Virus record (IMG/VR): IMGVR_UViG_3300023218_000003
Coordinates: 10,592-74,591 of that record
DNA: 64,000 bases
Reading direction: 5' to 3' (one strand)
Source of the DNA: a virus
Lineage: Duplodnaviria; Caudoviricetes
Shown here one piece after another: positions 1 to 64,000 of the stretch (within the stretch, counting starts at the first letter, position 1; every line of letters begins with the position of its first letter). Both the position numbers and the translations under genes were made by a program. The notes under the pieces are model-generated. The model was not told the origin of the DNA and made no database searches. It saw only the letters and a list, made by a program, of their open reading frames with translations.

Positions 1-72
1 GGGATCGGCAAGTCGACTGCGAACGCAATCAGAAATGGTCTGTATGATCATCTGCTTGAAGCGGAGAAATAG
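1..72 (+). CDS. 3' end of a gene truncated by the window edge; helix-hairpin-helix motif
   Basis: Frame 1 reads GIGKSTANAIRNGLYDHLLEAEK-TAG; GIGxxTA is the HhH signature. Confidence 0.5.
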   Translation, partial: GIGKSTANAIRNGLYDHLLEAEK

Positions 73-89
73 AACGACGACATTCATCG

Positions 90-371
90 ATGTCACGAAG
101 ATCGATCAATCTTGACGACAGCGCAGAAGCGAAGCCGACACGTCGACGGCGTGTCGAATTGTCGAACGGCAGATTCTTCCCTTATCATGATCACAGCAAT
201 CACGAAGTCGAAGTTCATGTCACTGACGAATCACTGTCTGCTGAAGAAGTCGCTGCGATGGTCAGTGACGCGATCAACGCTGATCTTCAGCGACGAACGA
301 TGACGCCCGAAGAACTGAACTTCAAAGCAGGTGAACGGCGCATCATCAGACGCAAACGAAAGTTCACATGA
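90..371 (+). CDS. hypothetical protein
   Basis: ORF with genome-typical codon usage; ATGA overlap with rnhA. Confidence 0.6.
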   Translation: MSRRSINLDDSAEAKPTRRRRVELSNGRFFPYHDHSNHEVEVHVTDESLSAEEVAAMVSDAINADLQRRTMTPEELNFKAGERRIIRRKRKFT

Positions 372-871
372 TAGACATCTACACAGACGGATCGTGCGGC
401 GCGAAAGATCGCTGCGGCGGCTGGGCATTCGTCGCAGTGCAGCGATCGAAGCGATTCAACCCTGACGTGATGCCGAAGCACGCGATGCCCGACGACGAAG
501 TCATTCACGTCGGCACTGGCGGCGAGACAGACACGACAGTCAATCGAATGGAACTGATGGCGATTCATCGCGCGATGCAGTTCATGTTCGATGCAGACAT
601 GAAGCGCACGAAGATCAGAATCTTCAGCGACTCTGCGTATTCGATCGGCTCGCTGACTGAATGGCATCACAAGCAGTCGAAGTCAAAGTGGCAGAATTCA
701 TTCGGCGAACCGATCGCGAACATGAAGCTGATCAGAACGATGCTTGTGCTTCTTCGCGATCTGCGACAGCAGCACACAGTCGTCTTCGTGAAGATCAAAG
801 GACACAGCGGACATCACTACAATGAAGAAGCAGACAGACACGCAGGCGCTGAACGCGCACGGCGACTTTGA
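368..871 (+). CDS. rnhA: ribonuclease HI
   Basis: IYTDGSC, TNRMELMA-like, FSDSAY, KGHSG..NEEAD: the RNase HI D-E-D-D catalytic set. Confidence 0.93.
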   Translation: MIDIYTDGSCGAKDRCGGWAFVAVQRSKRFNPDVMPKHAMPDDEVIHVGTGGETDTTVNRMELMAIHRAMQFMFDADMKRTKIRIFSDSAYSIGSLTEWHHKQSKSKWQNSFGEPIANMKLIRTMLVLLRDLRQQHTVVFVKIKGHSGHHYNEEADRHAGAERARRL

Positions 872-1436
872 AACAATTTTCAAATACGACGAAGCGAAGA
901 TCGAACAGATCAAGCAAGCACTTCATGATCGTCGATGGGATCACTTCTTGATGTTGCATGAACGCGTTGATCGACTCGCTGCGCTTCACGACTTGATGAT
1001 GCTTCACGGCGTCGTCGACATCGGCGATCGATGGCAATACTTTCGCGCACTGTGGGTCGACAGCGAGACGATCACGCAGCAGTTCGATCAGTGGGCTGAA
1101 CTGATTCGCATGGCTGACGAAGACGATCAGCTTGACGACATCATGACGACTGACGATCAGATACTGATCGAAGCGCTGGACTTCCCGCTTGTCGTGTATC
1201 GCGGCGCAATCGCAGATCGAAACGAACGCGGTATGTCGTTCACGCGATCGAAGAAGCTTGCTGAATGGTTCGCACGTCGCTTCGTCAACGACGCTGACGC
1301 TGTGCTGATCACTGCTGAAGTCACGCGTGAACAAGTCGCATTCATCAGCACTGAACGTGACGAAGATGAAGTCGTCATTCATCCTGATCACCTTGAAGAA
1401 GTATTCGAAGATGCCGAAGTTCGACCTATTCGATGA
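822..1436 (+). CDS. putative ADP-ribosyltransferase-fold protein
   Basis: VYRG ... MSFT..KKLAEWFA ... ERDEDEVVI matches the R-S-E ART motif order; start uncertain. Confidence 0.5.
   Translation: MKKQTDTQALNAHGDFETIFKYDEAKIEQIKQALHDRRWDHFLMLHERVDRLAALHDLMMLHGVVDIGDRWQYFRALWVDSETITQQFDQWAELIRMADEDDQLDDIMTTDDQILIEALDFPLVVYRGAIADRNERGMSFTRSKKLAEWFARRFVNDADAVLITAEVTREQVAFISTERDEDEVVIHPDHLEEVFEDAEVRPIR
868..883. promoter_or_regulatory. operator-like palindrome TTGAAA-N4-TTTCAA
   Basis: TTGAAACAATTTTCAA. Confidence 0.7.
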
Positions 1437-1923
1437 CACGATCGTCAGAAATATCAGCTACGATCAACAGAAGCACGACATCTGCAATGAACACGGGATG
1501 ATCGTCGCGACTGCGATTGCACACACAGACTTCACAGCGAAAGGAATCAAAGACAACGCAATCGGGATGATCGATCTACAAGGCAGAGAAATCACCGTCA
1601 GTGGCAAGAAAGCGATCGTGACGAATATCAGCGTCAGTGCAAGTGCGACGGGCTTCGACGAATACACGATCGAAGGAAAAATCTACGGCAACGACGACGC
1701 AGTTCAGTCACACACTGAAGCGCTGAAAGCGTCTGCTGAAGTGCTGAAGAAACAATTTGAAGAAGAACGTGCGAAGTTCGAAGCAGAGAAGAAGCGACTT
1801 GCTGAAGAAGCCCGTCGACTGGAAGAAGAACGACTGCGCGCTGAAGAACTTGAACGCAATCGTGTGAAGACGCGCATCATTCGACTGCGCAAGTATCGGG
1901 AAAAGAAGACTGGACAAGAATGA
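1411..1923 (+). CDS. hypothetical protein with C-terminal coiled coil
   Basis: ORF; E/R/K-rich helical C-terminus. Confidence 0.6.
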   Translation: MPKFDLFDDTIVRNISYDQQKHDICNEHGMIVATAIAHTDFTAKGIKDNAIGMIDLQGREITVSGKKAIVTNISVSASATGFDEYTIEGKIYGNDDAVQSHTEALKASAEVLKKQFEEERAKFEAEKKRLAEEARRLEEERLRAEELERNRVKTRIIRLRKYREKKTGQE

Positions 1924-1950
1924 ACTGTTCGATTTATCTTTCACGCGTTC

Positions 1951-2187
1951 ATGTCGAATACTGTAGAACGCGACCCAAGAAACGACCCACGAACGAGCGA
2001 TGTGGTCGAGCGCATCAGCACGACGTCGGGCAACCCGCTGCGACGCATCGTCGTCATGCGGGACGGGATGCAAGTCTTCTACAAGACAAGCGTCGACGGC
2101 GACGTGCTGAAGTGCTGGGTCATGACTTGGCGCGAATGGGCAATCGACTGCGACGTCAAGCAGATCGGCGATCAGATTGTCGAATAG
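1951..2187 (+). CDS. hypothetical protein
   Basis: ORF with typical codon usage; TAG stop. Confidence 0.55.
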   Translation: MSNTVERDPRNDPRTSDVVERISTTSGNPLRRIVVMRDGMQVFYKTSVDGDVLKCWVMTWREWAIDCDVKQIGDQIVE

Positions 2188-2194
2188 ATCGCTG

Positions 2195-2222
2195 TTGCGC
2201 GTTTCAAGAATGCGCTATATTT
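2195..2222 (+). promoter_or_regulatory. early promoter-like motif
   Basis: TTGCGC-GTTT-CAAGAA-TGCGC-TATATT. Confidence 0.55.
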
Positions 2223-2340
2223 ACGAACGCACGTGCGACGGATTTTCATTCTGTTGTTCGTGACATCGATGATGACAACGGCAGCGCGTCGGCGCTTTTG
2301 TGAGTCGGCGCGCTGCTTCATCAACAACAACAGTGAAGAC

Positions 2341-2964
2341 ATGAATCGAAACGATATTGAAAGACTGATGCGCGCAGAACTTCGCGAGAAAGCACAGCGC
2401 AAGCGCACGCTTCAAGAAATGCAGCAGCACGCTGATCAGATTTCGCAGTCGTTTTCGACAGCAGCAGGATCGTTCTTCACATCGTCTTCATACTTTTCTG
2501 GCAGCAACAACACACACACACAATCCCGGCACATGAACTTCGAACAGATCATCAACATCATCAGCGTCGCGACAGTCGTCTTCACGATCTGTCTGATCGT
2601 TGCTGCAATCGGCTTCAGAATTCTTCCGCGACTCGCGACGCGCCCGCCGTGGTGGTTGTCGAGACGTGCGAAGAACTTCTTGGGACGTTTCGTCGGATAC
2701 GGCGAATGCAAGTGCTGCGGCGACACGTGGAACTGGAAGAAAGCGCACACGACTGAAATCGTCGACGCTGACGGTGAAGTTCGCGGCGGCGTCTTCCCGC
2801 TGTGTGAAGATTGCTGGCACGATCTTGCGATTCCCGAAGAACGCGAACCCTACTATCACAAGCTGTTCGATGAATGGATGAAAGAAGCGCCGCATCACGT
2901 GCGCATTCGCATCGAACAAGAAGATCGCCCGAAAGCGATCATGGCAGTTCAGAACGGCAACTGA
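2341..2964 (+). CDS. hypothetical membrane protein with CxxC pairs
   Basis: Hydrophobic segment IINIISVATVVFTICLIVAAIG; CKCC and CEDC; start uncertain. Confidence 0.55.
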   Translation: MNRNDIERLMRAELREKAQRKRTLQEMQQHADQISQSFSTAAGSFFTSSSYFSGSNNTHTQSRHMNFEQIINIISVATVVFTICLIVAAIGFRILPRLATRPPWWLSRRAKNFLGRFVGYGECKCCGDTWNWKKAHTTEIVDADGEVRGGVFPLCEDCWHDLAIPEEREPYYHKLFDEWMKEAPHHVRIRIEQEDRPKAIMAVQNGN

Positions 2965-2965
2965 C

Positions 2966-3625
2966 ATGGCAACACATTCAACAGCATCAACAACAGACAG
3001 CAGCGCACCGAAGTTCGCATCTGCGACGCGCGTCGAATGGGAGACACGACACGAAGCACACGAAAGCGAACGTCGCTTGATGTGTCTGCTAGTGTCAGCA
3101 GACTGGGTGAAGACGTTCTTCGAAGCGACGCAAGATCACGACATGTGGATTCACTACGAAGGCGTCGAAGGCTGCAACGACGGCAAAGCACAAGTGCGAA
3201 CTGTCGAATGGTCGATCATGCGACAGTGTTTTCAGATCGTCGTCTGGCATCCGTCGTTCGAAGTCGTCGATCAGCACGAAGCGATGCCGACAGTCGAAGT
3301 CGAACTTCAGTCGTTGAACGCACGCACAGCAGAGTCGCAGAAGATTCTGAACACGACGCGAACGTCACTGCGTCGCATTCAGTTTCGAAAGAAGAAGCGT
3401 CAGCAGAAAGAATCGTCGCACTGGCAGACGGGCGTGCCGCCAGCGAACGTGCATATCGTTCTTGAAATCGCTGAAGGCGAAATGCGCGGCGGTCGCGTCG
3501 TCGCAATCGATCACGCGAAGGATGAATTCGTCTTTTCGTATGGCGACGCGATGCTTCAGCGCTTCGACAAGACACAGTTCAACATGCGATGGATGACGAT
3601 GGAGAAACTAGCAGCACTGCCATGA
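2966..3625 (+). CDS. hypothetical protein
   Basis: ORF, tightly packed with neighbours. Confidence 0.6.
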   Translation: MATHSTASTTDSSAPKFASATRVEWETRHEAHESERRLMCLLVSADWVKTFFEATQDHDMWIHYEGVEGCNDGKAQVRTVEWSIMRQCFQIVVWHPSFEVVDQHEAMPTVEVELQSLNARTAESQKILNTTRTSLRRIQFRKKKRQQKESSHWQTGVPPANVHIVLEIAEGEMRGGRVVAIDHAKDEFVFSYGDAMLQRFDKTQFNMRWMTMEKLAALP

Positions 3626-3879
3626 CACTGACAGAAAAACTGATCGCGATCGCGATCGTCGTCTTCATGTGTGTGATCGCTGCTGCGATCGGCGGCTTCA
3701 TCGTCTTCGTGAACATGCACGAAATCGTCATCTATCTTGACGACGAACAACGCGACGACATCGAAGAAGTGAATCAACTGCATCGCGAACACGCGCAAGC
3801 GTATCGCGCAAGAACTGAAGAACATGAAGACGACACTGATCACAGCGCTGCTGATGACGTGCGCACTGACGCACGCTGA
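3622..3879 (+). CDS. small membrane protein
   Basis: N-terminal TM segment LIAIAIVVFMCVIAAAIGGFIVFV. Confidence 0.55.
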   Translation: MTLTEKLIAIAIVVFMCVIAAAIGGFIVFVNMHEIVIYLDDEQRDDIEEVNQLHREHAQAYRARTEEHEDDTDHSAADDVRTDAR

Positions 3880-4111
3880 ACACGAAGAAGACGAAGTGCA
3901 GACTGACAGTCGCGGTCGCGAACTGCCCGTGCTGATGCCGAAGCACGTCGACGAAGACGGGCACGCAGCGACACACGCAGACATGATCGATCCGCTGCAC
4001 GCTGCGTCGCTGCTGTTCCCTGACGATCTGATCGAACAGATCGAATGCGAACACGAAGCTGAAGAATCGCAACGCAGACAGCGTCGCTTCAGACTCAACA
4101 CGAAGAAATGA
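3824..4111 (+). CDS. hypothetical secreted protein
   Basis: Signal-peptide-like MKTTLITALLMTCALTHA. Confidence 0.45.
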   Translation: MKTTLITALLMTCALTHAEHEEDEVQTDSRGRELPVLMPKHVDEDGHAATHADMIDPLHAASLLFPDDLIEQIECEHEAEESQRRQRRFRLNTKK

Positions 4112-4116
4112 CTTTC

Positions 4117-4188
4117 GCGCACGTGGCTGACTGGTAAAGCGATCGACTCTAAATCGACGACATGCGGGTTCGAATCCCGCCGTGCGCA
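4117..4188 (+). tRNA. tRNA with CUA anticodon (amber suppressor, tRNA-Sup)
   Basis: Cloverleaf: acceptor GCGCACG/CGTGCGC + A73; D arm GCT-GACTGGTAA-AGC; anticodon arm ATCGA-CT(CTA)AA-TCGAC, anticodon at 4149-4151; T arm GCGGG-TTCGAAT-CCCGC; CCA not encoded. Confidence 0.88.
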
Positions 4189-4214
4189 TCACACAGCAAA
4201 AACAAGAACAACAC

Positions 4215-4478
4215 ATGAAGAAGAACACGTTCAAGCATCAGCTTGGAAAAGAAGCAAGATCGAAGACGACGAAGCTGAAAGGCATTCTGACAGCGCGCAG
4301 CGAAAATCTGTATGGCTGCAATCGATACTTCGTTCAGCCGCCAGTCGACAAAGATCAGAAACTTCCCGATGGCTGGTGGCACGACGAAGACGACATCGAA
4401 GTCATCGGCGACGGCGTCGACGCGAAGCGCAGCGAAGACAAGAATCAGAACGGCGGGCCGATCAGCAAGTCGAAATAG
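4215..4478 (+). CDS. hypothetical protein
   Basis: ORF after tRNA; TAG stop. Confidence 0.65.
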   Translation: MKKNTFKHQLGKEARSKTTKLKGILTARSENLYGCNRYFVQPPVDKDQKLPDGWWHDEDDIEVIGDGVDAKRSEDKNQNGGPISKSK

Positions 4479-4562
4479 ATTCGCGCGCCGCCTTCGCATT
4501 CGTGAACTGACTGACAAAGACACGAACACGAATGACGAACTGAACTGAACAAACTATCTGAA

Positions 4563-5219
4563 ATGAAATTGAAAGAACTGACATCAAACGCGCTGCATGA
4601 CAGCAGCTTCGTGCCTGACGAACTTGTCGGGCAACACGTATCGATCCCCGATCGCACATCTTCGCTGAACGTCTATCGCGTGAACGAAGACAAGTCGCTG
4701 ACTGAAGTGCTGCCGAAGAACAAGAAGCGTCGCGTGAAGAAGCGCGTCGACTTTCAGCATCGTGACAAGCGCGCGCTGCTGAAGATCAAGATCAAGTCGC
4801 TTGACGCTGAAATGCGAATCATTCGACTTGAAGAACAGAAGACGCCGTCGCTGTCGCGATACATCGAACTGCGTGCGCATCGCAAAGCACTGGGACAGAA
4901 GTCGCGTGCTGCGCAGCTTGCGCTTGCGTTCATTCGCGGTCGACGCATCGAACAAGTCGAGTCGCTTCCCGCGCCGACGACGATCAATTCGTTCGAACGA
5001 CCCGCAGACGTTGCGCGTCTGCTTGCTGACGTGCGAAAGAACATCATGACGTTCGCTGACAATCCCGAATCAGTGTCGACTGACGACGATCACGAACGCT
5101 GGCTTCGTGAAGCATCTGACTTCTTGATTCACGCAAAAGTCTACAGCGGCAGAGAAGGCGGCATCAGCAGCATCAGTGACGATGACGCGCTTCATGACTT
5201 GCGACTTGCGACAGCGTGA
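4563..5219 (+). CDS. conserved phage hypothetical protein
   Basis: LKIKIKSLDAEMRIIRLEE..HR..RAAQLALAFIRG resembles a recurrent phage family (from memory). Confidence 0.6.
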   Translation: MKLKELTSNALHDSSFVPDELVGQHVSIPDRTSSLNVYRVNEDKSLTEVLPKNKKRRVKKRVDFQHRDKRALLKIKIKSLDAEMRIIRLEEQKTPSLSRYIELRAHRKALGQKSRAAQLALAFIRGRRIEQVESLPAPTTINSFERPADVARLLADVRKNIMTFADNPESVSTDDDHERWLREASDFLIHAKVYSGREGGISSISDDDALHDLRLATA

Positions 5220-6034
5220 CGATAGATTTCGGCGCACTTCTCGACAGCGTGCGGCGCATACGGGAAGAAGAAGCCGTGATTGAACAGCTTCTGTGCTGAC
5301 AGCACGCACTGACTGCGCTTGATCTTCACAAGCTTCGAAAGACGTTCGTCGTTCATCCAAGCGCAGCGCAGCTTCAGCGCTTCAGCGATGTCGCGAGTCG
5401 TGACGAAGTGCGGGTTCGTCGCGTGAAAGATGCCCGAAGCGAAGTGCTTCTTGCGAATGATGAACAAGATCAGCGAAGTCAGATCGTCGACGCACGTGAC
5501 GCTGTTCTTGTGATTCACAAGCGTCGAATACTTCGACAGCTTGCTGAACAGATTGCGATCGTGAACGCGACCGTCGAACGGCAGTCTGATGCGCAAACTG
5601 ATCGGTTCATGTGCGTTTCGCATCGCGAATGTTTCAGCAAGAATCTTCGTCTGACGATAGACGCCCGTCAGAAGATTCGGCTGATCATCTTCAGTGAATT
5701 CGCAGAATTCGTCGCCGTCGAACACGCAGCCTGTCGACAAGTGAATCAGTCGCGTGTTCGTGACTGACGATGCGTCTGTGATCATGCGTGCAAGATCAAG
5801 ATTGTCGCGCATCGTGATTTCGACATGATCTTCACAGTCATCGATGTTCTTCTGACCTGCGAAGCCTGCTGCGTTGATCACGAAGTCGCACGCGCTGATC
5901 TGATCTGCGATCTGTTCTTCAGTCTTCGTCTGTTCGCGCGACAGCACGTGAAGTTCGATGCTGTGTTCTGCTAGTTTCTCGGCGATTGCGCTGCCGATGT
6001 ATCCGCTTCCGATGATTGCAATGTGTCGTTCCAT
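5192..6034 (-). CDS. NDP-4-keto-6-deoxyglucose 3,5-epimerase/4-reductase (NRS/ER, RmlD-like extended SDR; rhamnose synthesis)
   Basis: IIGSGYIG Rossmann motif; NAAGFAGQKNIDDCE, STGCVF, catalytic YRQTK, LRIRLP, RNLFSKL, NSVTCVDD, GIFHATNP follow the NRS/ER motif series. Confidence 0.85.
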   Translation of the reverse strand: MERHIAIIGSGYIGSAIAEKLAEHSIELHVLSREQTKTEEQIADQISACDFVINAAGFAGQKNIDDCEDHVEITMRDNLDLARMITDASSVTNTRLIHLSTGCVFDGDEFCEFTEDDQPNLLTGVYRQTKILAETFAMRNAHEPISLRIRLPFDGRVHDRNLFSKLSKYSTLVNHKNSVTCVDDLTSLILFIIRKKHFASGIFHATNPHFVTTRDIAEALKLRCAWMNDERLSKLVKIKRSQCVLSAQKLFNHGFFFPYAPHAVEKCAEIYRHAVASRKS

Positions 6035-6062
6035 AAGACTTCAAATCTACTGAATGAAAGCG

Positions 6063-6083
6063 CTGGACGCAAGCTGACGAACG
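6063..6083 (+). promoter_or_regulatory. late promoter-like motif (variant)
   Basis: CTGGAC-N9-CGAACG-TGGCA. Confidence 0.45.
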
Positions 6084-6123
6084 TGGCAATCTTGGCAGCG
6101 GCGGGCGCGGCGGTCTTCTCGGC

Positions 6124-6489
6124 GTGATTCTTCCCGGCTTCGACTACGCTGACGACTACGATCGCACGTTCGCAGAAGCGACGCAGCCGACACGCATCGA
6201 AGTCACTGAACAAGGCATGATCATCGAAGGCATCGTCGATCACTCGACAGGCGCAGACATCAAAGGCAACGCGATCAATCGCGGCATCAGAAACGTCAGC
6301 ACACTTGTCGGCTGGTTGAAGCTGATGGGCACTGTCGAAGCTGTGAATCTTGCGAACGAAATCACTGAACGTGCAAAGAACGCGGGCACGACTGACGTGC
6401 GTCTTCAAGAACTGTTCACGCAAGAAGAACTGGCAAGCATCGACGCTGATCTGACTTCGATGCTTGCTGAAATTGAAGCAGCGCAATGA
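6124..6489 (+). CDS. hypothetical protein (possibly late/virion)
   Basis: ORF downstream of a late-promoter-like motif at 6063; start uncertain. Confidence 0.55.
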   Translation: MILPGFDYADDYDRTFAEATQPTRIEVTEQGMIIEGIVDHSTGADIKGNAINRGIRNVSTLVGWLKLMGTVEAVNLANEITERAKNAGTTDVRLQELFTQEELASIDADLTSMLAEIEAAQ

Positions 6490-7076
6490 AAACGATCTTC
6501 ATCTACGTCAACGGCATTCTGACACGTCCCGGCAGTGCAGATAATTGGAACGGCAAAGCAGTCACGTGGACACATCTTCACACGTCGCATCGCGCAGAGA
6601 AGATCGAATATTACGTCGGGCCGATCAGTCGCGTGCTAGGGCAGAAGAAGCGCAGCGCGAAGCTTGCAAAGACACTGCGCTTCTATGATCGCGACGACTG
6701 GCGCATCGTGCTTGTCGGTCACAGCAACGGCGGCAACGTCATCTGCAATGCGCTGAAAGAATCGACACGCAGCGTGCTTGATCGCATCGACGCGATTCAT
6801 CTGATCGCGCCTGCAAGTGAAGCAGACTTCGACAAGAACGGACTGAACTTCGTCGGCGCACCCGTGCGCGTCTACATCGGCACACGCGACAGCGCACTGA
6901 AGATCAGCAGCAGCTTCGGTCGTCTTCTCGGCTACGGTTCACTTGGCAAAGACGGGCCGCAGAACGTCAGACTTGATGACGTGCGCGTCACGTTCGAAGA
7001 CTTCGGTCACGGCGACTGGTTCGCTGATCAGAATCTTGACGACACGTTCAAACAGATCACTGGACACGCTGCGTGA
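6486..7076 (+). CDS. alpha/beta hydrolase
   Basis: Nucleophile elbow VLVGHSNGG; C-terminal GHGDW. Confidence 0.8.
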   Translation: MKTIFIYVNGILTRPGSADNWNGKAVTWTHLHTSHRAEKIEYYVGPISRVLGQKKRSAKLAKTLRFYDRDDWRIVLVGHSNGGNVICNALKESTRSVLDRIDAIHLIAPASEADFDKNGLNFVGAPVRVYIGTRDSALKISSSFGRLLGYGSLGKDGPQNVRLDDVRVTFEDFGHGDWFADQNLDDTFKQITGHAA

Positions 7077-7087
7077 TTCGTCGCAGA
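7060..7087 (+). promoter_or_regulatory. late promoter-like motif
   Basis: CTGGAC-N9-GATTCG-TCGCAGA. Confidence 0.55.
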
Positions 7088-7204
7088 CTTGAAACATGCC
7101 ACGTTTCAAAATCGATGATGTTCCGCCGCATGTAGCGATTCGCGCAGATCAAGATCAGCAGCAGCAGCGCGAACGACACTTCAGCAGGCAGCGGCGCACG
7201 CACT

Positions 7205-7732
7205 GTGCTTGTGCAAGGTGTCGACTCTGACATGATCGAAATCAGTGAAGCTGTCACGCTGAACGGTCAGACAGCAGTCACTACGACGAACACGTTCAAG
7301 TGCGTCACGAAGATCACAGTCACGTCAGCAGGCGCGACGGGTTCGAACGAAGGCGTCATCTACGCGAGAAGCGGCACTGTCACTGCTGGTGTCCCTGCTA
7401 CGTTCTACGGTTCAATCGAAATCGGAACGAACATCAGCGCGATCGCAGTTCTGTTCGTGCCGAAAGATCACATCTTCGTCGTGTCACAAATTTTCACATC
7501 GATCGGGGATTCATCGAAGACACGGAACTTCAACTTCAAGCAATACGTGCCCGCGACTGGACTGTGGCTGGAAGCGTTCGACGTTCACACGAAAGAAGCT
7601 GAATTCTTGCTGCCTGTTGTCGCGTATCCCGCACTTGTCGAAGGCAGTGTCATCGATCTGAATGTCGCAGTCGACACAGGCACAGCGAAAGTCACAGCGT
7701 CACTTGCAGGCTATCTGATCGCGCAGCGATGA
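7205..7732 (+). CDS. virion structural-type protein; 5' end disrupted
   Basis: SSSSANDTSAGSGARTVLVQG motif begins upstream of this GTG; in-frame TAG at 7133-7135; promoter-proximal ATG 7096 is in another frame. Confidence 0.6.
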   Translation: MLVQGVDSDMIEISEAVTLNGQTAVTTTNTFKCVTKITVTSAGATGSNEGVIYARSGTVTAGVPATFYGSIEIGTNISAIAVLFVPKDHIFVVSQIFTSIGDSSKTRNFNFKQYVPATGLWLEAFDVHTKEAEFLLPVVAYPALVEGSVIDLNVAVDTGTAKVTASLAGYLIAQR

Positions 7733-8088
7733 ATCCCGCCTACGAATACGAAGCGAAGGTGATCGATGTCTACGATGGCGACACGATCACTTGCGACGTC
7801 GATCTAGGCTTTCACATCACTGCGCGCATCAAGTTTAGACTGTTCGGCATCGACACGCCCGAATTGCGCGGTGAAGAACGTGAAGAAGGTCTGCGCGTGC
7901 GCGACATCGTGCGCGAACGAATTCTGAACAAGCAAGTGCTGTTGAAGTCGCACAAAGGCAAGACGGGAAAATACGGTCGCTGGCTCGCTGAAGTCATCTT
8001 CAATGACGACGACGGCATGAAGACGAATCTGAATCTGCTGCTTGTCGCTGAACGAAACGCTGTCAGCTATTTCGGCGGCAAGCGCTAA
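7729..8088 (+). CDS. thermonuclease (SNase-like) family nuclease
   Basis: VYDGDT, RLFGIDTPE, GKYGRWLA motifs. Confidence 0.88.
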   Translation: MNPAYEYEAKVIDVYDGDTITCDVDLGFHITARIKFRLFGIDTPELRGEEREEGLRVRDIVRERILNKQVLLKSHKGKTGKYGRWLAEVIFNDDDGMKTNLNLLLVAERNAVSYFGGKR

Positions 8089-8122
8089 GAAGTCGCGCAC
8101 GCTGATCGTTCAAGAAGCTGTC

Positions 8123-8521
8123 ATGAAATCACTTCTATTCATCCCGCTTGTCGCTGTCGCACTCAACACTGAAGCAGCGACGATCAAAGTCGACATCAGT
8201 GAAGGTCGACTGACTGTCTTCAAAGGCCCGCTTCCCGTCTTCACGACTCCCGTTCAGACTGCTGCGAACGGTATCGGCTTCAAGATCGGATCGGGAAAGA
8301 CGCCGACAGGCAGCTACACGATCACGAAAGACGACGAACATCGCTTCGGAAAAATCTTGCGCTTGTCAGGCTATCAGGGCAACGCGCGCGGCATTCTTGT
8401 TCACAAGCACTACGGTTCGCTGAACGGCACGTCGGGCTGCATCTGCCCGCACACGCCCGCTGCGATGAATCGTCTGTTCAAGCTTGTGAAAGACGGCGAC
8501 AGAATCATCATCACACGCTGA
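8123..8521 (+). CDS. L,D-transpeptidase (YkuD-like), exported
   Basis: Signal peptide; IKVDISEGRL, GKTPTGSY, ILVH...GTSGCI with catalytic His/Cys. Confidence 0.72.
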   Translation: MKSLLFIPLVAVALNTEAATIKVDISEGRLTVFKGPLPVFTTPVQTAANGIGFKIGSGKTPTGSYTITKDDEHRFGKILRLSGYQGNARGILVHKHYGSLNGTSGCICPHTPAAMNRLFKLVKDGDRIIITR

Positions 8522-8528
8522 TTCGTCG

Positions 8529-8544
8529 TTGAAAATTTTTTCAA
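8529..8544. promoter_or_regulatory. operator-like palindrome
   Basis: TTGAAAATTTTTTCAA. Confidence 0.75.
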
Positions 8545-8564
8545 AACAACACAGCAACGAAGAG

Positions 8565-8590
8565 GCGCATCGGTGACGGTGCGCTTTTTT
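8565..8590 (+). terminator. intrinsic terminator
   Basis: GCGCATCG-GTGA-CGGTGCGC then T6. Confidence 0.75.
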
Positions 8591-8610
8591 CGTGTTACCT
8601 TTTCGACGAC

Positions 8611-8952
8611 ATGAAAACTGCAACACGAATCACGATCATCATCTTCGCGCTGTGTGCTTCTCTGCACGCGCAGAACTTCAGCAGTGATGAAGCGAACGCA
8701 CTGCGACAGATCACGCAGCAGATCGAAGCACAGCGTCAGCAGACAAGCAGCAGCGCATCGTTCGCAGAGTCGCGCAGACTTCTGTTCAAGAAGATCGAAC
8801 GCGAACTGTCAGGGCTTGAAAAACTGCCGAAGCTGACAGCAGATCAGAAGCGCTGGGTGCTTCGCGCTGGTATTGCTGGGAAGAAGGGCGACCCGTTCTA
8901 TCGCCCGTTTCTTCCGCGACTGTATGCGCTGCACTACAAGCACGCGCAGTGA
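8611..8952 (+). CDS. hypothetical secreted protein
   Basis: Signal peptide MKTATRITIIIFALCASLHA. Confidence 0.6.
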   Translation: MKTATRITIIIFALCASLHAQNFSSDEANALRQITQQIEAQRQQTSSSASFAESRRLLFKKIERELSGLEKLPKLTADQKRWVLRAGIAGKKGDPFYRPFLPRLYALHYKHAQ

Positions 8953-9501
8953 TCACTTGCGCGAGAAGACAAGACCGCGCGCACGAATGAATTCACGCTT
9001 CATCGTCGAAGCGCCGCGCAGTCGCATCGTCAGTGCTTGATCAAGTGCGAAGCCGAAGTTCGCGAACAGTTCGATCCAGTATGTCGACGGCTGACAGTTC
9101 ACGTGATGATGACCGCGCTTTTTCGGCGGCGCTGCACTGATCACAAGATACTGCGGCGTCACGACAGTCATCAGACTGATCACGTTCGGCAAGAACTTCG
9201 CTTCGACGTGTTCCAAGAATTCGACGGACCACACGAAGTCGAAGTGTCGAAAGATCACATCGTCAGTGCAGACGCCTTTCGTGAAGTCGTGCAGAACGTC
9301 GGGCTTGCAGTTCACGTCACCGTCGACGCCGACTGCATCGATCTTCAGTTCGCGTGCAAGACGAACCTGACCGCCGGGGTCGCACCCGACATCGATCATC
9401 GACTTGCAGTTCAGATCGTCGCGCATGAATTCAAGCGCACCTTGATCTGTGTGCGTGATGTTCTGATGACCGCCAAGATGTTTCGGTGTATCTTTCGCCA
9501 T
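8953..9501 (-). CDS. class I SAM-dependent methyltransferase
   Basis: HLGGH, MIDVGCDPGG (motif I with G>D), VGVDGD, WSVEFLEHV, GHHHVNCQ. Confidence 0.8.
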   Translation of the reverse strand: MAKDTPKHLGGHQNITHTDQGALEFMRDDLNCKSMIDVGCDPGGQVRLARELKIDAVGVDGDVNCKPDVLHDFTKGVCTDDVIFRHFDFVWSVEFLEHVEAKFLPNVISLMTVVTPQYLVISAAPPKKRGHHHVNCQPSTYWIELFANFGFALDQALTMRLRGASTMKREFIRARGLVFSRK

Positions 9502-9503
9502 TC

Positions 9504-10406
9504 ATGAAGTTCGCATTCACATTCGATCACGGCAAGCACTACACTGAAGCACTGAAGCACGGCATCGCGCGTCGCGGCGACAGTCACGCAGTCATCACAT
9601 GGACTGATCATTTCGATCTGTTCGACGAATTCGATGTCGTCGTGTTCAACGGCATGAACCCGAAGCATGATGAACTTCGACGCGTGCTGACGATTCAGCA
9701 CAAGCCGTTCATCGTCGTCGATCTTGGCTACATGAAGCGCGGCAGCGGCGCAGCAGACACACGACGCGATCGATACTATCAAGTCGGCTGGAATCGCATC
9801 GGCTACGTGCCGCCGAAGTATCGCGAGAATGACAGAAGCAGATTCGATTCGCTTGATCTAAACGTCGTCGACGATCGTGATCTTCCGACAGGCGACGTGT
9901 TGATCATCGGGCAAGTTCAGAAAGACACACAGCACAACATGTCGCACGTTGAACTGAATCACGCCTACATCGACGCAGCGTTCAGAATGTTTCGAAGAAT
10001 GCCGAAGTCGAAGATCATCATGCGTCGTCACCCGCGCGCACCGCAGCGATTCGACATGCCTGACTTCGTCGAAGATCAAAGCGGCACAGAAGTCAGACTG
10101 ATCGACGCGCTGCTTGATGCGCGCTGCATCGTCACGATCAATTCGACGACGTTCTACGAAGCAACGCTTGCGGGCGTGCCCGTCATCAGCGGCGATGAAT
10201 CGATCTGTCACTACGCAAGCGAGACGACGAAGCTGTTCGAAGAAGAACTGAAGCTGCGCACAGCAGAACAGAAGCTGCCGTTCTTGCGTCGCATGGCACA
10301 CGCACAGTTCACAGTCGACGAAATGGCTGACGGCACTGCGATCGACTCGCTTCTTCAAGACTACGACGCAGCAGTCGCAGATCGTGTCGTCGCACATCGT
10401 CGTTGA
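9504..10406 (+). CDS. capsule polysaccharide synthesis-type glycosyltransferase (KpsS/KpsC-like GT-B)
   Basis: VVDLGYM, VLIIGQVQKD, IIMRRHP, IVTINSTTFYEATLAGVPV. Confidence 0.75.
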   Translation: MKFAFTFDHGKHYTEALKHGIARRGDSHAVITWTDHFDLFDEFDVVVFNGMNPKHDELRRVLTIQHKPFIVVDLGYMKRGSGAADTRRDRYYQVGWNRIGYVPPKYRENDRSRFDSLDLNVVDDRDLPTGDVLIIGQVQKDTQHNMSHVELNHAYIDAAFRMFRRMPKSKIIMRRHPRAPQRFDMPDFVEDQSGTEVRLIDALLDARCIVTINSTTFYEATLAGVPVISGDESICHYASETTKLFEEELKLRTAEQKLPFLRRMAHAQFTVDEMADGTAIDSLLQDYDAAVADRVVAHRR

Positions 10407-10457
10407 CGACGAAACAAAGAAGCGCGAACTTTCATTTCACATCAACAACAGCGAAGC

Positions 10458-10793
10458 ATGAGAATCAAATACAGCGAAGAAGTGTGCGCAGCACTCCCCG
10501 ACGAAATCTGCAAGTCACTGGGAATCGAAACGCGATGGCACGAACGCAGCGGCGACTTCGATGCCGTCGAACAGAAAGTCAGCGCAGATGATGCGCAGAA
10601 GCTGATCGCATCTGCTGACGCTGCTGTGACGTTCGACACGATCAACGCTGCTGCGTCGTTTCATCCGAATCGCGGTGAATGGGAGAAAGACGACGTCGAT
10701 CGACCGCAAGCTGACACGTCGAAGCTGCTGACGTCGTGCGGTGACGCAGACGATGCGAAGCAGAAGCGAAGATCACGCACGCTGACGCTGTGA
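10458..10793 (+). CDS. hypothetical protein
   Basis: ORF with typical codon usage. Confidence 0.5.
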   Translation: MRIKYSEEVCAALPDEICKSLGIETRWHERSGDFDAVEQKVSADDAQKLIASADAAVTFDTINAAASFHPNRGEWEKDDVDRPQADTSKLLTSCGDADDAKQKRRSRTLTL

Positions 10794-10799
10794 TCAGCG

Positions 10800-10865
10800 T
10801 TGAAAATTTTTTCAAAAATCGTCCGATTTGTTCTTGCGCAGAACAAGAAACTGCTGTTTTATAGT
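10800..10865 (+). promoter_or_regulatory. operator palindrome + early promoter module
   Basis: TTGAAAATTTTTTCAA then TTGCGC-AGAA-CAAGAA-ACTGC-TGTTTTATAGT. Confidence 0.75.
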
Positions 10866-10907
10866 GACGCAGCGCAGCAAGCGCATCACATCAAACATCA
10901 TCACATC

Positions 10908-11777
10908 ATGAACGATCCCAAAGAAATCCGCCAGCAACTGAAAGCAGAACTTGGCTTCAACGCCCGCCAAGTCAGTCTTCGCGCAGAACGTCACGGCACG
11001 CTGACGTTCACGATTCGCGACACGAACGTCAGCTTCGACGACGTGCTGGACATTCGCGAATTCGCTTCGAAGTTCGAACGCATTCATCGCTGCGAAATCA
11101 CGCACGAAATTCTGTCGGGCGGCAACACTTTCGTCTACGTGCGCATGACTGACGAAGTCGAAGATGCACTGACTGCTGATCTTCGCCCGCTGATCGCTGC
11201 TGCGCTTCGCAACAAAGAAGTCGAAGATCACGGCACGAAGATCGACGGCGTTGCTGACTGCTTCATGTGGCGCACCGATCACTACACTTGCAGCGTCAGC
11301 GTCGACGGCGCGACTGGCTTCGGTTGTCAGTGCTACTGCGACATCAACAACGAAGCGAACTTCAACAGCGCTGTGAAGTCGATGGCACTTGACGTGCTTG
11401 AACAGCGCGCACGCATCGAAGCTGACGAACTGCTTCGCATGAAGCATGAAGCTGAAGACGCGAAGCGCGCTGAAGAAGTCGCTGCGATTCAGCAGAACGA
11501 CGATGACGACAGCAACGTCGTCGAACACGACTTCACTGCTGCTGACAAAGAAGCAGACGTCGAACAGCTTCTGCGCGATCAGATCGCGAAAGACGCTGCG
11601 AACGGTGCGCCCGCTGACGTGATCGCTGATCACGCTGAAAAGCTTCGCGCGATCGTCGAAGCGAAAGCTGAAATCGAAATCGCACGTCAAGAAGCAGAGA
11701 AAGCACAGCAGAAGCTGAACGCGCTGACTGACTCGCTTCAGAAGTTCGAACAAGACGTGATCGAATTCCGCGCATAA
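10908..11777 (+). CDS. early protein; N-terminus possibly LPD29-like, C-terminal coiled coil
   Basis: Follows operator+promoter module; RCEITHEILSGGNTFV segment recalled from phage polyvalent-protein domains (tentative). Confidence 0.55.
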   Translation: MNDPKEIRQQLKAELGFNARQVSLRAERHGTLTFTIRDTNVSFDDVLDIREFASKFERIHRCEITHEILSGGNTFVYVRMTDEVEDALTADLRPLIAAALRNKEVEDHGTKIDGVADCFMWRTDHYTCSVSVDGATGFGCQCYCDINNEANFNSAVKSMALDVLEQRARIEADELLRMKHEAEDAKRAEEVAAIQQNDDDDSNVVEHDFTAADKEADVEQLLRDQIAKDAANGAPADVIADHAEKLRAIVEAKAEIEIARQEAEKAQQKLNALTDSLQKFEQDVIEFRA

Positions 11778-11841
11778 GAATCAACACAGCGCGCGCAGAA
11801 CGAACACTGCGCGCGCTTTCAACATCGAACATCACATCATC

Positions 11842-12333
11842 ATGAAACTGAAAAGACTGAACGACAGCAGCGACGTGCTGCAAGGCGCGACGAACTGCGT
11901 CGAATATCTGAACAAGAAGATCGAAACGTCGCACGCGTGCGGCAAGCGCATCTTCAAAGCGAAGCACAAGCGCGACATCGCGCAGACTGCTGAACAGCTT
12001 CGACTGTTCGCGACACAGCTTGAAGCAGCGATCGAAACTGCGACTGACGTCGAAGACGAAGAACGCTTCACGCGTGCGCAGATCAAGCTTGCGGTCGATC
12101 TGCTGAAGCACGTCATGCACAACGGCGAAATGTGCGTTGTCGGCACGTCTGCGAAGACGCATCACTGGAAAGATCGCGCTGGCGGTCTTCACACGATTCT
12201 GGTTCACAGCAACGTCGCAACCGTGAAGTCGCTTGACTGTCTTCATCGCAGACGCATCAAAGACGGCTTCGCTTGCTACGTCACGAACATCGACAAGCTG
12301 ACGCGCATCGCGAACGCGTTGCCGAAGAACTGA
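11842..12333 (+). CDS. hypothetical protein
   Basis: ORF with ACATC leader. Confidence 0.6.
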   Translation: MKLKRLNDSSDVLQGATNCVEYLNKKIETSHACGKRIFKAKHKRDIAQTAEQLRLFATQLEAAIETATDVEDEERFTRAQIKLAVDLLKHVMHNGEMCVVGTSAKTHHWKDRAGGLHTILVHSNVATVKSLDCLHRRRIKDGFACYVTNIDKLTRIANALPKN

Positions 12334-12358
12334 ACATCAATACACACGCATCATCATC

Positions 12359-12622
12359 ATGACACTTCCCATGCATCTTCTTCTGACGTCGTCTGATCTT
12401 GGCGACATCTGCAAGTTCACTGTCTCGCGAAAGGGCAGACTCGGCAGACCGCAGTATCTGATTCCCGCTGATCAGCTTGGCGACGAACAGTGGAAGGAAA
12501 TTCACAACATGCGCGCGTATCTTGGCAAGCGTGCGCACGAATGTCGCGCTGAAGTCGGCTTCGATCTTGGCGAAACGCTGACAGAAGAAAGCGGATTCTA
12601 CAGCGTGAAGCGCGAACACTGA
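12359..12622 (+). CDS. hypothetical protein
   Basis: ORF with CATCAT leader. Confidence 0.55.
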   Translation: MTLPMHLLLTSSDLGDICKFTVSRKGRLGRPQYLIPADQLGDEQWKEIHNMRAYLGKRAHECRAEVGFDLGETLTEESGFYSVKREH

Positions 12623-12632
12623 ACTGATCACG

Positions 12633-12648
12633 TTGAAACAATTTTCAA
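12633..12648. promoter_or_regulatory. operator-like palindrome
   Basis: TTGAAACAATTTTCAA. Confidence 0.75.
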
Positions 12649-12651
12649 ATC

Positions 12652-13041
12652 ATGAACAACGACACATCACACGAAGCGATCGAACTGCGCGACGAAGTCA
12701 GTCGCGTGATCGAACACGCTGAATTCGAAACTGACATTGAAGACGCGAAGCACGCGCTTCACGAACTGACGAAGCGCGCAGGCAATCCGATGCAAGTGCG
12801 CACAACAGGCAACTTCACGAACGTCGATCGCGACAGCGTCGCACACGTCTGCGGGATGCTTGAAGAACTTGATGAACTTCGTGATCACGCAGCGACGCTT
12901 GAAGTGCGACACGCTGACATCGTGCGCTTCATCGAAATCATGGACGGCACACTTGTCGAAGGTGGAGATCGTCAGATGTCGTGGCGCAGCTTGTCACAGA
13001 CTCTGCGCGACATGCTGCACGGAAAATCGACCGAAGACTGA
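12652..13041 (+). CDS. hypothetical protein
   Basis: ORF directly after palindrome at 12633. Confidence 0.6.
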   Translation: MNNDTSHEAIELRDEVSRVIEHAEFETDIEDAKHALHELTKRAGNPMQVRTTGNFTNVDRDSVAHVCGMLEELDELRDHAATLEVRHADIVRFIEIMDGTLVEGGDRQMSWRSLSQTLRDMLHGKSTED

Positions 13042-13045
13042 AGAC

Positions 13046-13282
13046 ATGGCTGGATCATTCAATCACCTAGTCGGAGAAGACGAACGCTTCACTGTCGACA
13101 CGATCGACAATCTTGGCGACGCGATCGAAGCACTTGAAGAATGCTGGCAGATCATTCATCGACTGTCGTCAGGCGACGAACAGATGATCGCAGCTATCTG
13201 TGACGAACTGAACATCGTGAACCCGTGGGAAGTCACGCCCGACGAATCGTCGAAGCAGTCAATCAAAGCACTGAACGAATGA
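13046..13282 (+). CDS. hypothetical protein
   Basis: Acidic small ORF. Confidence 0.55.
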   Translation: MAGSFNHLVGEDERFTVDTIDNLGDAIEALEECWQIIHRLSSGDEQMIAAICDELNIVNPWEVTPDESSKQSIKALNE

Positions 13283-13650
13283 AACGAATCATGAACAACG
13301 AACTGAAAGCACAGCTTCAAGCAGTGCGCGCAGACATTCGCGCGCTTGAACTTCAACTGAAGGCGATCGAAGCGCAGAAAGCACAGCGCATCTTCATGAC
13401 AGCGTGTCAGCGAATGCGTGCGCGCAAAGCGTATCGCGACGCGATCAAGATCAGAAAGCATCGCATTGCTGCACTTCGCGGCAGAATCGACATGCTTGAA
13501 GAACAGATCGGCGGCGCAGTCATTCACGCATTCGAACAGGGTGCAGACTTCGGCGAGAAGAACGAAGCAGAGTATCGCGCGACAGGGAACCCGCTTGATT
13601 CGACAAGCACACGCGCGATCAAGCACGCACAGCAGATCGAAGGACTATGA
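13279..13650 (+). CDS. hypothetical coiled-coil protein
   Basis: ATGA overlaps at both ends. Confidence 0.6.
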   Translation: MKRIMNNELKAQLQAVRADIRALELQLKAIEAQKAQRIFMTACQRMRARKAYRDAIKIRKHRIAALRGRIDMLEEQIGGAVIHAFEQGADFGEKNEAEYRATGNPLDSTSTRAIKHAQQIEGL

Positions 13651-13976
13651 ACACAGAAGCAATCATCATCGTGTCAGCAGTGCTGACGTTCGCAACGCTG
13701 TTGCTGATCGCTGTCATCGCGGTCGTCGACTATGTGCGACGCAGTCGAAGCGAAGCGAAGCGACGAATCCCGAAAGCGGGCGAAACGTGGATCAGTGGCG
13801 ACGAAGACGGTTCGCCGTGGTATGTGTCGCCGCAGCGACAGTGGACAGTCACAGTGATCGACGTGCGTGACGACTGGGTTCGCTACAAGTTCGACGGCAA
13901 GAACTGCTTGTTTCAAGATGAACGTCTGCCGATCGATCGCTTCTTGTCAGTTTACAAGCTGAAGACTGTCGACTAG
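13647..13976 (+). CDS. membrane-anchored hypothetical protein
   Basis: N-terminal TM helix; TAG stop. Confidence 0.6.
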   Translation: MNTEAIIIVSAVLTFATLLLIAVIAVVDYVRRSRSEAKRRIPKAGETWISGDEDGSPWYVSPQRQWTVTVIDVRDDWVRYKFDGKNCLFQDERLPIDRFLSVYKLKTVD

Positions 13977-13985
13977 ATTTCAATC

Positions 13986-14066
13986 TGATGTGATGCGACG
14001 GGGGTGATGTCCCGTCAAACACGAAGCGCGTCGTCTCCATCATCGGGGGCGGCGCGTTTCACTTTT
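13986..14066 (+). other. double-hairpin element copy 1 (probable terminator/structured RNA)
   Basis: TGATGTGAT, GACGGGG-GTGATG-TCCCGTC hairpin, second hairpin plus T tract; second copy at 32456. Confidence 0.5.
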
Positions 14067-14229
14067 CAGCACTGCACACAGAATCTGCACACAGCGCGCG
14101 AAAACGATCAGCAGTGTGATCACGCGTCGATCCCCGTCACAACGCAGCAGGCGACGGCAGGCACGCAGCCAGCACGCTGCACACGAACAGTGGACATCTT
14201 CAGCGTGATCGATTATCGTGCTGACCGCT

Positions 14230-14904
14230 ATGGCAACGACGCAATCGAAGAAGCGATCACGCAGCGTGTCGATCGAAACTGAAGACGCAGATGACAGCAA
14301 GAAGATCGCTGCGCTTCGCGTAGAACGACGCAAGCTGCGAACGCTGAAGGCGCACTCGAAGAATCCGCGCAAGCATCCGAAGAAAGGCAGTGACGAATGG
14401 GAAGCGCTGCGCGTTTCACTCGCTGACCAATACTTCGACCCGATCGTGTTCAACGAACGCAACGGAATGCTGATCAGCGGTCATCTTCGAAAGAAGATTC
14501 TGATCGATGACGGCTTCGTCGAAGCTGACTGCGTAATCGTCGACTGCGATGAAGAAACGCCCGTCGCATTTCTTGCATACGTCAGACAGCCGCATCAGCA
14601 CGCGAAGAACTTGATGCGCGGTCATCGCACAGTCGTCATGCCCGACTTTCAGGGAATGGGACTCGGCGTCAAACTGTCTGACTGGCTCGCGAATCATCTT
14701 GTGCAGAAAGGCTGGCGATACACTTCAGTCACGTCGCACTCTGCGATGATTCACTATCGTCTGAAGTCGCCCGACTGGAAGTGCATTCGTCGCGCGTCGC
14801 ACGTAGCGAAAGGATCGAAGAACGCGAAGATTCACGCAGCAGCAGGTTCGCAACAGCGCTTGACGTATTCGTTCGAATACATCGGCAAGAAGAACAAGTC
14901 ATGA
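14230..14904 (+). CDS. ParB/Srx-like domain fused to GNAT (Mom-like) acetyltransferase domain
   Basis: N-term KNPRKH..DPIVFNERNGMLISGHLR (ParB-like); C-term HRTVVMPDFQGMGLG (GNAT acetyl-CoA loop). Confidence 0.7.
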   Translation: MATTQSKKRSRSVSIETEDADDSKKIAALRVERRKLRTLKAHSKNPRKHPKKGSDEWEALRVSLADQYFDPIVFNERNGMLISGHLRKKILIDDGFVEADCVIVDCDEETPVAFLAYVRQPHQHAKNLMRGHRTVVMPDFQGMGLGVKLSDWLANHLVQKGWRYTSVTSHSAMIHYRLKSPDWKCIRRASHVAKGSKNAKIHAAAGSQQRLTYSFEYIGKKNKS

Positions 14905-15419
14905 AGGGAAGAAAGATACTGCTGACAGGCAAGCGCGGCAAAGACGCGCGCAAAGCACAGCGCGAAGCTGAACAAGAAGAACGCAGTCGTCTTCAGAAGC
15001 AGAATGCGTTCTTGAAGCAGCTTCTTGAATCGCGCGGCATGATCGCACTTGCAGCGAAGCGCGCGAAAGTGCCGCGACGCACTGTCTATTACTGGCTGGA
15101 ACATCACGATCGCTTCCGCGAGAAATACGAAGACACGATCGAAGAAGTGAAAGACATGATCGAACTGAAAGGCATCGCTGCGCAAGCTGACAAAGGCAAT
15201 CACAGCGCTGCTTCGAAGTGGCTCGCTTCACGCGCACCCGAACGTGGCTACGGTCGCGACAGACTTGAACTGACAGGCGCAGACGGCGGGCCGATTGAAG
15301 TCAAGTCGCCGACGCTTGAAGAAGTCGCAGAGAAGTGCGACCCGACACAGCTTGCGACGATGCTTGCACGTGTGCTGAAAAGCGACGACAGTTCTTCTGA
15401 CGAAGAAGAACAAGAATGA
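14901..15419 (+). CDS. terS: terminase small subunit
   Basis: HTH AAKRAKVPRRTVYYW; RGYG..RLELTGADGGPI; upstream of TerL. Confidence 0.8.
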   Translation: MKGRKILLTGKRGKDARKAQREAEQEERSRLQKQNAFLKQLLESRGMIALAAKRAKVPRRTVYYWLEHHDRFREKYEDTIEEVKDMIELKGIAAQADKGNHSAASKWLASRAPERGYGRDRLELTGADGGPIEVKSPTLEEVAEKCDPTQLATMLARVLKSDDSSSDEEEQE

Positions 15420-15634
15420 ACACATCGACTTTCACGATCTTGCGCATCAGTCGCGCGTCGTTCGAAGACATCAAGAAGCGCATCAAAGATGTCGACGACT
15501 CGCTTCAAGCGATCGGCGTGCCGAAGTCAGCGCACGGCTACGCTGACGAATACATCTTGAACGAAGACACTGACAGCGAATTGATTCGATTCACGAACAG
15601 TGAAGTCGCGCTGAAGCCTGACGACGTAGACTGA
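15416..15634 (+). CDS. hypothetical protein
   Basis: ATGA overlap with terS. Confidence 0.55.
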   Translation: MNTSTFTILRISRASFEDIKKRIKDVDDSLQAIGVPKSAHGYADEYILNEDTDSELIRFTNSEVALKPDDVD

Positions 15635-15822
15635 TGAATGTAGACATCGATCTTGTCGACGTGTGGGAACGACACTTGAATGCGCACCCGTCGAATGTGC
15701 TGCACGTGTCGAAAGAAGAAATCAGTCGTCAGCTTGACGCACGCATCAAGCGCGCTGAAGACGAAGTGAAGCGACTGAAGAATCTGAAAGAAGAAGCGAT
15801 GCTTCGAAGCGTCGTCGATTGA
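15634..15822 (+). CDS. hypothetical protein
   Basis: TGATG overlap. Confidence 0.5.
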   Translation: MNVDIDLVDVWERHLNAHPSNVLHVSKEEISRQLDARIKRAEDEVKRLKNLKEEAMLRSVVD

Positions 15823-15834
15823 AAATTTTTTCAA
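15819..15834. promoter_or_regulatory. operator-like palindrome
   Basis: TTGAAAATTTTTTCAA. Confidence 0.75.
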
Positions 15835-15855
15835 CAACAACAACACAGCGAAGAA

Positions 15856-16233
15856 ATGACAGAAGAATACGATCTGAACTACAGAATCGAAGAAGCAGCA
15901 TCAGTCGCTGACGGCACTGAAGCAGAAGTCTTCTTCACGCAAGTCGCGACGTTCATGAAACAGTTCGCAGACAACGGCGGCTTCACACATCGCTTCGAAC
16001 GCGAAGCAGAAGTCGTGAAGCATCATTCTGCGCCAGTGTAGCAGCAGACGCAACTTCACTTTGTCGGCATCGGTCTGCCGCAAGGCGACGTGATCATCAT
16101 GACGCGACACGGACATCCGATGCGCTTCTATTCTCGCGAAGCAGTCGTCGGCTACATCGAAGCGAACGCTGATCGAATGATTCATTCGGGCTTGTTTCAC
16201 GTCACGAACGGACACGCAACGCAGATCGTCTGA
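15856..16233 (+). CDS. hypothetical protein with in-frame TAG (16039-16041); candidate amber read-through
   Basis: 61 codons, TAG, then 63 more open codons in frame to TGA 16231-16233. Confidence 0.45.
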
Positions 16234-16343
16234 AAAAAGTTTCGACTACATAGTGCGCTGTAGTGCGCACGTGTGCGCTGTCTTCATCAGCGCGCAGATT
16301 TCGTCTGGACGAACTGTCATCGTCGACAGTATCTTGCCGCTGC

Positions 16344-17909
16344 ATGGACGACGACGAAATCGAAGAATTCTACGGCAGCGCGTTTCGCACACTTGTCGAG
16401 AAAGCGCGCAGAAACTATCTTGCGTTCTACTCGCTGTTCGCGTTGCGACCCGACAACCCGAAGATCGTCGGCGACTTTCAAGACGTCATCTGCAACAAAG
16501 TTCAGCGCGTGCTTGAACACGTCGACAGCAACAGACAGACGACGTCAGCGCCGCCGCAGCACGGCAAGTCTGACGCGATCGTGAAGACAGCAGTGCCGTG
16601 GGCGATGGGTCGATTCCCCGGCATTCAGATCGGTCTTGCTGCATGGGACTTCCCGCTTGTCGAAGAACTGTCGACAGAAGCGAAGTCGATCGCAATGCAT
16701 CCGTGGTATCGTCTCGTTTTCCCTGATCTTGAAATAGAACAGAACATCAATCGAATCGTGAACTGGAGCGTCACGAACGGCAGTCGAATGCGTTCAGTGT
16801 CGCGCGGTCGATCGCTTGTCGGTCGACGTGTCGACTGGTTCATCGGCGATGACTTGTATCCGAATCGTGAAGCAGTCGAACGAAAGACGATGCGTGCGAA
16901 AGTCAGAAAATGGTTCTTGTCCGACTGTCTTCAGCGACTGTCGCCGAACGCGATCGTCTGGCTTCTAGGCACGCGCTGGCATCCCGAAGACTTGTGCGGC
17001 TATCTGCACAGCGACGAATATGTGAAAGACGTCGAAGCGTCAGGTGAAGTCGCTGAACTGTATGAACACTTGAACTTCCCTGCGCTGTGCGACGATGAAG
17101 AAAACGATCCGCTTGGCAGAGAATTCGGCGAAGCGCTGTGTCCGATGATGGGACGTGACGAAAGCTTTTTGAAGGGCAAGCGCGCGTCGATGCCGTCATA
17201 CGAATGGAACAGCTTGTTTCAAGGTCGACCGCAGTCGCAGTCTGCTGATCAAGTCGATCTGTCACGTCTGAACTACATCGACGCTGATGAAGTGCCCGTT
17301 ACTGGGCTGACGTGGGCGCGCGGCTGGGACATAGCGACAACAGAAAAGTCGATGAACGATCCGTCAGCAGGCGCGAAGTGCGCATGGCACGCAGAGTCGA
17401 AATCGTTCTACATCTTCGACATGTTCAACAAGCGTCTTGCGTGGCCGAAGCTGAAGCGTCAGATCATTCGCATCGCGCTTCGTGATCGCGGCATCTGCGC
17501 TGACGATCTTGATGAAGATCAGCTTGATCGACTGCGTCACGTCGCGCGCATCAAGCCCGAAGACATGCTGACTGAAGATGAAGCATTCGAAGACAACGCT
17601 GTGCTTCAGATCGGTGTCGAGGGCGTCAGCGGCTTCGCAATCGGCTTCAGCGAAGTGCGCGACTGTCTGCGCGGCTTCTGTCGCGTGCGCAAGAAGAACC
17701 CGCCGAAGAACATCGACAAGCTGACGCGTGCGCTGCCGTGGATGAACTGGATCGACGACGGTCGCGTCTACATCGTGCGCGGCGCATGGAACAAAGATTT
17801 CGTCGATCAGCTTCAGTCGTTCCCTGACGGCGATCACGATGACATGGTCGACGCCGTTTCGATCGCGCGTGAAATGCTGACGAAGAAAGCGATCCCGAAA
17901 CACGCGTGA
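16344..17909 (+). CDS. terL: terminase large subunit
   Basis: Walker A SAPPQHGKS, Walker B FIGDD, GTRWH, GWDIA, FPDGDHDDMVDA nuclease motifs. Confidence 0.93.
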   Translation: MDDDEIEEFYGSAFRTLVEKARRNYLAFYSLFALRPDNPKIVGDFQDVICNKVQRVLEHVDSNRQTTSAPPQHGKSDAIVKTAVPWAMGRFPGIQIGLAAWDFPLVEELSTEAKSIAMHPWYRLVFPDLEIEQNINRIVNWSVTNGSRMRSVSRGRSLVGRRVDWFIGDDLYPNREAVERKTMRAKVRKWFLSDCLQRLSPNAIVWLLGTRWHPEDLCGYLHSDEYVKDVEASGEVAELYEHLNFPALCDDEENDPLGREFGEALCPMMGRDESFLKGKRASMPSYEWNSLFQGRPQSQSADQVDLSRLNYIDADEVPVTGLTWARGWDIATTEKSMNDPSAGAKCAWHAESKSFYIFDMFNKRLAWPKLKRQIIRIALRDRGICADDLDEDQLDRLRHVARIKPEDMLTEDEAFEDNAVLQIGVEGVSGFAIGFSEVRDCLRGFCRVRKKNPPKNIDKLTRALPWMNWIDDGRVYIVRGAWNKDFVDQLQSFPDGDHDDMVDAVSIAREMLTKKAIPKHA

Positions 17910-17927
17910 TCGCTTGTTCGTTTGTTC

Positions 17928-17951
17928 GTCAAATCGTGCGCACGATTTGAC
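17928..17951. repeat. perfect 24-bp palindrome
   Basis: GTCAAATCGTGC-GCACGATTTGAC with no spacer, directly after terL. Confidence 0.8.
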
Positions 17952-17986
17952 ATACCATTTTTATTTGACAACATGGGTTGAAGCCC

Positions 17987-18016
17987 TTGCGCATGAACAA
18001 AAATCTGCGATTATCT
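17987..18016 (+). promoter_or_regulatory. early promoter-like motif
   Basis: TTGCGC-ATGAA-CAAAAA-TCTGC-GATTAT. Confidence 0.55.
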
Positions 18017-18067
18017 AAACACAGCGCGAGAACAGCGCCGAACAAAAACATCAAACCACATCACATC

Positions 18068-18571
18068 ATGAAAAAAGTCAAAGTCATCAACAGCATCAAA
18101 GATCGCATCGAATTCAACGGCATGAAGTTCAATCTGTATGCGATGCCGACTGGACCGCAGACTTCGAATCGCGTTGACGCGAAGACGAATCGTGCGAAGA
18201 CTCTGAAGTCGTCGATCGACAAGATCACTGATGCGATGACGAATGTCGCTGCTGCGTTCGACGCGTCAGGCATGACGCTGAAAGAAGCGACTGAAGCGAT
18301 GCAGCGATTCAAGCAGAACCCGATCGTGAAAGTCGAACACAAGACGAAAGACTTCGGCTTCAAAGATTTGAAGACAGACACGCGTCGCGGCGCTACAGTC
18401 AAACAGCAGAAGCGCGAACACATCGGTCGCTACTGGATCAACAGTCACATGTCGACAGCAGCACACTGCGTCGAATGGGGCGTGATCGTGACGCCCGAAG
18501 TCGAAGCGATCATCGACACGCAGTCACGCACATCAGCAGTCATCGACTTCGACAAGATTCTGAAATCATGA
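18068..18571 (+). CDS. hypothetical protein
   Basis: ORF after promoter motif and ACATC leader. Confidence 0.6.
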   Translation: MKKVKVINSIKDRIEFNGMKFNLYAMPTGPQTSNRVDAKTNRAKTLKSSIDKITDAMTNVAAAFDASGMTLKEATEAMQRFKQNPIVKVEHKTKDFGFKDLKTDTRRGATVKQQKREHIGRYWINSHMSTAAHCVEWGVIVTPEVEAIIDTQSRTSAVIDFDKILKS

Positions 18572-18858
18572 ACATGACAAAAGCAAAAGCAATCAAGCCG
18601 ATCAATCGCAACATCATCGTCAAGATGGATGATCGGGAAACACAATCAGCGGGCGGCATTCATCTGCCCGAACAGTCGCACGTGACGAACGTGTGGGGTG
18701 AAGTCGTCGCCGTCAGCGATGAATGCGAAGACTTCGAAGTCGGCGATCGTGCGTTCGTCTCGCTTCACGTCGGCACGCACATGAAGATCGATCGTCATCA
18801 AGACGTGATCATCGTCGACGAACGAAAAGTTCATCTGCGCGAAGCTGCGGCGCAATAA
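18568..18858 (+). CDS. groES: co-chaperonin GroES
   Basis: IKPINRNIIVK, mobile loop QSAGGIHLP, GEVVAV, FEVGDR. Confidence 0.85.
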   Translation: MNMTKAKAIKPINRNIIVKMDDRETQSAGGIHLPEQSHVTNVWGEVVAVSDECEDFEVGDRAFVSLHVGTHMKIDRHQDVIIVDERKVHLREAAAQ

Positions 18859-18890
18859 CAGCAGCACAACAACAGAACAAAGAAAACGAC

Positions 18891-19796
18891 ATGGCTGAAA
18901 AAGCAGAAATCGAAGAAGAAATCGGGAAGCGCTTCGCTGATCTTCCCGATCACATGCAGCAAGACGAAGACGTTCCCGCGTTTCTTCGCAATCGCGGCAA
19001 GGGACTCGGCAAGGGTCTTGGCGAAATCATGAACGACGATCAGAGTCGCGCAGCGCGCGCAGCAGGCATCGACATCACAGCGTCAGCGAATCATAGCAAG
19101 ACGACGACGATGCGCGGCAAGTTCACTGAAGCGTGTCCTGCGTGCAACGAAGTTCACGATGAAGTGACGCTGATCGTCGGCGACGACGGCTTCAGTCGCT
19201 ACAAGTGCCCTGTGAATCACGCGATCGTCATCAACACGCCTGACGGTCTTGTCTGCGAATCGAATGCGATCGAAGAAGACGACGTCGTCGTGAAGATGCC
19301 TGACGCTGGCAATCGTCATCTGTCTGCACAGATCGCGAAGCGTGGCGACACTGAACCGATCACTGTCGAAGAAGCTGTGCGTGCGCCGATCAAATCGTCA
19401 TACAGTCAGGGCACGTTCAACATCATCAAGACTGCGAAAGGCAGACTGACGAAGTGCGAAGAACGCAAAGACGAACTGCGCAAGCTGATCGAAGAATCGC
19501 AGAACGAACTTGCGTCGCTGACGACTGAAAGTCGACTGCTGCGCGACACGATCGAACGCTTCGAACAGTCGTCTGAAGACGATCTTGATTTCGAAGACGA
19601 CGATGAAGATGACGGCAAGCCCGTCGTGCGTCGTCGCAGAACGAAGCGCAAGTCAGCGCCGAAGAAGAAGCAAGCGCGCAGTTCTGACGGCACGTTCGCG
19701 AAGAAGACAGCGCCGACGAAGTTTCTGAAAGAAGAAGACGACGAAGGCGAAGATGACGATCAGCGTCTGCCTGTCGGATACGACGAAGAAATGTGA
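18891..19796 (+). CDS. hypothetical protein (CxxC, coiled coil, acidic/basic tail)
   Basis: CPACNE; long helical segment. Confidence 0.65.
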   Translation: MAEKAEIEEEIGKRFADLPDHMQQDEDVPAFLRNRGKGLGKGLGEIMNDDQSRAARAAGIDITASANHSKTTTMRGKFTEACPACNEVHDEVTLIVGDDGFSRYKCPVNHAIVINTPDGLVCESNAIEEDDVVVKMPDAGNRHLSAQIAKRGDTEPITVEEAVRAPIKSSYSQGTFNIIKTAKGRLTKCEERKDELRKLIEESQNELASLTTESRLLRDTIERFEQSSEDDLDFEDDDEDDGKPVVRRRRTKRKSAPKKKQARSSDGTFAKKTAPTKFLKEEDDEGEDDDQRLPVGYDEEM

Positions 19797-20029
19797 TGCT
19801 GATCAACGTCTGCATCTTGATCGCGGCAGGCGTCGCCCACATGATCGTGGGCGCGCTTGTCGTTCGATCGTATCTGAACAGCGCAGTGAAGCTTCACGCA
19901 CGCGCTGAACGTCTGCTGATGCTCGGCAGCGGCATCTACGGCTGGCTTCTGCTTCGCAAGTTCAGAGAAGCGAAGCGACGTCGTTTGAAAAAAGTTTCAA
20001 ACGCAATCGCTGCTGGACAGAAGCGCTGA
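19793..20029 (+). CDS. small membrane protein
   Basis: Two hydrophobic segments and a basic C-terminus. Confidence 0.5.
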   Translation: MMLINVCILIAAGVAHMIVGALVVRSYLNSAVKLHARAERLLMLGSGIYGWLLLRKFREAKRRRLKKVSNAIAAGQKR

Positions 20030-20033
20030 AACG
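19985..20033 (+). promoter_or_regulatory. operator palindrome + late promoter (portal)
   Basis: TTGAAAAAAGTTTCAA; CTGGAC-N9-GAAACG at 20013. Confidence 0.75.
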
Positions 20034-20054
20034 TGGCACGACTGATTCGTGCCC

Positions 20055-21407
20055 ATGAAGCTTCTGACCTTAGATACACGATCACCGCTTCGCGGTCGCG
20101 CTGCACTTCAAGCTGTTCAGAAAGAACGTCAGTTCATCGAACAGCGTGTTGGCGTGCCGATTCACAAGTTCACTGACTATCGATCGTTCTTGCTTGCTGG
20201 CAGCAAGAACGTGTGGGCTTCATTTCGCGCGTGTCACTTGACGGCGAACATCTTGCTGTCGACTAAATTCAAAGTCGTGCGCGAAGGCGAAGACGAAGCG
20301 CTGACGGGAACGCCCGTGAACGGGCTGATGTCGATGCCGAATCGATTCGATTCGTGGGAAGAACTTCTGTATCTGTGGGTCTTTCACTTGAAGCTGACGG
20401 GCAACGCATACTGGCTGAAAGACGAACTTGATGGCGCTGATCGACCGCGCGCGATCTATCCGCTTCTGCCGCATCTTGTGACAGTGATCCCGCATCGCAC
20501 TGACAAGATCGCGAAGTATCTATACAAGATCAACGGCGAAGAACTTGAATTCGCGCCCGAAGAAATCATTCACTTCAAGCGACCGCACCCGATGAACTTG
20601 CACTTCGGCATGGGTGACGTCGAACCGTCGCAGACGCTGTTCAACAATTTCATCAATCGCGGCAGCTACGAAGAAGCGTTCTTGAAGCACGGCGCTATGC
20701 CGTCAGGCATCATGACATACAAGGGCAGCGAAGAAACGCCCGCGACGCTTGACGACATGGCTGAAGAAGAATGGGGCAAGCTGAAAGACTGGTGGCAAGA
20801 CGAATACGGCGGGCGCAAGAACGCGGGCAAGACTGCGTTCGTCACTGGCGAATGGGAATACACGCGACTTGGTCTGACACAGCAAGAAATGTCGTCGATC
20901 GAAAACGAGAAGTGGAGCATCGAACAAATCTTCATCAATCACGGTGTCCCGCTTTCGATCGCAGGCGTTCAGAAAGCTGCGAACTACGCGACAGCGAGAC
21001 AAGACGAAATCAACTTCAGACGATTCGAAATCGTGCCGCTTCTCGACTTGCTTGTCGGCAAGCTGAACGGGTCGGGCGAATTCGTGAAGCTGTTCGATGA
21101 ACGTCAGCGCATCGAATACGAACTGTCGGGTCTGATCGACGTCGAACAGGTCTGGAAAGATCACGAAGGTCTGATCAAACACGGCGGCATGACGATGAAC
21201 GAAATCAGGGAAAAGATGGGCTTGCAGCCTGTCGACGATCCGTCGCTTGATCAGTTCTTCGTCGATCAGAATCGTGTGCCGCTTGACATGGCTGGCACGA
21301 CGCCGCCTGATGAACTAGGTCTGCGAATGCTTCAAGCGGGATTGCCCGTTGCGCCCGACTACGCGACGCACGATCATTCACGTCACATCGATCTTGACGA
21401 CGATTGA
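20055..21407 (+). CDS. portal protein (HK97 family)
   Basis: HLKLTGNAYW, EEIIHFK, GAMPSGI, NAGKTAFV, MTMNEIREKMGLQPV; position after TerL. Confidence 0.9.
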   Translation: MKLLTLDTRSPLRGRAALQAVQKERQFIEQRVGVPIHKFTDYRSFLLAGSKNVWASFRACHLTANILLSTKFKVVREGEDEALTGTPVNGLMSMPNRFDSWEELLYLWVFHLKLTGNAYWLKDELDGADRPRAIYPLLPHLVTVIPHRTDKIAKYLYKINGEELEFAPEEIIHFKRPHPMNLHFGMGDVEPSQTLFNNFINRGSYEEAFLKHGAMPSGIMTYKGSEETPATLDDMAEEEWGKLKDWWQDEYGGRKNAGKTAFVTGEWEYTRLGLTQQEMSSIENEKWSIEQIFINHGVPLSIAGVQKAANYATARQDEINFRRFEIVPLLDLLVGKLNGSGEFVKLFDERQRIEYELSGLIDVEQVWKDHEGLIKHGGMTMNEIREKMGLQPVDDPSLDQFFVDQNRVPLDMAGTTPPDELGLRMLQAGLPVAPDYATHDHSRHIDLDDD

Positions 21408-21430
21408 TAAACGCTGCATTTCAGACTATC

Positions 21431-22174
21431 ATGTCAGACGCGCAACAATCAGAAACTAAAGTGACGACGCAGCAGCTAGGGAAACGCGTCGGCGAACTTG
21501 AAGTCGACGTCAAGAATCTGACGAAGTCAGTCGGTGATCTTTCGACTGTTGCAGCATCGACACAGCAACAAGTGAACATGCTGACGCAAGGTCAGACTGC
21601 GCAAAGCGAAAAACTTGATCGTCTTCTTGCACGTACTGCTGGCGGCGAAGCGACGAAGGGAATGATCCCAGTGTCGTATGTCACATGGGGAATCGGCGCG
21701 TTTCTGACGCTTGCTGGACTCGGTCTTTCGATCACGACGATCGGCGGCGCAGTCGTCTTGTTCGCAGTGAACAGCGGCGACAAGCAGTCATCTGCGAAGA
21801 TCGAATCGATCAGCAAGCTTGAACGCGCACACATCGATCACGTGAATGAAACGATCGATCTGCGCGTCGCTACTGTCGAAGACGAAATCAACGAGAACAC
21901 AGCGAACGTCGAACGCATCGATCACGAATACCTGCCGACGACACAGTTCGATCGTTTCATCGATACTGAATTCTTGCCGCTTCGTGATCGAATGACAGAA
22001 GCAGAAGTGAAAGAAGCACGCAACGACGAACGCATTCAGAAGACGTGGGAAGAAATCGTCGATCACGAAGACGAACTTGATCATCCGATTCGTCAGACTT
22101 ACGAACTTGAAGGTCTGAAGAAGCTGCTTGATGAACAGCGCAGTCACGATCACGAAAGCGCTGGAAACGAATAG
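21431..22174 (+). CDS. membrane-anchored coiled-coil protein
   Basis: Central TM segment flanked by coiled coils; TAG stop. Confidence 0.6.
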   Translation: MSDAQQSETKVTTQQLGKRVGELEVDVKNLTKSVGDLSTVAASTQQQVNMLTQGQTAQSEKLDRLLARTAGGEATKGMIPVSYVTWGIGAFLTLAGLGLSITTIGGAVVLFAVNSGDKQSSAKIESISKLERAHIDHVNETIDLRVATVEDEINENTANVERIDHEYLPTTQFDRFIDTEFLPLRDRMTEAEVKEARNDERIQKTWEEIVDHEDELDHPIRQTYELEGLKKLLDEQRSHDHESAGNE

Positions 22175-22196
22175 CGTTTCATCGTAGCGTCTGCAC

Positions 22197-24305
22197 ATGG
22201 CGCGCGTGCCTTCATACTATCCGCCCGAAGGCTGGAACAGCGAGAACTTCAGATCAGAAGCAGGTCTTCGTCTGCTTCGCGATCTGACGTTAGCACAGCA
22301 ACGCTGGAAGCAGCGCGGCATTCGTCGCTACAAGCGCATCTGGCAAAAGCTGTTCGAAGACATGCTTGATCGCATCGTGCGTGACGCGATGAACGCGCAT
22401 CGTCGCGACGGCGGCAAAGATGCGAAAGCGACAGTGAACGTCAACCCGATGGGTGACACTGCATTGTGGGGGCAAGCAATCGATCGCGCGCTTCGTGAAC
22501 TAGGCATCGAAGCGACTGTCGCTGTGACGCCTGTTGTCGAAGACGTCACAACAGGACTGCAAGACGAAGTCACATCTATGTTCGACGGTCGACGCCCGTC
22601 GAAGACTGAAATCAGACGACTGAAGCCGAAGTCTGAATACATCGCGCAGCAAGTCACGAACATCACTGACACGACACGTGCGCGTCTTCAGCGCGAAATA
22701 CAGCGTGCGATCGATGATCGACTGACGATCGTCGAAACAGTGAAGCGACTGCGAAAGCGATTCCCGCAGATCGCGTCGAATCGCATCCCGACAATCGCGC
22801 GAACTGAAATGGGGCGCGCAGCAGATCGCGCGACGATCATGACTCTGCAATCACAGAATGTCGTCACGCACATCAGCGTCGTCGGCTGTCGTGCGATCGA
22901 AAAGAATTCGCCCGTCTACAAGGGCGTGCCGACTTGCAACATTCAAGACGTGCCGATCGAAGACGCGGGTCAGCTTACGTTTCATCCGAATCACACGGGA
23001 ACGATCGTGTCGTCGCGCTTTCGTGAACCGCGTGAAGACTTGCCGTCGCGCACGCCGCCACCGCAGCGACCGACGCCGTCGAATCCGACGCCCGCGCCAA
23101 GTGTCAGACCGCCCGCGCCCGCACGAAACAAGCCGAAGCCGAAGCCGACGTCTGGCAGCGGCGTGATCGAAGAAGTCGGCGACATCGCAGAAGAACTGAC
23201 TGAAGAACAGATCGCGCAGCAGAAGCAGTTCGATGTCGCGCGCAAAGTCGATGACATTCACGCATCTGTTCTTGCGAATGAATCGAAAGTCGCGAAGCGC
23301 GTGAAGAACGCGCAGATGACGCTTCGCATGGCTGAAGACACGTTCGATCAAGTCGCAGCGAAACAGGGCGACATTCAGAAGCGTCGAATGCGCATCAATC
23401 AAGAAGCGATGGATCGTCGACGCAACGGCGACATCGACGGATACAATCAACTGCGACAAGAACAAGCGAAGCTTCAGAACGACTTCGTCGATGAATGGAA
23501 CAGCAGTCGCGAAGCAGTGCTTGCAGCGCAGCGCAAAGTCGAGACAGCACAGGCTGATCTTCACGAACTGCTATTCGAAGGTCTTGACGAAGCAGATGTC
23601 GGCGACTGGAAAGCAGTGAAGACGCCGCTGCGCACGGGCGACAAGACGCTGACGCCGATCTTTCGTGAAATGATGAACGATGCGAAAGATTTCATCGATC
23701 GCATTTCAGCGCGACACACAGTTCGCTTCAACGAAGTGAAGATCACAGCAGTCAAAGGGCGTGCATACTTTCAAGTCGACAGCACAGCGAACAGAACGAC
23801 TGACTTCACGGGCACTGTCGGAAAAGTCGCGCTGCGAAAGACAGCGGGGCCGAAGACGATGGTTCACGAACTGATGCACGCTGTCGAGTATGCGAACCCT
23901 GATCTTGTGAAGCGCAGCTTCGACTTCTTGCGCAAGCGTGCAGAACAAGCAGGCGGCGCTTCGTATCTGCGTCTGTCTTCTTTGACGGGCAAGCGCTTCG
24001 GCATGGACGAAATCGCGCTTGCTGCGAACGGCAAGCCGCTGCTGAAACTTGCTGACGAATCGAAAGCGCACTATGCGGCGAAACTGAATCGCGGCGGGTC
24101 ACACATGATCGGGAAAGAACTGCCCGACTACAACGCGCAGCGATGGCAGTCACAAGAACTGATGACGATCGGAACAGAAATGCTGTATAGTGATCCGATC
24201 GGCTTCGCGCGTAGTGATCCCGAATTCTTCAAGTTCGTGCTTGGGAACCTTCGCAATCAATACGTCGACGACGCGATCGTCACAGCAGCAAGACAAGCAG
24301 AATGA
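22197..24305 (+). CDS. minor head protein (MuF/SPP1 gp7) with C-terminal zincin metallopeptidase domain
   Basis: ITDTTRARLQREI..RIPTIARTEMGRA, HPNHTG (MuF); Pro-rich linker; VHELMHAVE (HExxH) and DPEFF. Confidence 0.8.
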   Translation: MARVPSYYPPEGWNSENFRSEAGLRLLRDLTLAQQRWKQRGIRRYKRIWQKLFEDMLDRIVRDAMNAHRRDGGKDAKATVNVNPMGDTALWGQAIDRALRELGIEATVAVTPVVEDVTTGLQDEVTSMFDGRRPSKTEIRRLKPKSEYIAQQVTNITDTTRARLQREIQRAIDDRLTIVETVKRLRKRFPQIASNRIPTIARTEMGRAADRATIMTLQSQNVVTHISVVGCRAIEKNSPVYKGVPTCNIQDVPIEDAGQLTFHPNHTGTIVSSRFREPREDLPSRTPPPQRPTPSNPTPAPSVRPPAPARNKPKPKPTSGSGVIEEVGDIAEELTEEQIAQQKQFDVARKVDDIHASVLANESKVAKRVKNAQMTLRMAEDTFDQVAAKQGDIQKRRMRINQEAMDRRRNGDIDGYNQLRQEQAKLQNDFVDEWNSSREAVLAAQRKVETAQADLHELLFEGLDEADVGDWKAVKTPLRTGDKTLTPIFREMMNDAKDFIDRISARHTVRFNEVKITAVKGRAYFQVDSTANRTTDFTGTVGKVALRKTAGPKTMVHELMHAVEYANPDLVKRSFDFLRKRAEQAGGASYLRLSSLTGKRFGMDEIALAANGKPLLKLADESKAHYAAKLNRGGSHMIGKELPDYNAQRWQSQELMTIGTEMLYSDPIGFARSDPEFFKFVLGNLRNQYVDDAIVTAARQAE

Positions 24306-24616
24306 TCACACTACGAAACGACACTGAAGGCTTCATCATCACGCTTGATGACACAGACGATGATCTGTTCAAAGTCAGCGCGACTGATGAATTGAAAGAT
24401 GAACTGCAAGACGATCTGTCGATGCTTGAAGAATTCATCGAACAGAAGAAGCGCACAGTCGAAGCGTTCGTCGAAGACGCAGATCAGTCGCCGTCGAACC
24501 CTACGATCGAAGATGAAGTCGCACGTCGTCTTCAGCGACACGGTTATGAAATCGTCGCGAAGACAGACGTCGTTCAGTCGATCGATGACGATGACGGCGG
24601 TGAAGTCGTCTTCTAA
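24302..24616 (+). CDS. small acidic protein, candidate immunity protein for the MuF extension
   Basis: ATGA-coupled to the long MuF gene. Confidence 0.45.
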   Translation: MITLRNDTEGFIITLDDTDDDLFKVSATDELKDELQDDLSMLEEFIEQKKRTVEAFVEDADQSPSNPTIEDEVARRLQRHGYEIVAKTDVVQSIDDDDGGEVVF

Positions 24617-24624
24617 ACTTTTTT

Positions 24625-24651
24625 CTGGACACGTCTTCGAAACGTCGCACA
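24625..24651 (+). promoter_or_regulatory. late promoter-like motif
   Basis: CTGGAC-ACGTCTTC-GAAACG-TCGCACA; near-identical to 35104. Confidence 0.7.
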
Positions 24652-24685
24652 CTGAAAGCACTGCATTCAATTCTTCTGCATTCTC

Positions 24686-25171
24686 ATGAAATACGCACAA
24701 GTCGTTTACAAAGGGGCCGATGATCGCATCGGACGATTCGGAACCGTCAAGACCGGCGACACAATCACGCTGACCGAAAGCGAATACGACTGCGTTCGCG
24801 AAGATTCGCGATACGAATTCAAGCAATGGGTCGACGCTGAAGCGCGCAACGTGAAACCCGCACAGACGGACACGGAAAACACTCGCGACGCGCGCAGCGA
24901 AGGCACGCCGTCAGAACCGTCAGAACCGTCGCGCGTCACGCAAGACGTCGAAGAAGGCATCGAAGTCGTTCGTGTCGACGAAGACGAAGACGAAGACGAA
25001 GGCGGCGAAGAAATCGAAAGCTACGACGAACTGACCGTTAAAGAACTGAACGCTGAAATCGACGCACGCAACGAACTGCTTGACGAAGAAGATCAGATCG
25101 TGCCTGACGGCAAGAAGAAAGCTGATCTGATCGCAGCGCTTGAAGCGAACGACGAAGCTGAAGGCGACTGA
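24686..25171 (+). CDS. acidic late protein with C-terminal HeH/SAP-like motif
   Basis: YDELTVKEL..KKADLIAALE; follows late promoter. Confidence 0.6.
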   Translation: MKYAQVVYKGADDRIGRFGTVKTGDTITLTESEYDCVREDSRYEFKQWVDAEARNVKPAQTDTENTRDARSEGTPSEPSEPSRVTQDVEEGIEVVRVDEDEDEDEGGEEIESYDELTVKELNAEIDARNELLDEEDQIVPDGKKKADLIAALEANDEAEGD

Positions 25172-25186
25172 TCGACGTCATCTTCG

Positions 25187-25202
25187 TTGAAACAATTTTC
25201 AA
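25187..25202. promoter_or_regulatory. operator-like palindrome
   Basis: TTGAAACAATTTTCAA. Confidence 0.75.
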
Positions 25203-25205
25203 ACG

Positions 25206-26036
25206 ATGAAGCGACTGCGTGTGAAGAAAGACACTGTCGATTCGCGACGTTTGCGAGTCGGCGGCAAGCAGAAGAAGCAGAAGACTTCTTCGCACGACGT
25301 CGTTGAAGAACAGTTCATCATCTGCGAAGCGTTCGACGGCGGGCGCTTCTACGCATTGCAGAAAGACGGCGACTTCACCCGTCTGTGTGTGCCGAACAGT
25401 GACGGCGTTCTGCTTGTCACTGACACGCCTGTCAGCACTGCTGACGTGAAAGAACAGCGTGCGCTTGAAGCGAAGCCTGTCGTGCAGCACGCGAAGCTGA
25501 AGCACTTCGAAGCTGTCGCTGAATTCGATTTGAAAGCGCAGCACGTTGAAGACGAAGCGAAGCGCATCGTCGACTTCAAAGACATCAAGCTTGACGGGCT
25601 TGCGTCGACGTTCGCTGCTGTGACTCCCGCAGATCGCGACGGTGACACGATCGCTGACACTGCGTTCAATCGCACGATCGGTCGCTTCATGAAGAACCCT
25701 GTCATGCTGCTGGATCATCAGAACAGCGTTGACAAGATCGCGGGTTCATTCACGAAGATGCGCATTTCGCAGCGCGGTCTTGAAGTCGAAGCTGCTGTGT
25801 CGAACGCACCCGAACTTCGCAAGATTCGCTTCTTGATCGCTGAAGGTCATCTGAAGGCATTCAGCATCGGCGGACTGTTCAAGTTCAGCGACGAAAATCC
25901 GCGACTTGTCGAAGAAGTCGAACTTTTCGAAGTCAGTCTTGTCGCAGTGCCCGCGAATCCTGACGCGCTGTTTCAAGCACGCGCAGTGACGATCGAAGAC
26001 GCGAAGACTGCTTTCAAGCGAATGACTCTGAACTGA
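25206..26036 (+). CDS. prohead maturation protease (HK97 family)
   Basis: DRDGD, MLLDHQ, GHLKAFSIGG, LFEVSLVAVPANP. Confidence 0.92.
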   Translation: MKRLRVKKDTVDSRRLRVGGKQKKQKTSSHDVVEEQFIICEAFDGGRFYALQKDGDFTRLCVPNSDGVLLVTDTPVSTADVKEQRALEAKPVVQHAKLKHFEAVAEFDLKAQHVEDEAKRIVDFKDIKLDGLASTFAAVTPADRDGDTIADTAFNRTIGRFMKNPVMLLDHQNSVDKIAGSFTKMRISQRGLEVEAAVSNAPELRKIRFLIAEGHLKAFSIGGLFKFSDENPRLVEEVELFEVSLVAVPANPDALFQARAVTIEDAKTAFKRMTLN

Positions 26037-26049
26037 ACGACAAGAAGAA

Positions 26050-26400
26050 ATGCCACGACAAGTATCAAAGAAGAAAGCGAACGTGTCTGATGTGAAAGTC
26101 AGCACGTCGAAAGACGCGCAAGCGGCGAAGCCTGCGCAGCCGAAGAACGAAGCACGCAAAGTGAATGTCGAAGCGCACCCTGCTGCTTCTGATGAACGTC
26201 TTGCTGCGCTTGACGTGTTCGAAGCTGACACGAAGTCTGACGGCACGATCAACGGTCTGAAGCCGCACACGAAGTATCGTCTGATCGAAGTCGATGCAGA
26301 TTCGAAGATCGAAGTGATCAACCCCGCTGCGCTTGCAGGGAACAAGATTCGCAAGGGCGTGCTGATCACGAAGATCATCGAAGTCGAAGACGAAGACTGA
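26050..26400 (+). CDS. hypothetical protein
   Basis: ORF in head module. Confidence 0.55.
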   Translation: MPRQVSKKKANVSDVKVSTSKDAQAAKPAQPKNEARKVNVEAHPAASDERLAALDVFEADTKSDGTINGLKPHTKYRLIEVDADSKIEVINPAALAGNKIRKGVLITKIIEVEDED

Positions 26401-26403
26401 TCG

Positions 26404-26431
26404 CTGGACACGCGCACTGAAACGACGCACA
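26404..26431 (+). promoter_or_regulatory. late promoter-like motif
   Basis: CTGGAC-N9-GAAACG-ACGCACA. Confidence 0.7.
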
Positions 26432-26441
26432 CTGAATCATC

Positions 26442-26915
26442 ATGAACATCACTGCTTCTGCTTCACTGAATCTATACGCAGACATCACGCCCGCTGATGC
26501 GCTTGCGTCGAACCTCTATCGCATCGGCTTCAGCGGCACGACGCTGACGATTCCGTCTGCTGCCGATCTGATCTACAGTCGCGCGATCACGACTTCGAAC
26601 GGCGTCGCGAAGACGCTTGAACCCGACACGAACACGCTTGAAAGCGAAAGCGATCCGCCGACGAACCCTGACGGCGAAACTGTCGCGCTTGCGACCGTGT
26701 ATGCGATCGTCTTGCAGAACGCTGACGACACGCTGTCGGCGACATACGCGTCTTCGAACATGGGCACTGAAGAAATGGGCGGCACGCTTCAGCCGGGGGC
26801 CGTTCACGTGCATCACTTCCCCGCAGGGCTTTCGATCGGCGCGACTGCTGCACTCGCGATCACGGGTCAGTCTGGCACGCCCGTCGTCAACGTGCTGTTC
26901 ATCGGCGCTGAATAA
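26442..26915 (+). CDS. putative virion structural protein
   Basis: Beta-rich T/S/A/G composition; follows late promoter. Confidence 0.6.
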   Translation: MNITASASLNLYADITPADALASNLYRIGFSGTTLTIPSAADLIYSRAITTSNGVAKTLEPDTNTLESESDPPTNPDGETVALATVYAIVLQNADDTLSATYASSNMGTEEMGGTLQPGAVHVHHFPAGLSIGATAALAITGQSGTPVVNVLFIGAE

Positions 26916-26971
26916 TTCTGCACGCGTCAGAACGACTTCTTCTTCGCTGTGTCGTTCCAAGCTGCGAAATG

Positions 26972-27004
26972 AAGCGCGTCAGTCTTCGAGCTGGCGCGCT
27001 TTTT
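26972..27004 (+). terminator. intrinsic terminator
   Basis: AAGCGCGTCAG...CTGGCGCGCTTTTT. Confidence 0.7.
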
Positions 27005-27015
27005 CGTTTCTGCAT

Positions 27016-27063
27016 TTGAAAATTTTTTCAACTGCAGAAACTTCTGGACACGCATTCGAAACG
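27016..27063 (+). promoter_or_regulatory. operator palindrome + late promoter (capsid)
   Basis: TTGAAAATTTTTTCAA; CTGGAC-N8-GAAACG at 27044. Confidence 0.75.
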
Positions 27064-27133
27064 CAGAACGCTGTGAATGTCGAAGCCGTAAAGTGCGGCG
27101 ACACAGAACAAGCAACCGTATTCGAACAAACGA

Positions 27134-28888
27134 ATGAAACTGACCAAAAAAGAAGTCGAACGGATGCGTGAACTGAACGCGAAAGCGTCTGGCGACCGCA
27201 CTGACGACGAAAAGAAAGAACTGTCCGGTCTTCTCGCGAAGGCATCTGACAGCGGTGACGACATCAGCAAGCTTCTTGCTTCCGATTTCGACATCGACGA
27301 ACACTTCAAGAACGCACGCAATGTCGATCTTGAAGACGACGGCGATGACGCCCTGACCGCTGACGCTGTGAAGCAGCTTGTCACGGAAAGCGTCACGAAA
27401 GCAATCGAAGGCAAAGGCGTCACCGACGACGTCGTGAAGTCGCTGACCGATCGTCTCGACTCCCTTCAAAGCGTGAAGCCCGAAGACATCAAGTCTGAGA
27501 TCAAAGACGTGCTTGGCGATGGCAACAGCGCCGACGTCGACATCAAGGCTGCGATCGAAGAAGGGCTGAAGAACTTCAAGCCCGAAGGCAGTGTGTCGAA
27601 AGACGACTTCGACAAGGCGATCGCCGATCTGAAGAAGTCGTTCGTCAACAAGGGTCAGAAGAATCAGTTCAGCGGCAACGTCGGCTTCGTGCCTGACGGT
27701 GTCGTCGTCGAATTCCCGACCGAACATCGTGCGGGCAATCTGAACGTCGCTGAAAAGCAGCTTCTGAACGTGATGATGAACGCGACTCCCGGTCTGAAAG
27801 AACATCAGATCGTCGCGCTTCAGAATGACGGCATCCCCGAAGCGACGCTGAAGTATGCCGCCGCAAGCGGACATCGTCAGCTTGAATCGCTTCGCAAGTC
27901 GATTCTTTACGGGCAGAAGACGCTTGTCACTGGGTCTGCGAACAACGGCGCTGAACTGATCGCCACCGATCTTTCCAGCGAACTGCTGAATCGCATGTAT
28001 CTGGATTCGCCGATGGCGTCTGAATTCGTCGCAAGCGAAATCGACATGCCGACCCCGTCGTTTCAGCTTCCGATTCGCACGACTCGCCCGACGTTCTACA
28101 AGGGCAGCGAAAACCCCGGCAGTAACCCGACCGAATCTTCTCCCGGCACTGACAACGTCACGCTGACGGCGCAGAAGCTGATCGGTCGCACGAACTTCAG
28201 CTATGAAGCCGAAGAAGACGCGATCGTCCCCGTGCTTGGCATGGTGACTGAAAACCTCGCTTCTGCTGCGGCTGACGCGCTTGAAGATGCGATCATCAAC
28301 GGCGACACTGCCGGAACGCACCAAGACAGCGACGCGACGTCTTCGGGTTCGATGACTCTGTTCAACGGCATTCGAAAGCTTGCCCTCGGCGGCTCGCTTG
28401 ATCGTTCGCTGTCGACCGGCGGCATCAGCGACACGAACATTCTGACGCTGAAGAAAGACATGGGTCGGTGGGGCATTCGTCCGAACGAACTGCTGATCGT
28501 CTGCGGCGTGAAAGGCTATGCTGACTTCGTCGGTCTTGCCGAAACGCTGACTGCTGATCTGACTGGCGCTGCGGGCACTGCACGCATCAACAGCGGCATG
28601 GCCCCGACTCTGTTCGGGTCGAAGATCGTCGTTTCGTCTCGCGTTCGCGAAGACTTGAACGCTTCGGGCGTCTACGACGGCAGCACGACTTCGAAGGGTT
28701 CGATCTACATCGTGCATCGCCCGTCGTGGATCATGGGTGTTCGCAAGGGCTTCACGGTCGAAATCGATCGCGACGTGCAGCAGCAAGTCAACATCGTCGT
28801 CGCTTCGTTCCGTCGCGACTTCAAGCCGATGGAGACGCCGTCTGCTTCTCTGCCCTACGTCGTCATGGGCCGCGATTACGATTCGTAA
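27134..28888 (+). CDS. major capsid protein (HK97 fold) with N-terminal scaffold/delta domain
   Basis: Acidic coiled-coil N-term; GAELIATDLSSE, KLIGRTNFSYE, LEDAIINGD, TLFGSKIVVS; position after protease. Confidence 0.9.
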   Translation: MKLTKKEVERMRELNAKASGDRTDDEKKELSGLLAKASDSGDDISKLLASDFDIDEHFKNARNVDLEDDGDDALTADAVKQLVTESVTKAIEGKGVTDDVVKSLTDRLDSLQSVKPEDIKSEIKDVLGDGNSADVDIKAAIEEGLKNFKPEGSVSKDDFDKAIADLKKSFVNKGQKNQFSGNVGFVPDGVVVEFPTEHRAGNLNVAEKQLLNVMMNATPGLKEHQIVALQNDGIPEATLKYAAASGHRQLESLRKSILYGQKTLVTGSANNGAELIATDLSSELLNRMYLDSPMASEFVASEIDMPTPSFQLPIRTTRPTFYKGSENPGSNPTESSPGTDNVTLTAQKLIGRTNFSYEAEEDAIVPVLGMVTENLASAAADALEDAIINGDTAGTHQDSDATSSGSMTLFNGIRKLALGGSLDRSLSTGGISDTNILTLKKDMGRWGIRPNELLIVCGVKGYADFVGLAETLTADLTGAAGTARINSGMAPTLFGSKIVVSSRVREDLNASGVYDGSTTSKGSIYIVHRPSWIMGVRKGFTVEIDRDVQQQVNIVVASFRRDFKPMETPSASLPYVVMGRDYDS

Positions 28889-28933
28889 TCGACGCACAAG
28901 ATTTCGTCGAAGATTCCCATCTGACGAATCACG

Positions 28934-28965
28934 AAAACCGTCGTCCTTCGGGGCGGCGGTTTTTT
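28934..28965 (+). terminator. intrinsic terminator after capsid gene
   Basis: AAAACCGTCGTCC-TTCG-GGGCGGCGGTTTTTT. Confidence 0.85.
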
Positions 28966-28969
28966 CGTG

Positions 28970-28998
28970 TTGACGATGTCACAAGAATCTGACACATT
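28970..28998 (+). promoter_or_regulatory. early promoter-like motif
   Basis: TTGACG-ATGTCA-CAAGAA-TCTGA-CACATT. Confidence 0.6.
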
Positions 28999-29004
28999 CT
29001 GATC

Positions 29005-29208
29005 ATGCACATCACATCACGCATCAATCGCTGGAAAACATCTGACATCAAGATTCACAAAGACTCTGCTGGCTACTTCGAAGCAGAACACAAGTTCGCA
29101 GGTCGTCTGATCGACTGGGAGTATTTCGAAACGCGCACAGAATGCAGACGCGCAGCAGTCGAAGTCTTGAAAGAACTGAAAGCTGAAGACGAACTGTCTT
29201 CGATCTGA
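29005..29208 (+). CDS. hypothetical protein
   Basis: ORF after promoter motif at 28970. Confidence 0.55.
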   Translation: MHITSRINRWKTSDIKIHKDSAGYFEAEHKFAGRLIDWEYFETRTECRRAAVEVLKELKAEDELSSI

Positions 29209-29227
29209 TCAACATCGACATCACATC

Positions 29228-29506
29228 ATGAAAAAATATCACACGACAGAGAAGGGACGCGTCGTCGTCGTTTCGAAGAACAGCGACACGAACGGCTACA
29301 TCATGACGTTCCCGAACGATCAAGAAATGCACGTGCAATTCTGGTGGAACAGCAGCGTGCGTTCGTGGTATGCAGCAGCGCACGACGACAACGGTCATCA
29401 AGTCGGCGAAAGCGAATTCTGCTATCTGAAAGAAGACGCGATCGACAACGCGCTTCGCATCGTTGACGCGATCGTCGACAACACTTTCGAACCGAACTGC
29501 TACTGA
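29228..29506 (+). CDS. hypothetical protein
   Basis: ORF with ACATC leader. Confidence 0.6.
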   Translation: MKKYHTTEKGRVVVVSKNSDTNGYIMTFPNDQEMHVQFWWNSSVRSWYAAAHDDNGHQVGESEFCYLKEDAIDNALRIVDAIVDNTFEPNCY

Positions 29507-29688
29507 TGCCAGCGACACTGATCAACACGGGCACGTTCGCGCTGTTCGACGCAGCGCGCGACTGTGTCGTCTTCTGGAAGTCGAAGCACGATGAACTGAA
29601 CGTGCGCGCTGCGATCTTGTCAGCGTGCGAAGCGTCGTGCTGGATCGACGACACGAATCAACTTGAATGGCGAAGAATCGAATCATGA
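29506..29688 (+). CDS. hypothetical protein
   Basis: Coupled overlaps at both ends. Confidence 0.5.
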   Translation: MPATLINTGTFALFDAARDCVVFWKSKHDELNVRAAILSACEASCWIDDTNQLEWRRIES

Positions 29689-30311
29689 AGCGAAACAAGA
29701 AGAAGAAAGCACGTGCTGCGATGATTCGCGCACTGAAGACGGGCAACGTCGAAGAAGCACGCGTCAACGAATGCGGCGACTGCGACTTCTGCTGTCACGC
29801 GCCTGCGATCGCAGCAGACGTGCTGAACGAAGAAGAACTGAAGCTGCTTGGCGGCACGAAAGCAGCGTGCGTGAAGTGCAAGCACGCGAACAACGGCTGC
29901 GCTGTCTACGATCAGCGACCGACACTGTGTCGCGAATACATGTGCATGTTCGCGCTTGGGCAGTGCGAACTTCGACCCGACGAATCGCGCGTCGCGTGGA
30001 CACTTCAGCCGACTGACGCGCGTGACATGCGACCCGTGCTTCTGATGGGTCACTGCTTCGACGTCGAAGAAGTTCTGACGATCGAAGAAAACTTGTCGAT
30101 GATCGACAGCGCGCTGAACAACGACATGATCGAATTCGTCGTGCTGCGCACAGACAAAGAAGCGTGGTGCTTTCAGCGAAACAGTCTTGTTCACAAGATC
30201 AAGATCGATCAGAACGACCCGATCAAGATGCGCGTGTTGCCGCACACAGAAACGACAGCGCGCTTCAAGCTGCTTGATGATGACGACGTCGCTGCTGAAC
30301 GTCTGACATGA
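29685..30311 (+). CDS. YkgJ-like cysteine-cluster (Fe/Zn) protein
   Basis: CGDCDFCC ... CVKC ... CAVYDQRPTLCREYMC. Confidence 0.75.
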   Translation: MKRNKKKKARAAMIRALKTGNVEEARVNECGDCDFCCHAPAIAADVLNEEELKLLGGTKAACVKCKHANNGCAVYDQRPTLCREYMCMFALGQCELRPDESRVAWTLQPTDARDMRPVLLMGHCFDVEEVLTIEENLSMIDSALNNDMIEFVVLRTDKEAWCFQRNSLVHKIKIDQNDPIKMRVLPHTETTARFKLLDDDDVAAERLT

Positions 30312-30820
30312 ACACGCGTCGCATCAGAGTCGGCGGGCGATGGCGCGGTGAAAAGCACGTCGTCACGCAGAACGATCTGTCGAATCCCGAACTTCCCGCG
30401 AAGCTTGTGATCGGCAAGATGAACAAGCGCGACGAAGACGGTCATCTTCTTGACGCGTATGCGAAGCGCACGACGCAGTTCTATGTCGTCATCGATCGAC
30501 TTCGAATGCGCGCATACGACAGACGACGCACGCAGCAGTTCGTTCATCGCGGCGTCAGACTGACGATCAATCGATTCGCACAGCGCGAAGAAATGCTGAC
30601 AGCAGTCGAAGCGCTTCAGCGTGTGAAAGACCCTGTCGACGAAGTCAGCGGCGTCGGCTTCAAGTTCGAAGACGTGTCGCTTGTGAAGTGCCCGCAATGC
30701 AAGGGGCGCGGCAGCAGAGAAGAACACGAATGTCCCGACTTCTATCGAAAGCCTTCTGATCCCGTCAAGTCGTGTCACTGCTGCGCGCAGTGTCGTGCGA
30801 TCTGCGAATCGCCGTTCTGA
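30308..30820 (+). CDS. hypothetical protein with Zn-finger C-terminus
   Basis: CPQCKG..HEC..CHCCAQC. Confidence 0.6.
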   Translation: MNTRRIRVGGRWRGEKHVVTQNDLSNPELPAKLVIGKMNKRDEDGHLLDAYAKRTTQFYVVIDRLRMRAYDRRRTQQFVHRGVRLTINRFAQREEMLTAVEALQRVKDPVDEVSGVGFKFEDVSLVKCPQCKGRGSREEHECPDFYRKPSDPVKSCHCCAQCRAICESPF

Positions 30821-30856
30821 TCGCGTTCATTGCTGTGAACACAGTCGATTCAGCGT

Positions 30857-30919
30857 TTGAAAAAATTTTCAAGAAAATGGTCGAATGACGTTGACGATCG
30901 AACAAAAAAGCGCGATGAT
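30857..30919 (+). promoter_or_regulatory. operator palindrome + early promoter module
   Basis: TTGAAAAAATTTTCAA; TTGACG-ATCGAA-CAAAAA-AGCGC-GATGAT at 30891. Confidence 0.7.
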
Positions 30920-31049
30920 CATGTCAGATGAAGAACTTGCTGCTGACAATCGCGCTGATCCTGCTTTCGCTGAATTGCGACAGCGGCTATCGCGCACAGC
31001 ACGAAGCGCTTCGTCAGAATCAGAACATCACATCAAACTGAACATCATC

Positions 31050-31532
31050 ATGAATCCCTATGCACCCATCAACCCGCACGCACGCAAGACTGTCGACGCT
31101 GACTTTCAACTGAAAGCGCTGACAGCGGGCAACGCGACTGTCACGATCAAGTCGAAGTCGACCGACGAACGACGCACGTTCAAGATCAAAGCGAAAGACG
31201 GCGAAGAAGATTTCTTCTTCGTTCAGCTTCTGACGGGCAGCGACAACAGCGACTGGCGCAGCTACAGCTATCTTGGGCTGATGACTCGCGACAAGTCGAC
31301 GGGTCTGCTTGACGTTCGTCTGACTGCGAAGTCGTGCGTGAAAGATCGCAGCAGCGTCGCGTATCTTGCGATCGCGTGGACGCTGCGACAGCTTCAGACG
31401 AAGCCGCAGAACGTCGCTTCGCAAGTCGAAGTCTGGCACGAAGGGCGCTGCTGCGCGTGCAATCGCAAGCTGACTGTTCCCGAGTCGATCAAATCGGGCT
31501 TCGATCCTCGCTGTCTCGCGAAGCTTGGCTGA
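31050..31532 (+). CDS. DUF6011-like protein
   Basis: GRCCACNRKLTVPESIKSGFDPRC C-terminal Zn motif; start uncertain. Confidence 0.65.
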   Translation: MNPYAPINPHARKTVDADFQLKALTAGNATVTIKSKSTDERRTFKIKAKDGEEDFFFVQLLTGSDNSDWRSYSYLGLMTRDKSTGLLDVRLTAKSCVKDRSSVAYLAIAWTLRQLQTKPQNVASQVEVWHEGRCCACNRKLTVPESIKSGFDPRCLAKLG

Positions 31533-31589
31533 ACTTCAACACAGCGCGCGTCAGTTCGACTCTGACGCGCGCACAACGCATCACACGAC

Positions 31590-31865
31590 ATGATCAGCGA
31601 AAACATCATCACAAGCATCGCAGCGCACGTGCGCGCGTGCTACACGCAGCACACTGACGCGTGGGCACTCGACTTGAAGCCGTTGATCAGATCACGCGCT
31701 GCTGAACTGACGACGACTGAACTGCGCGTCGCGTTCGAAACCTACAGCGGGCAGCAGATGCATCCCGGCGTTCAGCGCGAACAGATCATTCAGACGCTTG
31801 ACGGGCATCTGAAGCACTTCATCACACAGAACATCGACCCGCGCACAGGCGCGTCACTGACATGA
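31590..31865 (+). CDS. hypothetical protein
   Basis: ORF with typical codon usage. Confidence 0.5.
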   Translation: MISENIITSIAAHVRACYTQHTDAWALDLKPLIRSRAAELTTTELRVAFETYSGQQMHPGVQREQIIQTLDGHLKHFITQNIDPRTGASLT

Positions 31866-31953
31866 CTTTCGAACTGACAGCACTGATCGTGACGATGATC
31901 GTCATCGTCGCTGTCGCTGTCGTAGGGTTCGCAGAAATCAACAGAACTGATCC

Positions 31954-32223
31954 ATGAAGATTGCGAAGAAAGACATCATCGGTCGCGTCGTTCGATTCGA
32001 TCGCTATCGCGGCGACGAACTTCCCGGCCCGTTCAAGCGCGACGAACTTGTCGAAGTGCTGCGCATCATCGAAGAAGAAGAAGTCGGCAGCTTGATCTTT
32101 GCAGAGACGTTCGAATGTCGCAGTCTTCGCACTGGCGAAGAAGACAGTTTGCTGCGTCAAGAATTCGTCGTGCCGAAAGTCGCACTGAAGTTTCCCATCA
32201 AACCACACGTCATCGAACTATGA
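31954..32223 (+). CDS. hypothetical protein
   Basis: ORF, SH3-like beta pattern possible. Confidence 0.5.
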   Translation: MKIAKKDIIGRVVRFDRYRGDELPGPFKRDELVEVLRIIEEEEVGSLIFAETFECRSLRTGEEDSLLRQEFVVPKVALKFPIKPHVIEL

Positions 32224-32444
32224 AGAAGAAGAAGCAAGAACTGACGCACGGCAATCAAGTCGTGTTCGCACGTAGCGGCAGCTACGATCACGGGCTGACA
32301 CACACGATCATCGACACTGCGTCGACGACTGGCGACAGCGACAAGAAGCGCAAGCGCATCTTCAGATTGCGCGGCAGCGACAAGAAGATTCGCTTCGGCG
32401 GTGAACACGAACTGCGTCGCGCGACTCGCGCTGAACGCTACTGA
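32220..32444 (+). CDS. hypothetical protein
   Basis: ATGA overlap. Confidence 0.5.
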   Translation: MKKKKQELTHGNQVVFARSGSYDHGLTHTIIDTASTTGDSDKKRKRIFRLRGSDKKIRFGGEHELRRATRAERY

Positions 32445-32455
32445 CAATTTATCAG

Positions 32456-32526
32456 TGATGTGATAATTGACGGGGTGATGCCCGTCACAGAAGCGTCATC
32501 GTCCTCGGGCGATGGCGCTTTCTTTT
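32456..32526 (+). other. double-hairpin element copy 2
   Basis: TGATGTGAT, TGACGGG-GTGATG-CCCGTCA, second hairpin plus T tract. Confidence 0.5.
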
Positions 32527-32567
32527 GCGCTGGCGTCGACGCTGACAGCGTGCTACTGTCTCGATCT

Positions 32568-32987
32568 ATGGAACGACGTGTTGAATACATCGCAGACGAA
32601 CCTGATCGTGTGGGCCGTTTCGGAACGCTGAAGAAAGGCGACGTCATCAAGGTCGACGAAGTCGAGTATCGCGGCTGTCTTGAAGCGCCGCACAAGTTCA
32701 AGCCCGTGCGATCGCGAAACGTCGACGCTGATCCCGAAGAAGAATTCACGAAACACGATCGACCGATTGCGTCGCCGTTCTTCGATCTTCGCACGATCAG
32801 ATGGAATCGCGGCGACTGTCTTCGTCGACTGAAGATGAAGCCGAAGAAGACGCTGATCAAGATTGCACGTGCGATGCAAGACGTCAGCGGCGTTCACGTC
32901 GACTTCGACTTGCGCGCGACACGCAAGCACATCGCTGAATCGATCTTCAACGTCGCAATGCGACACGACTGGCCGAACAGATCATGA
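32568..32987 (+). CDS. hypothetical protein; N-terminus paralogous to 24686..25171
   Basis: VEYIADEPDRVGRFGTLKKGDVI vs VVYKGADDRIGRFGTVKTGDTI. Confidence 0.6.
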   Translation: MERRVEYIADEPDRVGRFGTLKKGDVIKVDEVEYRGCLEAPHKFKPVRSRNVDADPEEEFTKHDRPIASPFFDLRTIRWNRGDCLRRLKMKPKKTLIKIARAMQDVSGVHVDFDLRATRKHIAESIFNVAMRHDWPNRS

Positions 32988-33196
32988 TTGTCATCGCATT
33001 CGCAGCGTTTCTGTATCTTCTGCTGATGCTCGCTGCTGCGTGCGTCGGCATCATCGTGTGGGCGATCTTCTTCGCGTGGTGGCTTCCCGCTGAACACACG
33101 CGCGAAGTCGCTTTCTTCTTCGCGCTGCTGTTCGCACTTCTACAGCACAGCAGATTCGTGCGCGACACAGACGTTGAAACAATTTTCAAATCATGA
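32984..33196 (+). CDS. small membrane protein
   Basis: Two TM-like segments. Confidence 0.5.
   Translation: MIVIAFAAFLYLLLMLAAACVGIIVWAIFFAWWLPAEHTREVAFFFALLFALLQHSRFVRDTDVETIFKS
33174..33189. promoter_or_regulatory. operator-like palindrome
   Basis: TTGAAACAATTTTCAA. Confidence 0.75.
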
Positions 33197-33393
33197 ATGA
33201 AGCAACAGTCAGAAATCTGATCGATCAGTCAGGGCTTGATTCGTCTGATCGTGTCGAACTTCACGCACGCGTCACGAAAGCGGCTGGCGACACAGAACGT
33301 CTGCGCACGATTTACGACGAAGTGAATCGTCGCAAAGGCGGCGTGACGAAAGGCTATCAGACGAAGAAGCAGCGTCACTTCGACACGCGCTGA
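33193..33393 (+). CDS. hypothetical protein
   Basis: ORF directly after palindrome at 33174. Confidence 0.5.
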   Translation: MNEATVRNLIDQSGLDSSDRVELHARVTKAAGDTERLRTIYDEVNRRKGGVTKGYQTKKQRHFDTR

Positions 33394-33398
33394 TCGTG

Positions 33399-33419
33399 CT
33401 GGACATCGCAGCAGAAACG
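33399..33419 (+). promoter_or_regulatory. late promoter-like motif
   Basis: CTGGAC-N9-GAAACG before adaptor gene. Confidence 0.65.
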
Positions 33420-33433
33420 CTGCAACGTGACGC

Positions 33434-34054
33434 ATGGCTGTCACTGTCCCGCTGAACAAACCGTATTGCACTCTGCTTCAGCTTCAGAAAGAACTGAAGA
33501 ACACTGACGCAGACGAAGAAGATACGATCAAAGACTGGCATCACGACTGCATCAATCGCGCGTCGCGACTGATCGACGAATACTGTCAGCGCGACTTCTG
33601 GTATCACGATCGCACTTCGGGCGGTGACGGCGTGCTTGAAGTGCCGAAGCAGTATGTGAAGAGACGTCACATCTTCTTGCCGTGGCCGATCATCACGATC
33701 AACACGATCACGCTTGATGACACTGCATGGGACGCAGAAGACTTTCGCGCGAACGTCGGCGAATCGCGCATCACATACTACACTGACATCAGCTTCGTTG
33801 ACTTCGAAGACAACGACTGGTTGACGATCGACGGCACGTTCGGCTACACGATCGCAGATACGACGCAGCCGCCGACTGACGCGACGTTTCCCGAAGCGAT
33901 TCGTCGTGCGTGCATTCACATCGCAGCAGCGCTGACGGGAGACATGCGCAAAGAAGTTCAAGCGCTTGACGGTTCGAAAGTGTCGCTTCTCGACACGCGC
34001 ATTCCGCCCGAAGCAGCGAAGCTGTTGAAGCGCTTCAAGCGAAGATTCTGGTGA
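33434..34054 (+). CDS. head-tail adaptor (gp6/gp15-like)
   Basis: YCTLLQLQKEL, INRASRLIDEYC, GTFGY, PEAIRRACI; follows late promoter. Confidence 0.8.
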   Translation: MAVTVPLNKPYCTLLQLQKELKNTDADEEDTIKDWHHDCINRASRLIDEYCQRDFWYHDRTSGGDGVLEVPKQYVKRRHIFLPWPIITINTITLDDTAWDAEDFRANVGESRITYYTDISFVDFEDNDWLTIDGTFGYTIADTTQPPTDATFPEAIRRACIHIAAALTGDMRKEVQALDGSKVSLLDTRIPPEAAKLLKRFKRRFW

Positions 34055-34055
34055 C

Positions 34056-34538
34056 ATGATTCAGATCACGATCGAAGACGAACGCGCTGAAAAGATTTTC
34101 GACGGTCTGCTTGATGCGATCGATGATCGACGCGTCAACGCGCTTCTGTTCAAAGAAGCTGAAGTCACACGCAAGCGTCTTGTCGAACAGACGCCGAAGA
34201 AATGGACGGGACAGACGCGCAGAGAATGGCGCACTGCGCAGATCATCGGCGGCTGGACGATCACGAACGATTCGAAAGTCATGCGCTTCTTGGAGAAGGG
34301 AACGAAAGCGCACGGGCCGAAGCGTGCGAAGATGCTCTACATTCCGAAAGTGCCGCAAGCGATGTATGGCTATCAGAAAGGCTTCGTCTTCGGCATTCAC
34401 TACATCTTGAAGAAGCGCGTGCGCGGCATTCGTGCGATGAAGATCGTCGAACGAGAACGACCGCTTGCGAAAGAACGACTGCTTGATTCGATGGTCGATC
34501 ATCTGAAATACTACATCGCGAAATCACTAGCCGCCTGA
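34056..34538 (+). CDS. tail completion protein (HK97 gp10-like)
   Basis: TPKKWTGQTRREW, MRFLEKGT; position. Confidence 0.7.
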   Translation: MIQITIEDERAEKIFDGLLDAIDDRRVNALLFKEAEVTRKRLVEQTPKKWTGQTRREWRTAQIIGGWTITNDSKVMRFLEKGTKAHGPKRAKMLYIPKVPQAMYGYQKGFVFGIHYILKKRVRGIRAMKIVERERPLAKERLLDSMVDHLKYYIAKSLAA

Positions 34539-34542
34539 CGAC

Positions 34543-35091
34543 ATGCCCGAACTGTATCAAATCGAAATGTATGTTCGACCCTACTGGGAAATCGAACGAC
34601 GCCTGACGTATCACTGCCGCGACATCGACGGTCGCATCTGCCGCAAGCTGAACTTCGATCGTGAAGGCGTCAACGAAGCTGACGGTGCTGAAGACTTGCC
34701 GTATATCGTGCCCTACACGATGTCTGACACTGAAGTCATCGGCGCGGGCGCAGTGCCCGACGAACTGACTTCGGGTTCATCGAACGTGCAGATCACGCAA
34801 GTCTTTCAGTTCATGATCGCGAGTCGTCGCGAATACGGTCTTGTGCGTGACGATCCGACGACGCAGCCGTCGCGCAAGAAAGGCATTCTTGAATGGATCG
34901 GATGTGTTCGCGACGCGATCGAAACAGACACAGACGACACGAAAGACCCGCTGCTGAAAGAAGCTGTGTTTCGCCCTGTCGCGTTCAGCATCACTGATCT
35001 TGCGGTGACTGAACTTTCGTGGCAAGCGATCATGCGCGCCGAATGTGCGATCCCGCACTGGTCGCGTGCTGGAAGAACTGAAACAGATTGA
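34543..35091 (+). CDS. putative tail terminator protein
   Basis: Position between gp10-like and tail tube genes. Confidence 0.5.
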   Translation: MPELYQIEMYVRPYWEIERRLTYHCRDIDGRICRKLNFDREGVNEADGAEDLPYIVPYTMSDTEVIGAGAVPDELTSGSSNVQITQVFQFMIASRREYGLVRDDPTTQPSRKKGILEWIGCVRDAIETDTDDTKDPLLKEAVFRPVAFSITDLAVTELSWQAIMRAECAIPHWSRAGRTETD

Positions 35092-35103
35092 CGAAACTTT
35101 TTT

Positions 35104-35130
35104 CTGGACACGTCTTCGAAACGTCGCAGA
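35104..35130 (+). promoter_or_regulatory. late promoter-like motif (tail tube)
   Basis: CTGGAC-ACGTCTTC-GAAACG-TCGCAGA. Confidence 0.7.
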
Positions 35131-35160
35131 CTGATCGTGTAACAATTCTTCTTCACTGTC

Positions 35161-35511
35161 ATGCCTGCTGCAACCGTTGTCGGAACATCGCTATCTTTCG
35201 GAGTCGCATCCGATGAATCTTCACTGACGACACAGTCTGTGTCTGTCACGAACAAAGCGGACAAGAAAGAAGCCCGCGACAAAGACGGCGGCGTCACTGC
35301 GGTCGCCTACTACAACAAGACTTCTGAAATCAGCATCGAAGGTCTTGGCACGTTCAGCGGTGCGTCGACGAACATCGGCACGACTCTGACGATCAGCGGC
35401 ACTTTCGATCTTGCTTCTTCGACTGTCTATCTTGACGAAGTCACGATCGAACAAGCGAATGAAGAATTCGTGAAGACTTCGCTGAAAGCGACTGCATACG
35501 AAGAAATCTGA
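35161..35511 (+). CDS. tail tube protein (short type)
   Basis: Late promoter, downstream hairpin, position before chaperone and TMP; beta-hairpin pattern. Confidence 0.65.
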   Translation: MPAATVVGTSLSFGVASDESSLTTQSVSVTNKADKKEARDKDGGVTAVAYYNKTSEISIEGLGTFSGASTNIGTTLTISGTFDLASSTVYLDEVTIEQANEEFVKTSLKATAYEEI

Positions 35512-35584
35512 TGACGAACTTTCGCGGCGGCAAGCATAGCGTCTTGTCGCCGTTATCAGCTACGCGCACGACGCGTCACAAGAC

Positions 35585-36061
35585 ATGCCACAAGCAAAGC
35601 AGCAGGGGCCGCTATTCGACCTCGATCACGACGAACTGAAAGCGGGCGACACTGTCGTTCATGTTCGCGATACGAAACTTGCCGCAGCACTGATCGCTGT
35701 CGGCATCCCGCTTCGACACGACCCGCCCTATACGCACATCGAACGTGCTGACGGGCAAGAAATCTGGACGTTCTGCTTCTACCCGTCAGATCAAGACGGC
35801 GAAGTCACGACTGCTGAATGCATCGAAGCGTGGAAGCGCGATCTTGACTTCATCGCTGAATATCCGCTGCACCCGTTCAGCTTCGCGATGGCAGCAGTCA
35901 AGAACATGGATCGACTGCATCATCACATGACTGAAATCGATCCCGAACCGCAAGTCGCGTTTCGTGTGCCGACTGAAGACGGCAAGTCGGGCACGATGCT
36001 GCTGAAGAAGAATTCGAAGAAATACAAGGCAGCGATTCGTCGCGGCTTCAAACAGCTTTAA
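35585..36061 (+). CDS. hypothetical tail-module protein
   Basis: RDTKLAAALIAVGIPL motif; position. Confidence 0.6.
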   Translation: MPQAKQQGPLFDLDHDELKAGDTVVHVRDTKLAAALIAVGIPLRHDPPYTHIERADGQEIWTFCFYPSDQDGEVTTAECIEAWKRDLDFIAEYPLHPFSFAMAAVKNMDRLHHHMTEIDPEPQVAFRVPTEDGKSGTMLLKKNSKKYKAAIRRGFKQL

Positions 36062-36063
36062 TC

Positions 36064-36750
36064 ATGGCGAAGAAATACGCAGACAAAGAAACTGAACGCG
36101 CAGTCGAAGAAGAAGACGCGAAGCTTGATCAGACTTCGAACAAGCTTGGGCTTTTCGCAGACGTCGACGATGATGGTGAAGAAGTGATCGACGACGAACG
36201 CGAACGCGGAACAGAACGCGACATGCTGGGAGTCGCAGTCAAGGTGCATCGATTCAAGATTCGCCCGCTGACTCTGTCCGCGTTCGCGTTGCTGCGACAG
36301 ATCGACAGCGCGTTTCTGACGTTCACGCCGATTCTGTCGAACGACGATCGCGATGCGCTTCTTGAACTTGCAGAGAAGCCGAAGCGCAGCGACGTCGAAG
36401 AAAAGCGATACATGAAGCTGATCGCGATGGCGAAAGCTGAAAGCGAAATGATTCAGAATCCATACTTGGAGACGCTGAAGTTCATGGCGCTGATGACTGT
36501 CGAAGTCGACGAAGAAGAAGCTGAAGACTTGGCATTCGCAGACGACAACGGGCGCGCACTGCGTCGCGCTGCTTTCGAATTCGGCGAACAGATCGAAGCA
36601 AACGAAATGGACGATCTGACGACTGCGATCGGCATTGCAGTCGGAGAAGCGCAACAGTCGAAAGTCGTGCCTACTAAAAAAAAGGGTCCGCGTCACACAG
36701 CAGTGAAGAAAAAGGCAACGCGTTCGCGCCGACGTTCATTGCGCAAATAG
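36064..36750 (+). CDS. tail assembly chaperone (G)
   Basis: Precedes TMP; slippery AAAAAAAAG at 36676-36684. Confidence 0.75.
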   Translation: MAKKYADKETERAVEEEDAKLDQTSNKLGLFADVDDDGEEVIDDERERGTERDMLGVAVKVHRFKIRPLTLSAFALLRQIDSAFLTFTPILSNDDRDALLELAEKPKRSDVEEKRYMKLIAMAKAESEMIQNPYLETLKFMALMTVEVDEEEAEDLAFADDNGRALRRAAFEFGEQIEANEMDDLTTAIGIAVGEAQQSKVVPTKKKGPRHTAVKKKATRSRRRSLRK

Positions 36751-36962
36751 TCTGCATCGTCTGTGAAATGGCGAACTGTGATCTGACGACTGCATTCAAA
36801 CGCTACCCCGCAAGACTTTGTTTCGAACTTGAAAATTGCTACTACAGGAAAAACGACATAGCTTGTGATCGATGGGAATCTTTTGACGGAATGGGATCAG
36901 CAGCAGATCGCGAAGTGATGACGCTGCTGAAGTCGCTTGAAGAAGACGACGAAGAATTCTGA
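36678..36962 (+). CDS. tail assembly chaperone -1 frameshift extension (GT)
   Basis: -1 frame open from the slippery site: KGSASHSSEEKGNAFAPTFIAQIVCIVCEMANCDL.. to TGA 36960-36962. Confidence 0.7.
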   Translation, partial: KKGSASHSSEEKGNAFAPTFIAQIVCIVCEMANCDLTTAFKRYPARLCFELENCYYRKNDIACDRWESFDGMGSAADREVMTLLKSLEEDDEEF

Positions 36963-36974
36963 CCCGTTGAAAGA

Positions 36975-39191
36975 ATGGCAAATAGTGCAGATGTATCAAT
37001 CAACCTGATCGCGAATGCGTCGCGCTTTCAAAGCGGGATGCGAACGGGTCAGAATTCATTGCGCGGCTTCAACAACGAAGCGACGCGCACGAATCGTGTC
37101 GCGACAGCAGCGCGCGGCGGCATGTCGAAGATGATCGCGACTGTCGGTCGACTCGCTGCTGCATACATCGGAGTCACAGCAGCAGTGCGCGGCTTCACTG
37201 CATCAGCAAAGACATTCGCTGGACTCGAATTCGCGATGGCACGTGTCGAAGCGCTGACGTTCGCTTCTGCTGACGCAATGGCTGCGATGGAGTCTGAAGC
37301 GCGTCGACTTGGCGCGACGACGATGTTCAGTGCTGCTGAAGCTGCTGAAGGTCTTGCGTTCTTGTCGCAGGCGGGCTTCACAGCAGAACAGTCGATCGCT
37401 TCGCTTGAAGACACGCTGAATCTTGCCGCTGCTGGCAACATTTCACTTGGCGAATCAGCAGACATCGCGACGAACATCATGTCGGGATTCAGTCTTGCTG
37501 CTGAAGAAGCAGGGCGCGTCGCTGACGTGCTTGCGCTGATTCAAGCGCGCGCGAACACGAATGTTCAAGGCATGGGTGAAGCGATGAAGTTCGTCGCGCC
37601 GTTCGCGTCTGCACTCGGCATCAGTCTTGAAGAAGCATCTGCTGCTGTCGGTGTCTTGGCGAACAACGGCATCAAAGCAGGTCTTGCGGGTCGCGGTCTT
37701 GCCGCAGTGCTTGGGCTGATGATCAACCCGAACGAAAAAGCCGCTGCTGCGCTTGAAGCAGTCGGCATGTCTGCGTCTGACATCAACCCTGACATCGTCG
37801 GTCTTGAAACTGCGCTTTCGAATCTGTCGAAGTTCGACCCGCAGATTCTTGCGCAGATGTTCGGCGCAGCGAACTTCGACGTCGTCGCTTCTCTGATCAA
37901 GGGCGTCGCGAACGGCTCGCTTCCCGAACTGACAGCGTCGCTTGAAGACGCAGAAGGCACAGCAGAGAAGTCAGCAGCGACGATGTCAGACACGCTGATC
38001 GGTTCGTGGCGCGAACTGAAGTCTGCGATTCAAGAACTGATCATCGGCACGGGCGACACAGGTCTTGGCGAATTCTTTCGCGGGATGCTAGTCAACATCA
38101 CTGAAGGCGTGCGCGTTCTTCAGTTCGTCGTCGGCGTCGTGCGCAACGCGCTTGTGAACGGCGACATCGGCAGAGCATTCGGCATCAGCTTGCAGATCGC
38201 GGGCATCAACTTCTTGAATTCGCTTGCGCGCATCGGTTCATTCATCAGCGGTCTTGTGCTGTCGGGACTCGCGCCTGTCATCGGCGTCTTCGCTGGACTC
38301 GGCTACACGATTCAAGACACAGTCGTCAACGCGTTCAAACTTGCTGGCAACTTCTTGTTCGAAAAAGCGACTGCTGCTGCACTGACAGTGCTTGAAGCAG
38401 TGAACAAGATTCCCGGCGTCGATCTGTCGAGCATGATCAAGACTGTCGACGAAATGAACAAGATGGCGCAAGCGGGCATGACTGAAGCTTCGCACGTGTT
38501 GTCTGACGGCTTCATGTCGCGCATGAATGACAACATGACAGACGTCACTGATTCGCTTCTTGAAGCGGGCGCTGACATGATGGCGGGCAACGACGGATTC
38601 GGAAACGACATCGCGATCGATACGTCTGATCTTGAAGGTGAACTTGACGGCATCATCGAACGAAATTGGCCCGACGCTGTTGAAGAAGCGACGAAGAAAG
38701 GCGTCGACGAAGCGACGAAAGACGGCGGGCTTCCCGAACCCGAACTGACGCTTGATGAACTGAAGAAGAAAGAAGCAGAGAAGAAAGCCGCTGAAGAAGC
38801 AGAGAAGAAGCGCAAGCAAGAAGCAGAGAAGCGACAGCGTGAAGAAGAAGCTGCGATGAAGAAAGCGCAGCGTGAAGCTGAACGTGCTGCTGAACGTCGT
38901 GCGCAACGTGAACAGCGACTTCGCGAGTCGACGAAAGTCGATCAGTTTCGATCTGTCGGCGGCGGTGGCGCTGCATTCAACGTCGGCGCATTCTTGGGAC
39001 TCGGCACGCGCGACGGCATCACAGCGCTTGGCGCAGGCGCAGGCGGGCCGCTTGGCGCTGCACGTGTCGGCGGTCAGCGTGAAATCACTGTGCTGAACGA
39101 CATCAAAGCACTGCTTCAGCAGATTCGTGATCGAATCAATCCGTCGACTGGCGCGACGGGCACGGGGCTTCAACTTTCAATCGAAGAATAA
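36975..39191 (+). CDS. tape measure protein (TP901 family)
   Basis: EFAMARVEAL..EARRLGATTMFSAAEAAEGLAFLSQAG; AEKSAATMSDTLIGSW. Confidence 0.92.
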   Translation: MANSADVSINLIANASRFQSGMRTGQNSLRGFNNEATRTNRVATAARGGMSKMIATVGRLAAAYIGVTAAVRGFTASAKTFAGLEFAMARVEALTFASADAMAAMESEARRLGATTMFSAAEAAEGLAFLSQAGFTAEQSIASLEDTLNLAAAGNISLGESADIATNIMSGFSLAAEEAGRVADVLALIQARANTNVQGMGEAMKFVAPFASALGISLEEASAAVGVLANNGIKAGLAGRGLAAVLGLMINPNEKAAAALEAVGMSASDINPDIVGLETALSNLSKFDPQILAQMFGAANFDVVASLIKGVANGSLPELTASLEDAEGTAEKSAATMSDTLIGSWRELKSAIQELIIGTGDTGLGEFFRGMLVNITEGVRVLQFVVGVVRNALVNGDIGRAFGISLQIAGINFLNSLARIGSFISGLVLSGLAPVIGVFAGLGYTIQDTVVNAFKLAGNFLFEKATAAALTVLEAVNKIPGVDLSSMIKTVDEMNKMAQAGMTEASHVLSDGFMSRMNDNMTDVTDSLLEAGADMMAGNDGFGNDIAIDTSDLEGELDGIIERNWPDAVEEATKKGVDEATKDGGLPEPELTLDELKKKEAEKKAAEEAEKKRKQEAEKRQREEEAAMKKAQREAERAAERRAQREQRLRESTKVDQFRSVGGGGAAFNVGAFLGLGTRDGITALGAGAGGPLGAARVGGQREITVLNDIKALLQQIRDRINPSTGATGTGLQLSIEE

Positions 39192-39197
39192 AACATC

Positions 39198-39887
39198 ATG
39201 GCACAAGTCGAATGGAACGGATCGATCAGCGAAGAAGCGCCGCAGTATGACATCGAACTTGATGAATTCGGTGTCGGCAGTTCGACGCTGTATCGTCAGT
39301 ATGAATGGGACTCCGCGTCTGCGATCGCAATCAAGATCGACAGAATGGAGACGCACCCTGACTTCCCGTGGTTGAAGCGCAAGTCAGCGCGCATCAGTCG
39401 ACAAGAAGCGAAGTTCGTCACAGCGCAGATCAGCTTCGTCGGCATCCCGCCCGACACTGACAAGAAGACATATCGAATGACTGCGTCGCTAGGCAGTGCG
39501 CCAGTCGAAACGCACCCGCGCTTTCAAGAATTGATCGAAGAAGGGCTTGTGTCGTTCGACCCCGAAGAAGGCACACTTGTCTGGTCGCAGACTGACAAGA
39601 AAGGTGAAGAAAACAAACTGTTCGGCACTGAATCGTGGCTTCAGCCGACGCTTGTCTACGAAGAAACGTGGGTTCGCGGCAGCAGGGGAAGCAGCAAAGA
39701 CTTCAGAAAGATCGGACTGATCGAAACGCCGCCGAAGTCTGACGCGCGACCGCAGACGCCTGACGGCACGAACTTCTTGTTCATTGGCGGCAACATCGAA
39801 ATCATCGGTCTCGGTTCGAAGATGACGCGTCGATGGAAGCTGTCTTCTGGCGGGCCGTGGTCAGAGAAACTATACAAGAAGCGTTGA
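39198..39887 (+). CDS. tail tip protein (distal-tail position)
   Basis: Directly after TMP; PVETHPRF motif. Confidence 0.6.
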   Translation: MAQVEWNGSISEEAPQYDIELDEFGVGSSTLYRQYEWDSASAIAIKIDRMETHPDFPWLKRKSARISRQEAKFVTAQISFVGIPPDTDKKTYRMTASLGSAPVETHPRFQELIEEGLVSFDPEEGTLVWSQTDKKGEENKLFGTESWLQPTLVYEETWVRGSRGSSKDFRKIGLIETPPKSDARPQTPDGTNFLFIGGNIEIIGLGSKMTRRWKLSSGGPWSEKLYKKR

Positions 39888-39899
39888 AACAGTTTTCAA
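39884..39899. promoter_or_regulatory. operator-like palindrome
   Basis: TTGAAACAGTTTTCAA. Confidence 0.7.
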
Positions 39900-39903
39900 A
39901 TCG

Positions 39904-40497
39904 ATGGCAAGAATTCGATGCAACGACAAGCAGCTTGAACAAGTTCTGAACTATATTCTTGCGAAAGCTGAAGGCAGAAAAGCGCCAGAAATTAGCGTCG
40001 GCAAGGGCATGTTCGCCCCGCACATCGACGATGATCATGTCGTGATCGAATCGCGTGGCGGCGGTCGTGGCGGTGGCGCGTGTCGCAAGTGGTCGATCAC
40101 TGTCAGCACGAAAGACGGCGGCGCTGTCGCGACGCTGAACAGCGGCACGATCAACGGCATCGCTGCGTCGAATCAGGGCGAAGAAGTCAGCTTCAGCAAG
40201 AACGCTGCTGCGATCTACTTCGTCGCAAGCGTAGTCGCGAATACGGGAAGCACAGTGTCGTGGGAATTCTCTGCTGAAACTTCGCAGCCCGAACAGACAG
40301 TCAGTGAAGGTCAGCCGTCTGACTTTCAGTTCACTGTCGCGACGCTGATCGGAGGCGTGCTGAAGACTTCGTTCTGCGGCAACGTCACAGCGACATCGTC
40401 GCAAGCATTCACGACTTCGAAGAACAACCCGAAGCCGGGTGAAGAACCGTTCGTGCGTCACTTCACGTGGCAAGTATCTGACGATGGTGTCTGCTGA
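39904..40497 (+). CDS. tail tip-associated protein
   Basis: Position; beta-rich. Confidence 0.55.
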   Translation: MARIRCNDKQLEQVLNYILAKAEGRKAPEISVGKGMFAPHIDDDHVVIESRGGGRGGGACRKWSITVSTKDGGAVATLNSGTINGIAASNQGEEVSFSKNAAAIYFVASVVANTGSTVSWEFSAETSQPEQTVSEGQPSDFQFTVATLIGGVLKTSFCGNVTATSSQAFTTSKNNPKPGEEPFVRHFTWQVSDDGVC

Positions 40498-40499
40498 TC

Positions 40500-42956
40500 A
40501 TGGGCTTGTCGTTCATCACTCCCGACAAAGGCGTGCAATATGTGCCGCTTCAGATCAGTTCGTCGTCGATTTCATCATCGTCTGTGACTGGCGGCGGAAC
40601 GACTGAAGTCGGGCTGACGACTTCATTCGTGAACGAAGGAGAGAATGCAACGACGTCGACGAATTCGACAAGTGACGGAACAACATCACAGACACAGGCA
40701 GCATACACCGAAAACAAGTTCGTTCGAAACGCAAGCAGCACAGGTCTGACTGACTTCGCTTCTTTCACGCAAGAAGGATCATATGAATTTTCTTGGGAGT
40801 CATCATCGACTGACAGAGACAGTGACGGAAACGGCGGCAGCGCTTCAGTCAGTGCGTCTGGCGCATCGGCATTCACGTCGTCGTCTTCGCGCGGCTTCAC
40901 TGATCAAACAATCGTGAACGGGTCGCAGATAGAAATCAAAGCGACGACACAGCAAGACGGAACGTCGTCGACTTTTTCAACAACGATTGAATGGGTGAAG
41001 ACTGTCGTTGAATACGACGCTGTCGGTCGCGGCGCTACAGTCGCAGGATCGAAAACTACGACAGCAGAAACGCAGTCATTCGCTTCGAAGCTTACGACAG
41101 GCGAAGTGCTGACATCTTCGACAACGAACGCGGGAACAGGCGTGTCTACCGCAAGCACGACGACGACATCGACGAACTTCATCGCTTCATGGCTTTCGAC
41201 GAACAGATCGAAACTGACAACGACAGCGCCGTTCACAGAACGCGCAAGCATCACTGTGTCTGAATCTGTAGGTTCATTCACTGTCGATGGATCAAAAGCT
41301 GTTGCAGATCGATCGATTCGGATTGCGACGAACGCTGACTTCTATCCGATTGGCATCGTGCGTGAAATTGAAGGCGGTGGCGTTGACATTCTGTTCGATG
41401 ATGATCGCGAAATCAGATCATACAGTCGATCTGACAAAGCAGTCAGCTTCGTGAACGGCGATAGAACATACAAACCGAAGACACGCGAAGATGATCAGAA
41501 TGTCACGTTCATTACTGTGAACGCATCAGAAGCGACGAAGACGCGCGAAGTCACGATCACGGGAAATCCGGCACACAATTCAAGCGAATCGAAGTATGAT
41601 GCTATCGGGACAGAACAACGCACGTTCTGCGAAGGCAGCACGACGGGAACGTATGCGCACAGAATCACTTCGACCGCTTCGATCGAAGAAAGCGACGAAG
41701 ACACGTATCTGTCGACTGTGACTGATGCGCTGACGACAGAATCGACTGTGACGACGAACTTGATTTCGACCGCAAAAACGACGGTGAATATCAATCATCC
41801 CGAAGTCGACGCGTCTTCTATCTTCACGACTTCAACTGTCAACACGTCGACGAATTCTTCGACGACAGTCACTGTGCTGTCGAACAACGGCGCTGTCATC
41901 GTCGGTGATGCATCAACAGACACAGAAACGCAGATCGAAAACGGCGCGACATCGATCACGCAGGGCGGCGGCTACACTTTCGGTAATGATTCGAATCGTG
42001 CAGAACTGAAAGTTCAGCGACCGTATTACGAAGGCGGCGTTTTGATTCTCGGCAATCAAAGCATGACGATGAACTACACGCGCACAGTCGCAGGCTATGC
42101 GCCGTTCAACATGCCGAAAGATGCAGAACGACCGAACCCGTTCTTGGGCTTCACGACTTCGCTTGTGTCGTCTGAAGGCTTCGCTTCGTGGTCGTATCGA
42201 TCAGACGGCGCGATTCAGCACTTCAACAGAATCACGAATCTTGATGACACGCCCTGTCGCACGATCAGTGAAACATTCACGCACAGCGACGTCACGTTCG
42301 CACAGACGATCACTGATTCAGACAACATTCAGTTCTTCGATCGAACTGTGACGCGCGTCGATGATCTTGAAGTCGTCGAATCAGTGATTGAAGCATCGAC
42401 AGGCACGAAGACATTCACGACGACGAATTCGAACGGTGACGAAGTCGAGTCGTCGACAACAACAGGGAACGGGCACAGCGTTCCTGCTACGACGACGACT
42501 TCAGCACTTGTGACGATGTCGCGCACGTGGACGACTGGCTTCATGACTGATGATGCGAACACAGCAGCGAACGCGACAGCACGTTCGCTGACGTATCGCG
42601 GCAAACACGGCAACAAGGGAACGATCGTCGTCGAACTATGCAACAGCATTCAGCACACGACGTTTGAATCAACTGCCAGACTGGGAATCTTTCGCGGCCC
42701 GATCGAAGTCACTGTGCGCGCACCGTATCACTTCAGCGTGACGATGCGTGATTCGAAGTCGACAACACTGACAGAATATTCGAACGGTGATCGCAACGCT
42801 GACAAGAAAACAGAAGCACTTCAGCTTGATCGTGATGTCGAATACAGCATCAGCGCGAACAGTCTTGTCGGCCCGAATGTCGGTGGACCGTCACAAGTCG
42901 ACGCTGCAACGTATGATTTCGAAGGCTATCAGGTGTTGAAAGTCGACACAGACTGA
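40500..42956 (+). CDS. Ser/Thr-rich (mucin-like) tail/virion protein
   Basis: 818 aa; about 36 of the first 100 residues are S or T by hand count, with SSSS/TTTT runs throughout. Confidence 0.75.
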   Translation: MGLSFITPDKGVQYVPLQISSSSISSSSVTGGGTTEVGLTTSFVNEGENATTSTNSTSDGTTSQTQAAYTENKFVRNASSTGLTDFASFTQEGSYEFSWESSSTDRDSDGNGGSASVSASGASAFTSSSSRGFTDQTIVNGSQIEIKATTQQDGTSSTFSTTIEWVKTVVEYDAVGRGATVAGSKTTTAETQSFASKLTTGEVLTSSTTNAGTGVSTASTTTTSTNFIASWLSTNRSKLTTTAPFTERASITVSESVGSFTVDGSKAVADRSIRIATNADFYPIGIVREIEGGGVDILFDDDREIRSYSRSDKAVSFVNGDRTYKPKTREDDQNVTFITVNASEATKTREVTITGNPAHNSSESKYDAIGTEQRTFCEGSTTGTYAHRITSTASIEESDEDTYLSTVTDALTTESTVTTNLISTAKTTVNINHPEVDASSIFTTSTVNTSTNSSTTVTVLSNNGAVIVGDASTDTETQIENGATSITQGGGYTFGNDSNRAELKVQRPYYEGGVLILGNQSMTMNYTRTVAGYAPFNMPKDAERPNPFLGFTTSLVSSEGFASWSYRSDGAIQHFNRITNLDDTPCRTISETFTHSDVTFAQTITDSDNIQFFDRTVTRVDDLEVVESVIEASTGTKTFTTTNSNGDEVESSTTTGNGHSVPATTTTSALVTMSRTWTTGFMTDDANTAANATARSLTYRGKHGNKGTIVVELCNSIQHTTFESTARLGIFRGPIEVTVRAPYHFSVTMRDSKSTTLTEYSNGDRNADKKTEALQLDRDVEYSISANSLVGPNVGGPSQVDAATYDFEGYQVLKVDTD

Positions 42957-42970
42957 TCGATCGTTCTTGC

Positions 42971-44158
42971 ATGGCAACGACACAGAAGAAGCGCGTCGCG
43001 ATCGTGACGTGTGCGACGAAATCCTACGTCTACGCGATCGACGCATTCATGCGCGCAGTTTCGCGCAACATCTATCACTTGCAGAAACATCGACCGAACG
43101 AATACGAAATCAGACTGATCTTCGTCGGTGATGAAGAAGCATGGAGACACACGCGAGAAATCACGCAGCACTTGTTCGACGGCGACGGCAAAGACTGGGA
43201 CAGAATCTGTGACGTGCAGCACTTCGTCGGCAACTGGACTGAAGGCGAGAACTACAAGCATCACGCACAGCACACGATCGCACAGATGCGCACGAAGACG
43301 TTCGAACTGTCGCGCAGATGGAACGCTGACTTCTGCTGGTCACTCGACAGTGACGTGCTACCGCCCGACAACGCGCTGCTGTGTTCACTTCAGATGCTTG
43401 ACTTCGATGGCGGCTACTATTCGATCGCGTGCTGTCCCTACCCGTCGCAAGGGGGCGGGTCGTTTCTGACGGGTCGCGGCACTCGCTTCAACACGATCTT
43501 GCCCGACTTCGATTTCGAAGAACGTGACGTGTCTGAAGACATCGCGAAAGAATGGGCTGAACTGTGCGCTGAAGTCGATGCTGATCCCGAGAATGTCGAA
43601 CTTGCGCGCAAGCGTCACGACATGATGAAGCAGATCGAACAGACGTGCCCGCCGAAGTATGGCGGCAACATCTGGAAGCTGAACGCTGAACACGGCTGGC
43701 GTCGTCGCGGCTGGTTCGACTTCGCGTATCCCGCGATCGGTCGCGGCGCTGTCGTGCCGACTGACTGGTGCGGATTCGGCGCGACACTGATGAACGCTGA
43801 TGCACTGTCAGTCGCAGACTTCACGGGCTACGACGGCAACGGCACTGAAGACTTGTTCGTCGTCTGGAAGCGCTGGTTCCCGCGCGATCTGAAACTGTGT
43901 TCTATCCCGCATTGCCCGTGCGATCACGTCGTTCGCACTGGCGGCGACAAGCGCAAGATCGTTCACGTTCACGCGTATCACGAAGAACACGAAGAAACGA
44001 AAGATCATCTGCGTCGCGAGAATCGCCCGTTCTATCAGCACACTGTCGGCGAAGAACACGACGACGCGAATGACGGCGTGCCCGCGATCGCTGAAAATGA
44101 TCAGCAGCAAGTCGAGTCGCCGACGCAGCAGAAGAAGCGTCGACGCAAGCTGAAGTGA
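42971..44158 (+). CDS. GT-A fold glycosyltransferase
   Basis: RVAIVTCA, DxD motif WSLDSDV, WCGFGATLM, TEDLF. Confidence 0.75.
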   Translation: MATTQKKRVAIVTCATKSYVYAIDAFMRAVSRNIYHLQKHRPNEYEIRLIFVGDEEAWRHTREITQHLFDGDGKDWDRICDVQHFVGNWTEGENYKHHAQHTIAQMRTKTFELSRRWNADFCWSLDSDVLPPDNALLCSLQMLDFDGGYYSIACCPYPSQGGGSFLTGRGTRFNTILPDFDFEERDVSEDIAKEWAELCAEVDADPENVELARKRHDMMKQIEQTCPPKYGGNIWKLNAEHGWRRRGWFDFAYPAIGRGAVVPTDWCGFGATLMNADALSVADFTGYDGNGTEDLFVVWKRWFPRDLKLCSIPHCPCDHVVRTGGDKRKIVHVHAYHEEHEETKDHLRRENRPFYQHTVGEEHDDANDGVPAIAENDQQQVESPTQQKKRRRKLK

Positions 44159-44255
44159 CGCTGTTTGTTTGTTTGTCAAAAAACTGCGACGATTTAACAA
44201 ACAAATCTTTTTTAACATAATCCACTTGACGCGCTTTTTTCGTGTCAACAGATCG

Positions 44256-44283
44256 CTGGACATCGCGCGAAAAACGACGCAGA
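44256..44283 (+). promoter_or_regulatory. late promoter-like motif (tail fibre)
   Basis: CTGGAC-N9-AAAACG-ACGCAGA. Confidence 0.65.
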
Positions 44284-44291
44284 CTGATCGC

Positions 44292-47200
44292 ATGTCCCGC
44301 AGAATGATTGTCTACGTCGACGGCACTGAAAGACGCGTCGTCGAATCGCCGTTCACGCGAAGCACTGGTCAGATTCCCGACATGTTCACGGGAGAGAAGA
44401 TCACGCTTGATGTCGTGCCGCTTCGTGAAGTTGAAAAAGGCAGCGCGACTGCATACGAAATCGATGACAGCTACAACAGCGACACGTTCAAAGTCGGCGT
44501 CGGCGTCGTCGATGTTCCGCCGTCTTCGGGCAGCTACAAGATCACATACAAGACCGACACGACGATCGCGCTGGACTACGATTCGACAGCGCAGCAGATT
44601 CAAGACGCGCTGAACGATGCGTCGATGACTGATCTGCTGGCTGATTCGCCGAACGGCGTCAGCGTCACGGGCAATTTCGAAACTGGCTATCGCATCACGT
44701 GGGATTCGACGGGCGCAGTCGACGACTTCGGCAGTGACGAAGTGAATCTGCTTCCCGAATCTGTCGTCGCATTCACGACTGAACGCGAAGGCGACACGGG
44801 CATCAGCGAAGTCGTCATGCTTCGACTGATGAAGAAGCAAGCGGGACTGACGACTTCTGCTTCTTCGATTCCTACCGGCAGCATGTCTGTCAGTCAGATC
44901 ACTGCGGGTTCGCGCAAGACTCGCGAAATTTTCGACATCACTGCTGTCGCTGACACTGCGCCTGTTGCGCAGCGAGAAGAAGCACGTGCAGTCGCAGTCG
45001 GCGGCGCGTTTCACGTCGCGACGTTGACGACAGTCGCAGACAGCAGCGACAGTCTTGATGGGAAATATTTCGTGCTGTATGACGACGAAGGCAGCGTTGC
45101 CTTCTGGATCGATACTGATAACAGCGGCACGACGATCCCGTCTGCTGCTGCGCTTCTTGATCGCAGCGTCGAAATCACGACGATCGAAACAGACGACAGC
45201 GACGGCGTCGTTGCAGACAAGATCGCGACTGCGATCAACAACGACAGCAAGTTCAGTGCGACGCATGACGGCAATGTCGTGATGATCACGTATTCGACGA
45301 TCGGTGCGCACGGCGCTGCTGCTGCTGGCACTTCTGGCTTCACTGCTGCGACTTCGACGACAGGCGCATCGACCGACAATTACGACGGCACGTATTTCTA
45401 TCTGACGGCGCTGAACGCTGACGGCGAAGAAGAAGTTCACGCGTGGTATTTTTCGCAAGACGGCACGACTGACCCGCCGACTGCTGCGCTTGCACTCGAC
45501 AGCGATCTGACTGAAATCACATACGGCACGACTGACACTGCGCAAGAAATGGCATCGACGATCGCGACGTCGATCAATTCGAACGCGCTGTTCAGTGCAG
45601 TCGCAAGCGGCACTGAAATCCACATCACGCACGTCAACGCTGGCGACGTCAGCGACATGAACGAAGGCGATTCGCCGTTGACGAATCTGTCAGTCACTGA
45701 AAACGGCAGCGATTCTTCGCTGGACGGAAAGCACTTCATTGCATACGAAACTGACGGCGAAGGCGGCGAACAGTCGCGCGCATTCTGGTTCAACATCAGC
45801 GGCAACGCTTCCCCGTCAGGCACTGCACTGACTGCTGATCGCACGACTGAAATCACGACGATCAGCAGCGGCGCGAAAGCACACGAAGTCGCATCTGCTG
45901 TCGCATCTGCTGTCGATGCACTCGACACGTTCAGCGCAGTCGCGAAAGGCACGAAGATCAACATCGAATCGTCTGAAGGCTACGCATTCACTGACGCATC
46001 TGCTGAAACGTCTGGCTTCACTGTCACGAAGATTCAAGACGGCGGCACGGGAAGCGACGCATCTGCACTTGTCGAAGTGACGTTCAGCGAACAGGCGATC
46101 GGCGGCGTCTACACACTTTCGATCGACACGGGCGGCGGCGCGCAGACGACTGCGGGCATTCCGTGGGACGCGACGCCCGAACAGATCGTCGCAGAACTTG
46201 AAGAACTACCGAACGTCGCAGTCGATGACGTCACTGTCGAAGGCGCGCTTGGCGGCGATCTGCGTATCGGCTTCAGAAACAATCTTTCAGACACAGCAAT
46301 CACAGTCACTGTCGACGACGACGGCATCAAGTGGATCGAAGGCAAGCGATTCACGCTTGATCTGAACACGACGTCGGCTTTCTCGCTGCTTTACGGTCTG
46401 GACGAACTTGAATGCATTCTGGAAGTCGAAGCGACGCAGGGCAGCACATACACCGTCAAGCTTGTTCACGCGCAAGTCACACTGAAGAACGGTCTGATCG
46501 ACTCGACTGCGTTGTCGCCGTCGCCGCAGCTTTCGTGGTATACGCAAGCAGAAGTCGATGCGCTAATCATTCATCACGAAAAGACGATCACGTCGCTGAC
46601 TGGCGGCACATCGTCTGATCTTGACAGCATCGCAACGACTTCGCTGACGCCCGAACGCGCAGTGTTCTTCTACGACAACGACAACAGTGAATATGTGATC
46701 TATGTGCTGAAGTCGGGCACTGAAGCAGAGTCGTCGCCTGACATCATTCGACCTGACGACTTCGCTTCGTCGACGAATGAAAAATACTGGGAACGCGTCG
46801 ACATTCAGCCGACAGTCATCACTGATCACGGCGAACTTGATGGTCTGACTGACGACGATCACACGCAGTATCTGCTTGTCGACGGCAGTCGCGCGGGAAC
46901 AGGCGTTCAAGAATTGCTTGGTCTGAACTTCACTGACTTCGCAGTGAAGACTGTGTCGTCGGGCACTGTCACGCTGACACAGACGCTGACGATCATCGCA
47001 GCAGAGTCAGGCACGACTGACGACGTCGCGACGTTCAGTGCAGCGAAAGGGCACGGCGATCTTCTTGTCGTGCAAGCTGACAGCGGCGACACGATCACAA
47101 TCAAGCACGGCACAGGCAACATCAGCACGACAAGCGGCGAAGACTTGACGCTGTCAGGCAGTGATCTGCTGATGTTTGTCTACGACGGCACGAACTGGTG

Positions 47201-48137
47201 CGAAATCGGCGATTCGAACGCAAGCGTCACTGATTACATTCACAGCGACGTCACGATCACTGGACTTGTCGGAGGCACGTCGTCTGATCTTGATTCGATT
47301 GCGACGACTTCGAAGTCTGCTGGCTATCGTCAAGCGGTCGTCGGCACTGACGGTCGACTTTACACATACGAACTGCAAGCGTCGCCGACACTTCCGACGA
47401 CGACGATCACAAGCGTCAGCACGGGCAGCAACACTGTCGATGTCGGCACGACGACTGAACCGATTCCCGGTCAGCGTTTCTTGCTGTCGACGACGAACAC
47501 GCTTCCCGGTGGAACGAATGATTCGACGCTGTATTTCGTGAAGTCGTTCAACCCTGTCGGGAACGACATGTCGTTCAGCACTACGCGCGGCGGCAGTGCA
47601 GTGAACATCACTTCAAGCGGAACAGGAACACACACGATCACATGGGTCGACACGCCGTTCACTGTGCTTCCCGAAGACTACGACAGCGGCACGAACGACA
47701 AAGCGTGGGTGCTTGTTTCTCCCGTCTTCAACATGTCGTTCGAAGTCATCGGGCCGACGACTGATCATTCGACTGGATACTTCGTCATGCCGGGAACGTG
47801 CAATCATCTGAAGATCGACGACGTGCAGATGTATGTTCAGAGTCTGCCAAGCGGCAGCGGAAGCGGCACGCTGACATGGGACATGCGATCGAATTCAGAA
47901 GAAAACGTCGCGGGCAGCAATCACAGTCGACTGTTCAGTTCGACTGGCGCGCAGTCGTCGCTGATTCGTCGTGCAGTGCGCGACGATAGCGAATCGTTTC
48001 GTGCTTCGAACAGATTCATCCCGCGACAGAACGTGCTTGATCTGTATATTTCAAACACTGGTGCGGGCGTCAGCGGCACGACTGCTGGCAAAGGCGCGAT
48101 CATCACTGTCACTGGATGGGAATGCGATCTTGAATAA
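44292..48137 (+). CDS. large tail fibre/receptor-binding protein with internal repeats
   Basis: Starts after late promoter 44256; three ~110-aa DG(K/T)(Y/H)F repeats; two GGTSSDLDSIATTS modules. Confidence 0.75.
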   Translation: MSRRMIVYVDGTERRVVESPFTRSTGQIPDMFTGEKITLDVVPLREVEKGSATAYEIDDSYNSDTFKVGVGVVDVPPSSGSYKITYKTDTTIALDYDSTAQQIQDALNDASMTDLLADSPNGVSVTGNFETGYRITWDSTGAVDDFGSDEVNLLPESVVAFTTEREGDTGISEVVMLRLMKKQAGLTTSASSIPTGSMSVSQITAGSRKTREIFDITAVADTAPVAQREEARAVAVGGAFHVATLTTVADSSDSLDGKYFVLYDDEGSVAFWIDTDNSGTTIPSAAALLDRSVEITTIETDDSDGVVADKIATAINNDSKFSATHDGNVVMITYSTIGAHGAAAAGTSGFTAATSTTGASTDNYDGTYFYLTALNADGEEEVHAWYFSQDGTTDPPTAALALDSDLTEITYGTTDTAQEMASTIATSINSNALFSAVASGTEIHITHVNAGDVSDMNEGDSPLTNLSVTENGSDSSLDGKHFIAYETDGEGGEQSRAFWFNISGNASPSGTALTADRTTEITTISSGAKAHEVASAVASAVDALDTFSAVAKGTKINIESSEGYAFTDASAETSGFTVTKIQDGGTGSDASALVEVTFSEQAIGGVYTLSIDTGGGAQTTAGIPWDATPEQIVAELEELPNVAVDDVTVEGALGGDLRIGFRNNLSDTAITVTVDDDGIKWIEGKRFTLDLNTTSAFSLLYGLDELECILEVEATQGSTYTVKLVHAQVTLKNGLIDSTALSPSPQLSWYTQAEVDALIIHHEKTITSLTGGTSSDLDSIATTSLTPERAVFFYDNDNSEYVIYVLKSGTEAESSPDIIRPDDFASSTNEKYWERVDIQPTVITDHGELDGLTDDDHTQYLLVDGSRAGTGVQELLGLNFTDFAVKTVSSGTVTLTQTLTIIAAESGTTDDVATFSAAKGHGDLLVVQADSGDTITIKHGTGNISTTSGEDLTLSGSDLLMFVYDGTNWCEIGDSNASVTDYIHSDVTITGLVGGTSSDLDSIATTSKSAGYRQAVVGTDGRLYTYELQASPTLPTTTITSVSTGSNTVDVGTTTEPIPGQRFLLSTTNTLPGGTNDSTLYFVKSFNPVGNDMSFSTTRGGSAVNITSSGTGTHTITWVDTPFTVLPEDYDSGTNDKAWVLVSPVFNMSFEVIGPTTDHSTGYFVMPGTCNHLKIDDVQMYVQSLPSGSGSGTLTWDMRSNSEENVAGSNHSRLFSSTGAQSSLIRRAVRDDSESFRASNRFIPRQNVLDLYISNTGAGVSGTTAGKGAIITVTGWECDLE

Positions 48138-48145
48138 ATGAATCG

Positions 48146-49066
48146 ATGACGGACATTCTTCGCAATATGGGACGACGCGACGAAGCTGATACAGCAAAAG
48201 ACAGATTCGAAAGACCGAAGAAGACGCCGTTGACGGACTGGCTTCCGTATCGCGGCGTCAATCTTCACAAGTCGTGGCAGGGGCCAGACAAAGTGAAGCC
48301 GTGGCATCGACAAGTCACGATTGCGGTTCCGTTTCTCGACACTAGCGAAACACTCGACACGCTGATCGAATCGTGGCTTCTTCAGACGATCGACGCGAAC
48401 ATCGTCATCATCGACACGGGTTCGTCTTCGCGTCACATGGGTCTGCTTGACGAATACGAACGCACTGACCCGCGAATCGAAGTTCATCGTCTTCGATTCA
48501 AAGCAGTGAAGCATCCGTCTGATCCCGTCGCGATCGCGATGGACTTGGCATTCTCGCTGTGTTCGACCGACTATCTGTTCGCGACGCACGCTGACTGCTT
48601 TCCCGCACGACGCAATCTGATTGAAGACATGATTCAGATTCGTCACGACACGAATGCGCCTGTCGTCGGCTATCAGATCACAGATCGCGAGAACATCAAC
48701 ACGAAGGGATGGGTCGGACACACAGCGACGCTGTTCGACATGCAGCAAGCTGATCTTCTGAATCTTGCATGGTCACAGCGCAGATACTGTCATCTGACGG
48801 GAATGGATCACTTCGGCAACAACAGATGCAACGGCTACCCCGACACAGAATTCTTGATCAACGAACAGCTTGATCGCGCGAACGTGAAACGCGCAATCAT
48901 CGGCTACGAATCGAACTACGTCACAACAGACGACGACAACATTCTTCACGTGCGCAGCTACGGTTCTTCGAAGCTGTATTCAAAGCAGCACTTTCAACGT
49001 GCAAACGGTGACATGGCTGATGCGTTGCGCGTGACGCAGCAGAGAATCAAAGAATGGACATCATGA
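48146..49066 (+). CDS. glycosyltransferase family 2-like
   Basis: VTIAVPFLD, IVIIDTGSS, YLFATHADCF (DxD-position), YPDTE. Confidence 0.8.
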   Translation: MTDILRNMGRRDEADTAKDRFERPKKTPLTDWLPYRGVNLHKSWQGPDKVKPWHRQVTIAVPFLDTSETLDTLIESWLLQTIDANIVIIDTGSSSRHMGLLDEYERTDPRIEVHRLRFKAVKHPSDPVAIAMDLAFSLCSTDYLFATHADCFPARRNLIEDMIQIRHDTNAPVVGYQITDRENINTKGWVGHTATLFDMQQADLLNLAWSQRRYCHLTGMDHFGNNRCNGYPDTEFLINEQLDRANVKRAIIGYESNYVTTDDDNILHVRSYGSSKLYSKQHFQRANGDMADALRVTQQRIKEWTS

Positions 49067-49830
49067 AGCACGGAGAAGAAACAGCAGAAGAAATCGAAGC
49101 AGCATTCGTCGGCGTGAACAACGGCGTCGCAGCACTTAGCGAATGCAGACGCACACGACCGACACTGATCAGCGGCACTGGGCGCAGCGGCACGACAGCA
49201 CTTGCACGCTGCTTCTTGAATAGCGACGACGTCAAGTTCGTCACGCAAGATGAAACTGACGGCAGCAATCTTGAAGTCGCTGAACTGAACAAAGCACTTG
49301 CTGCGCATGACAAAGTCGCATGGGCTGAATTCATTCGAAAGTCTTCTGAAGAAGTCGCGCATGATTTCGTCTTCAAGAATCCGCGATTCGAAATCCATGC
49401 GTTGCGTGAAGATTCTGATGACTTCAGTGAAGTGCTTCGCGACTGCAACGTGATCGTGATGACGCGCGATCCGTTTCTTGTCGCGACTCGCGAATGGTCG
49501 ATTCACGCACGTCGAAACGCTGAAGAAAAGGGACGCACATTCGGCGATCACGTGCGCAAGTGCTGCGCTGTTCTTGGGCTTTCGATGAAAGGCGCAATCG
49601 AACTGTCGAAATCGATGGGCGTGCTTCTCGTTTCGTATGAAAAGCTGATCACGCAGCCGCAGCAAGTCGCTGACGAAATCAACGTGTGGTTCGGTCGCGA
49701 ACGTCTGACGAAGAAAGCGATCCCGAAGTCGATCATGCCGAACAACCCGTATTATCTGGAACGTCAGACGCTTGGCTGGATGCGTCAGATGAAAGACATG
49801 AAAGAACGTCGCGCGCGCGGCGAACGCTGA
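49054..49830 (+). CDS. sulfotransferase
   Basis: 5'-PSB ISGTGRSGTT, FKNP, 3'-PB MTRDPF, VSYEKL; possible C-terminal extension to 49975 in +1 frame. Confidence 0.82.
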   Translation: MDIMKHGEETAEEIEAAFVGVNNGVAALSECRRTRPTLISGTGRSGTTALARCFLNSDDVKFVTQDETDGSNLEVAELNKALAAHDKVAWAEFIRKSSEEVAHDFVFKNPRFEIHALREDSDDFSEVLRDCNVIVMTRDPFLVATREWSIHARRNAEEKGRTFGDHVRKCCAVLGLSMKGAIELSKSMGVLLVSYEKLITQPQQVADEINVWFGRERLTKKAIPKSIMPNNPYYLERQTLGWMRQMKDMKERRARGER

Positions 49831-49958
49831 CACGTTCGAACGTCTGTCGCCCGCGAATGTATCGCGTGACGTGCCCGACTTCCCTGACGGCTTCTGCGAA
49901 GCGCTGTTCGGCATGAATCGCGATCTGTATCGTCGCATGAACTACGACGCGAAAGTGA

Positions 49959-49986
49959 CTGGACAGATCGAATGATTCGTCGCAGA
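49959..49986 (+). promoter_or_regulatory. late promoter-like motif (lysis cassette)
   Basis: CTGGAC-N9-GATTCG-TCGCAGA. Confidence 0.55.
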
Positions 49987-49994
49987 ATGTCTGC

Positions 49995-50285
49995 ATGGCT
50001 GAACAAACTGATTCGACTTTCGTGATGTCTGACGACAGCACGCACACGTGGCGACCGAAGCGCAGCGGCTTCTATCTGATCGTCGTCGGATCGTCGGGCG
50101 GCGCATCCTTCAATTCGCAATCTGTCACAGTCGCACAGCACGGCGTCGCACTTAGCACGACGCTGACTTCGATCGGCAGCGCAGTTCGCGATCGTGTCTT
50201 TCTCCTTGGTGGGGCCGACGTCACATTCACGCCATCGGGCGCTGTGACGTCGGTCGAATGTCGAATTCACAACGCTGACGACTGA
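49995..50285 (+). CDS. small virion-type protein
   Basis: Follows late promoter 49959; beta-rich. Confidence 0.55.
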   Translation: MAEQTDSTFVMSDDSTHTWRPKRSGFYLIVVGSSGGASFNSQSVTVAQHGVALSTTLTSIGSAVRDRVFLLGGADVTFTPSGAVTSVECRIHNADD

Positions 50286-50650
50286 TGCTGAAGAACGGCA
50301 AGAACATCGCTGACGCACGCGGCGTCACGACGTCTGAATTCTGGCTGGTGATCGTCATGATCGTCGCGTCAGTCGTTGGCGAAGCGGGCGATCTTTTCGG
50401 CGACAGTCACGTCTTCGCGATCGCTGCTGTCGTCGCTGCGCTGATCTACAAGATCGGGCGCTTCGTTCTGAAATACAATCGCAGCAAGCACATCGATGAC
50501 GTCGACGCGCTGTCGCAAGAAATCGCCGACACTGTCGACGAACTTGAACTGACGCTTGAAGAACTTCGACTTCAGAAGCGAGAAGAAGACGAAGTGCGTC
50601 ACGACGAAAAACTGTCTGCTGGCCCGATCGAAATCCCTGACACGAAATGA
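50285..50650 (+). CDS. putative holin
   Basis: TTSEFWL then two TM segments, charged C-terminus; directly before endolysin. Confidence 0.65.
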   Translation: MLKNGKNIADARGVTTSEFWLVIVMIVASVVGEAGDLFGDSHVFAIAAVVAALIYKIGRFVLKYNRSKHIDDVDALSQEIADTVDELELTLEELRLQKREEDEVRHDEKLSAGPIEIPDTK

Positions 50651-51513
50651 GTCGATTCACCTACTACAAGAACGCGCAGCGATTCAAAGAACGAATCATG
50701 CGACTTCAGCGCGCAGTCGGCGTGACTGACGACGGCATCATCGGGCCGATCACTCTGACTGCATTCGAAGACAAGCTTCTGAAGATCGACGAACTGAAGT
50801 CTGACAAAGTCACGAACGACGACGTCGCGACTGAAGTCGAAGGTGAAATCGACGGCGTCGCGATCAGCAAAGATGCGCTTGATCTGATCGTGCAGTTCGA
50901 AACTGGCGGGAAATCCTACTACGACAGATTCATTCGTCGCCCGTCGTGGCCGGGATATTCTTCGGGCGTCACGATCGGCTTCGGTTACGATCTTGGCTAC
51001 AACACAAAGACGTCGATCGAACGTGACTGGAGTCATGAACTTTCACGCAGCGATGTCGATCGTTTGAAGAACGCTGCGGGCATTCGTGGCAGTTCTGCTT
51101 CTGCGCGTGCGTCTTCTCTGCGCGACATTCAGATTCCGTGGGAAACGGCGCAGCGCGTCTTCTTTGAATCGACGTTGCCGAAGTATGTCGCGCTGACGAT
51201 TGATCGCGCTTTCCCTGATGCCGAATTCTTGCACCCGCACGCGCTTGGCGCGCTTGTCAGTCTTGTCTTCAATCGCGGCACTTCGATGTCGGGAAGTCGA
51301 CGTCGTGAAATGCTGACGATTCGAAAACTGATCGAATCGCATGATGAAGGCGATCCGAATCTGTATCATGCGATCGCTGATCAGATTCTGTCGATGCGTC
51401 GACTGTGGGCGCGCAAAAACGGCAAGACTGATCTGTGGGGCCGACGCGCAGCAGAAGCAGAACTTGTGAAGAAGTCGCTGACCGACAGCAATCCCGACGT
51501 GTTTCGCGTCTGA
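50647..51513 (+). CDS. endolysin: PG-binding domain + pesticin/T4-lysozyme-like muramidase
   Basis: LQRAVGVTDDGIIGPIT; FE..SSGVTIGFGYDLG; ALVSLVFNRG. Confidence 0.85.
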   Translation: MSRFTYYKNAQRFKERIMRLQRAVGVTDDGIIGPITLTAFEDKLLKIDELKSDKVTNDDVATEVEGEIDGVAISKDALDLIVQFETGGKSYYDRFIRRPSWPGYSSGVTIGFGYDLGYNTKTSIERDWSHELSRSDVDRLKNAAGIRGSSASARASSLRDIQIPWETAQRVFFESTLPKYVALTIDRAFPDAEFLHPHALGALVSLVFNRGTSMSGSRRREMLTIRKLIESHDEGDPNLYHAIADQILSMRRLWARKNGKTDLWGRRAAEAELVKKSLTDSNPDVFRV

Positions 51514-51520
51514 TTTCGCG

Positions 51521-51586
51521 TTGAAAATTTTTTCAAAAATCGTTCGATTCGTGATTGATCAGAACAAGAATGTGCTGTTTTATGGT
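51521..51586 (+). promoter_or_regulatory. operator palindrome + early promoter module
   Basis: TTGAAAATTTTTTCAA; TTGATC-AGAA-CAAGAA-TGTGC-TGTTTTATGGT; near-copy of 10800 module. Confidence 0.75.
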
Positions 51587-51629
51587 GGTGAAGCGCAGCA
51601 TCTGCGCAGAACATCAAGAACATCACATC

Positions 51630-51794
51630 ATGAAAATCGAATTGAACAACATCGCTGCTGGCACGGGTCTGACGCTGACGTCTGTCCTTTCTGATAGACA
51701 GCACGACAAGAATCGACGACATTTCAAATCAAGCGCGCGTCGTCACACACGGCGCGCGCACGTCATCAACAACAGAAGAACAACGACATCATGA
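51630..51794 (+). CDS. small early ORF
   Basis: First ATG after promoter 51555 with ACATC leader. Confidence 0.35.
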   Translation: MKIELNNIAAGTGLTLTSVLSDRQHDKNRRHFKSSARRHTRRAHVINNRRTTTS

Positions 51795-53458
51795 ATGAAG
51801 AAAACAACCGCGCGAAGTTCATGCGCGAACTGGAAATTCTGCATTACGCAGGCATCGGAGTCATCTTGATTCGAACACGTGAAGAATCGCGCGCACTGAC
51901 TGCGATCGAAGATTTCGCGTTCGAACACGGGCTTCACTTTCGACACTGGAACACACGCGACGGCTGGACGTTCTACGACAACGAAGTCGCGAAGTCTGAC
52001 GGCAACATCGACCCTGTCGGCGCGCTGAACGCTGTGCTTGACGTCAGCACGCAAGCTGATCAGCGCAAGCCCATGCCCGAAGGCGTCTACGTGATGAACG
52101 ATGCGCATTACATTCTTGGCAAGAATCCGATGCTGATTCGCGGCATCAAAGAATATTCGAAAGTCTTTTCGAACAACGAATATCGTCTGATCATCACCGT
52201 GCCCGAAGGGTTCGAATGTCCCGAAATGCTGTCGACTGACGTGTCGATTCTTGACTTCGATCTACCGTCGCGCGCTGAACTTGCTGACACACTCGACAAA
52301 GCGATTCGCAGCAGCTTCGTCGACGACAACGGTCAGCCGATGGAATACGAAGAACCCTACGACAACGACGAACGCGATCGCATTCTGAACGCTGCGATCG
52401 GCATGACTGCGATCGAAGCTGAAAGCGCGATGGCGCGCAGCATCGTTCAGAACGAAGCGACGTGGCCCGACACGCCCGTCGACGACTTCGTTCGCGTCAT
52501 CATGACGACGAAGACTGAAGTCATCAAGCGCAGCAACGTGCTTGAACTTCACAGCACGCTGAACCCGTGGAAGCTTGGCGGATTCGATCTGCTGAAGCAG
52601 TGGGTGCTGAAGCGCAAGAAGACGTTCACGCCCGAAGCAGAAGAATTCGGTGCGCGTGCGCCGAAGGGCGTCGGTCTGTTCGGCGTTCCCGGCACGGGCA
52701 AGTCGCTTGCTGCAAAGATCATCGCGCATCTTCTCGGGATGCCGCTGATTCGATTCGACGTCAGTCGCGTCTTCAGCAGTCTTGTCGGCAGCACTGAAGC
52801 GCGCGTTCGCAGTGCGCTGAAGATGATCGAAGCGATGTCACCGTGCGTCGTGTGGGTCGACGAAGTCGACAAAGCAGGACTTGATCAGAACGGCAGCGGC
52901 GGCGACAGCGGCGTCAGCGATCGCGTTCTTCAGTCGCTGCTGACGCACATGGCTGAATCGCAGAAGCAGACGTTCTGGATCTTCACAGCGAATCGCGTTG
53001 CGAAGCTTCCGCCCGAAATGCTGCGCAAAGGTCGACTTGAACAGCTTTTCAACGTCGCGCCGCCGAACAGAACTGAACGTCGTGAAATCATCGACATTCA
53101 TCTGAAGCTTCGCAATCACAGCATCGACGACATCGACGACATCGAAGTCGTGATCGACGGCAGCGTCGGCTACGTCGGCGCAGAACTTGAAGCAGCAGTG
53201 AACAGCGCGATCACTGTTGCGTTCAGTGACGAAGTCGAAGTGACAGGTGAACTGATTCTTGAACAGCTTCGCGAGTCTGTCCCGATTCGTGAAGCATTCG
53301 CTGAAGACTTCGAACAAATGCGCGACTGGGCGCAGAAGAACGCAGCGCCCGTGTCGACGCCTGACGACAGTGAAGATGTCGGCGCGAAGACGATCGGCAA
53401 CAACAAAAGCGGCAAGCGACGCGTGCGTCGTTCGCGCGCTGTAACAATGGAAGGCTGA
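51791..53458 (+). CDS. Ycf46/SpoVK-like AAA+ ATPase
   Basis: Walker A GVPGTGKS, Walker B VWVDEVDK, TANR..LPPEMLRKGR, YVGAELE; degenerate N-terminal AAA domain. Confidence 0.88.
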   Translation: MNEENNRAKFMRELEILHYAGIGVILIRTREESRALTAIEDFAFEHGLHFRHWNTRDGWTFYDNEVAKSDGNIDPVGALNAVLDVSTQADQRKPMPEGVYVMNDAHYILGKNPMLIRGIKEYSKVFSNNEYRLIITVPEGFECPEMLSTDVSILDFDLPSRAELADTLDKAIRSSFVDDNGQPMEYEEPYDNDERDRILNAAIGMTAIEAESAMARSIVQNEATWPDTPVDDFVRVIMTTKTEVIKRSNVLELHSTLNPWKLGGFDLLKQWVLKRKKTFTPEAEEFGARAPKGVGLFGVPGTGKSLAAKIIAHLLGMPLIRFDVSRVFSSLVGSTEARVRSALKMIEAMSPCVVWVDEVDKAGLDQNGSGGDSGVSDRVLQSLLTHMAESQKQTFWIFTANRVAKLPPEMLRKGRLEQLFNVAPPNRTERREIIDIHLKLRNHSIDDIDDIEVVIDGSVGYVGAELEAAVNSAITVAFSDEVEVTGELILEQLRESVPIREAFAEDFEQMRDWAQKNAAPVSTPDDSEDVGAKTIGNNKSGKRRVRRSRAVTMEG

Positions 53459-53461
53459 ATC

Positions 53462-54097
53462 ATGATCAGATTGCAATACGGCACAGAGAACAACACGCAA
53501 AGCGAAGCGAAAGCACACTTCTTCGTCTGGAACGGAGTCGCTGAAAAGCAGATCGGTGTCGCTTCTCGCGATGACGAATATCCCGTGACGCTTCAGCCGG
53601 GGCAGTATTCGAAGAACCCTGCGTGCAAAGACATGACAGCAGAAGTCGGCGGCTACGTCGTCAGCGCTGCGTTCAACGTCACTGAAGGCACGATCATCAA
53701 ACTGCACGCGAACGTCAGATGCTATCAGGGAATCCCGCGCTGCGCGTCAGTGCTGCTTCGTGTTCGCGAAGAAGGTCCGCTGACTGAAGTGAAGCTGAAG
53801 ATGATCAACGCGCCGAATTCGAACTTCGCTGAACTGACAAGTCAGGGCCGTTTCGAACGCATCACGCTTGATGAAGCGAAAGCGTTCGGCTACAGATGCG
53901 CGCCCGCGTTTGAAAAATTTTTCAACGAAGACGCTGTCGACGACTGCTTCGATTTCAAAGTGATCGACGCAGGGAAGCCGAAGCCCGAACTGACGTTCGA
54001 AGAATACGAAGACACAGAGACGGGCGAAAAGATCATTCGCAAGAAGACTGTCGAACGTCGTCGAATCATTCTGCGCAGAAAGCCTTTGCGTCGCTGA
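53462..54097 (+). CDS. hypothetical protein
   Basis: ORF in AAA cluster. Confidence 0.65.
   Translation: MIRLQYGTENNTQSEAKAHFFVWNGVAEKQIGVASRDDEYPVTLQPGQYSKNPACKDMTAEVGGYVVSAAFNVTEGTIIKLHANVRCYQGIPRCASVLLRVREEGPLTEVKLKMINAPNSNFAELTSQGRFERITLDEAKAFGYRCAPAFEKFFNEDAVDDCFDFKVIDAGKPKPELTFEEYEDTETGEKIIRKKTVERRRIILRRKPLRR
53910..53925. promoter_or_regulatory. operator-like palindrome (intragenic)
   Basis: TTGAAAAATTTTTCAA. Confidence 0.65.
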
Positions 54098-54115
54098 CAA
54101 GAATCAGCGATCTTT
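54086..54115 (+). promoter_or_regulatory. early promoter-like motif
   Basis: TTGCGT-CGCTGA-CAAGAA-TCAGC-GATCTT. Confidence 0.55.
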
Positions 54116-54149
54116 CAAACTCACCATTAACCCATAGAACAACGACATC

Positions 54150-54707
54150 ATGTCACATACAGCAACAGTGAAAACAGCACAGTTCAAAGATGCGCAAGAC
54201 ATCGTGAACGCGTGCAACGAACTACAGAAAGACGGCGTGAACTGCTCCGTCGAATTCAACGCAGTCCCGCGAATGTGGATTGAAAATCAGATCGGTCGCG
54301 ATCTTGGCTACGACAAGCATCCGACTGATGAATGCGAAGTCGTCGTGCGTCTGCCCGATGCATACTACGACGTCGGCTTCATTCGAACTGACGAAGGCAA
54401 TCTGATGCCCGTGTTCGACGACTACAACGGACCCGCGACGATGCGTCACGACAACATGGGCAGCAAGCCCGTGCGCGATGTTCTCGGCGCGAAGTTCGCA
54501 GGCAAGATCGAACACTGGGACGGGCTTCGTGAAGAAACTGAAGACAACGAAGGCAGTCAGCAGCTTCGTCACAGCATCGGCAAGCTGATGCAGGGCATTC
54601 ACAAGTCGCAAGCGATTCGTCGCGCGCAAGCGATGGGTCACTACGTCATGGGAAGCACGACTGACGAAAACGGTCACATTCACGTGAAAGTCGGAATCCC
54701 TGACTGA
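54150..54707 (+). CDS. DUF1257-like protein
   Basis: MSHTATVKT.., DVGF..GNLMPVFDDY, KLMQ..QAIRRAQAMGH. Confidence 0.7.
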   Translation: MSHTATVKTAQFKDAQDIVNACNELQKDGVNCSVEFNAVPRMWIENQIGRDLGYDKHPTDECEVVVRLPDAYYDVGFIRTDEGNLMPVFDDYNGPATMRHDNMGSKPVRDVLGAKFAGKIEHWDGLREETEDNEGSQQLRHSIGKLMQGIHKSQAIRRAQAMGHYVMGSTTDENGHIHVKVGIPD

Positions 54708-54756
54708 TCGATCACGACACTGAACTGAAGAATCATTCAAGAAGAAGAACAACAAC

Positions 54757-54972
54757 ATGAAGACAATCACCATTCACATTTCGCCGATCGGCGACGTCGA
54801 CATCGAAGCTGACGGCTTCAACGGTGTCGGCTGCAAAGACGCGACGAAAGGCTACGAAGAAGAATTCGGCGGCGACACTGTGTCGACTCCGAAGCCCGAA
54901 CTGCACAACACGATCGAAGAAGACAGCGATCGTCACATTCAGTCAGGGGGCGGCATCACTTCAATCGACTGA
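54757..54972 (+). CDS. DUF2997-like protein
   Basis: ITIHISPIGDVDIEADGFNGVGCKDATK. Confidence 0.75.
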   Translation: MKTITIHISPIGDVDIEADGFNGVGCKDATKGYEEEFGGDTVSTPKPELHNTIEEDSDRHIQSGGGITSID

Positions 54973-55023
54973 TGCGACGCAGGCGACGCGTCAGAATCGA
55001 AACCAGAAGCAAGACATCACATC

Positions 55024-55410
55024 ATGAAAGAACAGATCATCAGCATCGCGCCAGACGGCACGATCTACGGACTCGACTTCAAGTCGAAGGGCGTTTCGCT
55101 GCGCGACTTCGGCGACGCACAGATCGAACGCGTCACGTCGATCGAATGGAACGCAGCACGACAGAAGTGGTTCATTCGCTGGACGCTTGAACGTCACGCA
55201 CACGTTCGCGGCGAAGACATGTGGACTGACAGCGTCTTCGAAGATGCGCAGATCGAACCGACAGACTTCGACGGCAACTTCGATCACGACGACTGCTGCG
55301 AAAATTATTCGAAGACTCCCGTCGTGTTCTTCGAAGATTACGAAGACGCGAATCGTGCCGAAGTCGCAGTGATTCAAGCGCTGCGTGTCAGCGGAAAACT
55401 TGCAGCATGA
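55024..55410 (+). CDS. hypothetical protein (AAA cluster associated)
   Basis: ISIAPDGTI..RVTSIEWN..W. Confidence 0.6.
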   Translation: MKEQIISIAPDGTIYGLDFKSKGVSLRDFGDAQIERVTSIEWNAARQKWFIRWTLERHAHVRGEDMWTDSVFEDAQIEPTDFDGNFDHDDCCENYSKTPVVFFEDYEDANRAEVAVIQALRVSGKLAA

Positions 55411-55462
55411 CTTTCGTGCTACGCACACAACAAGCAAGCCCGCCCCGTTCAAACGCGGCACG

Positions 55463-55508
55463 AAAAAAGCCGCACTGCCTTTCGTAGCGACCGATCGGCA
55501 GTGCGGCT
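55463..55508 (-). terminator. 12-bp hairpin; terminator orientation on the minus strand
   Basis: A6 then AGCCGCACTGCC-17nt-GGCAGTGCGGCT. Confidence 0.55.
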
Positions 55509-55534
55509 AATTCAACAACAGGGACAACGACAAC

Positions 55535-56722
55535 ATGCCATTCAGCAGGAACGACGTCAAGCCCGACGACTTAGTCTTTCAACGCGACTTCACACGACAT
55601 CTTCTTCGACACTGGCTGAAGCACTTGAACGGCTGCGAAGCTGCGTGCGTGTTGTTCATCTTCGATCGCACGATTCAGTGGGGCAAGCTTCACGAACGCA
55701 TCCCGCTTCGACACTTCACTGACGGCATCGTCAGTCGTGATCTGAAAGTTCACAGCGAAGGCGTGAACTACAGCAAGCGACAGATCATGACTGCGCTGAA
55801 GAAGCTTGAAGACGGCAATCTGATCGAAGTCTTGTCGACGTCGCCGACAGCGCCGAAACTTTTCGGAATCAGAATCGAAGCGACGACAGATGAATTGAAA
55901 CAATTTTCAAACATGAAGAAGATCGCACGACCGAAACGAATGAAGAACGTCGACGAAGATCACGTCGGCACTGGTGAAATTATTTCACCAAAGAAGCGCA
56001 GAACTGGTGAAGAAACTTCACCAACTGGTGAAAAAACTTCACCACATAAGAGAAGAAAAGAGAAGACGACGAAAAGTTCAAAAGAGAAGAAACTGTGTTC
56101 CGCTGACGCGGAACAGACTCTGACTTCAGTCGAAGAACGAATCGCAAAGAAGCAGACTGAACGTGAAGAAAAGCGTCGTCGCTACATCGAACAGAATCGC
56201 ACGCTGCTGAAGAAAGAACTGTCGCGCTTCTGGCGTGACACGATCGCGAACTATCACGACGACATGCGTGCGCTTTCGCTGAACGTCGCGCAGACGTCTG
56301 CGCTTTACGGCAAGCAGAAGAAGTTCGTCGCTGCTATGCACGACGAATCGTTCGTCGAGTTTCTCGACTGGACGATCGCGCACTGGCACAACATCATCGA
56401 CAGCACGTTTCACTGGATGACTGACGCGCCGCAGATCGTCGAAGCGTGGTTCTTCTTGAAGCACTTCGACAAGTTCTTCGCGATGTATGAAAAGCGCGAT
56501 CGTCTTCTTCGACAATGGGAAGCTGCTGAAGATGTCGAGACGAAAGAAGATGTCGAGACAGCAGCGATTCGACGCGAACGACAGAAGCTTGAACAAGAAC
56601 GACAGAAGCTTGAAATCGAACGACGCAAGGGAAGACGCGTTGCGCTGCCGTCGAAGAAGCGCGATCTTTCGCAATCGCTGAACGACGGTGAATTCACTTT
56701 CAAAGAAGACGACGAAGAATGA
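55535..56722 (+). CDS. replication initiator (lambda O-like, winged HTH)
   Basis: N-term FIFDRTIQWGK..YSKRQIMTALKKLE; internal iterons; upstream of helicase. Confidence 0.75.
   Translation: MPFSRNDVKPDDLVFQRDFTRHLLRHWLKHLNGCEAACVLFIFDRTIQWGKLHERIPLRHFTDGIVSRDLKVHSEGVNYSKRQIMTALKKLEDGNLIEVLSTSPTAPKLFGIRIEATTDELKQFSNMKKIARPKRMKNVDEDHVGTGEIISPKKRRTGEETSPTGEKTSPHKRRKEKTTKSSKEKKLCSADAEQTLTSVEERIAKKQTEREEKRRRYIEQNRTLLKKELSRFWRDTIANYHDDMRALSLNVAQTSALYGKQKKFVAAMHDESFVEFLDWTIAHWHNIIDSTFHWMTDAPQIVEAWFFLKHFDKFFAMYEKRDRLLRQWEAAEDVETKEDVETAAIRRERQKLEQERQKLEIERRKGRRVALPSKKRDLSQSLNDGEFTFKEDDEE
55895..55910. promoter_or_regulatory. operator-like palindrome (inside initiator gene, near iterons)
   Basis: TTGAAACAATTTTCAA. 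Confidence 0.7.
55970..56044. repeat. three 21-bp palindromic iterons (replication origin)
   Basis: ACTGGTGAA-N5-TTCACCA at 55970, 56003, 56024, followed by an A-rich tract. Confidence 0.8.
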
Positions 56723-57264
56723 ACGACACAGAATTCGAAGAAGCAATGAAGCGCGCGGGCGTGCGTCACTATTATCGCGACCGTGACAAGCGTCTGTCGC
56801 AGTATCTTGACGACGCGAATCATCCGTTGCTGAAGTTCATGACGAAGAAGCAGAACGTCGTTGATCACATTCGCGAACAGAACAAGCACATCGTCATCGT
56901 CGACAAGAACGGCAACGGTCAGCACGTCATGAATCTGACAGTGCGCGGTCTTCTGCTGTATTCGATCGCGACGACGATGACTTCGATGCCGAAACTTGCA
57001 GACATCATCGAAGACTGGGAACGACGATCGCACGTGATGGAAGAAATCGAAGACGTCGAAGTCTTCGCTGTGCTGATGGCACACACGCAGCACGACATCA
57101 ACGCGACACGTGTCGAAGCACTGCTGCGCGAAGCGATCGCTGACGGCGCAGTTCTTCTGCTGCATGTCGAAGCGCCGATCGAATCTTGCGACACATTCAG
57201 TCAGTCGTTCAGACAGATGATCGCTGCTGACTGCATTCAATTCGAAATCGAAAGCAAGAACTGA
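56719..57264 (+). CDS. putative degenerate DnaC/IstB-like helicase loader
   Basis: Between initiator and DnaB; HIVIVDKNGNGQH sits at a Walker A position but lacks GKT. Confidence 0.4.
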   Translation: MNDTEFEEAMKRAGVRHYYRDRDKRLSQYLDDANHPLLKFMTKKQNVVDHIREQNKHIVIVDKNGNGQHVMNLTVRGLLLYSIATTMTSMPKLADIIEDWERRSHVMEEIEDVEVFAVLMAHTQHDINATRVEALLREAIADGAVLLLHVEAPIESCDTFSQSFRQMIAADCIQFEIESKN

Positions 57265-58521
57265 ATGTCACTGGGAACACAATTCATTCGCGCTTGTCTG
57301 CGTGACGGGAACACAGCGCTGCTGCGCGATGCGAAGTCACAGCTTTTCATCGGCGACGACGAAGAACACTGCTTCGACTTCGTCAGATCGCATCTGTCTG
57401 AATACGGCGCACTGCCCGACAAGCAAGTCATCGAAGAAGCAGGCGTGCCGATAGCACGTCGCGCGAAGCAACCCGCGCAGTTCTATCTTGATCGACTGCG
57501 AAAGCGATTCGTCTTCGCGCAGATCAATTCTGAAATGCCTGACTTTCGCGCAGCGATGGAAGGCGAAGACGTCGAATCAGCAGTTCGACACATGCGCGCG
57601 ATGATCGCGGGCGCGACTGAACAGCTTCAGCCGAATTCGTTTTCTACACTCGACAGTCTTGCTGAAGAAGTTCGTGACGACTACGAACACGCGAAGAATC
57701 ATCCCGGTCTTCGCGGCATCACGCTTGGCTGGCCGACACTTGACGCGTTGACACTTGGCGCGCAGGGCGGTGACTTGATCGTCGTCGCTGGCAGAACGGG
57801 CATGGGCAAGTCGTGGGTGCTGTCGAAGATGGCGCACGAAGCTTGGCTGTCGGGTCACAGTATGCTTTTTGTGTCGATGGAAATGTCGCTTGTGCCGATC
57901 GCACGTCGCTTCGTCGGACTTCACAGCGGCGTGAATCCGAACTATATCAGATCGGGTCAGCTTTCGAAGCAGGGCGAACAGAAGCTGATGTCTGAACTTG
58001 ATGACATCACAGCGACAGGCGCGAACGCATACTTCTTGTCGGGCGACTTCAAAAAAGAAGTCAGTGCGATCGAAGAAATGGTCAGCGAATTCGACTGCGA
58101 AATCATCTACATCGACGCAGCGTATCTGATGTCACCGACTGCGAAGCGCGGCGGTAGCATCACACGATGGGAACAGATCGCGACAGTCGTTCAAGAATTG
58201 AAGCAGCTTGCGCTGAAAACGAACAAGCCGATCGTCATCAGCGTGCAGATGAATCGCAACGTGAAGAAGCGTTCGACGAAGTCACTGGACACGGGCGACA
58301 TCGCAGGCAGTGACAGCATCCCGCAAGACGCATCGATCGTTTTCGGTCTGCGACAAGGTCCGTCGCCTTTCGAGAAGACGCGACGCATCGGCGAACTGAT
58401 GAAGAATCGTGAAGGCGAAGAAGCGCGCATCGACTTCAACTTCAAGTTCGCGCCCGTCGATCTGTCGGAAACGCCGATCATCGATGAAGTCGAAATGAAC
58501 GATGTGAACTACATGCTATGA
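57265..58521 (+). CDS. dnaB: replicative DNA helicase
   Basis: AGRTGMGKS, FVSMEM, IYIDAAYL, QMNR, GSDSIPQDA, KNREG. Confidence 0.93.
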   Translation: MSLGTQFIRACLRDGNTALLRDAKSQLFIGDDEEHCFDFVRSHLSEYGALPDKQVIEEAGVPIARRAKQPAQFYLDRLRKRFVFAQINSEMPDFRAAMEGEDVESAVRHMRAMIAGATEQLQPNSFSTLDSLAEEVRDDYEHAKNHPGLRGITLGWPTLDALTLGAQGGDLIVVAGRTGMGKSWVLSKMAHEAWLSGHSMLFVSMEMSLVPIARRFVGLHSGVNPNYIRSGQLSKQGEQKLMSELDDITATGANAYFLSGDFKKEVSAIEEMVSEFDCEIIYIDAAYLMSPTAKRGGSITRWEQIATVVQELKQLALKTNKPIVISVQMNRNVKKRSTKSLDTGDIAGSDSIPQDASIVFGLRQGPSPFEKTRRIGELMKNREGEEARIDFNFKFAPVDLSETPIIDEVEMNDVNYML

Positions 58522-58727
58522 ATGAAATCGAAGAAGTGAACTTCAGAAAGAAGCACAACAAGCTTCACTGGCTTCTGTGCTTGTATCGTCAGATCAGATT
58601 CAGACGAACGATCTTCGCGTGTCGTGTATATTTTCGACCGTTGAAAAAATTTTCAAGACGACTGATGCAGTCAGATCGACGCAAGCTGAAGACGCAGAAA
58701 TATCATGAACGAAGAAGAAGAAATTGA
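58518..58727 (+). CDS. possible small ORF
   Basis: ATGA overlap with dnaB, but contains operator palindrome; may be partly non-coding. Confidence 0.3.
   Translation: MNEIEEVNFRKKHNKLHWLLCLYRQIRFRRTIFACRVYFRPLKKFSRRLMQSDRRKLKTQKYHERRRRN
58641..58656. promoter_or_regulatory. operator-like palindrome upstream of polA
   Basis: TTGAAAAAATTTTCAA. Confidence 0.75.
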
Positions 58728-61650
58728 AGACATCATCGTCAAGGGAAGTGACGATGCAGAACTGATCGTGATCACTGACGCGCCGCTGCGCAGCAGCTAC
58801 GACGAAGGCAAGGTGATGCCGAAGCACGAACTTGCGCTGTTCGGCGAACACGCGAAGCGCAACGGGTTCAGCCCGAAGAAGACTGCGTTCATCACGCCTT
58901 GTGCGCCGATCCCGAAAGAAGCGCAGTCGACCGAAAAGAAGATTGGTGAATTCTTGTCGAAGTATCACAGCGCAGTTCATGAAGCGATCGCGCAGTTCAG
59001 TGAAGCGAAGCTGCTGATCTATTTCGGCAAAGACGCAGGGCGACAGTTCGTCGGTCGACCCGTGAAGACCACGCAAGCGTGCGGCAGCATCGATCATCCC
59101 GACAAGTATGACTTCGCAGTTCTGCCGATGCTGTCGCCGCGAAACGTGCTGCGACGTCCGCATCTGAAGCAGCAGTTCGAAACTGACTTCTTGATCGCGG
59201 GCACGTATCGCGAAAGCGGCTGGGAAGATGACGTGTTCGAAGGCGCGTCACGCGAAGCGAAATACGAATGGCGCGACGATCTTCAGTTCTTGATCGATAT
59301 GAAGCCGAAGAAGCTTGTCGTCGACACAGAAACTGTCGGGCTGAAGTGGTTCGACAATCAGCGCGTGCTGTGCGTGCAGTTCTGCTGGGCGAAAGGCAAA
59401 GCGTGCGCAGTGCCGTTCGATGTCGAATACGGTCAGCGCATCTTCGGCGAAGACTTCAGTCAAGCTGACGTCGACAGACTTGTGAAGCAGACGAAGAAGA
59501 TTCTGTCGCGCAAGTCGACGGGCGTCGTCGGTCACAATTTCAAGTTCGATCTTCACGCGCTGAAGAACTTCGGCATCGACGTCGCGAACTTCGCGCATGA
59601 AACGATTCAGCTTGCATACACTGCTGACGACAACATGGAATCGAAGTCGCTTGATCACTGCGTTCGTCGATGGGTTCCCGAAATGGCTGGCTACGCTGAC
59701 GAATTCAACAAGTCGCCCGTTCACAAGAAGAAGTCGCGCATGGACTTGGTCGATGTCGAAGACATGCTGTTCTACGGCTGCGGCGACGTCGACGCGACGT
59801 TCAGACTTTGCACGAATCTTCTGCGCGTCTGTCGAGAAGACACGAAGAACTTCAACGTGTATCAGCGCGTCAAGATGCCCGCGATTCGCAAGACGTTCTT
59901 CGAATGCGAACGCAACGGCTATCACGTCGACCGTGAAGCGCTGATGAAGATGCGTGACTTCGTGTTCGAAGAAGAAGAACGACTGTATCACGAACTGATT
60001 CAAGAAGTGCCCGCTGCTGTGAAGCGACGCTGGTTGAACAAGAAGAAAGAACAGAACAAGTCGCCGCGCGACGTGCTGTCATTCACTCGCGACGCGTTCA
60101 CTGTCGACGTGCTGTTCAGCGAAGACGGATTCGGTCTGACGCCCGTCGTCTTCACAGACAGCACGAAGAATCTTGAACCCTACGAAGACGAAGAAACTGG
60201 CGAATGGGTCGACCCGCGCGTGCCGTCAGCTTCGATCAAGACGCACTTGCCGCTGTTCGATCACGACTTCGTGACGACGCTGATCGAATACAAGAAGATT
60301 CTGAAATACATCAGCACGTATGTCGGAAGCCCGCAGACAGCAGAGAAAGAAACAGTCAGACTGCTGAAGTCGCGCAAGTATCCGAAGAAGATCATCGATA
60401 TATTCGAAGCAGCGAACGTCGAATTGCCGCCGATCCCGAAGAAGAACGAACGAACGCGCTTCATTCGATTGCCGAAAGAAGTGAAGCCGAAACCCGTCAA
60501 CATCATCACGGGCATCCCGCGAGACGATGACGGCAGTCGCGTCGACTACGCACGCATGTCGACCGACACGATCATGCGAAAGATCGTCACGCCCGACAGC
60601 GGCTTCTTCAAGCATCTGTCACCGACAGGCGACATGATTCACCCGTCGCTGCATCTTCATCGCACAGTGACCGGCAGAACATCGTCGTCTGATCCGAATG
60701 CGCAGAACTTCCCGAAGCGCGGTGAACTTGCGAAGCTGTTTCGATCTGTGTTCAAGCCGCGCCCCGGATGGGTGATGCTTGAATGTGACTTGTCGCAGAT
60801 CGAACTTCGAATCGCTGCATGGATGGCGAACGAGTCGACGATGCTTCACATCTATCAGAACGGCGGCGACATTCACGCATACACTGGCGCGAACGTCGCT
60901 GGCATCGATCGCGACTTCTTCATGACGCTGAAGGGCAGCAAAGAAGATTTCGACGCGCACGCTGTCGGCTACGAAGGGCGACTGCTTGACGGCGTCAAGA
61001 CGATGGGTGACTTCTTCGATCGCTTTCGATACTACGCGAAAGCTGTGAACTTCGGCTTCATTTACGGCATGTGGTGGGTGAAGTTCAAAGACTACGCGAA
61101 GACCGACTATCAGATCGAACTGACAGATCGCGAAGCTGAAGCGATGCGCGAATCATTCTTCGAATCGTATCCCGGTCTGAACGACTGGCACTGGAACATG
61201 AAGAACTTCGCTGAAGCGCACGGCTACGTTCGCAGCTTGCACGGCGGGCTTCGTCGACTCCCCGACATCTACAGCAACGACGAAGCGATTCAAGGTGAAG
61301 CGAAGCGTCAGGCGATCAACGCGCCCGTGCAGCACTTCGCTTCTGATCTTGGCGTCATGGGATTGAATCGATTCACGCGCGACTGCCCGAAAGAAGTCAT
61401 TCAGCCGATCGGTTTCGTTCACGATGCAGGCTACATTCAAGCGCGCGAAGACTATGCGATGGAAGCAGCAGCTTCGATCAAGTTCTACATGCAGACGAAT
61501 CCGCTTGAAGCGTGGTTCAATCTTCACGCGCCGATCCCGCTGACTGCTGACGTGTCTGGCCCCGCTGACAACATGGCTGACATGGAAGAAATCGAAGGGC
61601 TTGAAGCGTATCAGCCCGACTGGTATCGCGCTGATCTTGACGCTGCGTGA
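58705..61650 (+). CDS. polA: family A DNA polymerase with N-terminal UDG-like domain and 3'-5' exonuclease
   Basis: Exo VVDTET, GHNFKFD, YGCGDVD; pol TVTGRTSS, DLSQIELR, RYYAKAVNFGFIYG, VHD; SPO1-like UDG N-terminus. Confidence 0.95.
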   Translation: MNEEEEIEDIIVKGSDDAELIVITDAPLRSSYDEGKVMPKHELALFGEHAKRNGFSPKKTAFITPCAPIPKEAQSTEKKIGEFLSKYHSAVHEAIAQFSEAKLLIYFGKDAGRQFVGRPVKTTQACGSIDHPDKYDFAVLPMLSPRNVLRRPHLKQQFETDFLIAGTYRESGWEDDVFEGASREAKYEWRDDLQFLIDMKPKKLVVDTETVGLKWFDNQRVLCVQFCWAKGKACAVPFDVEYGQRIFGEDFSQADVDRLVKQTKKILSRKSTGVVGHNFKFDLHALKNFGIDVANFAHETIQLAYTADDNMESKSLDHCVRRWVPEMAGYADEFNKSPVHKKKSRMDLVDVEDMLFYGCGDVDATFRLCTNLLRVCREDTKNFNVYQRVKMPAIRKTFFECERNGYHVDREALMKMRDFVFEEEERLYHELIQEVPAAVKRRWLNKKKEQNKSPRDVLSFTRDAFTVDVLFSEDGFGLTPVVFTDSTKNLEPYEDEETGEWVDPRVPSASIKTHLPLFDHDFVTTLIEYKKILKYISTYVGSPQTAEKETVRLLKSRKYPKKIIDIFEAANVELPPIPKKNERTRFIRLPKEVKPKPVNIITGIPRDDDGSRVDYARMSTDTIMRKIVTPDSGFFKHLSPTGDMIHPSLHLHRTVTGRTSSSDPNAQNFPKRGELAKLFRSVFKPRPGWVMLECDLSQIELRIAAWMANESTMLHIYQNGGDIHAYTGANVAGIDRDFFMTLKGSKEDFDAHAVGYEGRLLDGVKTMGDFFDRFRYYAKAVNFGFIYGMWWVKFKDYAKTDYQIELTDREAEAMRESFFESYPGLNDWHWNMKNFAEAHGYVRSLHGGLRRLPDIYSNDEAIQGEAKRQAINAPVQHFASDLGVMGLNRFTRDCPKEVIQPIGFVHDAGYIQAREDYAMEAAASIKFYMQTNPLEAWFNLHAPIPLTADVSGPADNMADMEEIEGLEAYQPDWYRADLDAA

Positions 61651-61718
61651 TTGAAAATTTTTTCAAACAAGAAAGCGAAAAGAATCGACTTGCACGCGTG
61701 ACAAAGAAGCGCGATCTT
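61651..61718 (+). promoter_or_regulatory. operator palindrome + early promoter module
   Basis: TTGAAAATTTTTTCAA; TTGCAC-GCGTGA-CAAAGA-AGCGC-GATCTT at 61690. Confidence 0.7.
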
Positions 61719-61773
61719 TTCTTCGCCGCGCATGAAGCGCGCATTCAATAACAGAACAACACACGTCGAAGTC

Positions 61774-62196
61774 ATGGCAACAGAACAACACACACGCAAG
61801 ATCGGTCGCAACACTCTGAAGCAAGCGTCCGAAGAACTGAAGTCGAAGGCGAAAGAAGTCTTCAAGCTGAACACGCAGAAGAACAAGTTCGATCGTCAGT
61901 TCAGCAAAGCGCGTCGCGAACTGTTCGCAGCGCAAGAAGAAGCAGGCGTCACGTCGTTCACGTGCGACGCGATCATCGACGGCAAGAAGGTGACGATCGA
62001 ATCGAAGATCGAAACGCCGAAGCGACAAGTCGTCGACATCGAACTGCTTCGCGGACTTGTCGACGAAGACACGTTCTTGAAGATCGTCAGCGTGACGCAG
62101 AAGTCTGTCGTCGACAACGCAGGCAAAGCGATCTTCGACCGCTGCGCGAAGACGGTCGACGGCACACGCGCCGTCAACGTGAAAGCTGCGAAGTGA
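61774..62196 (+). CDS. hypothetical protein
   Basis: ORF after operator+promoter module. Confidence 0.65.
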   Translation: MATEQHTRKIGRNTLKQASEELKSKAKEVFKLNTQKNKFDRQFSKARRELFAAQEEAGVTSFTCDAIIDGKKVTIESKIETPKRQVVDIELLRGLVDEDTFLKIVSVTQKSVVDNAGKAIFDRCAKTVDGTRAVNVKAAK

Positions 62197-62223
62197 TCGC
62201 AGACTGACACGACAACACAACAC

Positions 62224-62260
62224 AAGCGCGCCGTCGTCTGTAACAGGGCGGCGGCGCTTT
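62224..62260 (+). terminator. terminator-like hairpin
   Basis: GC-rich stem, short loop, short T tract. Confidence 0.55.
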
Positions 62261-62261
62261 C

Positions 62262-62897
62262 ATGTCACACCAAGCAATAGATTGCGCGATGTATCTTTCA
62301 CCGTTTCAGAAGTTCGACGAAGCAACGAATCAGACTTCGTTCAGCAGCATCTATCTGACGCAGCGCGTCGCAGCGACGTGGCCGCTTCTTCCGATGCAGC
62401 ACGAAACAGATCACGGCTTCGATCACTGGGAACGCGTTCATACGAACGCGCGACAGCTTGCAGAACTTGAAGGCTACGAAGGCGACAAGTATGTGTTCGA
62501 AGCAGTCGAACTGTTCGCGCTGCTTCACGACAGTCAGCGAGTCAACGAACACACAGACGACAAGCACGGTTTGCGCGCAGCAGAAGTGATGATGCGCTTT
62601 CTGAAGAATGATCTGCTGCACTATTACAGCATGAACGCGATCTTCGCAGCGATGCGCGCGTGTGCGCTTCACACTGACATCAATCCGCACGTCGTTCACG
62701 GTCGACACGGCGTGAAGAATCACTTCCCGCTGCACAAAGAAAACATCGACGATCACATCATGATGATCTGTCTTGATGCTGATCGACTTGATCGCACGCG
62801 CTTCGAAGGCGAAGACGTGAAGACGAAGTATCTGTTCACTGAATCTGCTGCTGAACTTGTCGTGAACGGCGAACACTGGAACGCATCTGAAGCATGA
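62262..62897 (+). CDS. HD-domain phosphohydrolase
   Basis: HGFDHWERV, ALLHDS, HG..AA, HT, CLDADRLD. Confidence 0.85.
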   Translation: MSHQAIDCAMYLSPFQKFDEATNQTSFSSIYLTQRVAATWPLLPMQHETDHGFDHWERVHTNARQLAELEGYEGDKYVFEAVELFALLHDSQRVNEHTDDKHGLRAAEVMMRFLKNDLLHYYSMNAIFAAMRACALHTDINPHVVHGRHGVKNHFPLHKENIDDHIMMICLDADRLDRTRFEGEDVKTKYLFTESAAELVVNGEHWNASEA

Positions 62898-63910
62898 ACG
62901 AACCGAATCTGACAAAGCATCTTCACAATCTTGAAATCGAAATCGTCGGCGAGTCGCGCGGCTGGATCAGCGCACGATGCCCGTTCGCTGAATTCTATCA
63001 CTCGCGCGGATACGATCGACGACCGTCGTTCTTCGCACACATCAACGACACGGGCGTCAGCGGCTTCAACTGCTTCACGTGCGGTCAGAAGGGCGCGATC
63101 GTCTCGCTTTACAAGAAGCTTGGCGAACTGCGCGGTGAAAACTACATGCGCGAAATCATCGAAGCTGAATTCGATGAAGTGCCCGAAGATTTCGGCACAT
63201 TCGGTCAGCGACGCGCGCAGATCGAAGAAGCGAAAGCAGTCGACGAAGCGATCTTTGTCGGCATGTATCCGTCAGCGTGGGACATTGCAGACGCGCGTCA
63301 GTATCTGATCGATCGTGACGTGAACGAACGCGCAGCGACGAAGCTTGATCTGCTGTTCGATCCTGACGAACGACGCATCTTGTTCTCTGTTCGCGACATC
63401 GACTTCGATCTGTTTGGCTTCACGGGAAGAACGATCATCGAAAAGCGCGACTATCCGTATCCCGATTTTCCGAAAGTGCGCGACTACGCAGGGTTGAAGA
63501 AAGAACAGCTTCTGCTGAACGAACAGCACTTCAATTCGAACAAGCCGACGATCATCGTCGAAGGTCTGTTTGCAGTCGCACGCGCAGTCAGTGAACGTGC
63601 AGACAAGATCGCGAACATCATGGCGACGATGAGCGCGCACATGTCAGACTTTCAAGCTGAACGCTTGATCGATCATGGCAAGCCCGTCTATCTGCTGTTC
63701 GATGACGACGAAGCAGGCGACGTCGGTCTGTATGGCAAGCGCGATCACGAAGACAAGCACGAAGGCAACGGCGCAGTCGACAAGCTGAAGACTGACGTGC
63801 GCACATTCATCGCTGCGTTTCCCGAAGATCGTGAAGATGTCGATGACTTCGATCTTGATGACTACAAGTTCGCAATCGAAGAAGCTGACTGCGTTTCTGT
63901 TGATCTTTGA
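62894..63910 (+). CDS. dnaG: DNA primase (Zn-binding + TOPRIM)
   Basis: CPF..H..CFTC; IIVEGLF; LLFDDDEAG. Confidence 0.9.
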   Translation: MNEPNLTKHLHNLEIEIVGESRGWISARCPFAEFYHSRGYDRRPSFFAHINDTGVSGFNCFTCGQKGAIVSLYKKLGELRGENYMREIIEAEFDEVPEDFGTFGQRRAQIEEAKAVDEAIFVGMYPSAWDIADARQYLIDRDVNERAATKLDLLFDPDERRILFSVRDIDFDLFGFTGRTIIEKRDYPYPDFPKVRDYAGLKKEQLLLNEQHFNSNKPTIIVEGLFAVARAVSERADKIANIMATMSAHMSDFQAERLIDHGKPVYLLFDDDEAGDVGLYGKRDHEDKHEGNGAVDKLKTDVRTFIAAFPEDREDVDDFDLDDYKFAIEEADCVSVDL

Positions 63911-63958
63911 ACATTCACAGACGACATTCTGATTCACGTCGCTGACAAGCGACACAAC

Positions 63959-63980
63959 AAAAAAAAAAAAAAAAAAAAAA
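63959..63980 (+). repeat. A22 homopolymer
   Basis: 22 consecutive A. Confidence 0.9.
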
Positions 63981-64000
63981 CAATACAATACTATGGCAAA

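What the first reader, a model, noticed from the sequence alone, without database searches (positions are those of the whole stretch)
4117..4188. Amber-suppressor tRNA (anticodon CUA) in a phage that otherwise uses the standard code
Seen: a canonical 72-nt cloverleaf with anticodon loop CU-CUA-AA, G1:C72, A73, short variable loop and an A27/C43 mismatch. Long essential genes (TerL, portal, MCP, TMP, PolA) have no internal TAG, so this is not genome-wide code-15 recoding. TAG ends only a few ORFs (72, 2187, 4478, 13976, 16041, 22174, 36750); most end in TGA. Inference: the tRNA gives timed read-through of selected phage genes, or disrupts termination of host TAG-ending genes. It might also be an early stage of stop-codon reassignment.
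Basis: partly seen in the sequence, partly recalled or inferred. Interest (0 to 1): 0.8.

Follow-up and report, generated by a model that had tools for sequence, protein, structure and literature searches.

The report
Orphan amber-suppressor tRNA in standard-code phage
A 74.6-kb uncultured phage that uses the normal genetic code carries, as its only tRNA, a well-formed tRNA that should read the UAG stop codon; the same puzzle is already published for cultured Stenotrophomonas phages, and here too no convincing target gene was found.

Summary
Window 4117-4188 (+) is a canonical 72-nt tRNA with anticodon CUA (ARAGORN; Rfam 64 bits). It is the only tRNA in the 74,591-bp genome.

The phage uses the standard code. 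Coding density is 92.5%, stops are TGA 88 / TAA 10 / TAG 7, and no conserved gene has an in-frame TAG. TAG swaps with TGA at homologous gene ends in relatives. Three of the seven TAG stops lie at the family's natural C-terminus.

The tRNA looks built for efficient suppression: a C32-U33-CUA-A37-A38 loop and a 27:43 mismatch. The suppressor tRNAs of Stenotrophomonas phages Summit and DLP_3 have the same features.

No release factor, synthetase or Pth2 gene is present. An apparent "ATG...TAG" gated gene at 7133 turned out to be an off-frame triplet in a gene broken by a deletion.

One target remains possible. The 63 codons after the TAG at 16041 are strongly coding-like in frame, but they have no homologs, and the upstream domain's homologs are stand-alone 61-64 aa proteins.

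This is a new member of a known kind (Summit paper 2022; Borges et al. 2021). This scan has noted similar tRNAs in about 300 other genomes.

The parts
4117..4188 (+). tRNA with anticodon CUA (4149-4151). Class I, 72 nt, no encoded CCA, with A27.C43 and G13.A22 mismatches. Sole tRNA of the genome.
   Evidence: ARAGORN; Rfam 64.1 bits; whole-genome scans
3824..4111 (+). Upstream 95-aa ORF of unknown function. Its TGA ends 5 nt before the tRNA, so the tRNA sits inside a + strand transcription unit. It is unrelated to the gene upstream of Summit's suppressor tRNA.
4215..4478 (+). 87-aa phrog_16275 gene that starts 26 nt after the tRNA and ends in TAG. This TAG is a true terminator.
   Evidence: Full-length PHROG match; 21 homologs end in the same alignment column
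1..72 (+). 3' end of a 99-aa gene (it starts 227 nt before the window) that ends in TAG. The 76-codon extension scores as non-coding.
1951..2187 (+). TAG-terminated small gene (61-78 aa depending on the start). It is in frame with gene 2341-2964, but the 51-codon spacer is non-coding (-0.07 per codon) and holds a terminator-like hairpin at 2197-2215.
13647..13976 (+). TAG-terminated 109-aa gene with a backup TGA 3 codons later. The gene is absent from relatives L002 and L003.
15856..16041 (+). TAG-terminated 61-aa gene just upstream of terL. Homologs are stand-alone 61-64 aa proteins that end in TGA in L002 and L003.
16042..16233 (+). 63-codon in-frame ORFan extension after the TAG; the only plausible read-through target. 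Coding score is 0.40 per codon overall and 0.54 for the 16 codons before the first GTG (16090). It lies in a segment (about 16001-16342) missing from L002 and L003.
21461..22174 (+). TAG-terminated 237-aa gene between the portal and head-morphogenesis genes. Relative L004 has TAG at the same position. The extension overlaps the next gene out of frame (-0.49 per codon).
36064..36750 (+). TAG-terminated 228-aa gene upstream of the tape-measure gene. The extension is 11 codons and non-coding.

Best explanation
This is a genuine, probably functional amber-suppressor tRNA carried as the only tRNA of a phage that otherwise uses the standard code. Shown: the gene is a high-scoring canonical tRNA with CUA in the anticodon register. 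It lies 5 nt after one + strand gene and 26 nt before the next. The genome uses TAG only as a rare terminator. Inferred: (1) It is co-transcribed with its neighbours, cut out by host RNase P and 3' nucleases, and given CCA by the host enzyme, since CCA is not encoded. (2) It is charged by a host synthetase, because the phage encodes none. My own knowledge of E. coli amber suppressors is that those with U35 are usually taken by LysRS or GlnRS. The acceptor and T arm also resemble tRNA-Leu, so the amino acid remains open. (3) It reads UAG efficiently. It has the C32-U33-CUA-A37-A38 loop with an A31-U39 closing pair, and an unpaired 27:43 position. That unpairing was shown experimentally to raise UAG read-through by CUA suppressors and can also allow UAA reading (PMC13092985). 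(4) On the phage side it can only add C-terminal tails to at most seven proteins. Six of these tails look like noise. The one at 15856-16233 would turn a 61-aa protein next to terL into a 125-aa protein, and I take it as the most likely dedicated phage target (about 0.3). Otherwise the tRNA acts on host or competitor UAG stops, or it has no dedicated target, as in the pre-recoding state proposed by Borges et al.
For: The tRNA is real. Standard code: 92.5% coding density; stops TGA 86+2 / TAA 10 / TAG 7; the read-through screen found no in-frame TAG whose extension has homolog support, on either strand; stops interchange between relatives, for example window 24686-25171 TGA against L004 TAG, and 15856-16041 TAG against L002/L003 TGA. 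Suppressor-type design: the 13-nt anticodon arm CGACUCUAAAUCG is identical to that of the Summit and DLP_3 suppressor tRNAs, while the acceptor and T stems differ by compensated changes. Both types also have a 27:43 mismatch (A.C here, C.A there). The effect of 27:43 unpairing is documented in PMC13092985. No phage release factor, Pth2, GlnRS/GluRS or LysRS-class enzyme in six-frame searches, with working controls, and none among the long proteins scanned. Candidate target: the in-frame codons after the TAG at 16041 are the top outlier of 38 post-stop stretches (0.54 against at most 0.16 per codon), and there is no ATG, GTG or TTG for 16 codons.
Against: There is no evidence of expression, processing or charging. 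Reads could not be examined, so an assembly error at the anticodon is not formally excluded. No relative covering the tRNA region was found, so conservation of CUA within this lineage is unknown. The 16041 extension has no homolog anywhere. The upstream domain's homologs are stand-alone 61-64 aa proteins. GTG 16090 and ATG 16099 could start an independent small gene. The isotype signals conflict: Leu-like acceptor and T arm, tRNA(CAU)-like body, Lys-like loop. The genome is estimated at only 85% complete, so a real target could lie in a missing part.
Confidence: 0.6

Rival explanations
1. Pre-recoding (or post-recoding) intermediate. TAG has become rare as a stop, a suppressor tRNA has been acquired, and no dedicated target exists yet. 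This is the state that Borges et al. place just before in-frame TAGs appear in late genes.
For: Borges et al. (bioRxiv 10.1101/2021.08.26.457843) describe the path stop-codon loss, then suppressor tRNA, then recoding, and show a standard-code phage with a suppressor tRNA. Here TAG ends only 7 of 105 genes and occurs only 68 times on the + strand. No dedicated target was proven.
Against: TAG is rare here because of general TA avoidance at 54% GC (TA observed/expected 0.20; TAA is even rarer), not because of the low GC invoked in the model. No available relative (L002-L005) shows recoding, and L005 uses TAG freely as a stop. The cultured phages Summit and DLP_3 keep such a tRNA without recoding, which points to a stable function rather than a transient state.
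Confidence: 0.2
2. Host- or competitor-directed tool. The tRNA reads through UAG stops of host genes, or of co-infecting phages and defence genes, and perturbs them to the phage's benefit. The phage protects itself by using almost only TGA.
For: 84% of the phage's genes (88 of 105) end in TGA, so it is largely insulated from its own suppressor. The tRNA sits among small early-type genes, is the only tRNA kept, and has features of high efficiency.
Against: The TGA bias follows from genome-wide TA avoidance, and TAA is rare too. Seven phage genes still end in TAG without nearby backup stops: median extension is 63 codons, against 16 for TGA genes. From my own knowledge, laboratory amber-suppressor strains grow well, so the harm to a host would be mild. 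The host is unknown and nothing could be tested.
Confidence: 0.2
3. Not a working suppressor: an assembly or sequencing error in the anticodon, or a decaying or neutral tRNA gene (a former sense tRNA).
For: Reads could not be inspected. There is no lineage relative with which to compare the anticodon. The minimum-energy fold of the bare sequence is not a cloverleaf, which is common for tRNAs.
Against: 64 bits over the full model with only one flagged pair. The loop context (A37, A38, A31-U39) is the one suited to an anticodon ending in A36, and it is identical to two independently sequenced cultured-phage suppressors. The nearest sense tRNA bodies (CAU type) would need two changes to give CUA. 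A sole surviving tRNA is unlikely to be junk.
Confidence: 0.07
4. A pyrrolysine tRNA, which is the label ARAGORN gives it.
For: ARAGORN prints 'tRNA-Pyl' for any CUA anticodon.
Against: The tRNA has G18G19, a standard TTCGAAT T-loop, a 5-nt variable loop and a 5-position anticodon stem. From my own knowledge, tRNA-Pyl has a 3-nt variable loop, a small D-loop without G18G19 and a 6-bp anticodon stem. No synthetase of any class was found in the genome.
Confidence: 0.01

Closest known systems
Predicted amber-suppressor tRNA of Stenotrophomonas siphophages Summit (MZ326862, CPT_Summit_070) and DLP_3 (MT110073, DLP3_153), genus Delepquintavirus
   Same: Standard-code siphophages with a CUA tRNA. 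The D-arm core, the whole anticodon arm and the T-loop are identical, and both have G1:C72 and a 27:43 mismatch. A similar share of genes ends in TAG (12 of 148 against 7 of 105). No in-frame read-through target and no synthetase were found; the authors state that the purpose 'remains unknown' (PMC9022506). The phages share a replication-module AAA ATPase family with this one.
   Different: Overall identity is only 77%. Summit's tRNA lies in a cluster of five tRNAs, whereas here it is the sole tRNA. The flanking genes are unrelated. The Summit type looks derived from an atypical tRNA-Lys(CUU), while this body is closer to a tRNA(CAU) type with a Leu-like acceptor, so the origins may be independent. 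TerL is only about 25% identical to that of any cultured phage.
Suppressor tRNA(CUA) of TAG-recoded ('code 15') phages such as crAss-like, Lak and Garnet (Borges et al., bioRxiv 10.1101/2021.08.26.457843; PMC11210395; PMC9523058)
   Same: A phage-encoded CUA tRNA with no phage synthetase and presumed charging by a host enzyme. The Borges model explicitly includes standard-code phages that have already acquired a suppressor tRNA.
   Different: Here no conserved gene has an in-frame TAG, coding density under table 11 is 92.5%, there is no RF2, and GC is 54% with TGA-dominated stops rather than low GC with TAA-dominated stops.
Laboratory CUA suppressors with an unpaired 27:43 position (tRNA-Thr(CUA) with G27-A43; tRNA-Trp su7 variants), as summarised in PMC13092985
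   Same: A CUA anticodon combined with a 4-bp anticodon stem, which raised UAG read-through and allowed UAA reading.
   Different: Those are engineered or mutant E. coli tRNAs. Here the feature is natural and recurs in two phage lineages. Its effect in this tRNA has not been tested.
Suppressor tRNA plus 'amber-gated' neighbour gene (early UAG, often Pth2-like), as noted by earlier agents of this scan in other phages (unpublished AI notes)
   Same: An orphan CUA tRNA in a standard-code phage.
   Different: No gene here has an early in-frame UAG. The one look-alike, at 7133, is an off-frame triplet in a gene broken by a deletion. No PTH2 domain is present.

Membership tests
tRNA (Rfam RF00005) | Cloverleaf covariance-model score above the gathering threshold (29 bits) over the full model | tested here: met
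   64.1 bits, model positions 1-71 of 71, E 1.3e-11; ARAGORN
tRNA (Rfam RF00005) | Conserved tertiary-interaction nucleotides: U8, A14, G18G19, T54-psi55-C56, and a 7-nt anticodon loop with U33 | tested here: met
   Read directly from the sequence and the Rfam alignment
Amber-suppressor tRNA (Sup-CUA) | Anticodon 5'-CUA-3' at positions 34-36 in the canonical register | tested here: met
   cta at 4149-4151 in the middle of the 7-nt loop CUCUAAA
Amber-suppressor tRNA (Sup-CUA) | Is expressed, aminoacylated and inserts an amino acid at UAG | not testable with these tools
Needs tRNA-seq, an acid-gel assay or an amber reporter.
Amber-suppressor tRNA (Sup-CUA) | CUA anticodon conserved in relatives | tested here: inconclusive
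   No lineage relative covering the locus was found. CUA is conserved in the distant Summit/DLP_3 type.
Code-15 (TAG to Gln) recoded phage | In-frame TAG codons in conserved genes, aligned with sense residues of homologs | tested here: not met
   None in TerL, portal, MCP, TMP, PolA, helicase or ATPase. The genome-wide screens leave only 16041, which has no homolog support.
Code-15 (TAG to Gln) recoded phage | Low coding density under table 11 that rises when TAG is read as sense | tested here: not met
   92.5% under table 11. The relatives gain nothing from TAG=sense.
tRNA-Pyl | 3-nt variable loop, small D-loop lacking G18G19, 6-bp anticodon stem, with PylRS present | tested here: not met
   5-nt variable loop, G18G19 present, 5-position stem; no synthetase found. 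The tRNA-Pyl features are from my own knowledge.
Suppressor tRNA with amber-gated partner gene (earlier notes of this scan) | A nearby conserved gene with UAG within its first few codons | tested here: not met
   Screen of all TAGs. The candidate at 7133 was rejected by homolog alignment and tblastn.
Suppressor tRNA with amber-gated partner gene (earlier notes of this scan) | Linked Pth2-like (peptidyl-tRNA-hydrolase-like) gene | tested here: not met
   PF01981 is absent in a six-frame search, and the control genomes are positive
Programmed stop-codon read-through gene | In-frame extension after the stop that is coding and conserved | tested here: inconclusive
   16042-16233 is coding-like (0.40-0.54 per codon, top of 38) but is an ORFan absent from L002 and L003. 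The fold was uninformative.

The most novel reading that the evidence does not exclude
The tRNA is the key to a single natural amber switch. The UAG at 16039-16041, in a phage-specific insertion directly upstream of terL, is read through only when the phage's own suppressor tRNA is present, giving a 125-aa protein in addition to the 61-aa one. A second, compatible reading is that restriction-driven TA avoidance at mid GC is a previously unrecognised route to stop-codon scarcity that sets up recoding.
Probability: 0.2. Interest if true: 0.55.

Novelty: new member of a known kind. Interest (0 to 1): 0.3.

Why it matters
Orphan suppressor tRNAs in standard-code phages are a recognised but unexplained oddity. 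The Summit authors wrote that the purpose is unknown, and Borges et al. treat such phages as possible stepping stones to recoding.

This phage adds a clean, minimal case:
- one tRNA only, and only seven TAG stops;
- an extreme TGA bias;
- a suppressor whose anticodon arm and 27:43 mismatch match those of an unrelated cultured phage, which suggests selection for efficient UAG reading.

It also supplies one concrete target that can be tested by proteomics (15856-16233). It does not change what is known: there is no recoding, no new machinery, and the function is still unproven.

Tried and rejected

Searches for relatives carrying the tRNA region, all empty:
- tRNA patterns in IMG/VR and in metagenomes;
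- neighbouring proteins in IMG/VR and in metagenomes;
- blastn against cultured phages.
- TerL relatives L002-L005 are fragments without the region.
- Phages that share only the small phrog_16275 gene carry ordinary tRNAs and no CUA.
- Five cultured phages that share the AAA ATPase have no tRNA at all (positive control).

Rejected readings:
- Amber-gated gene at 7115-7135 ('ATG ATG .. ATG TAG' in frame with 7205-7732). Homologs showed that the real N-terminus starts at ATG 7096 in another frame, and that about 44 codons are deleted out of frame, so this TAG is an off-frame triplet.
- Read-through fusion at 2187. The spacer is non-coding and holds a terminator-like hairpin.
- Minus-strand TAG candidates. 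All are antisense shadows of + strand genes.

Inconclusive tests:
- The AlphaFold2 model of the 125-aa read-through product had pLDDT 38 and is uninformative.
- The isotype could not be assigned. Pattern and BLAST comparisons gave conflicting nearest neighbours: tRNA-Leu(UAA) for the acceptor and T arm, tRNA(CAU) for the body, tRNA-Lys for the Summit type.
- The host could not be identified; the atlas search of the RmlD-like gene returned only viral clusters.
- The single-sequence minimum-energy fold is not a cloverleaf, which is not informative for tRNAs.

Full report
**1.

ARAGORN reports a single tRNA in the window, at 4117-4188 on the + strand, with anticodon cta. Rfam's tRNA model matches all 71 positions at 64.1 bits (E 1.3e-11; gathering score 29). 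It flags only one non-canonical pair, 27:43.

Read from the sequence:
- acceptor stem GCGCACG / CGUGCGC with G1:C72 and discriminator A73;
- U8, G9;
- D-arm GCUG-ACUGGUA-AAGC, with G13.A22 and G18G19 present;
- anticodon stem A27.C43, U28-A42, C29-G41, G30-C40, A31-U39;
- anticodon loop C32-U33-C34-U35-A36-A37-A38;
- a 5-nt variable loop and T-arm GCGGG-UUCGAAU-CCCGC;
- no encoded CCA (TCA follows A73).

The window is bases 10592-74591 of a 74,591-bp IMG/VR virus record, which CheckV estimates at 85% complete. This is the only tRNA in the whole record.

**2. The phage uses the standard code**

All but two genes lie on the + strand. Codon bias is extreme, so I built a codon log-odds model and called 103 + strand genes: 86 end in TGA, 10 in TAA and 7 in TAG. 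Two minus-strand genes also end in TGA: an RmlD-like reductase at 5192-6034 and a methyltransferase at 8953-9501.

- Coding density under table 11 is 92.5%.
- Of the 68 TAG triplets on the + strand, 7 are stops, 42 are off-frame inside genes and 19 are intergenic.
- TerL, portal, a head-morphogenesis protein, the capsid protein, the tape-measure protein, DnaB helicase, PolA and an AAA ATPase are uninterrupted and match their PHROG families.
- TAG behaves as an ordinary stop in the lineage. Between the window and the IMG/VR relatives (TerL 88-93% identical), homologous genes with aligned C-termini swap TAG, TGA and TAA. Examples are 24686-25171 (TGA here, TAG in L004) and 15856-16041 (TAG here, TGA in L002 and L003).
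- None of the relatives gains coding density when TAG is read as sense.
- Six-frame searches found no release factor, Pth2, GlnRS/GluRS or LysRS-class domain, with working positive controls. Pfam scans of twenty long proteins found none either.

**3. Are the seven TAGs read-through sites?**

| TAG ends at | Result |
|---|---|
| 4478 | Gene 26 nt downstream of the tRNA; full-length phrog_16275 match. All 21 aligned homologs end in the same column. True stop. |
| 22174 | L004's homolog ends in TAG at the same position. The extension overlaps the next gene out of frame (-0.49 per codon). |
| 2187 | In frame with the next gene, but the 51-codon spacer is non-coding (-0.07) and holds a terminator-like hairpin at 2197-2215. 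|
| 13976 | Extension of 3 codons. |
| 36750 | Extension of 11 codons. |
| 72 | Extension of 76 codons at -0.09 per codon. |
| 16041 | Open; see below. |

The 63 in-frame codons after the TAG at 16041 score like a real gene (0.40 per codon). The 16 codons before the first possible start (GTG 16090) score 0.54, which is the top of the 38 post-stop intergenic stretches in the genome; the next best is 0.16. The TAG is followed by CAG CAG.

Against read-through at this site:
- Homologs of the upstream domain are stand-alone proteins of 61-64 aa.
- The segment at about 16001-16342 is missing from L002 and L003.
- The extension has no homolog among 1.84 billion representatives or in the 5.8-billion-protein set.
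- The AlphaFold2 model was useless (pLDDT 38).

I put read-through at this site at about 0.3.

**4. A lead from earlier notes, tested and rejected**

Earlier agents of this scan reported, in other phages, orphan CUA tRNAs paired with a neighbouring gene that has a UAG in its first few codons, often a Pth2-like gene. These are unchecked notes, so I screened every TAG for a nearby upstream start and a long coding stretch downstream.

One site fitted: ATG ATG ... ATG TAG at 7115-7135, in frame with 7205-7732. The 23 codons after the TAG even align with the most conserved motif of a roughly 256-aa family (phrog_8198). However, tblastn showed that the family's N-terminus is encoded from ATG 7096 in another frame, that about 44 codons (including a GHSD motif) are missing, and that the rest resumes 2 nt out of frame. 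The gene carries an out-of-frame internal deletion, and the 'TAG' is an off-frame triplet within CAT GTA GCG. Candidates on the minus strand are antisense shadows of + strand genes.

So this phage has no amber-gated gene of that kind and no PTH2 domain.

**5. The tRNA looks designed to suppress**

The only similar tRNA among 50,697 cultured-phage records is the annotated suppressor tRNA of Stenotrophomonas phage Summit. Its relative DLP_3 has the same tRNA at the same position, mislabelled 'tRNA-Glu' although its anticodon is CTA.

The window tRNA and the Summit type are 77% identical overall. They share the D-arm core, all 13 nt of the anticodon arm (CGACUCUAAAUCG) and the T-loop. Their acceptor and T stems differ by compensated changes. 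Both have a mismatch at 27:43 (A.C here, C.A there). PMC13092985 summarises experiments in which unpairing 27:43 made CUA suppressors read UAG more efficiently and let a tRNA-Trp(CUA) read UAA. From my own knowledge, A36-A37-A38 is also the signature for i6A37 modification by MiaA and fits Yarus's 'extended anticodon' for codons that start with U.

The flanking genes of the two phages are unrelated. The nearest sense tRNAs also differ: atypical tRNA-Lys(CUU) for the Summit type, and a tRNA(CAU) body (Pseudanabaena and one IMG/VR phage) with a tRNA-Leu(UAA)-like acceptor and T arm for the window tRNA. The two suppressors may therefore be convergent.

The inserted amino acid cannot be predicted. 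Lys or Gln is the default for CUA tRNAs in E. coli (my own knowledge), and Leu is possible.

**6. Comparison with what is known**

The Summit genome announcement (PMC9022506) reports the same situation: a standard-code siphophage, an amber suppressor tRNA, 12 amber-terminated genes, no in-frame fusion targets, no synthetase, and 'purpose ... remains unknown'. Borges et al. propose stop-codon loss, then suppressor tRNA acquisition, then in-frame recoding of late genes, and they show a standard-code phage that already has a suppressor tRNA. About half of code-15 phages carry Sup-CTA tRNAs (PMC11210395). This scan has about 370 notes of the kind in at least 297 genomes.

What is specific here:
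- It is the sole tRNA of the genome.
- TAG and TAA are rare because TA is avoided genome-wide at 54% GC (observed/expected 0.20), not because GC is low.
- This TA avoidance is shared by the close relatives but not by L005.

**7. Verdict**

This is a real amber-suppressor-type tRNA in a standard-code phage, and a new member of a known, still unexplained kind. Its function is unproven. My ranking of roles is:
- dedicated read-through of 15856-16233: about 0.3;
- no dedicated target (pre-recoding state): about 0.2;
- host- or competitor-directed: about 0.2;
- artefact or relic: under 0.1.

Noticed in passing
window 1-64000 (whole genome): Extreme oligonucleotide avoidance at 54% GC. Observed/expected is 0.20 for TA, 0.26 for CC and 0.43 for GG. 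At least 30 of the 64 six-base palindromes are absent, GTAC occurs once and CCWGG never, while CGATCG, TTCGAA and GTCGAC are 7-9 fold over-represented. Close relatives L002-L004 share the TA depletion; L005 does not. This suggests massive restriction-site avoidance or an unusual mutational or modification regime.
   Followed up: partly
window, all gene starts (e.g. 4194-4214, 15835-15855): 93 of 103 genes have no Shine-Dalgarno-like motif within 18 nt of the start. Leaders are A/C-rich (caacaacaacac...). This points to a host that initiates translation without SD, for example Bacteroidota or Cyanobacteria. The host was not identified.
   Followed up: partly
window 7096-7732: A homolog of a roughly 256-aa family (phrog_8198) is broken by an out-of-frame internal deletion of about 134 nt that removes a conserved GHSD motif. 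The N-terminal 16 residues are in the frame of ATG 7096 and the rest is 2 nt out of frame. The short first ORF ends in an ATGA overlap with ATG 7232, the start of the record's own 166-aa call.
   Followed up: yes
window 16001-16342: This segment is absent from relatives L002 and L003, where the 61-aa gene's homolog abuts terL directly. It carries a new C-terminal tail, the TAG, a 63-codon ORFan, and 110 nt with two more TAGs in a small inverted repeat (16251, 16261).
   Followed up: partly
L093:706-779 (Stenotrophomonas phage DLP_3, MT110073, DLP3_153): The public record annotates this tRNA as tRNA-Glu, but its anticodon is CTA. It is the ortholog of Summit's suppressor tRNA.
   Followed up: yes
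window 48146-49830; 5192-6034(-); 8953-9501(-); 14266-14904: Sugar- and modification-type enzymes: a GT2 glycosyltransferase and a sulfotransferase inside the tail module, an RmlD-like reductase and a methyltransferase as the only minus-strand genes, and a GNAT acetyltransferase. Earlier notes of this scan propose virion glycosylation and sulfation.
   Followed up: no
window 7089-7109: One copy of the TTGAAA...TTTCAA palindrome that earlier notes list genome-wide. It overlaps the real start (ATG 7096) of the broken phrog_8198 gene.
   Followed up: no
L004:4090-6351: In relative L004 the open frame that holds the portal homolog runs about 293 codons past the end of the window's portal gene and ends in TAG. 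The head module therefore differs between close relatives.
   Followed up: no
L014-L068 (Pseudanabaena and other cyanobacterial genomes): A conserved cyanobacterial tRNA(CAU) with C1-G72 has a D-arm identical to the window tRNA and a near-identical variable loop. This may hint at the origin of the tRNA body or at the host group.
   Followed up: partly

Follow-up and report, generated by a model that had tools for sequence, protein, structure and literature searches.

Gene content of the tail region

The window analyzed here is a 64,000-nucleotide stretch of the approximately 74.6-kb genome of an uncultured, siphovirus-like phage, and the region considered below is its distal tail module. MAG matches to relatives of this phage come from Planctomycetota and Verrucomicrobiota MAGs; this fits an earlier guess of a polysaccharide-degrading host, and the hosts are probably planctomycete or verrucomicrobial bacteria. 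The relevant features are as follows.

5192 to 6034, minus strand: RmlD-like NAD(P)-dependent sugar-nucleotide reductase
36975 to 39191, plus strand: tape-measure protein
39904 to 40497, plus strand: g197, small conserved protein, first gene of the cassette
40500 to 42956, plus strand: g818, Ser/Thr-rich putative tail protein and candidate glycan acceptor (818 aa; S+T, 30.3%)
42971 to 44158, plus strand: g395, predicted soluble GT-A fold glycosyltransferase (395 aa; starts 14 nt past g818; motif WSLDSDVLPP)
44292 to 48137, plus strand: tail fiber/depolymerase-like protein (1281 aa from the ATG; 1322 aa from a TTG at 44169)
48146 to 49066, plus strand: g306, GT2-family glycosyltransferase
49054 to 49830, plus strand: g258, PAPS-type sulfotransferase (motifs GTGRSGTT, RDP, and YEKL)

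The tape-measure gene, which matches PF10145 (130 bits) and PHROG tape-measure families (best E value, 1e-74), lies upstream and anchors the five genes from g818 to g258 in the tail module. All five ORFs proposed in the first-pass annotation are present on the plus strand of this module at the positions listed. They had also been described as tightly spaced, which is true of most of the genes and fails at a 133-nt gap upstream of the fiber ATG, the start codon shared by its relatives. The fiber has an S+T content of 23.8%, three tandem repeats of about 110 aa (z, 14 to 16), and a Phage_depo_C domain (PF25692) at residues 934 to 1010 of the 1322-aa form. Downstream of the block are a 121-aa ORF with a transmembrane segment and then a lysozyme-like ORF. 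The phage encodes its own DnaB and PolA, and no integrase was found in searches of its genome; together, these features suggest a lytic lifestyle, and the latter result argues against classical lysogenic conversion.

Conservation of the GT-A gene and its neighbors

We dereplicated related loci at 80% GT-A identity, which left 36 lineages, and compared the 10 kb on either side of the GT-A gene. In 28 of these lineages, the gene directly adjoins whichever large ORF has the highest S+T content in the neighborhood. The S+T fraction of the adjoining ORFs is 0.25 to 0.43, compared with a background of 0.14. Likewise, the ORF preceding the GT-A gene has an S+T fraction of at least 0.28 in 30 of the 46 loci in which a GT-A ORF was called, a level seen in 1.3% of the 227 other ORFs of at least 300 aa in the same comparison. 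The two genes remain side by side in L034, L038, L157, and L158, in which the GT-A gene has the opposite orientation. The proposal that the first glycosyltransferase co-occurs with an S/T-rich tail ORF was therefore borne out in 28 of 36 lineages. The contrary case, enzymes lacking an acceptor, does occur in lineages L027 and L040, where no S/T-rich ORF was found within 10 kb of the GT-A gene.

Homologs of g197 were detected with phmmer in 28 related loci, each immediately 5' of the S/T-rich ORF, and the GT-A gene is present in every one of the 16 loci for which the g197 family served as the seed. The C-terminal domain of this protein is conserved in the family alignment (A5), and g197 has no match in Pfam, PHROG, or PDB. 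By these sequence comparisons, a g197-type protein, an S/T-rich tail protein, and a GT-A glycosyltransferase form a conserved core of three genes. In L038, a cluster of GT4, GT9, and GT-A genes abuts the S/T-rich gene, suggesting a fixed core ringed by a variable glycan-building set. A GT9 (heptosyltransferase-family) gene is also present in the cluster at L027, and large-genome relatives have GT4-DUF4214 plus GT9 as their tailoring set.

Composition and divergence of g818

The S+T content of g818 (T, 17.2%; S, 13.1%), previously estimated at about a third, ranks highest among the 52 window ORFs of at least 150 aa (mean, 12.7%; standard deviation, 4.7%). The label "mucin-like" must nevertheless be dropped, since proline makes up 2.2% of the protein and no tandem repeats were found in its sequence. 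Hydrophobic and aromatic residues are scattered along its whole length, and both structure predictors return low-confidence, strand-rich models (AF2 pLDDT, 29). Relatives are scarce, with 3 matches in 1.84 billion representatives. The L003 ortholog is 52% identical, compared with 77 to 91% for neighboring genes. Within the alignments, S/T positions are kept as S/T in 66 to 78% of columns, while other positions are identical in 31 to 50%. As measured by these alignments, g818 is hypervariable, and its S/T character is better conserved than its remaining residues. Gene order points to g818 being a virion protein.

Identity of the enzymes

Pfam, PHROGs, and NCBIfam all fail to recognize g395, so its GT-A nature is established by fold. 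The AF2 model (pLDDT, 91.6; pTM, 0.90) has COLGALT1 (9evj) as its closest structure (Foldseek E value, 2.7e-9; VIA Z score, 20.7; rmsd, 3.6; 255 aligned), and Mnn9 and LH3 also score highly (VIA Z score, 18.7 each). This model identifies g395 as a glycosyltransferase of the GT-A fold; the earlier call from a DSD motif agrees with both the fold and an invariant DxD. Across 42 diverse family members, D126-x-D128, E293, D294, H314, and H319 do not vary; the invariance of the DxD, the E-D pair, and the two histidines argues for a working enzyme. The family comprises at least 570 homologs, at 40 to 60% identity, and tblastn found none in 50,697 GenBank phages.

The identities proposed for the other two enzymes hold, with both scoring above the Pfam cutoffs (g306, PF00535, 31.8 bits against 23.3; g258, PF00685, 27.2 bits against 22). 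None of g395, g306, and g258 has a transmembrane segment. The g306 family has 90 homologs with invariant D90, D133, H148, and D150, and in one source GT2 homologs carry the annotation "involved in cell wall biosynthesis." Of 80 viral loci retrieved for more distant members of this family (about 40% identity), 79 have the GT2 gene within a structural region of a myovirus, and no GT-A or S/T-rich gene was found close to it. The g306 protein is an accessory enzyme that varies by lineage.

The g258 family is small, with only 7 homologs, which carry PF13469. It has invariant G41-x-G-R-x-G-T-T48 and R138-D-P140 motifs, and the ESM Atlas model of g258 matches sulfotransferase clusters with a TM score of 0.65. 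Its best PDB profile matches, protein-tyrosine sulfotransferase 1 (E value, 0.03) followed by heparan-sulfate 3-O-sulfotransferase (E value, 0.27), are not significant; the 5'-PSB loop of the family has the shared R-S-G-T-T form. No member was found in 301 Planctomycetota genomes, which indicates that g258 is not a recent copy of a surface-glycan gene of the sampled hosts. In the window and in close relatives, the start of g258 overlaps the stop of g306 by 13 nt, and homologs of both co-occur on at least three contigs of matching size (74591, 15481, and 17388); the overlap and co-occurrence favor a shared pathway. One g258 homolog (P0127) is on an 80,218-bp contig with a GT-A homolog and no GT2 homolog among the matches listed. 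The GT2 enzyme and the sulfotransferase, which had been placed in one block with the first glycosyltransferase, both fall outside the conserved cassette. The sulfotransferase identity stands, and sulfation of a virion glycan, as proposed earlier, has little support.

The reductase matches PF04321 (76.3 bits; cutoff, 27) and PF01370 (44.8 bits) and scores below the equivalog cutoff of TIGR01214 rmlD (63.9 bits). This protein could supply a 6-deoxy-sugar donor, with a putative link to the cassette; neither RmlC nor a nucleotidyltransferase was detected in the phage genome.

A possible tail-protein glycosylation system and its alternatives

The adjacency of the GT-A gene and the S/T-rich ORF supports a glycosyltransferase/acceptor cassette. 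Our best reading, to which we give somewhat less than an even chance, is that this cassette O-glycosylates a tail protein, with lineage-specific tailoring. In the infected cytoplasm, g395 would take a host or phage-modified NDP-sugar and glycosylate Ser/Thr residues of the adjoining g818 ahead of tail assembly, and the moderately S/T-rich fiber might be a further target. The glycan would then be elaborated by tailoring enzymes, here g306, the translationally coupled g258, and possibly the RmlD-like reductase encoded elsewhere in the genome. That the GT2 enzyme and the sulfotransferase work on one common glycan is possible but doubtful. We infer the acceptor role of g818, the O-linkage, and a role of the glycan in shielding or host binding. 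Several points weigh against this reading: the place of g818 in the virion is read from gene order, its S/T richness could belong to a beta-rich fiber fold, the GT-A genes of L027 and L040 lack an S/T-rich ORF within 10 kb, the more distant GT2 relatives lie near neither kind of gene, the sulfotransferase is confined to 7 known homologs, and adjacency in a conserved tail module can last in the absence of an enzyme-substrate relation.

An unlikely but serious alternative is that the enzymes alter host envelope glycans (LPS, exopolysaccharide, or cell-wall glycoprotein) during infection, which could mask receptors against the trapping of progeny on debris or exclude competitor phages, the tail being simply an accessory-gene site. 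The junction between tail-fiber and lysis genes often houses accessory genes, and g306 and g258 are exactly there; moreover, the GT2 relatives in other phages lack an S/T-rich neighbor, their annotation in one source points to the cell wall, and L027 and L040 have the GT-A gene with no S/T-rich ORF within 10 kb. Yet an accessory gene for surface modification would not be expected to stay beside an S/T-rich gene in 28 of 36 lineages, inverted or not. The apparently lytic lifestyle, the lack of membrane segments in the enzymes, and the absence of the sulfotransferase family from the sampled Planctomycetota genomes also speak against it. It is improbable, in our estimation, that g818 is no acceptor at all, its composition stemming from a fast-evolving, beta-rich receptor-binding fold, while g395 has another role (for example, virion-associated, chaperone-like, or acting on a small-molecule or lipid acceptor). 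The strand-rich models, low proline, lack of repeats, and scattered hydrophobic and aromatic residues of g818 are compatible with this view, as is a GT-A gene conserved like a core module gene. However, the invariant residues of g395, the additional glycosyltransferase genes clustered at the same spot in L038, and S+T fractions of 0.29 to 0.43, far above those of the other large ORFs of the same loci, fibers (about 0.24) included, argue otherwise.

Two further alternatives concern the target of modification. Direct sulfation by g258 of a protein (at tyrosine, on the tail or the host) or of a non-glycan small molecule, rather than of a glycan built by the glycosyltransferases, has a slim chance: a protein-tyrosine sulfotransferase is the top PDB profile match and shares the loop form, and the P0127 contig has no listed GT2 homolog, but neither profile match is significant, the acceptor cannot be read from the fold family, and the gene overlap and co-occurrence favor a pathway shared with g306. 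Hypermodification of phage DNA bases to evade restriction is very improbable. Glycosyltransferase-based DNA hypermodification is known in phages (PMC13326640; bioRxiv 10.1101/2023.12.21.572611), and nucleotide modification based on glycosyltransferases and sulfotransferases is reported in PMC10829341, citing Iyer et al. 2013. Here, the genes are in the tail module, away from those for replication and nucleotide metabolism, and the GT-A gene follows the tail protein across lineages. No thymidylate-synthase-like hydroxymethylase was found, nor was a Tet/JBP match, although the control for the latter search matched nowhere either.

Comparison with known glycosylation systems

Tail-protein glycosylation by this cassette would resemble several known systems. 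Some bacterial adhesins have dedicated glycosyltransferases encoded next to them, namely serine-rich repeat proteins with GtfA/B, AIDA-I/Aah, TibA/TibC, and HMW1/HMW1C; a soluble cytoplasmic enzyme modifies the adhesin encoded by the neighboring gene before export, and accessory glycosyltransferases vary by lineage. The cassette shares with them a gene for a large Ser-rich, putative surface or binding protein beside that for a soluble glycosyltransferase, as well as variable accessory enzymes, such as the GT9 at L027. In contrast, the adhesins have true repeats, secretion systems, and no homology to g818, and g395 is of the GT-A type nearest COLGALT1, Mnn9, and LH3 rather than GtfA/B-type. Phages that modify O-antigen by lysogenic conversion (Gtr-type and related) also carry glycosyltransferase genes near tail-fiber or tailspike genes. 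Here, however, no integrase was found, the enzymes lack membrane segments, and the conserved partner of the glycosyltransferase gene is an S/T-rich tail gene, not an attachment site.

Among viruses, Mimivirus and chloroviruses glycosylate fibrils or capsids using virus-encoded GT-A and sugar-nucleotide enzymes, including 6-deoxy-sugar steps (PMC9614988). Mimivirus R699 and a Klosneuvirus glycosyltransferase are among the structural neighbors of g395, but these eukaryotic giant viruses have full NDP-sugar pathways, whereas only an RmlD-like reductase was found here. Phage-encoded virion glycosylation is described for mycobacteriophages Che8 (gp110), Corndog (gp38), and Myrna (PMC12363180, citing Freeman et al. 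2023). As that source describes it, cytoplasmic phage glycosyltransferases act on the phage's own virion proteins, as proposed here, the acceptors are capsid and tail tube rather than, as in the candidate here, a hypervariable protein of the tail tip whose gene adjoins that of the glycosyltransferase, and a sulfotransferase is not part of the system (PMC12363180). The hosts also differ (Actinobacteria there, PVC bacteria here), and g395 has no sequence relation to the mycobacteriophage enzymes, as judged by the empty tblastn search. If the glycosylation reading is true, the tail tip of this phage may wear a sugar coat, possibly a sulfated one.

A putative glycosylation block in the distal tail module

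The phage genome carries almost all of its genes on the plus strand, and its structural genes are arranged as follows (window positions).

16263: large terminase
20049: portal
27134: capsid protein
33434: head-tail adaptor
36975-39191: tape measure
next after the tape measure: g229
39904-40497: g197, a small conserved protein
40500-42956, plus strand: g818, a Ser/Thr-rich tail protein
42971-44158, plus strand: g395, a GT-A glycosyltransferase
44292-48137: tail fibre
48146-49066: g306, a GT2 glycosyltransferase
49054-49830: g258, a PAPS-type sulfotransferase
next after g258: ORFs of 96 aa and 121 aa, the latter bearing a membrane segment; a lysozyme-like ORF; then AAA ATPase, DnaB and PolA

All five genes that the first-pass annotation had read as a virion glycosylation and sulfation system, from g818 to g258, are present. 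An integrase (PF00589) was not found in the 74.6-kb record, and this result and the gene order together identify the phage as probably lytic and siphovirus-like and the block as the distal part of its tail module. The window covers bases 10592-74591 of this 74,591-bp IMG/VR record, whose two ends (bases 1-60 and 74532-74591) share a sequence of about 45 nt that encloses a poly-A run differing slightly in length. Hence the genome is probably complete, and circular or terminally redundant, though its listed class is "linear, 85% complete." A megablast search with the block found no match among GenBank phages. The matching sequencing runs comprise one sample that is probably the source and, with small shares, aquatic, freshwater, and estuary metagenomes; no RNA run is among those listed.

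Recoding of TAG or TGA in the five genes was considered and dropped, since translation with table 11 leaves all of them intact and the stop codon is TGA in 73 of 85 ORFs (TAG in 5 of the 85). The window also encodes an amber suppressor tRNA with anticodon CUA (4117-4188, plus strand), called as tRNA-Pyl by ARAGORN. Scanning for promoters and terminators did no better than chance. Downstream of the block, a family A DNA polymerase (58705-61650, plus strand) has an N-terminal region of the uracil-DNA-glycosylase superfamily (PF03167, 23.2 bits, just below the cut-off). Close relatives differ in their endolysin, which has been swapped: it is a lysozyme/pesticin-like ORF with weak matches in the window (50647-51513) and a CHAP-domain ORF (6576-7259) in the related locus L004, which also has an extra SNF2 helicase.

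The GT-A enzyme and its candidate acceptor

The g395 protein has no match in Pfam, PHROG, or NCBIfam, and phmmer searches of g395, g258, and the fibre against PDB sequences returned nothing significant. Its AlphaFold (AF2) model, built from a 42-sequence alignment with a pLDDT of 91.6, is a single Rossmann-like alpha/beta/alpha GT-A domain. The model matches the human collagen galactosyltransferase COLGALT1 by Foldseek (E value of 2.7e-9, probability 1.00) and by VIA (Z of 20.7 over 255 residues, rmsd 3.6). VIA also gives a Z of 18.7 to both yeast Mnn9 and the glycosyltransferase domain of LH3, 15-17 to many GT2-type enzymes and STIV A197, and 15-19 to many GT-A enzymes, while the viral structural neighbours in BFVD are glycosyltransferases of giant viruses and uncultured phages. 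The DxD motif D126-S-D128, which follows the strand at residues 121-126, is invariant in the 42 homologs, as are E293, D294, H314, and H319; judging from this conservation, g395 looks like an active enzyme. It belongs to a GT-A lineage outside the curated sequence families of Pfam and NCBIfam. Its C-terminus is strongly basic, with the sequence QQKKRRRKLK (window 44128-44158), and is kept as GQKRRRKLK in the closest relatives.

Fourteen nucleotides upstream of g395 ends g818, whose Ser+Thr content of 30.3% is the highest among the 52 window ORFs of at least 150 aa (mean 12.7%, SD 4.7%), with 50-aa windows reaching up to 50%. This richness fits its earlier description as mucin-like. Strictly taken, however, the term does not apply to g818, as proline-rich tandem repeats are missing: proline amounts to 2.2%, TRF found no array in 40500-42956, and self-BLAST found no internal protein repeat. 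Sequence comparison shows very rapid evolution of g818. Its identity to the ortholog in the related locus L003 is 52%, against 77-91% for the flanking genes there; it has just three matches among 1.84 billion representative proteins; and phmmer against all fetched loci recovered two near relatives only. Between g818 and its few homologs, Ser/Thr positions stay Ser or Thr in 66-78% of columns, and other positions are identical in 31-50%. The AF2 model (pLDDT 29, alignment of 5 rows only) and the ESM Atlas model (pLDDT 0.28, TM of at most 0.27 to anything) are of low confidence, which may reflect either disorder or the scarcity of homologs. Neither model is usable, and neither separates a fibre fold from disorder.

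The fibre, most likely 1,281 aa long from the ATG at 44292 as in relatives, has a Phage_depo_C domain. It contains three tandem repeats of about 110 aa (window 45042-46000, residues ~251-570; pairwise z of 14-16 relative to shuffled sequences), and the motif GGTSSDLDSI occurs twice (residues 771 and 994; window about 46602-47300); both features suggest repeated binding domains.

The GT-A gene is paired with a Ser/Thr-rich gene across lineages

The g395 family comprises at least 570 proteins from uncultured sources, many of them on contigs of 60-85 kb; tblastn against 50,697 GenBank phage records found no member. We called ORFs in 38 related viral loci and in 16 more taken from prokaryotic genome assemblies. 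A GT-A ORF was called in 46 loci, and in 30 of them the ORF immediately 5' of it has a Ser+Thr fraction of at least 0.28, against just 1.3% of 227 other ORFs of at least 300 aa (mean 0.137). When GT-A sequences were collapsed at 80% identity into 36 lineages, the immediate neighbour of the GT-A gene was the most Ser/Thr-rich large ORF within 10 kb on either side in 28, with Ser+Thr fractions from 0.25 to 0.43. For the GT-A gene, then, the proposed co-occurrence with a Ser/Thr-rich tail gene holds in most dereplicated lineages. The pairing also survives inversion of the GT-A gene (L034/L038 and L157/L158). Exceptions are L027 and L040, with no Ser/Thr-rich ORF within 10 kb of the GT-A gene, and a few further lineages in which the fraction is just 0.21-0.24. 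In other lineages the Ser/Thr-rich ORFs do not align to g818, and their homology to it is unproven.

A third gene belongs to this cassette. A homolog of g197 directly precedes the Ser/Thr-rich ORF in 28 loci, and a scan seeded with g197 relatives gave 16 loci, every one of which has a GT-A gene. The seed was a five-sequence subset, the full alignment being too divergent, and the matches were mostly contigs already known. The g197 profile had no significant match among PDB sequences.

Among GT-A loci, GT2 and sulfotransferase genes are confined to near relatives

The g306 protein matches PF00535 (31.8 bits, gathering threshold 23.3; 32.8 bits in a six-frame genome search). Its family, with 90 protein-search matches and 132 viral loci, has T-H148-A-D150 conserved in place of D-x-D, and D90 and D133 are invariant. 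Among GT-A loci, the only ones to have g306 and g258 are those of near relatives of the window. The association expected of the GT2 enzyme with a Ser/Thr-rich gene breaks down farther out: relatives of about 40% identity lie on myovirus contigs with neither a GT-A gene nor a Ser/Thr-rich neighbour. There, a GT2-TPR protein and a sigma-factor-like gene adjoin them, and the group is enclosed by baseplate genes and tube/sheath genes. Thus, the family is not specific to the cassette.

The myovirus arrangement recurs at L098 (8892-11393) and about 60 similar loci (L062-L140), in which the g306-type gene is divergent to the GT2-TPR gene, a sigma-70 region-2 gene follows, and the group lies between T4-type baseplate genes and tube/sheath genes. 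With it, phage structural regions have two conserved glycosyltransferase modules.

The start of g258 overlaps the stop of g306 by 13 nt in the window and close relatives. The protein matches PF00685 (Sulfotransfer_1; 27.2 bits, gathering threshold 22) and falls under the cut-off of PF13469 (24.1 against 27), the family to which its homologs are annotated; its ESM Atlas neighbours are bacterial Sulfotransfer_3 clusters. The motifs G41-T-G-R-S-G-T-T48 and R138-D-P140, which we take to be the 5'-phosphosulfate-binding loop and the 3'-phosphate-binding motif, respectively, are invariant in its homologs, of which there are seven only. Judged by length, the contigs carrying homologs are shared with the GT2 gene (15481, 17388, and 74591) or with the GT-A gene (80218). 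Viral and metagenome scans recovered the near relatives L004, L042, and L043 only; the family was not found in 5 MAGs with GT-A loci, in 301 Planctomycetota genomes, or by tblastn in the 50,697 GenBank phage records.

Near relatives also carry extra ORFs with no Pfam family. One of 258 aa lies between the GT-A gene and the fibre in L042 (3861-4637), where the window has a 133-nt gap (44159-44291), and one of 196 aa follows the sulfotransferase in L004 (5309-5899), where the window has a 164-nt gap (49831-49994).

Other sugar genes and likely hosts

Two real minus-strand genes of this otherwise plus-strand genome could belong to a glycan pathway.

5192-6034, minus strand: RmlD-like sugar-nucleotide reductase (PF04321, 76 bits)
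8953-9501, minus strand: SAM methyltransferase (PF13489, 27.9 bits)

APS kinase, RmlC, and a nucleotidyltransferase were not found in the phage genome. In large-genome relatives, on contigs of up to 191 kb, there is a cluster in the order GT4-DUF4214, GT9, 280-aa ORF, and GT-A, with Pfam matches taken from L027 and L038 only and GT9 passing in L027; in L038 it adjoins the Ser/Thr-rich tail gene.

L027, 5761-11089: four-gene glycosyltransferase cluster
L038, 6010-11029: four-gene glycosyltransferase cluster
L040, 5890-11062: four-gene glycosyltransferase cluster

Of the 16 genome-assembly loci, 4 come from MAGs with the label Planctomycetota and 9 from MAGs with the label Verrucomicrobiota. The contigs of three of these loci measure 0.28-1.19 Mb, and the closest MAG match to the window is a Planctomycetaceae-binned contig that also has g197 and fibre homologs. 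These matches are suggestive of, but do not prove, hosts in the two phyla. For L046 and L055, two putative prophage contexts, PHROG annotation yielded almost nothing, so integration there is argued from contig size only.

Possible roles of the cassette

Several scenarios may explain this arrangement. The best reading, which we hold tentatively and place slightly short of even, is a self-glycosylation cassette with variable tailoring enzymes: the GT-A enzyme would modify the adjoining Ser/Thr-rich tail protein in the cytoplasm, and the tailoring enzymes would then elaborate the glycan. That GT2 and the sulfotransferase act on this same glycan is plausible though doubtful, given their translational coupling and late-operon position. 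Alternatively, the enzymes may modify the host envelope, an unlikely but still serious contender; the g306 relatives that lie apart from any Ser/Thr-rich gene speak for it, and the repeated GT-A pairing speaks against it. Glycan modification by lysogenic conversion does not fit: PF00589 was not found in the record, and the enzymes have no membrane segment (maximum KD19 hydropathy of 0.99-1.41 in g395, g306, and g258).

It is rather improbable that the Ser/Thr-rich protein has a role other than acceptor. Direct sulfation of protein by g258 seems slightly less probable again; the best PDB profile matches of its family are TPST1 (E value of 0.03) and heparan sulfate (HS) 3-O-sulfotransferase (E value of 0.27), neither significant. 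DNA hypermodification is very improbable: the genes sit in the tail module, the wrong position for it, no hydroxymethylase was found, and there was no Tet/JBP match, in a search whose control gave no signal anywhere.

Within the self-glycosylation reading, a bolder version has the hypervariable tail-tip protein bearing a phage-built sulfated, possibly deoxy-sugar O-glycan that mimics the sulfated polysaccharides captured and degraded by planctomycete and verrucomicrobial hosts and serves as bait or ligand for adsorption. We consider it improbable; if true, no earlier bacteriophage would be known to make a sulfated viral glycoprotein with enzymes encoded by the virus, or to use a glycan of its own in host recognition.

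Virion glycosylation encoded by the phage itself is so far on record for a few mycobacteriophages, in which it influences recognition by antibodies. That phage glycosyltransferases carry it out there is stated in PMC12363180, citing Freeman et al. 2023. By tblastn over the 50,697 phage records, the glycosyltransferases of Che8, Corndog, and Myrna show no homology to g395 or g258, the two queries compared. Our literature search found no described equivalent of the cassette. Four features are new: a hypervariable tail-tip protein as the fixed partner, an uncultured lineage of such breadth, hosts that are likely PVC bacteria, and the sulfotransferase.

The GT-A family is an unclassified glycosyltransferase lineage and deserves an entry in family databases. 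A sulfated virion glycan, if true, would be new phage chemistry relevant to hosts specialised in sulfated polysaccharides. If the cassette does pair a glycosyltransferase with its acceptor, self-glycosylation would be widespread in environmental phages, through an uncultured family of more than 570 members with likely Planctomycetota and Verrucomicrobiota hosts; its target would be the tail tip, which decides host range, and it would be diversified by swaps of tailoring enzymes, GT2 and sulfotransferase here and GT4 and GT9 elsewhere.
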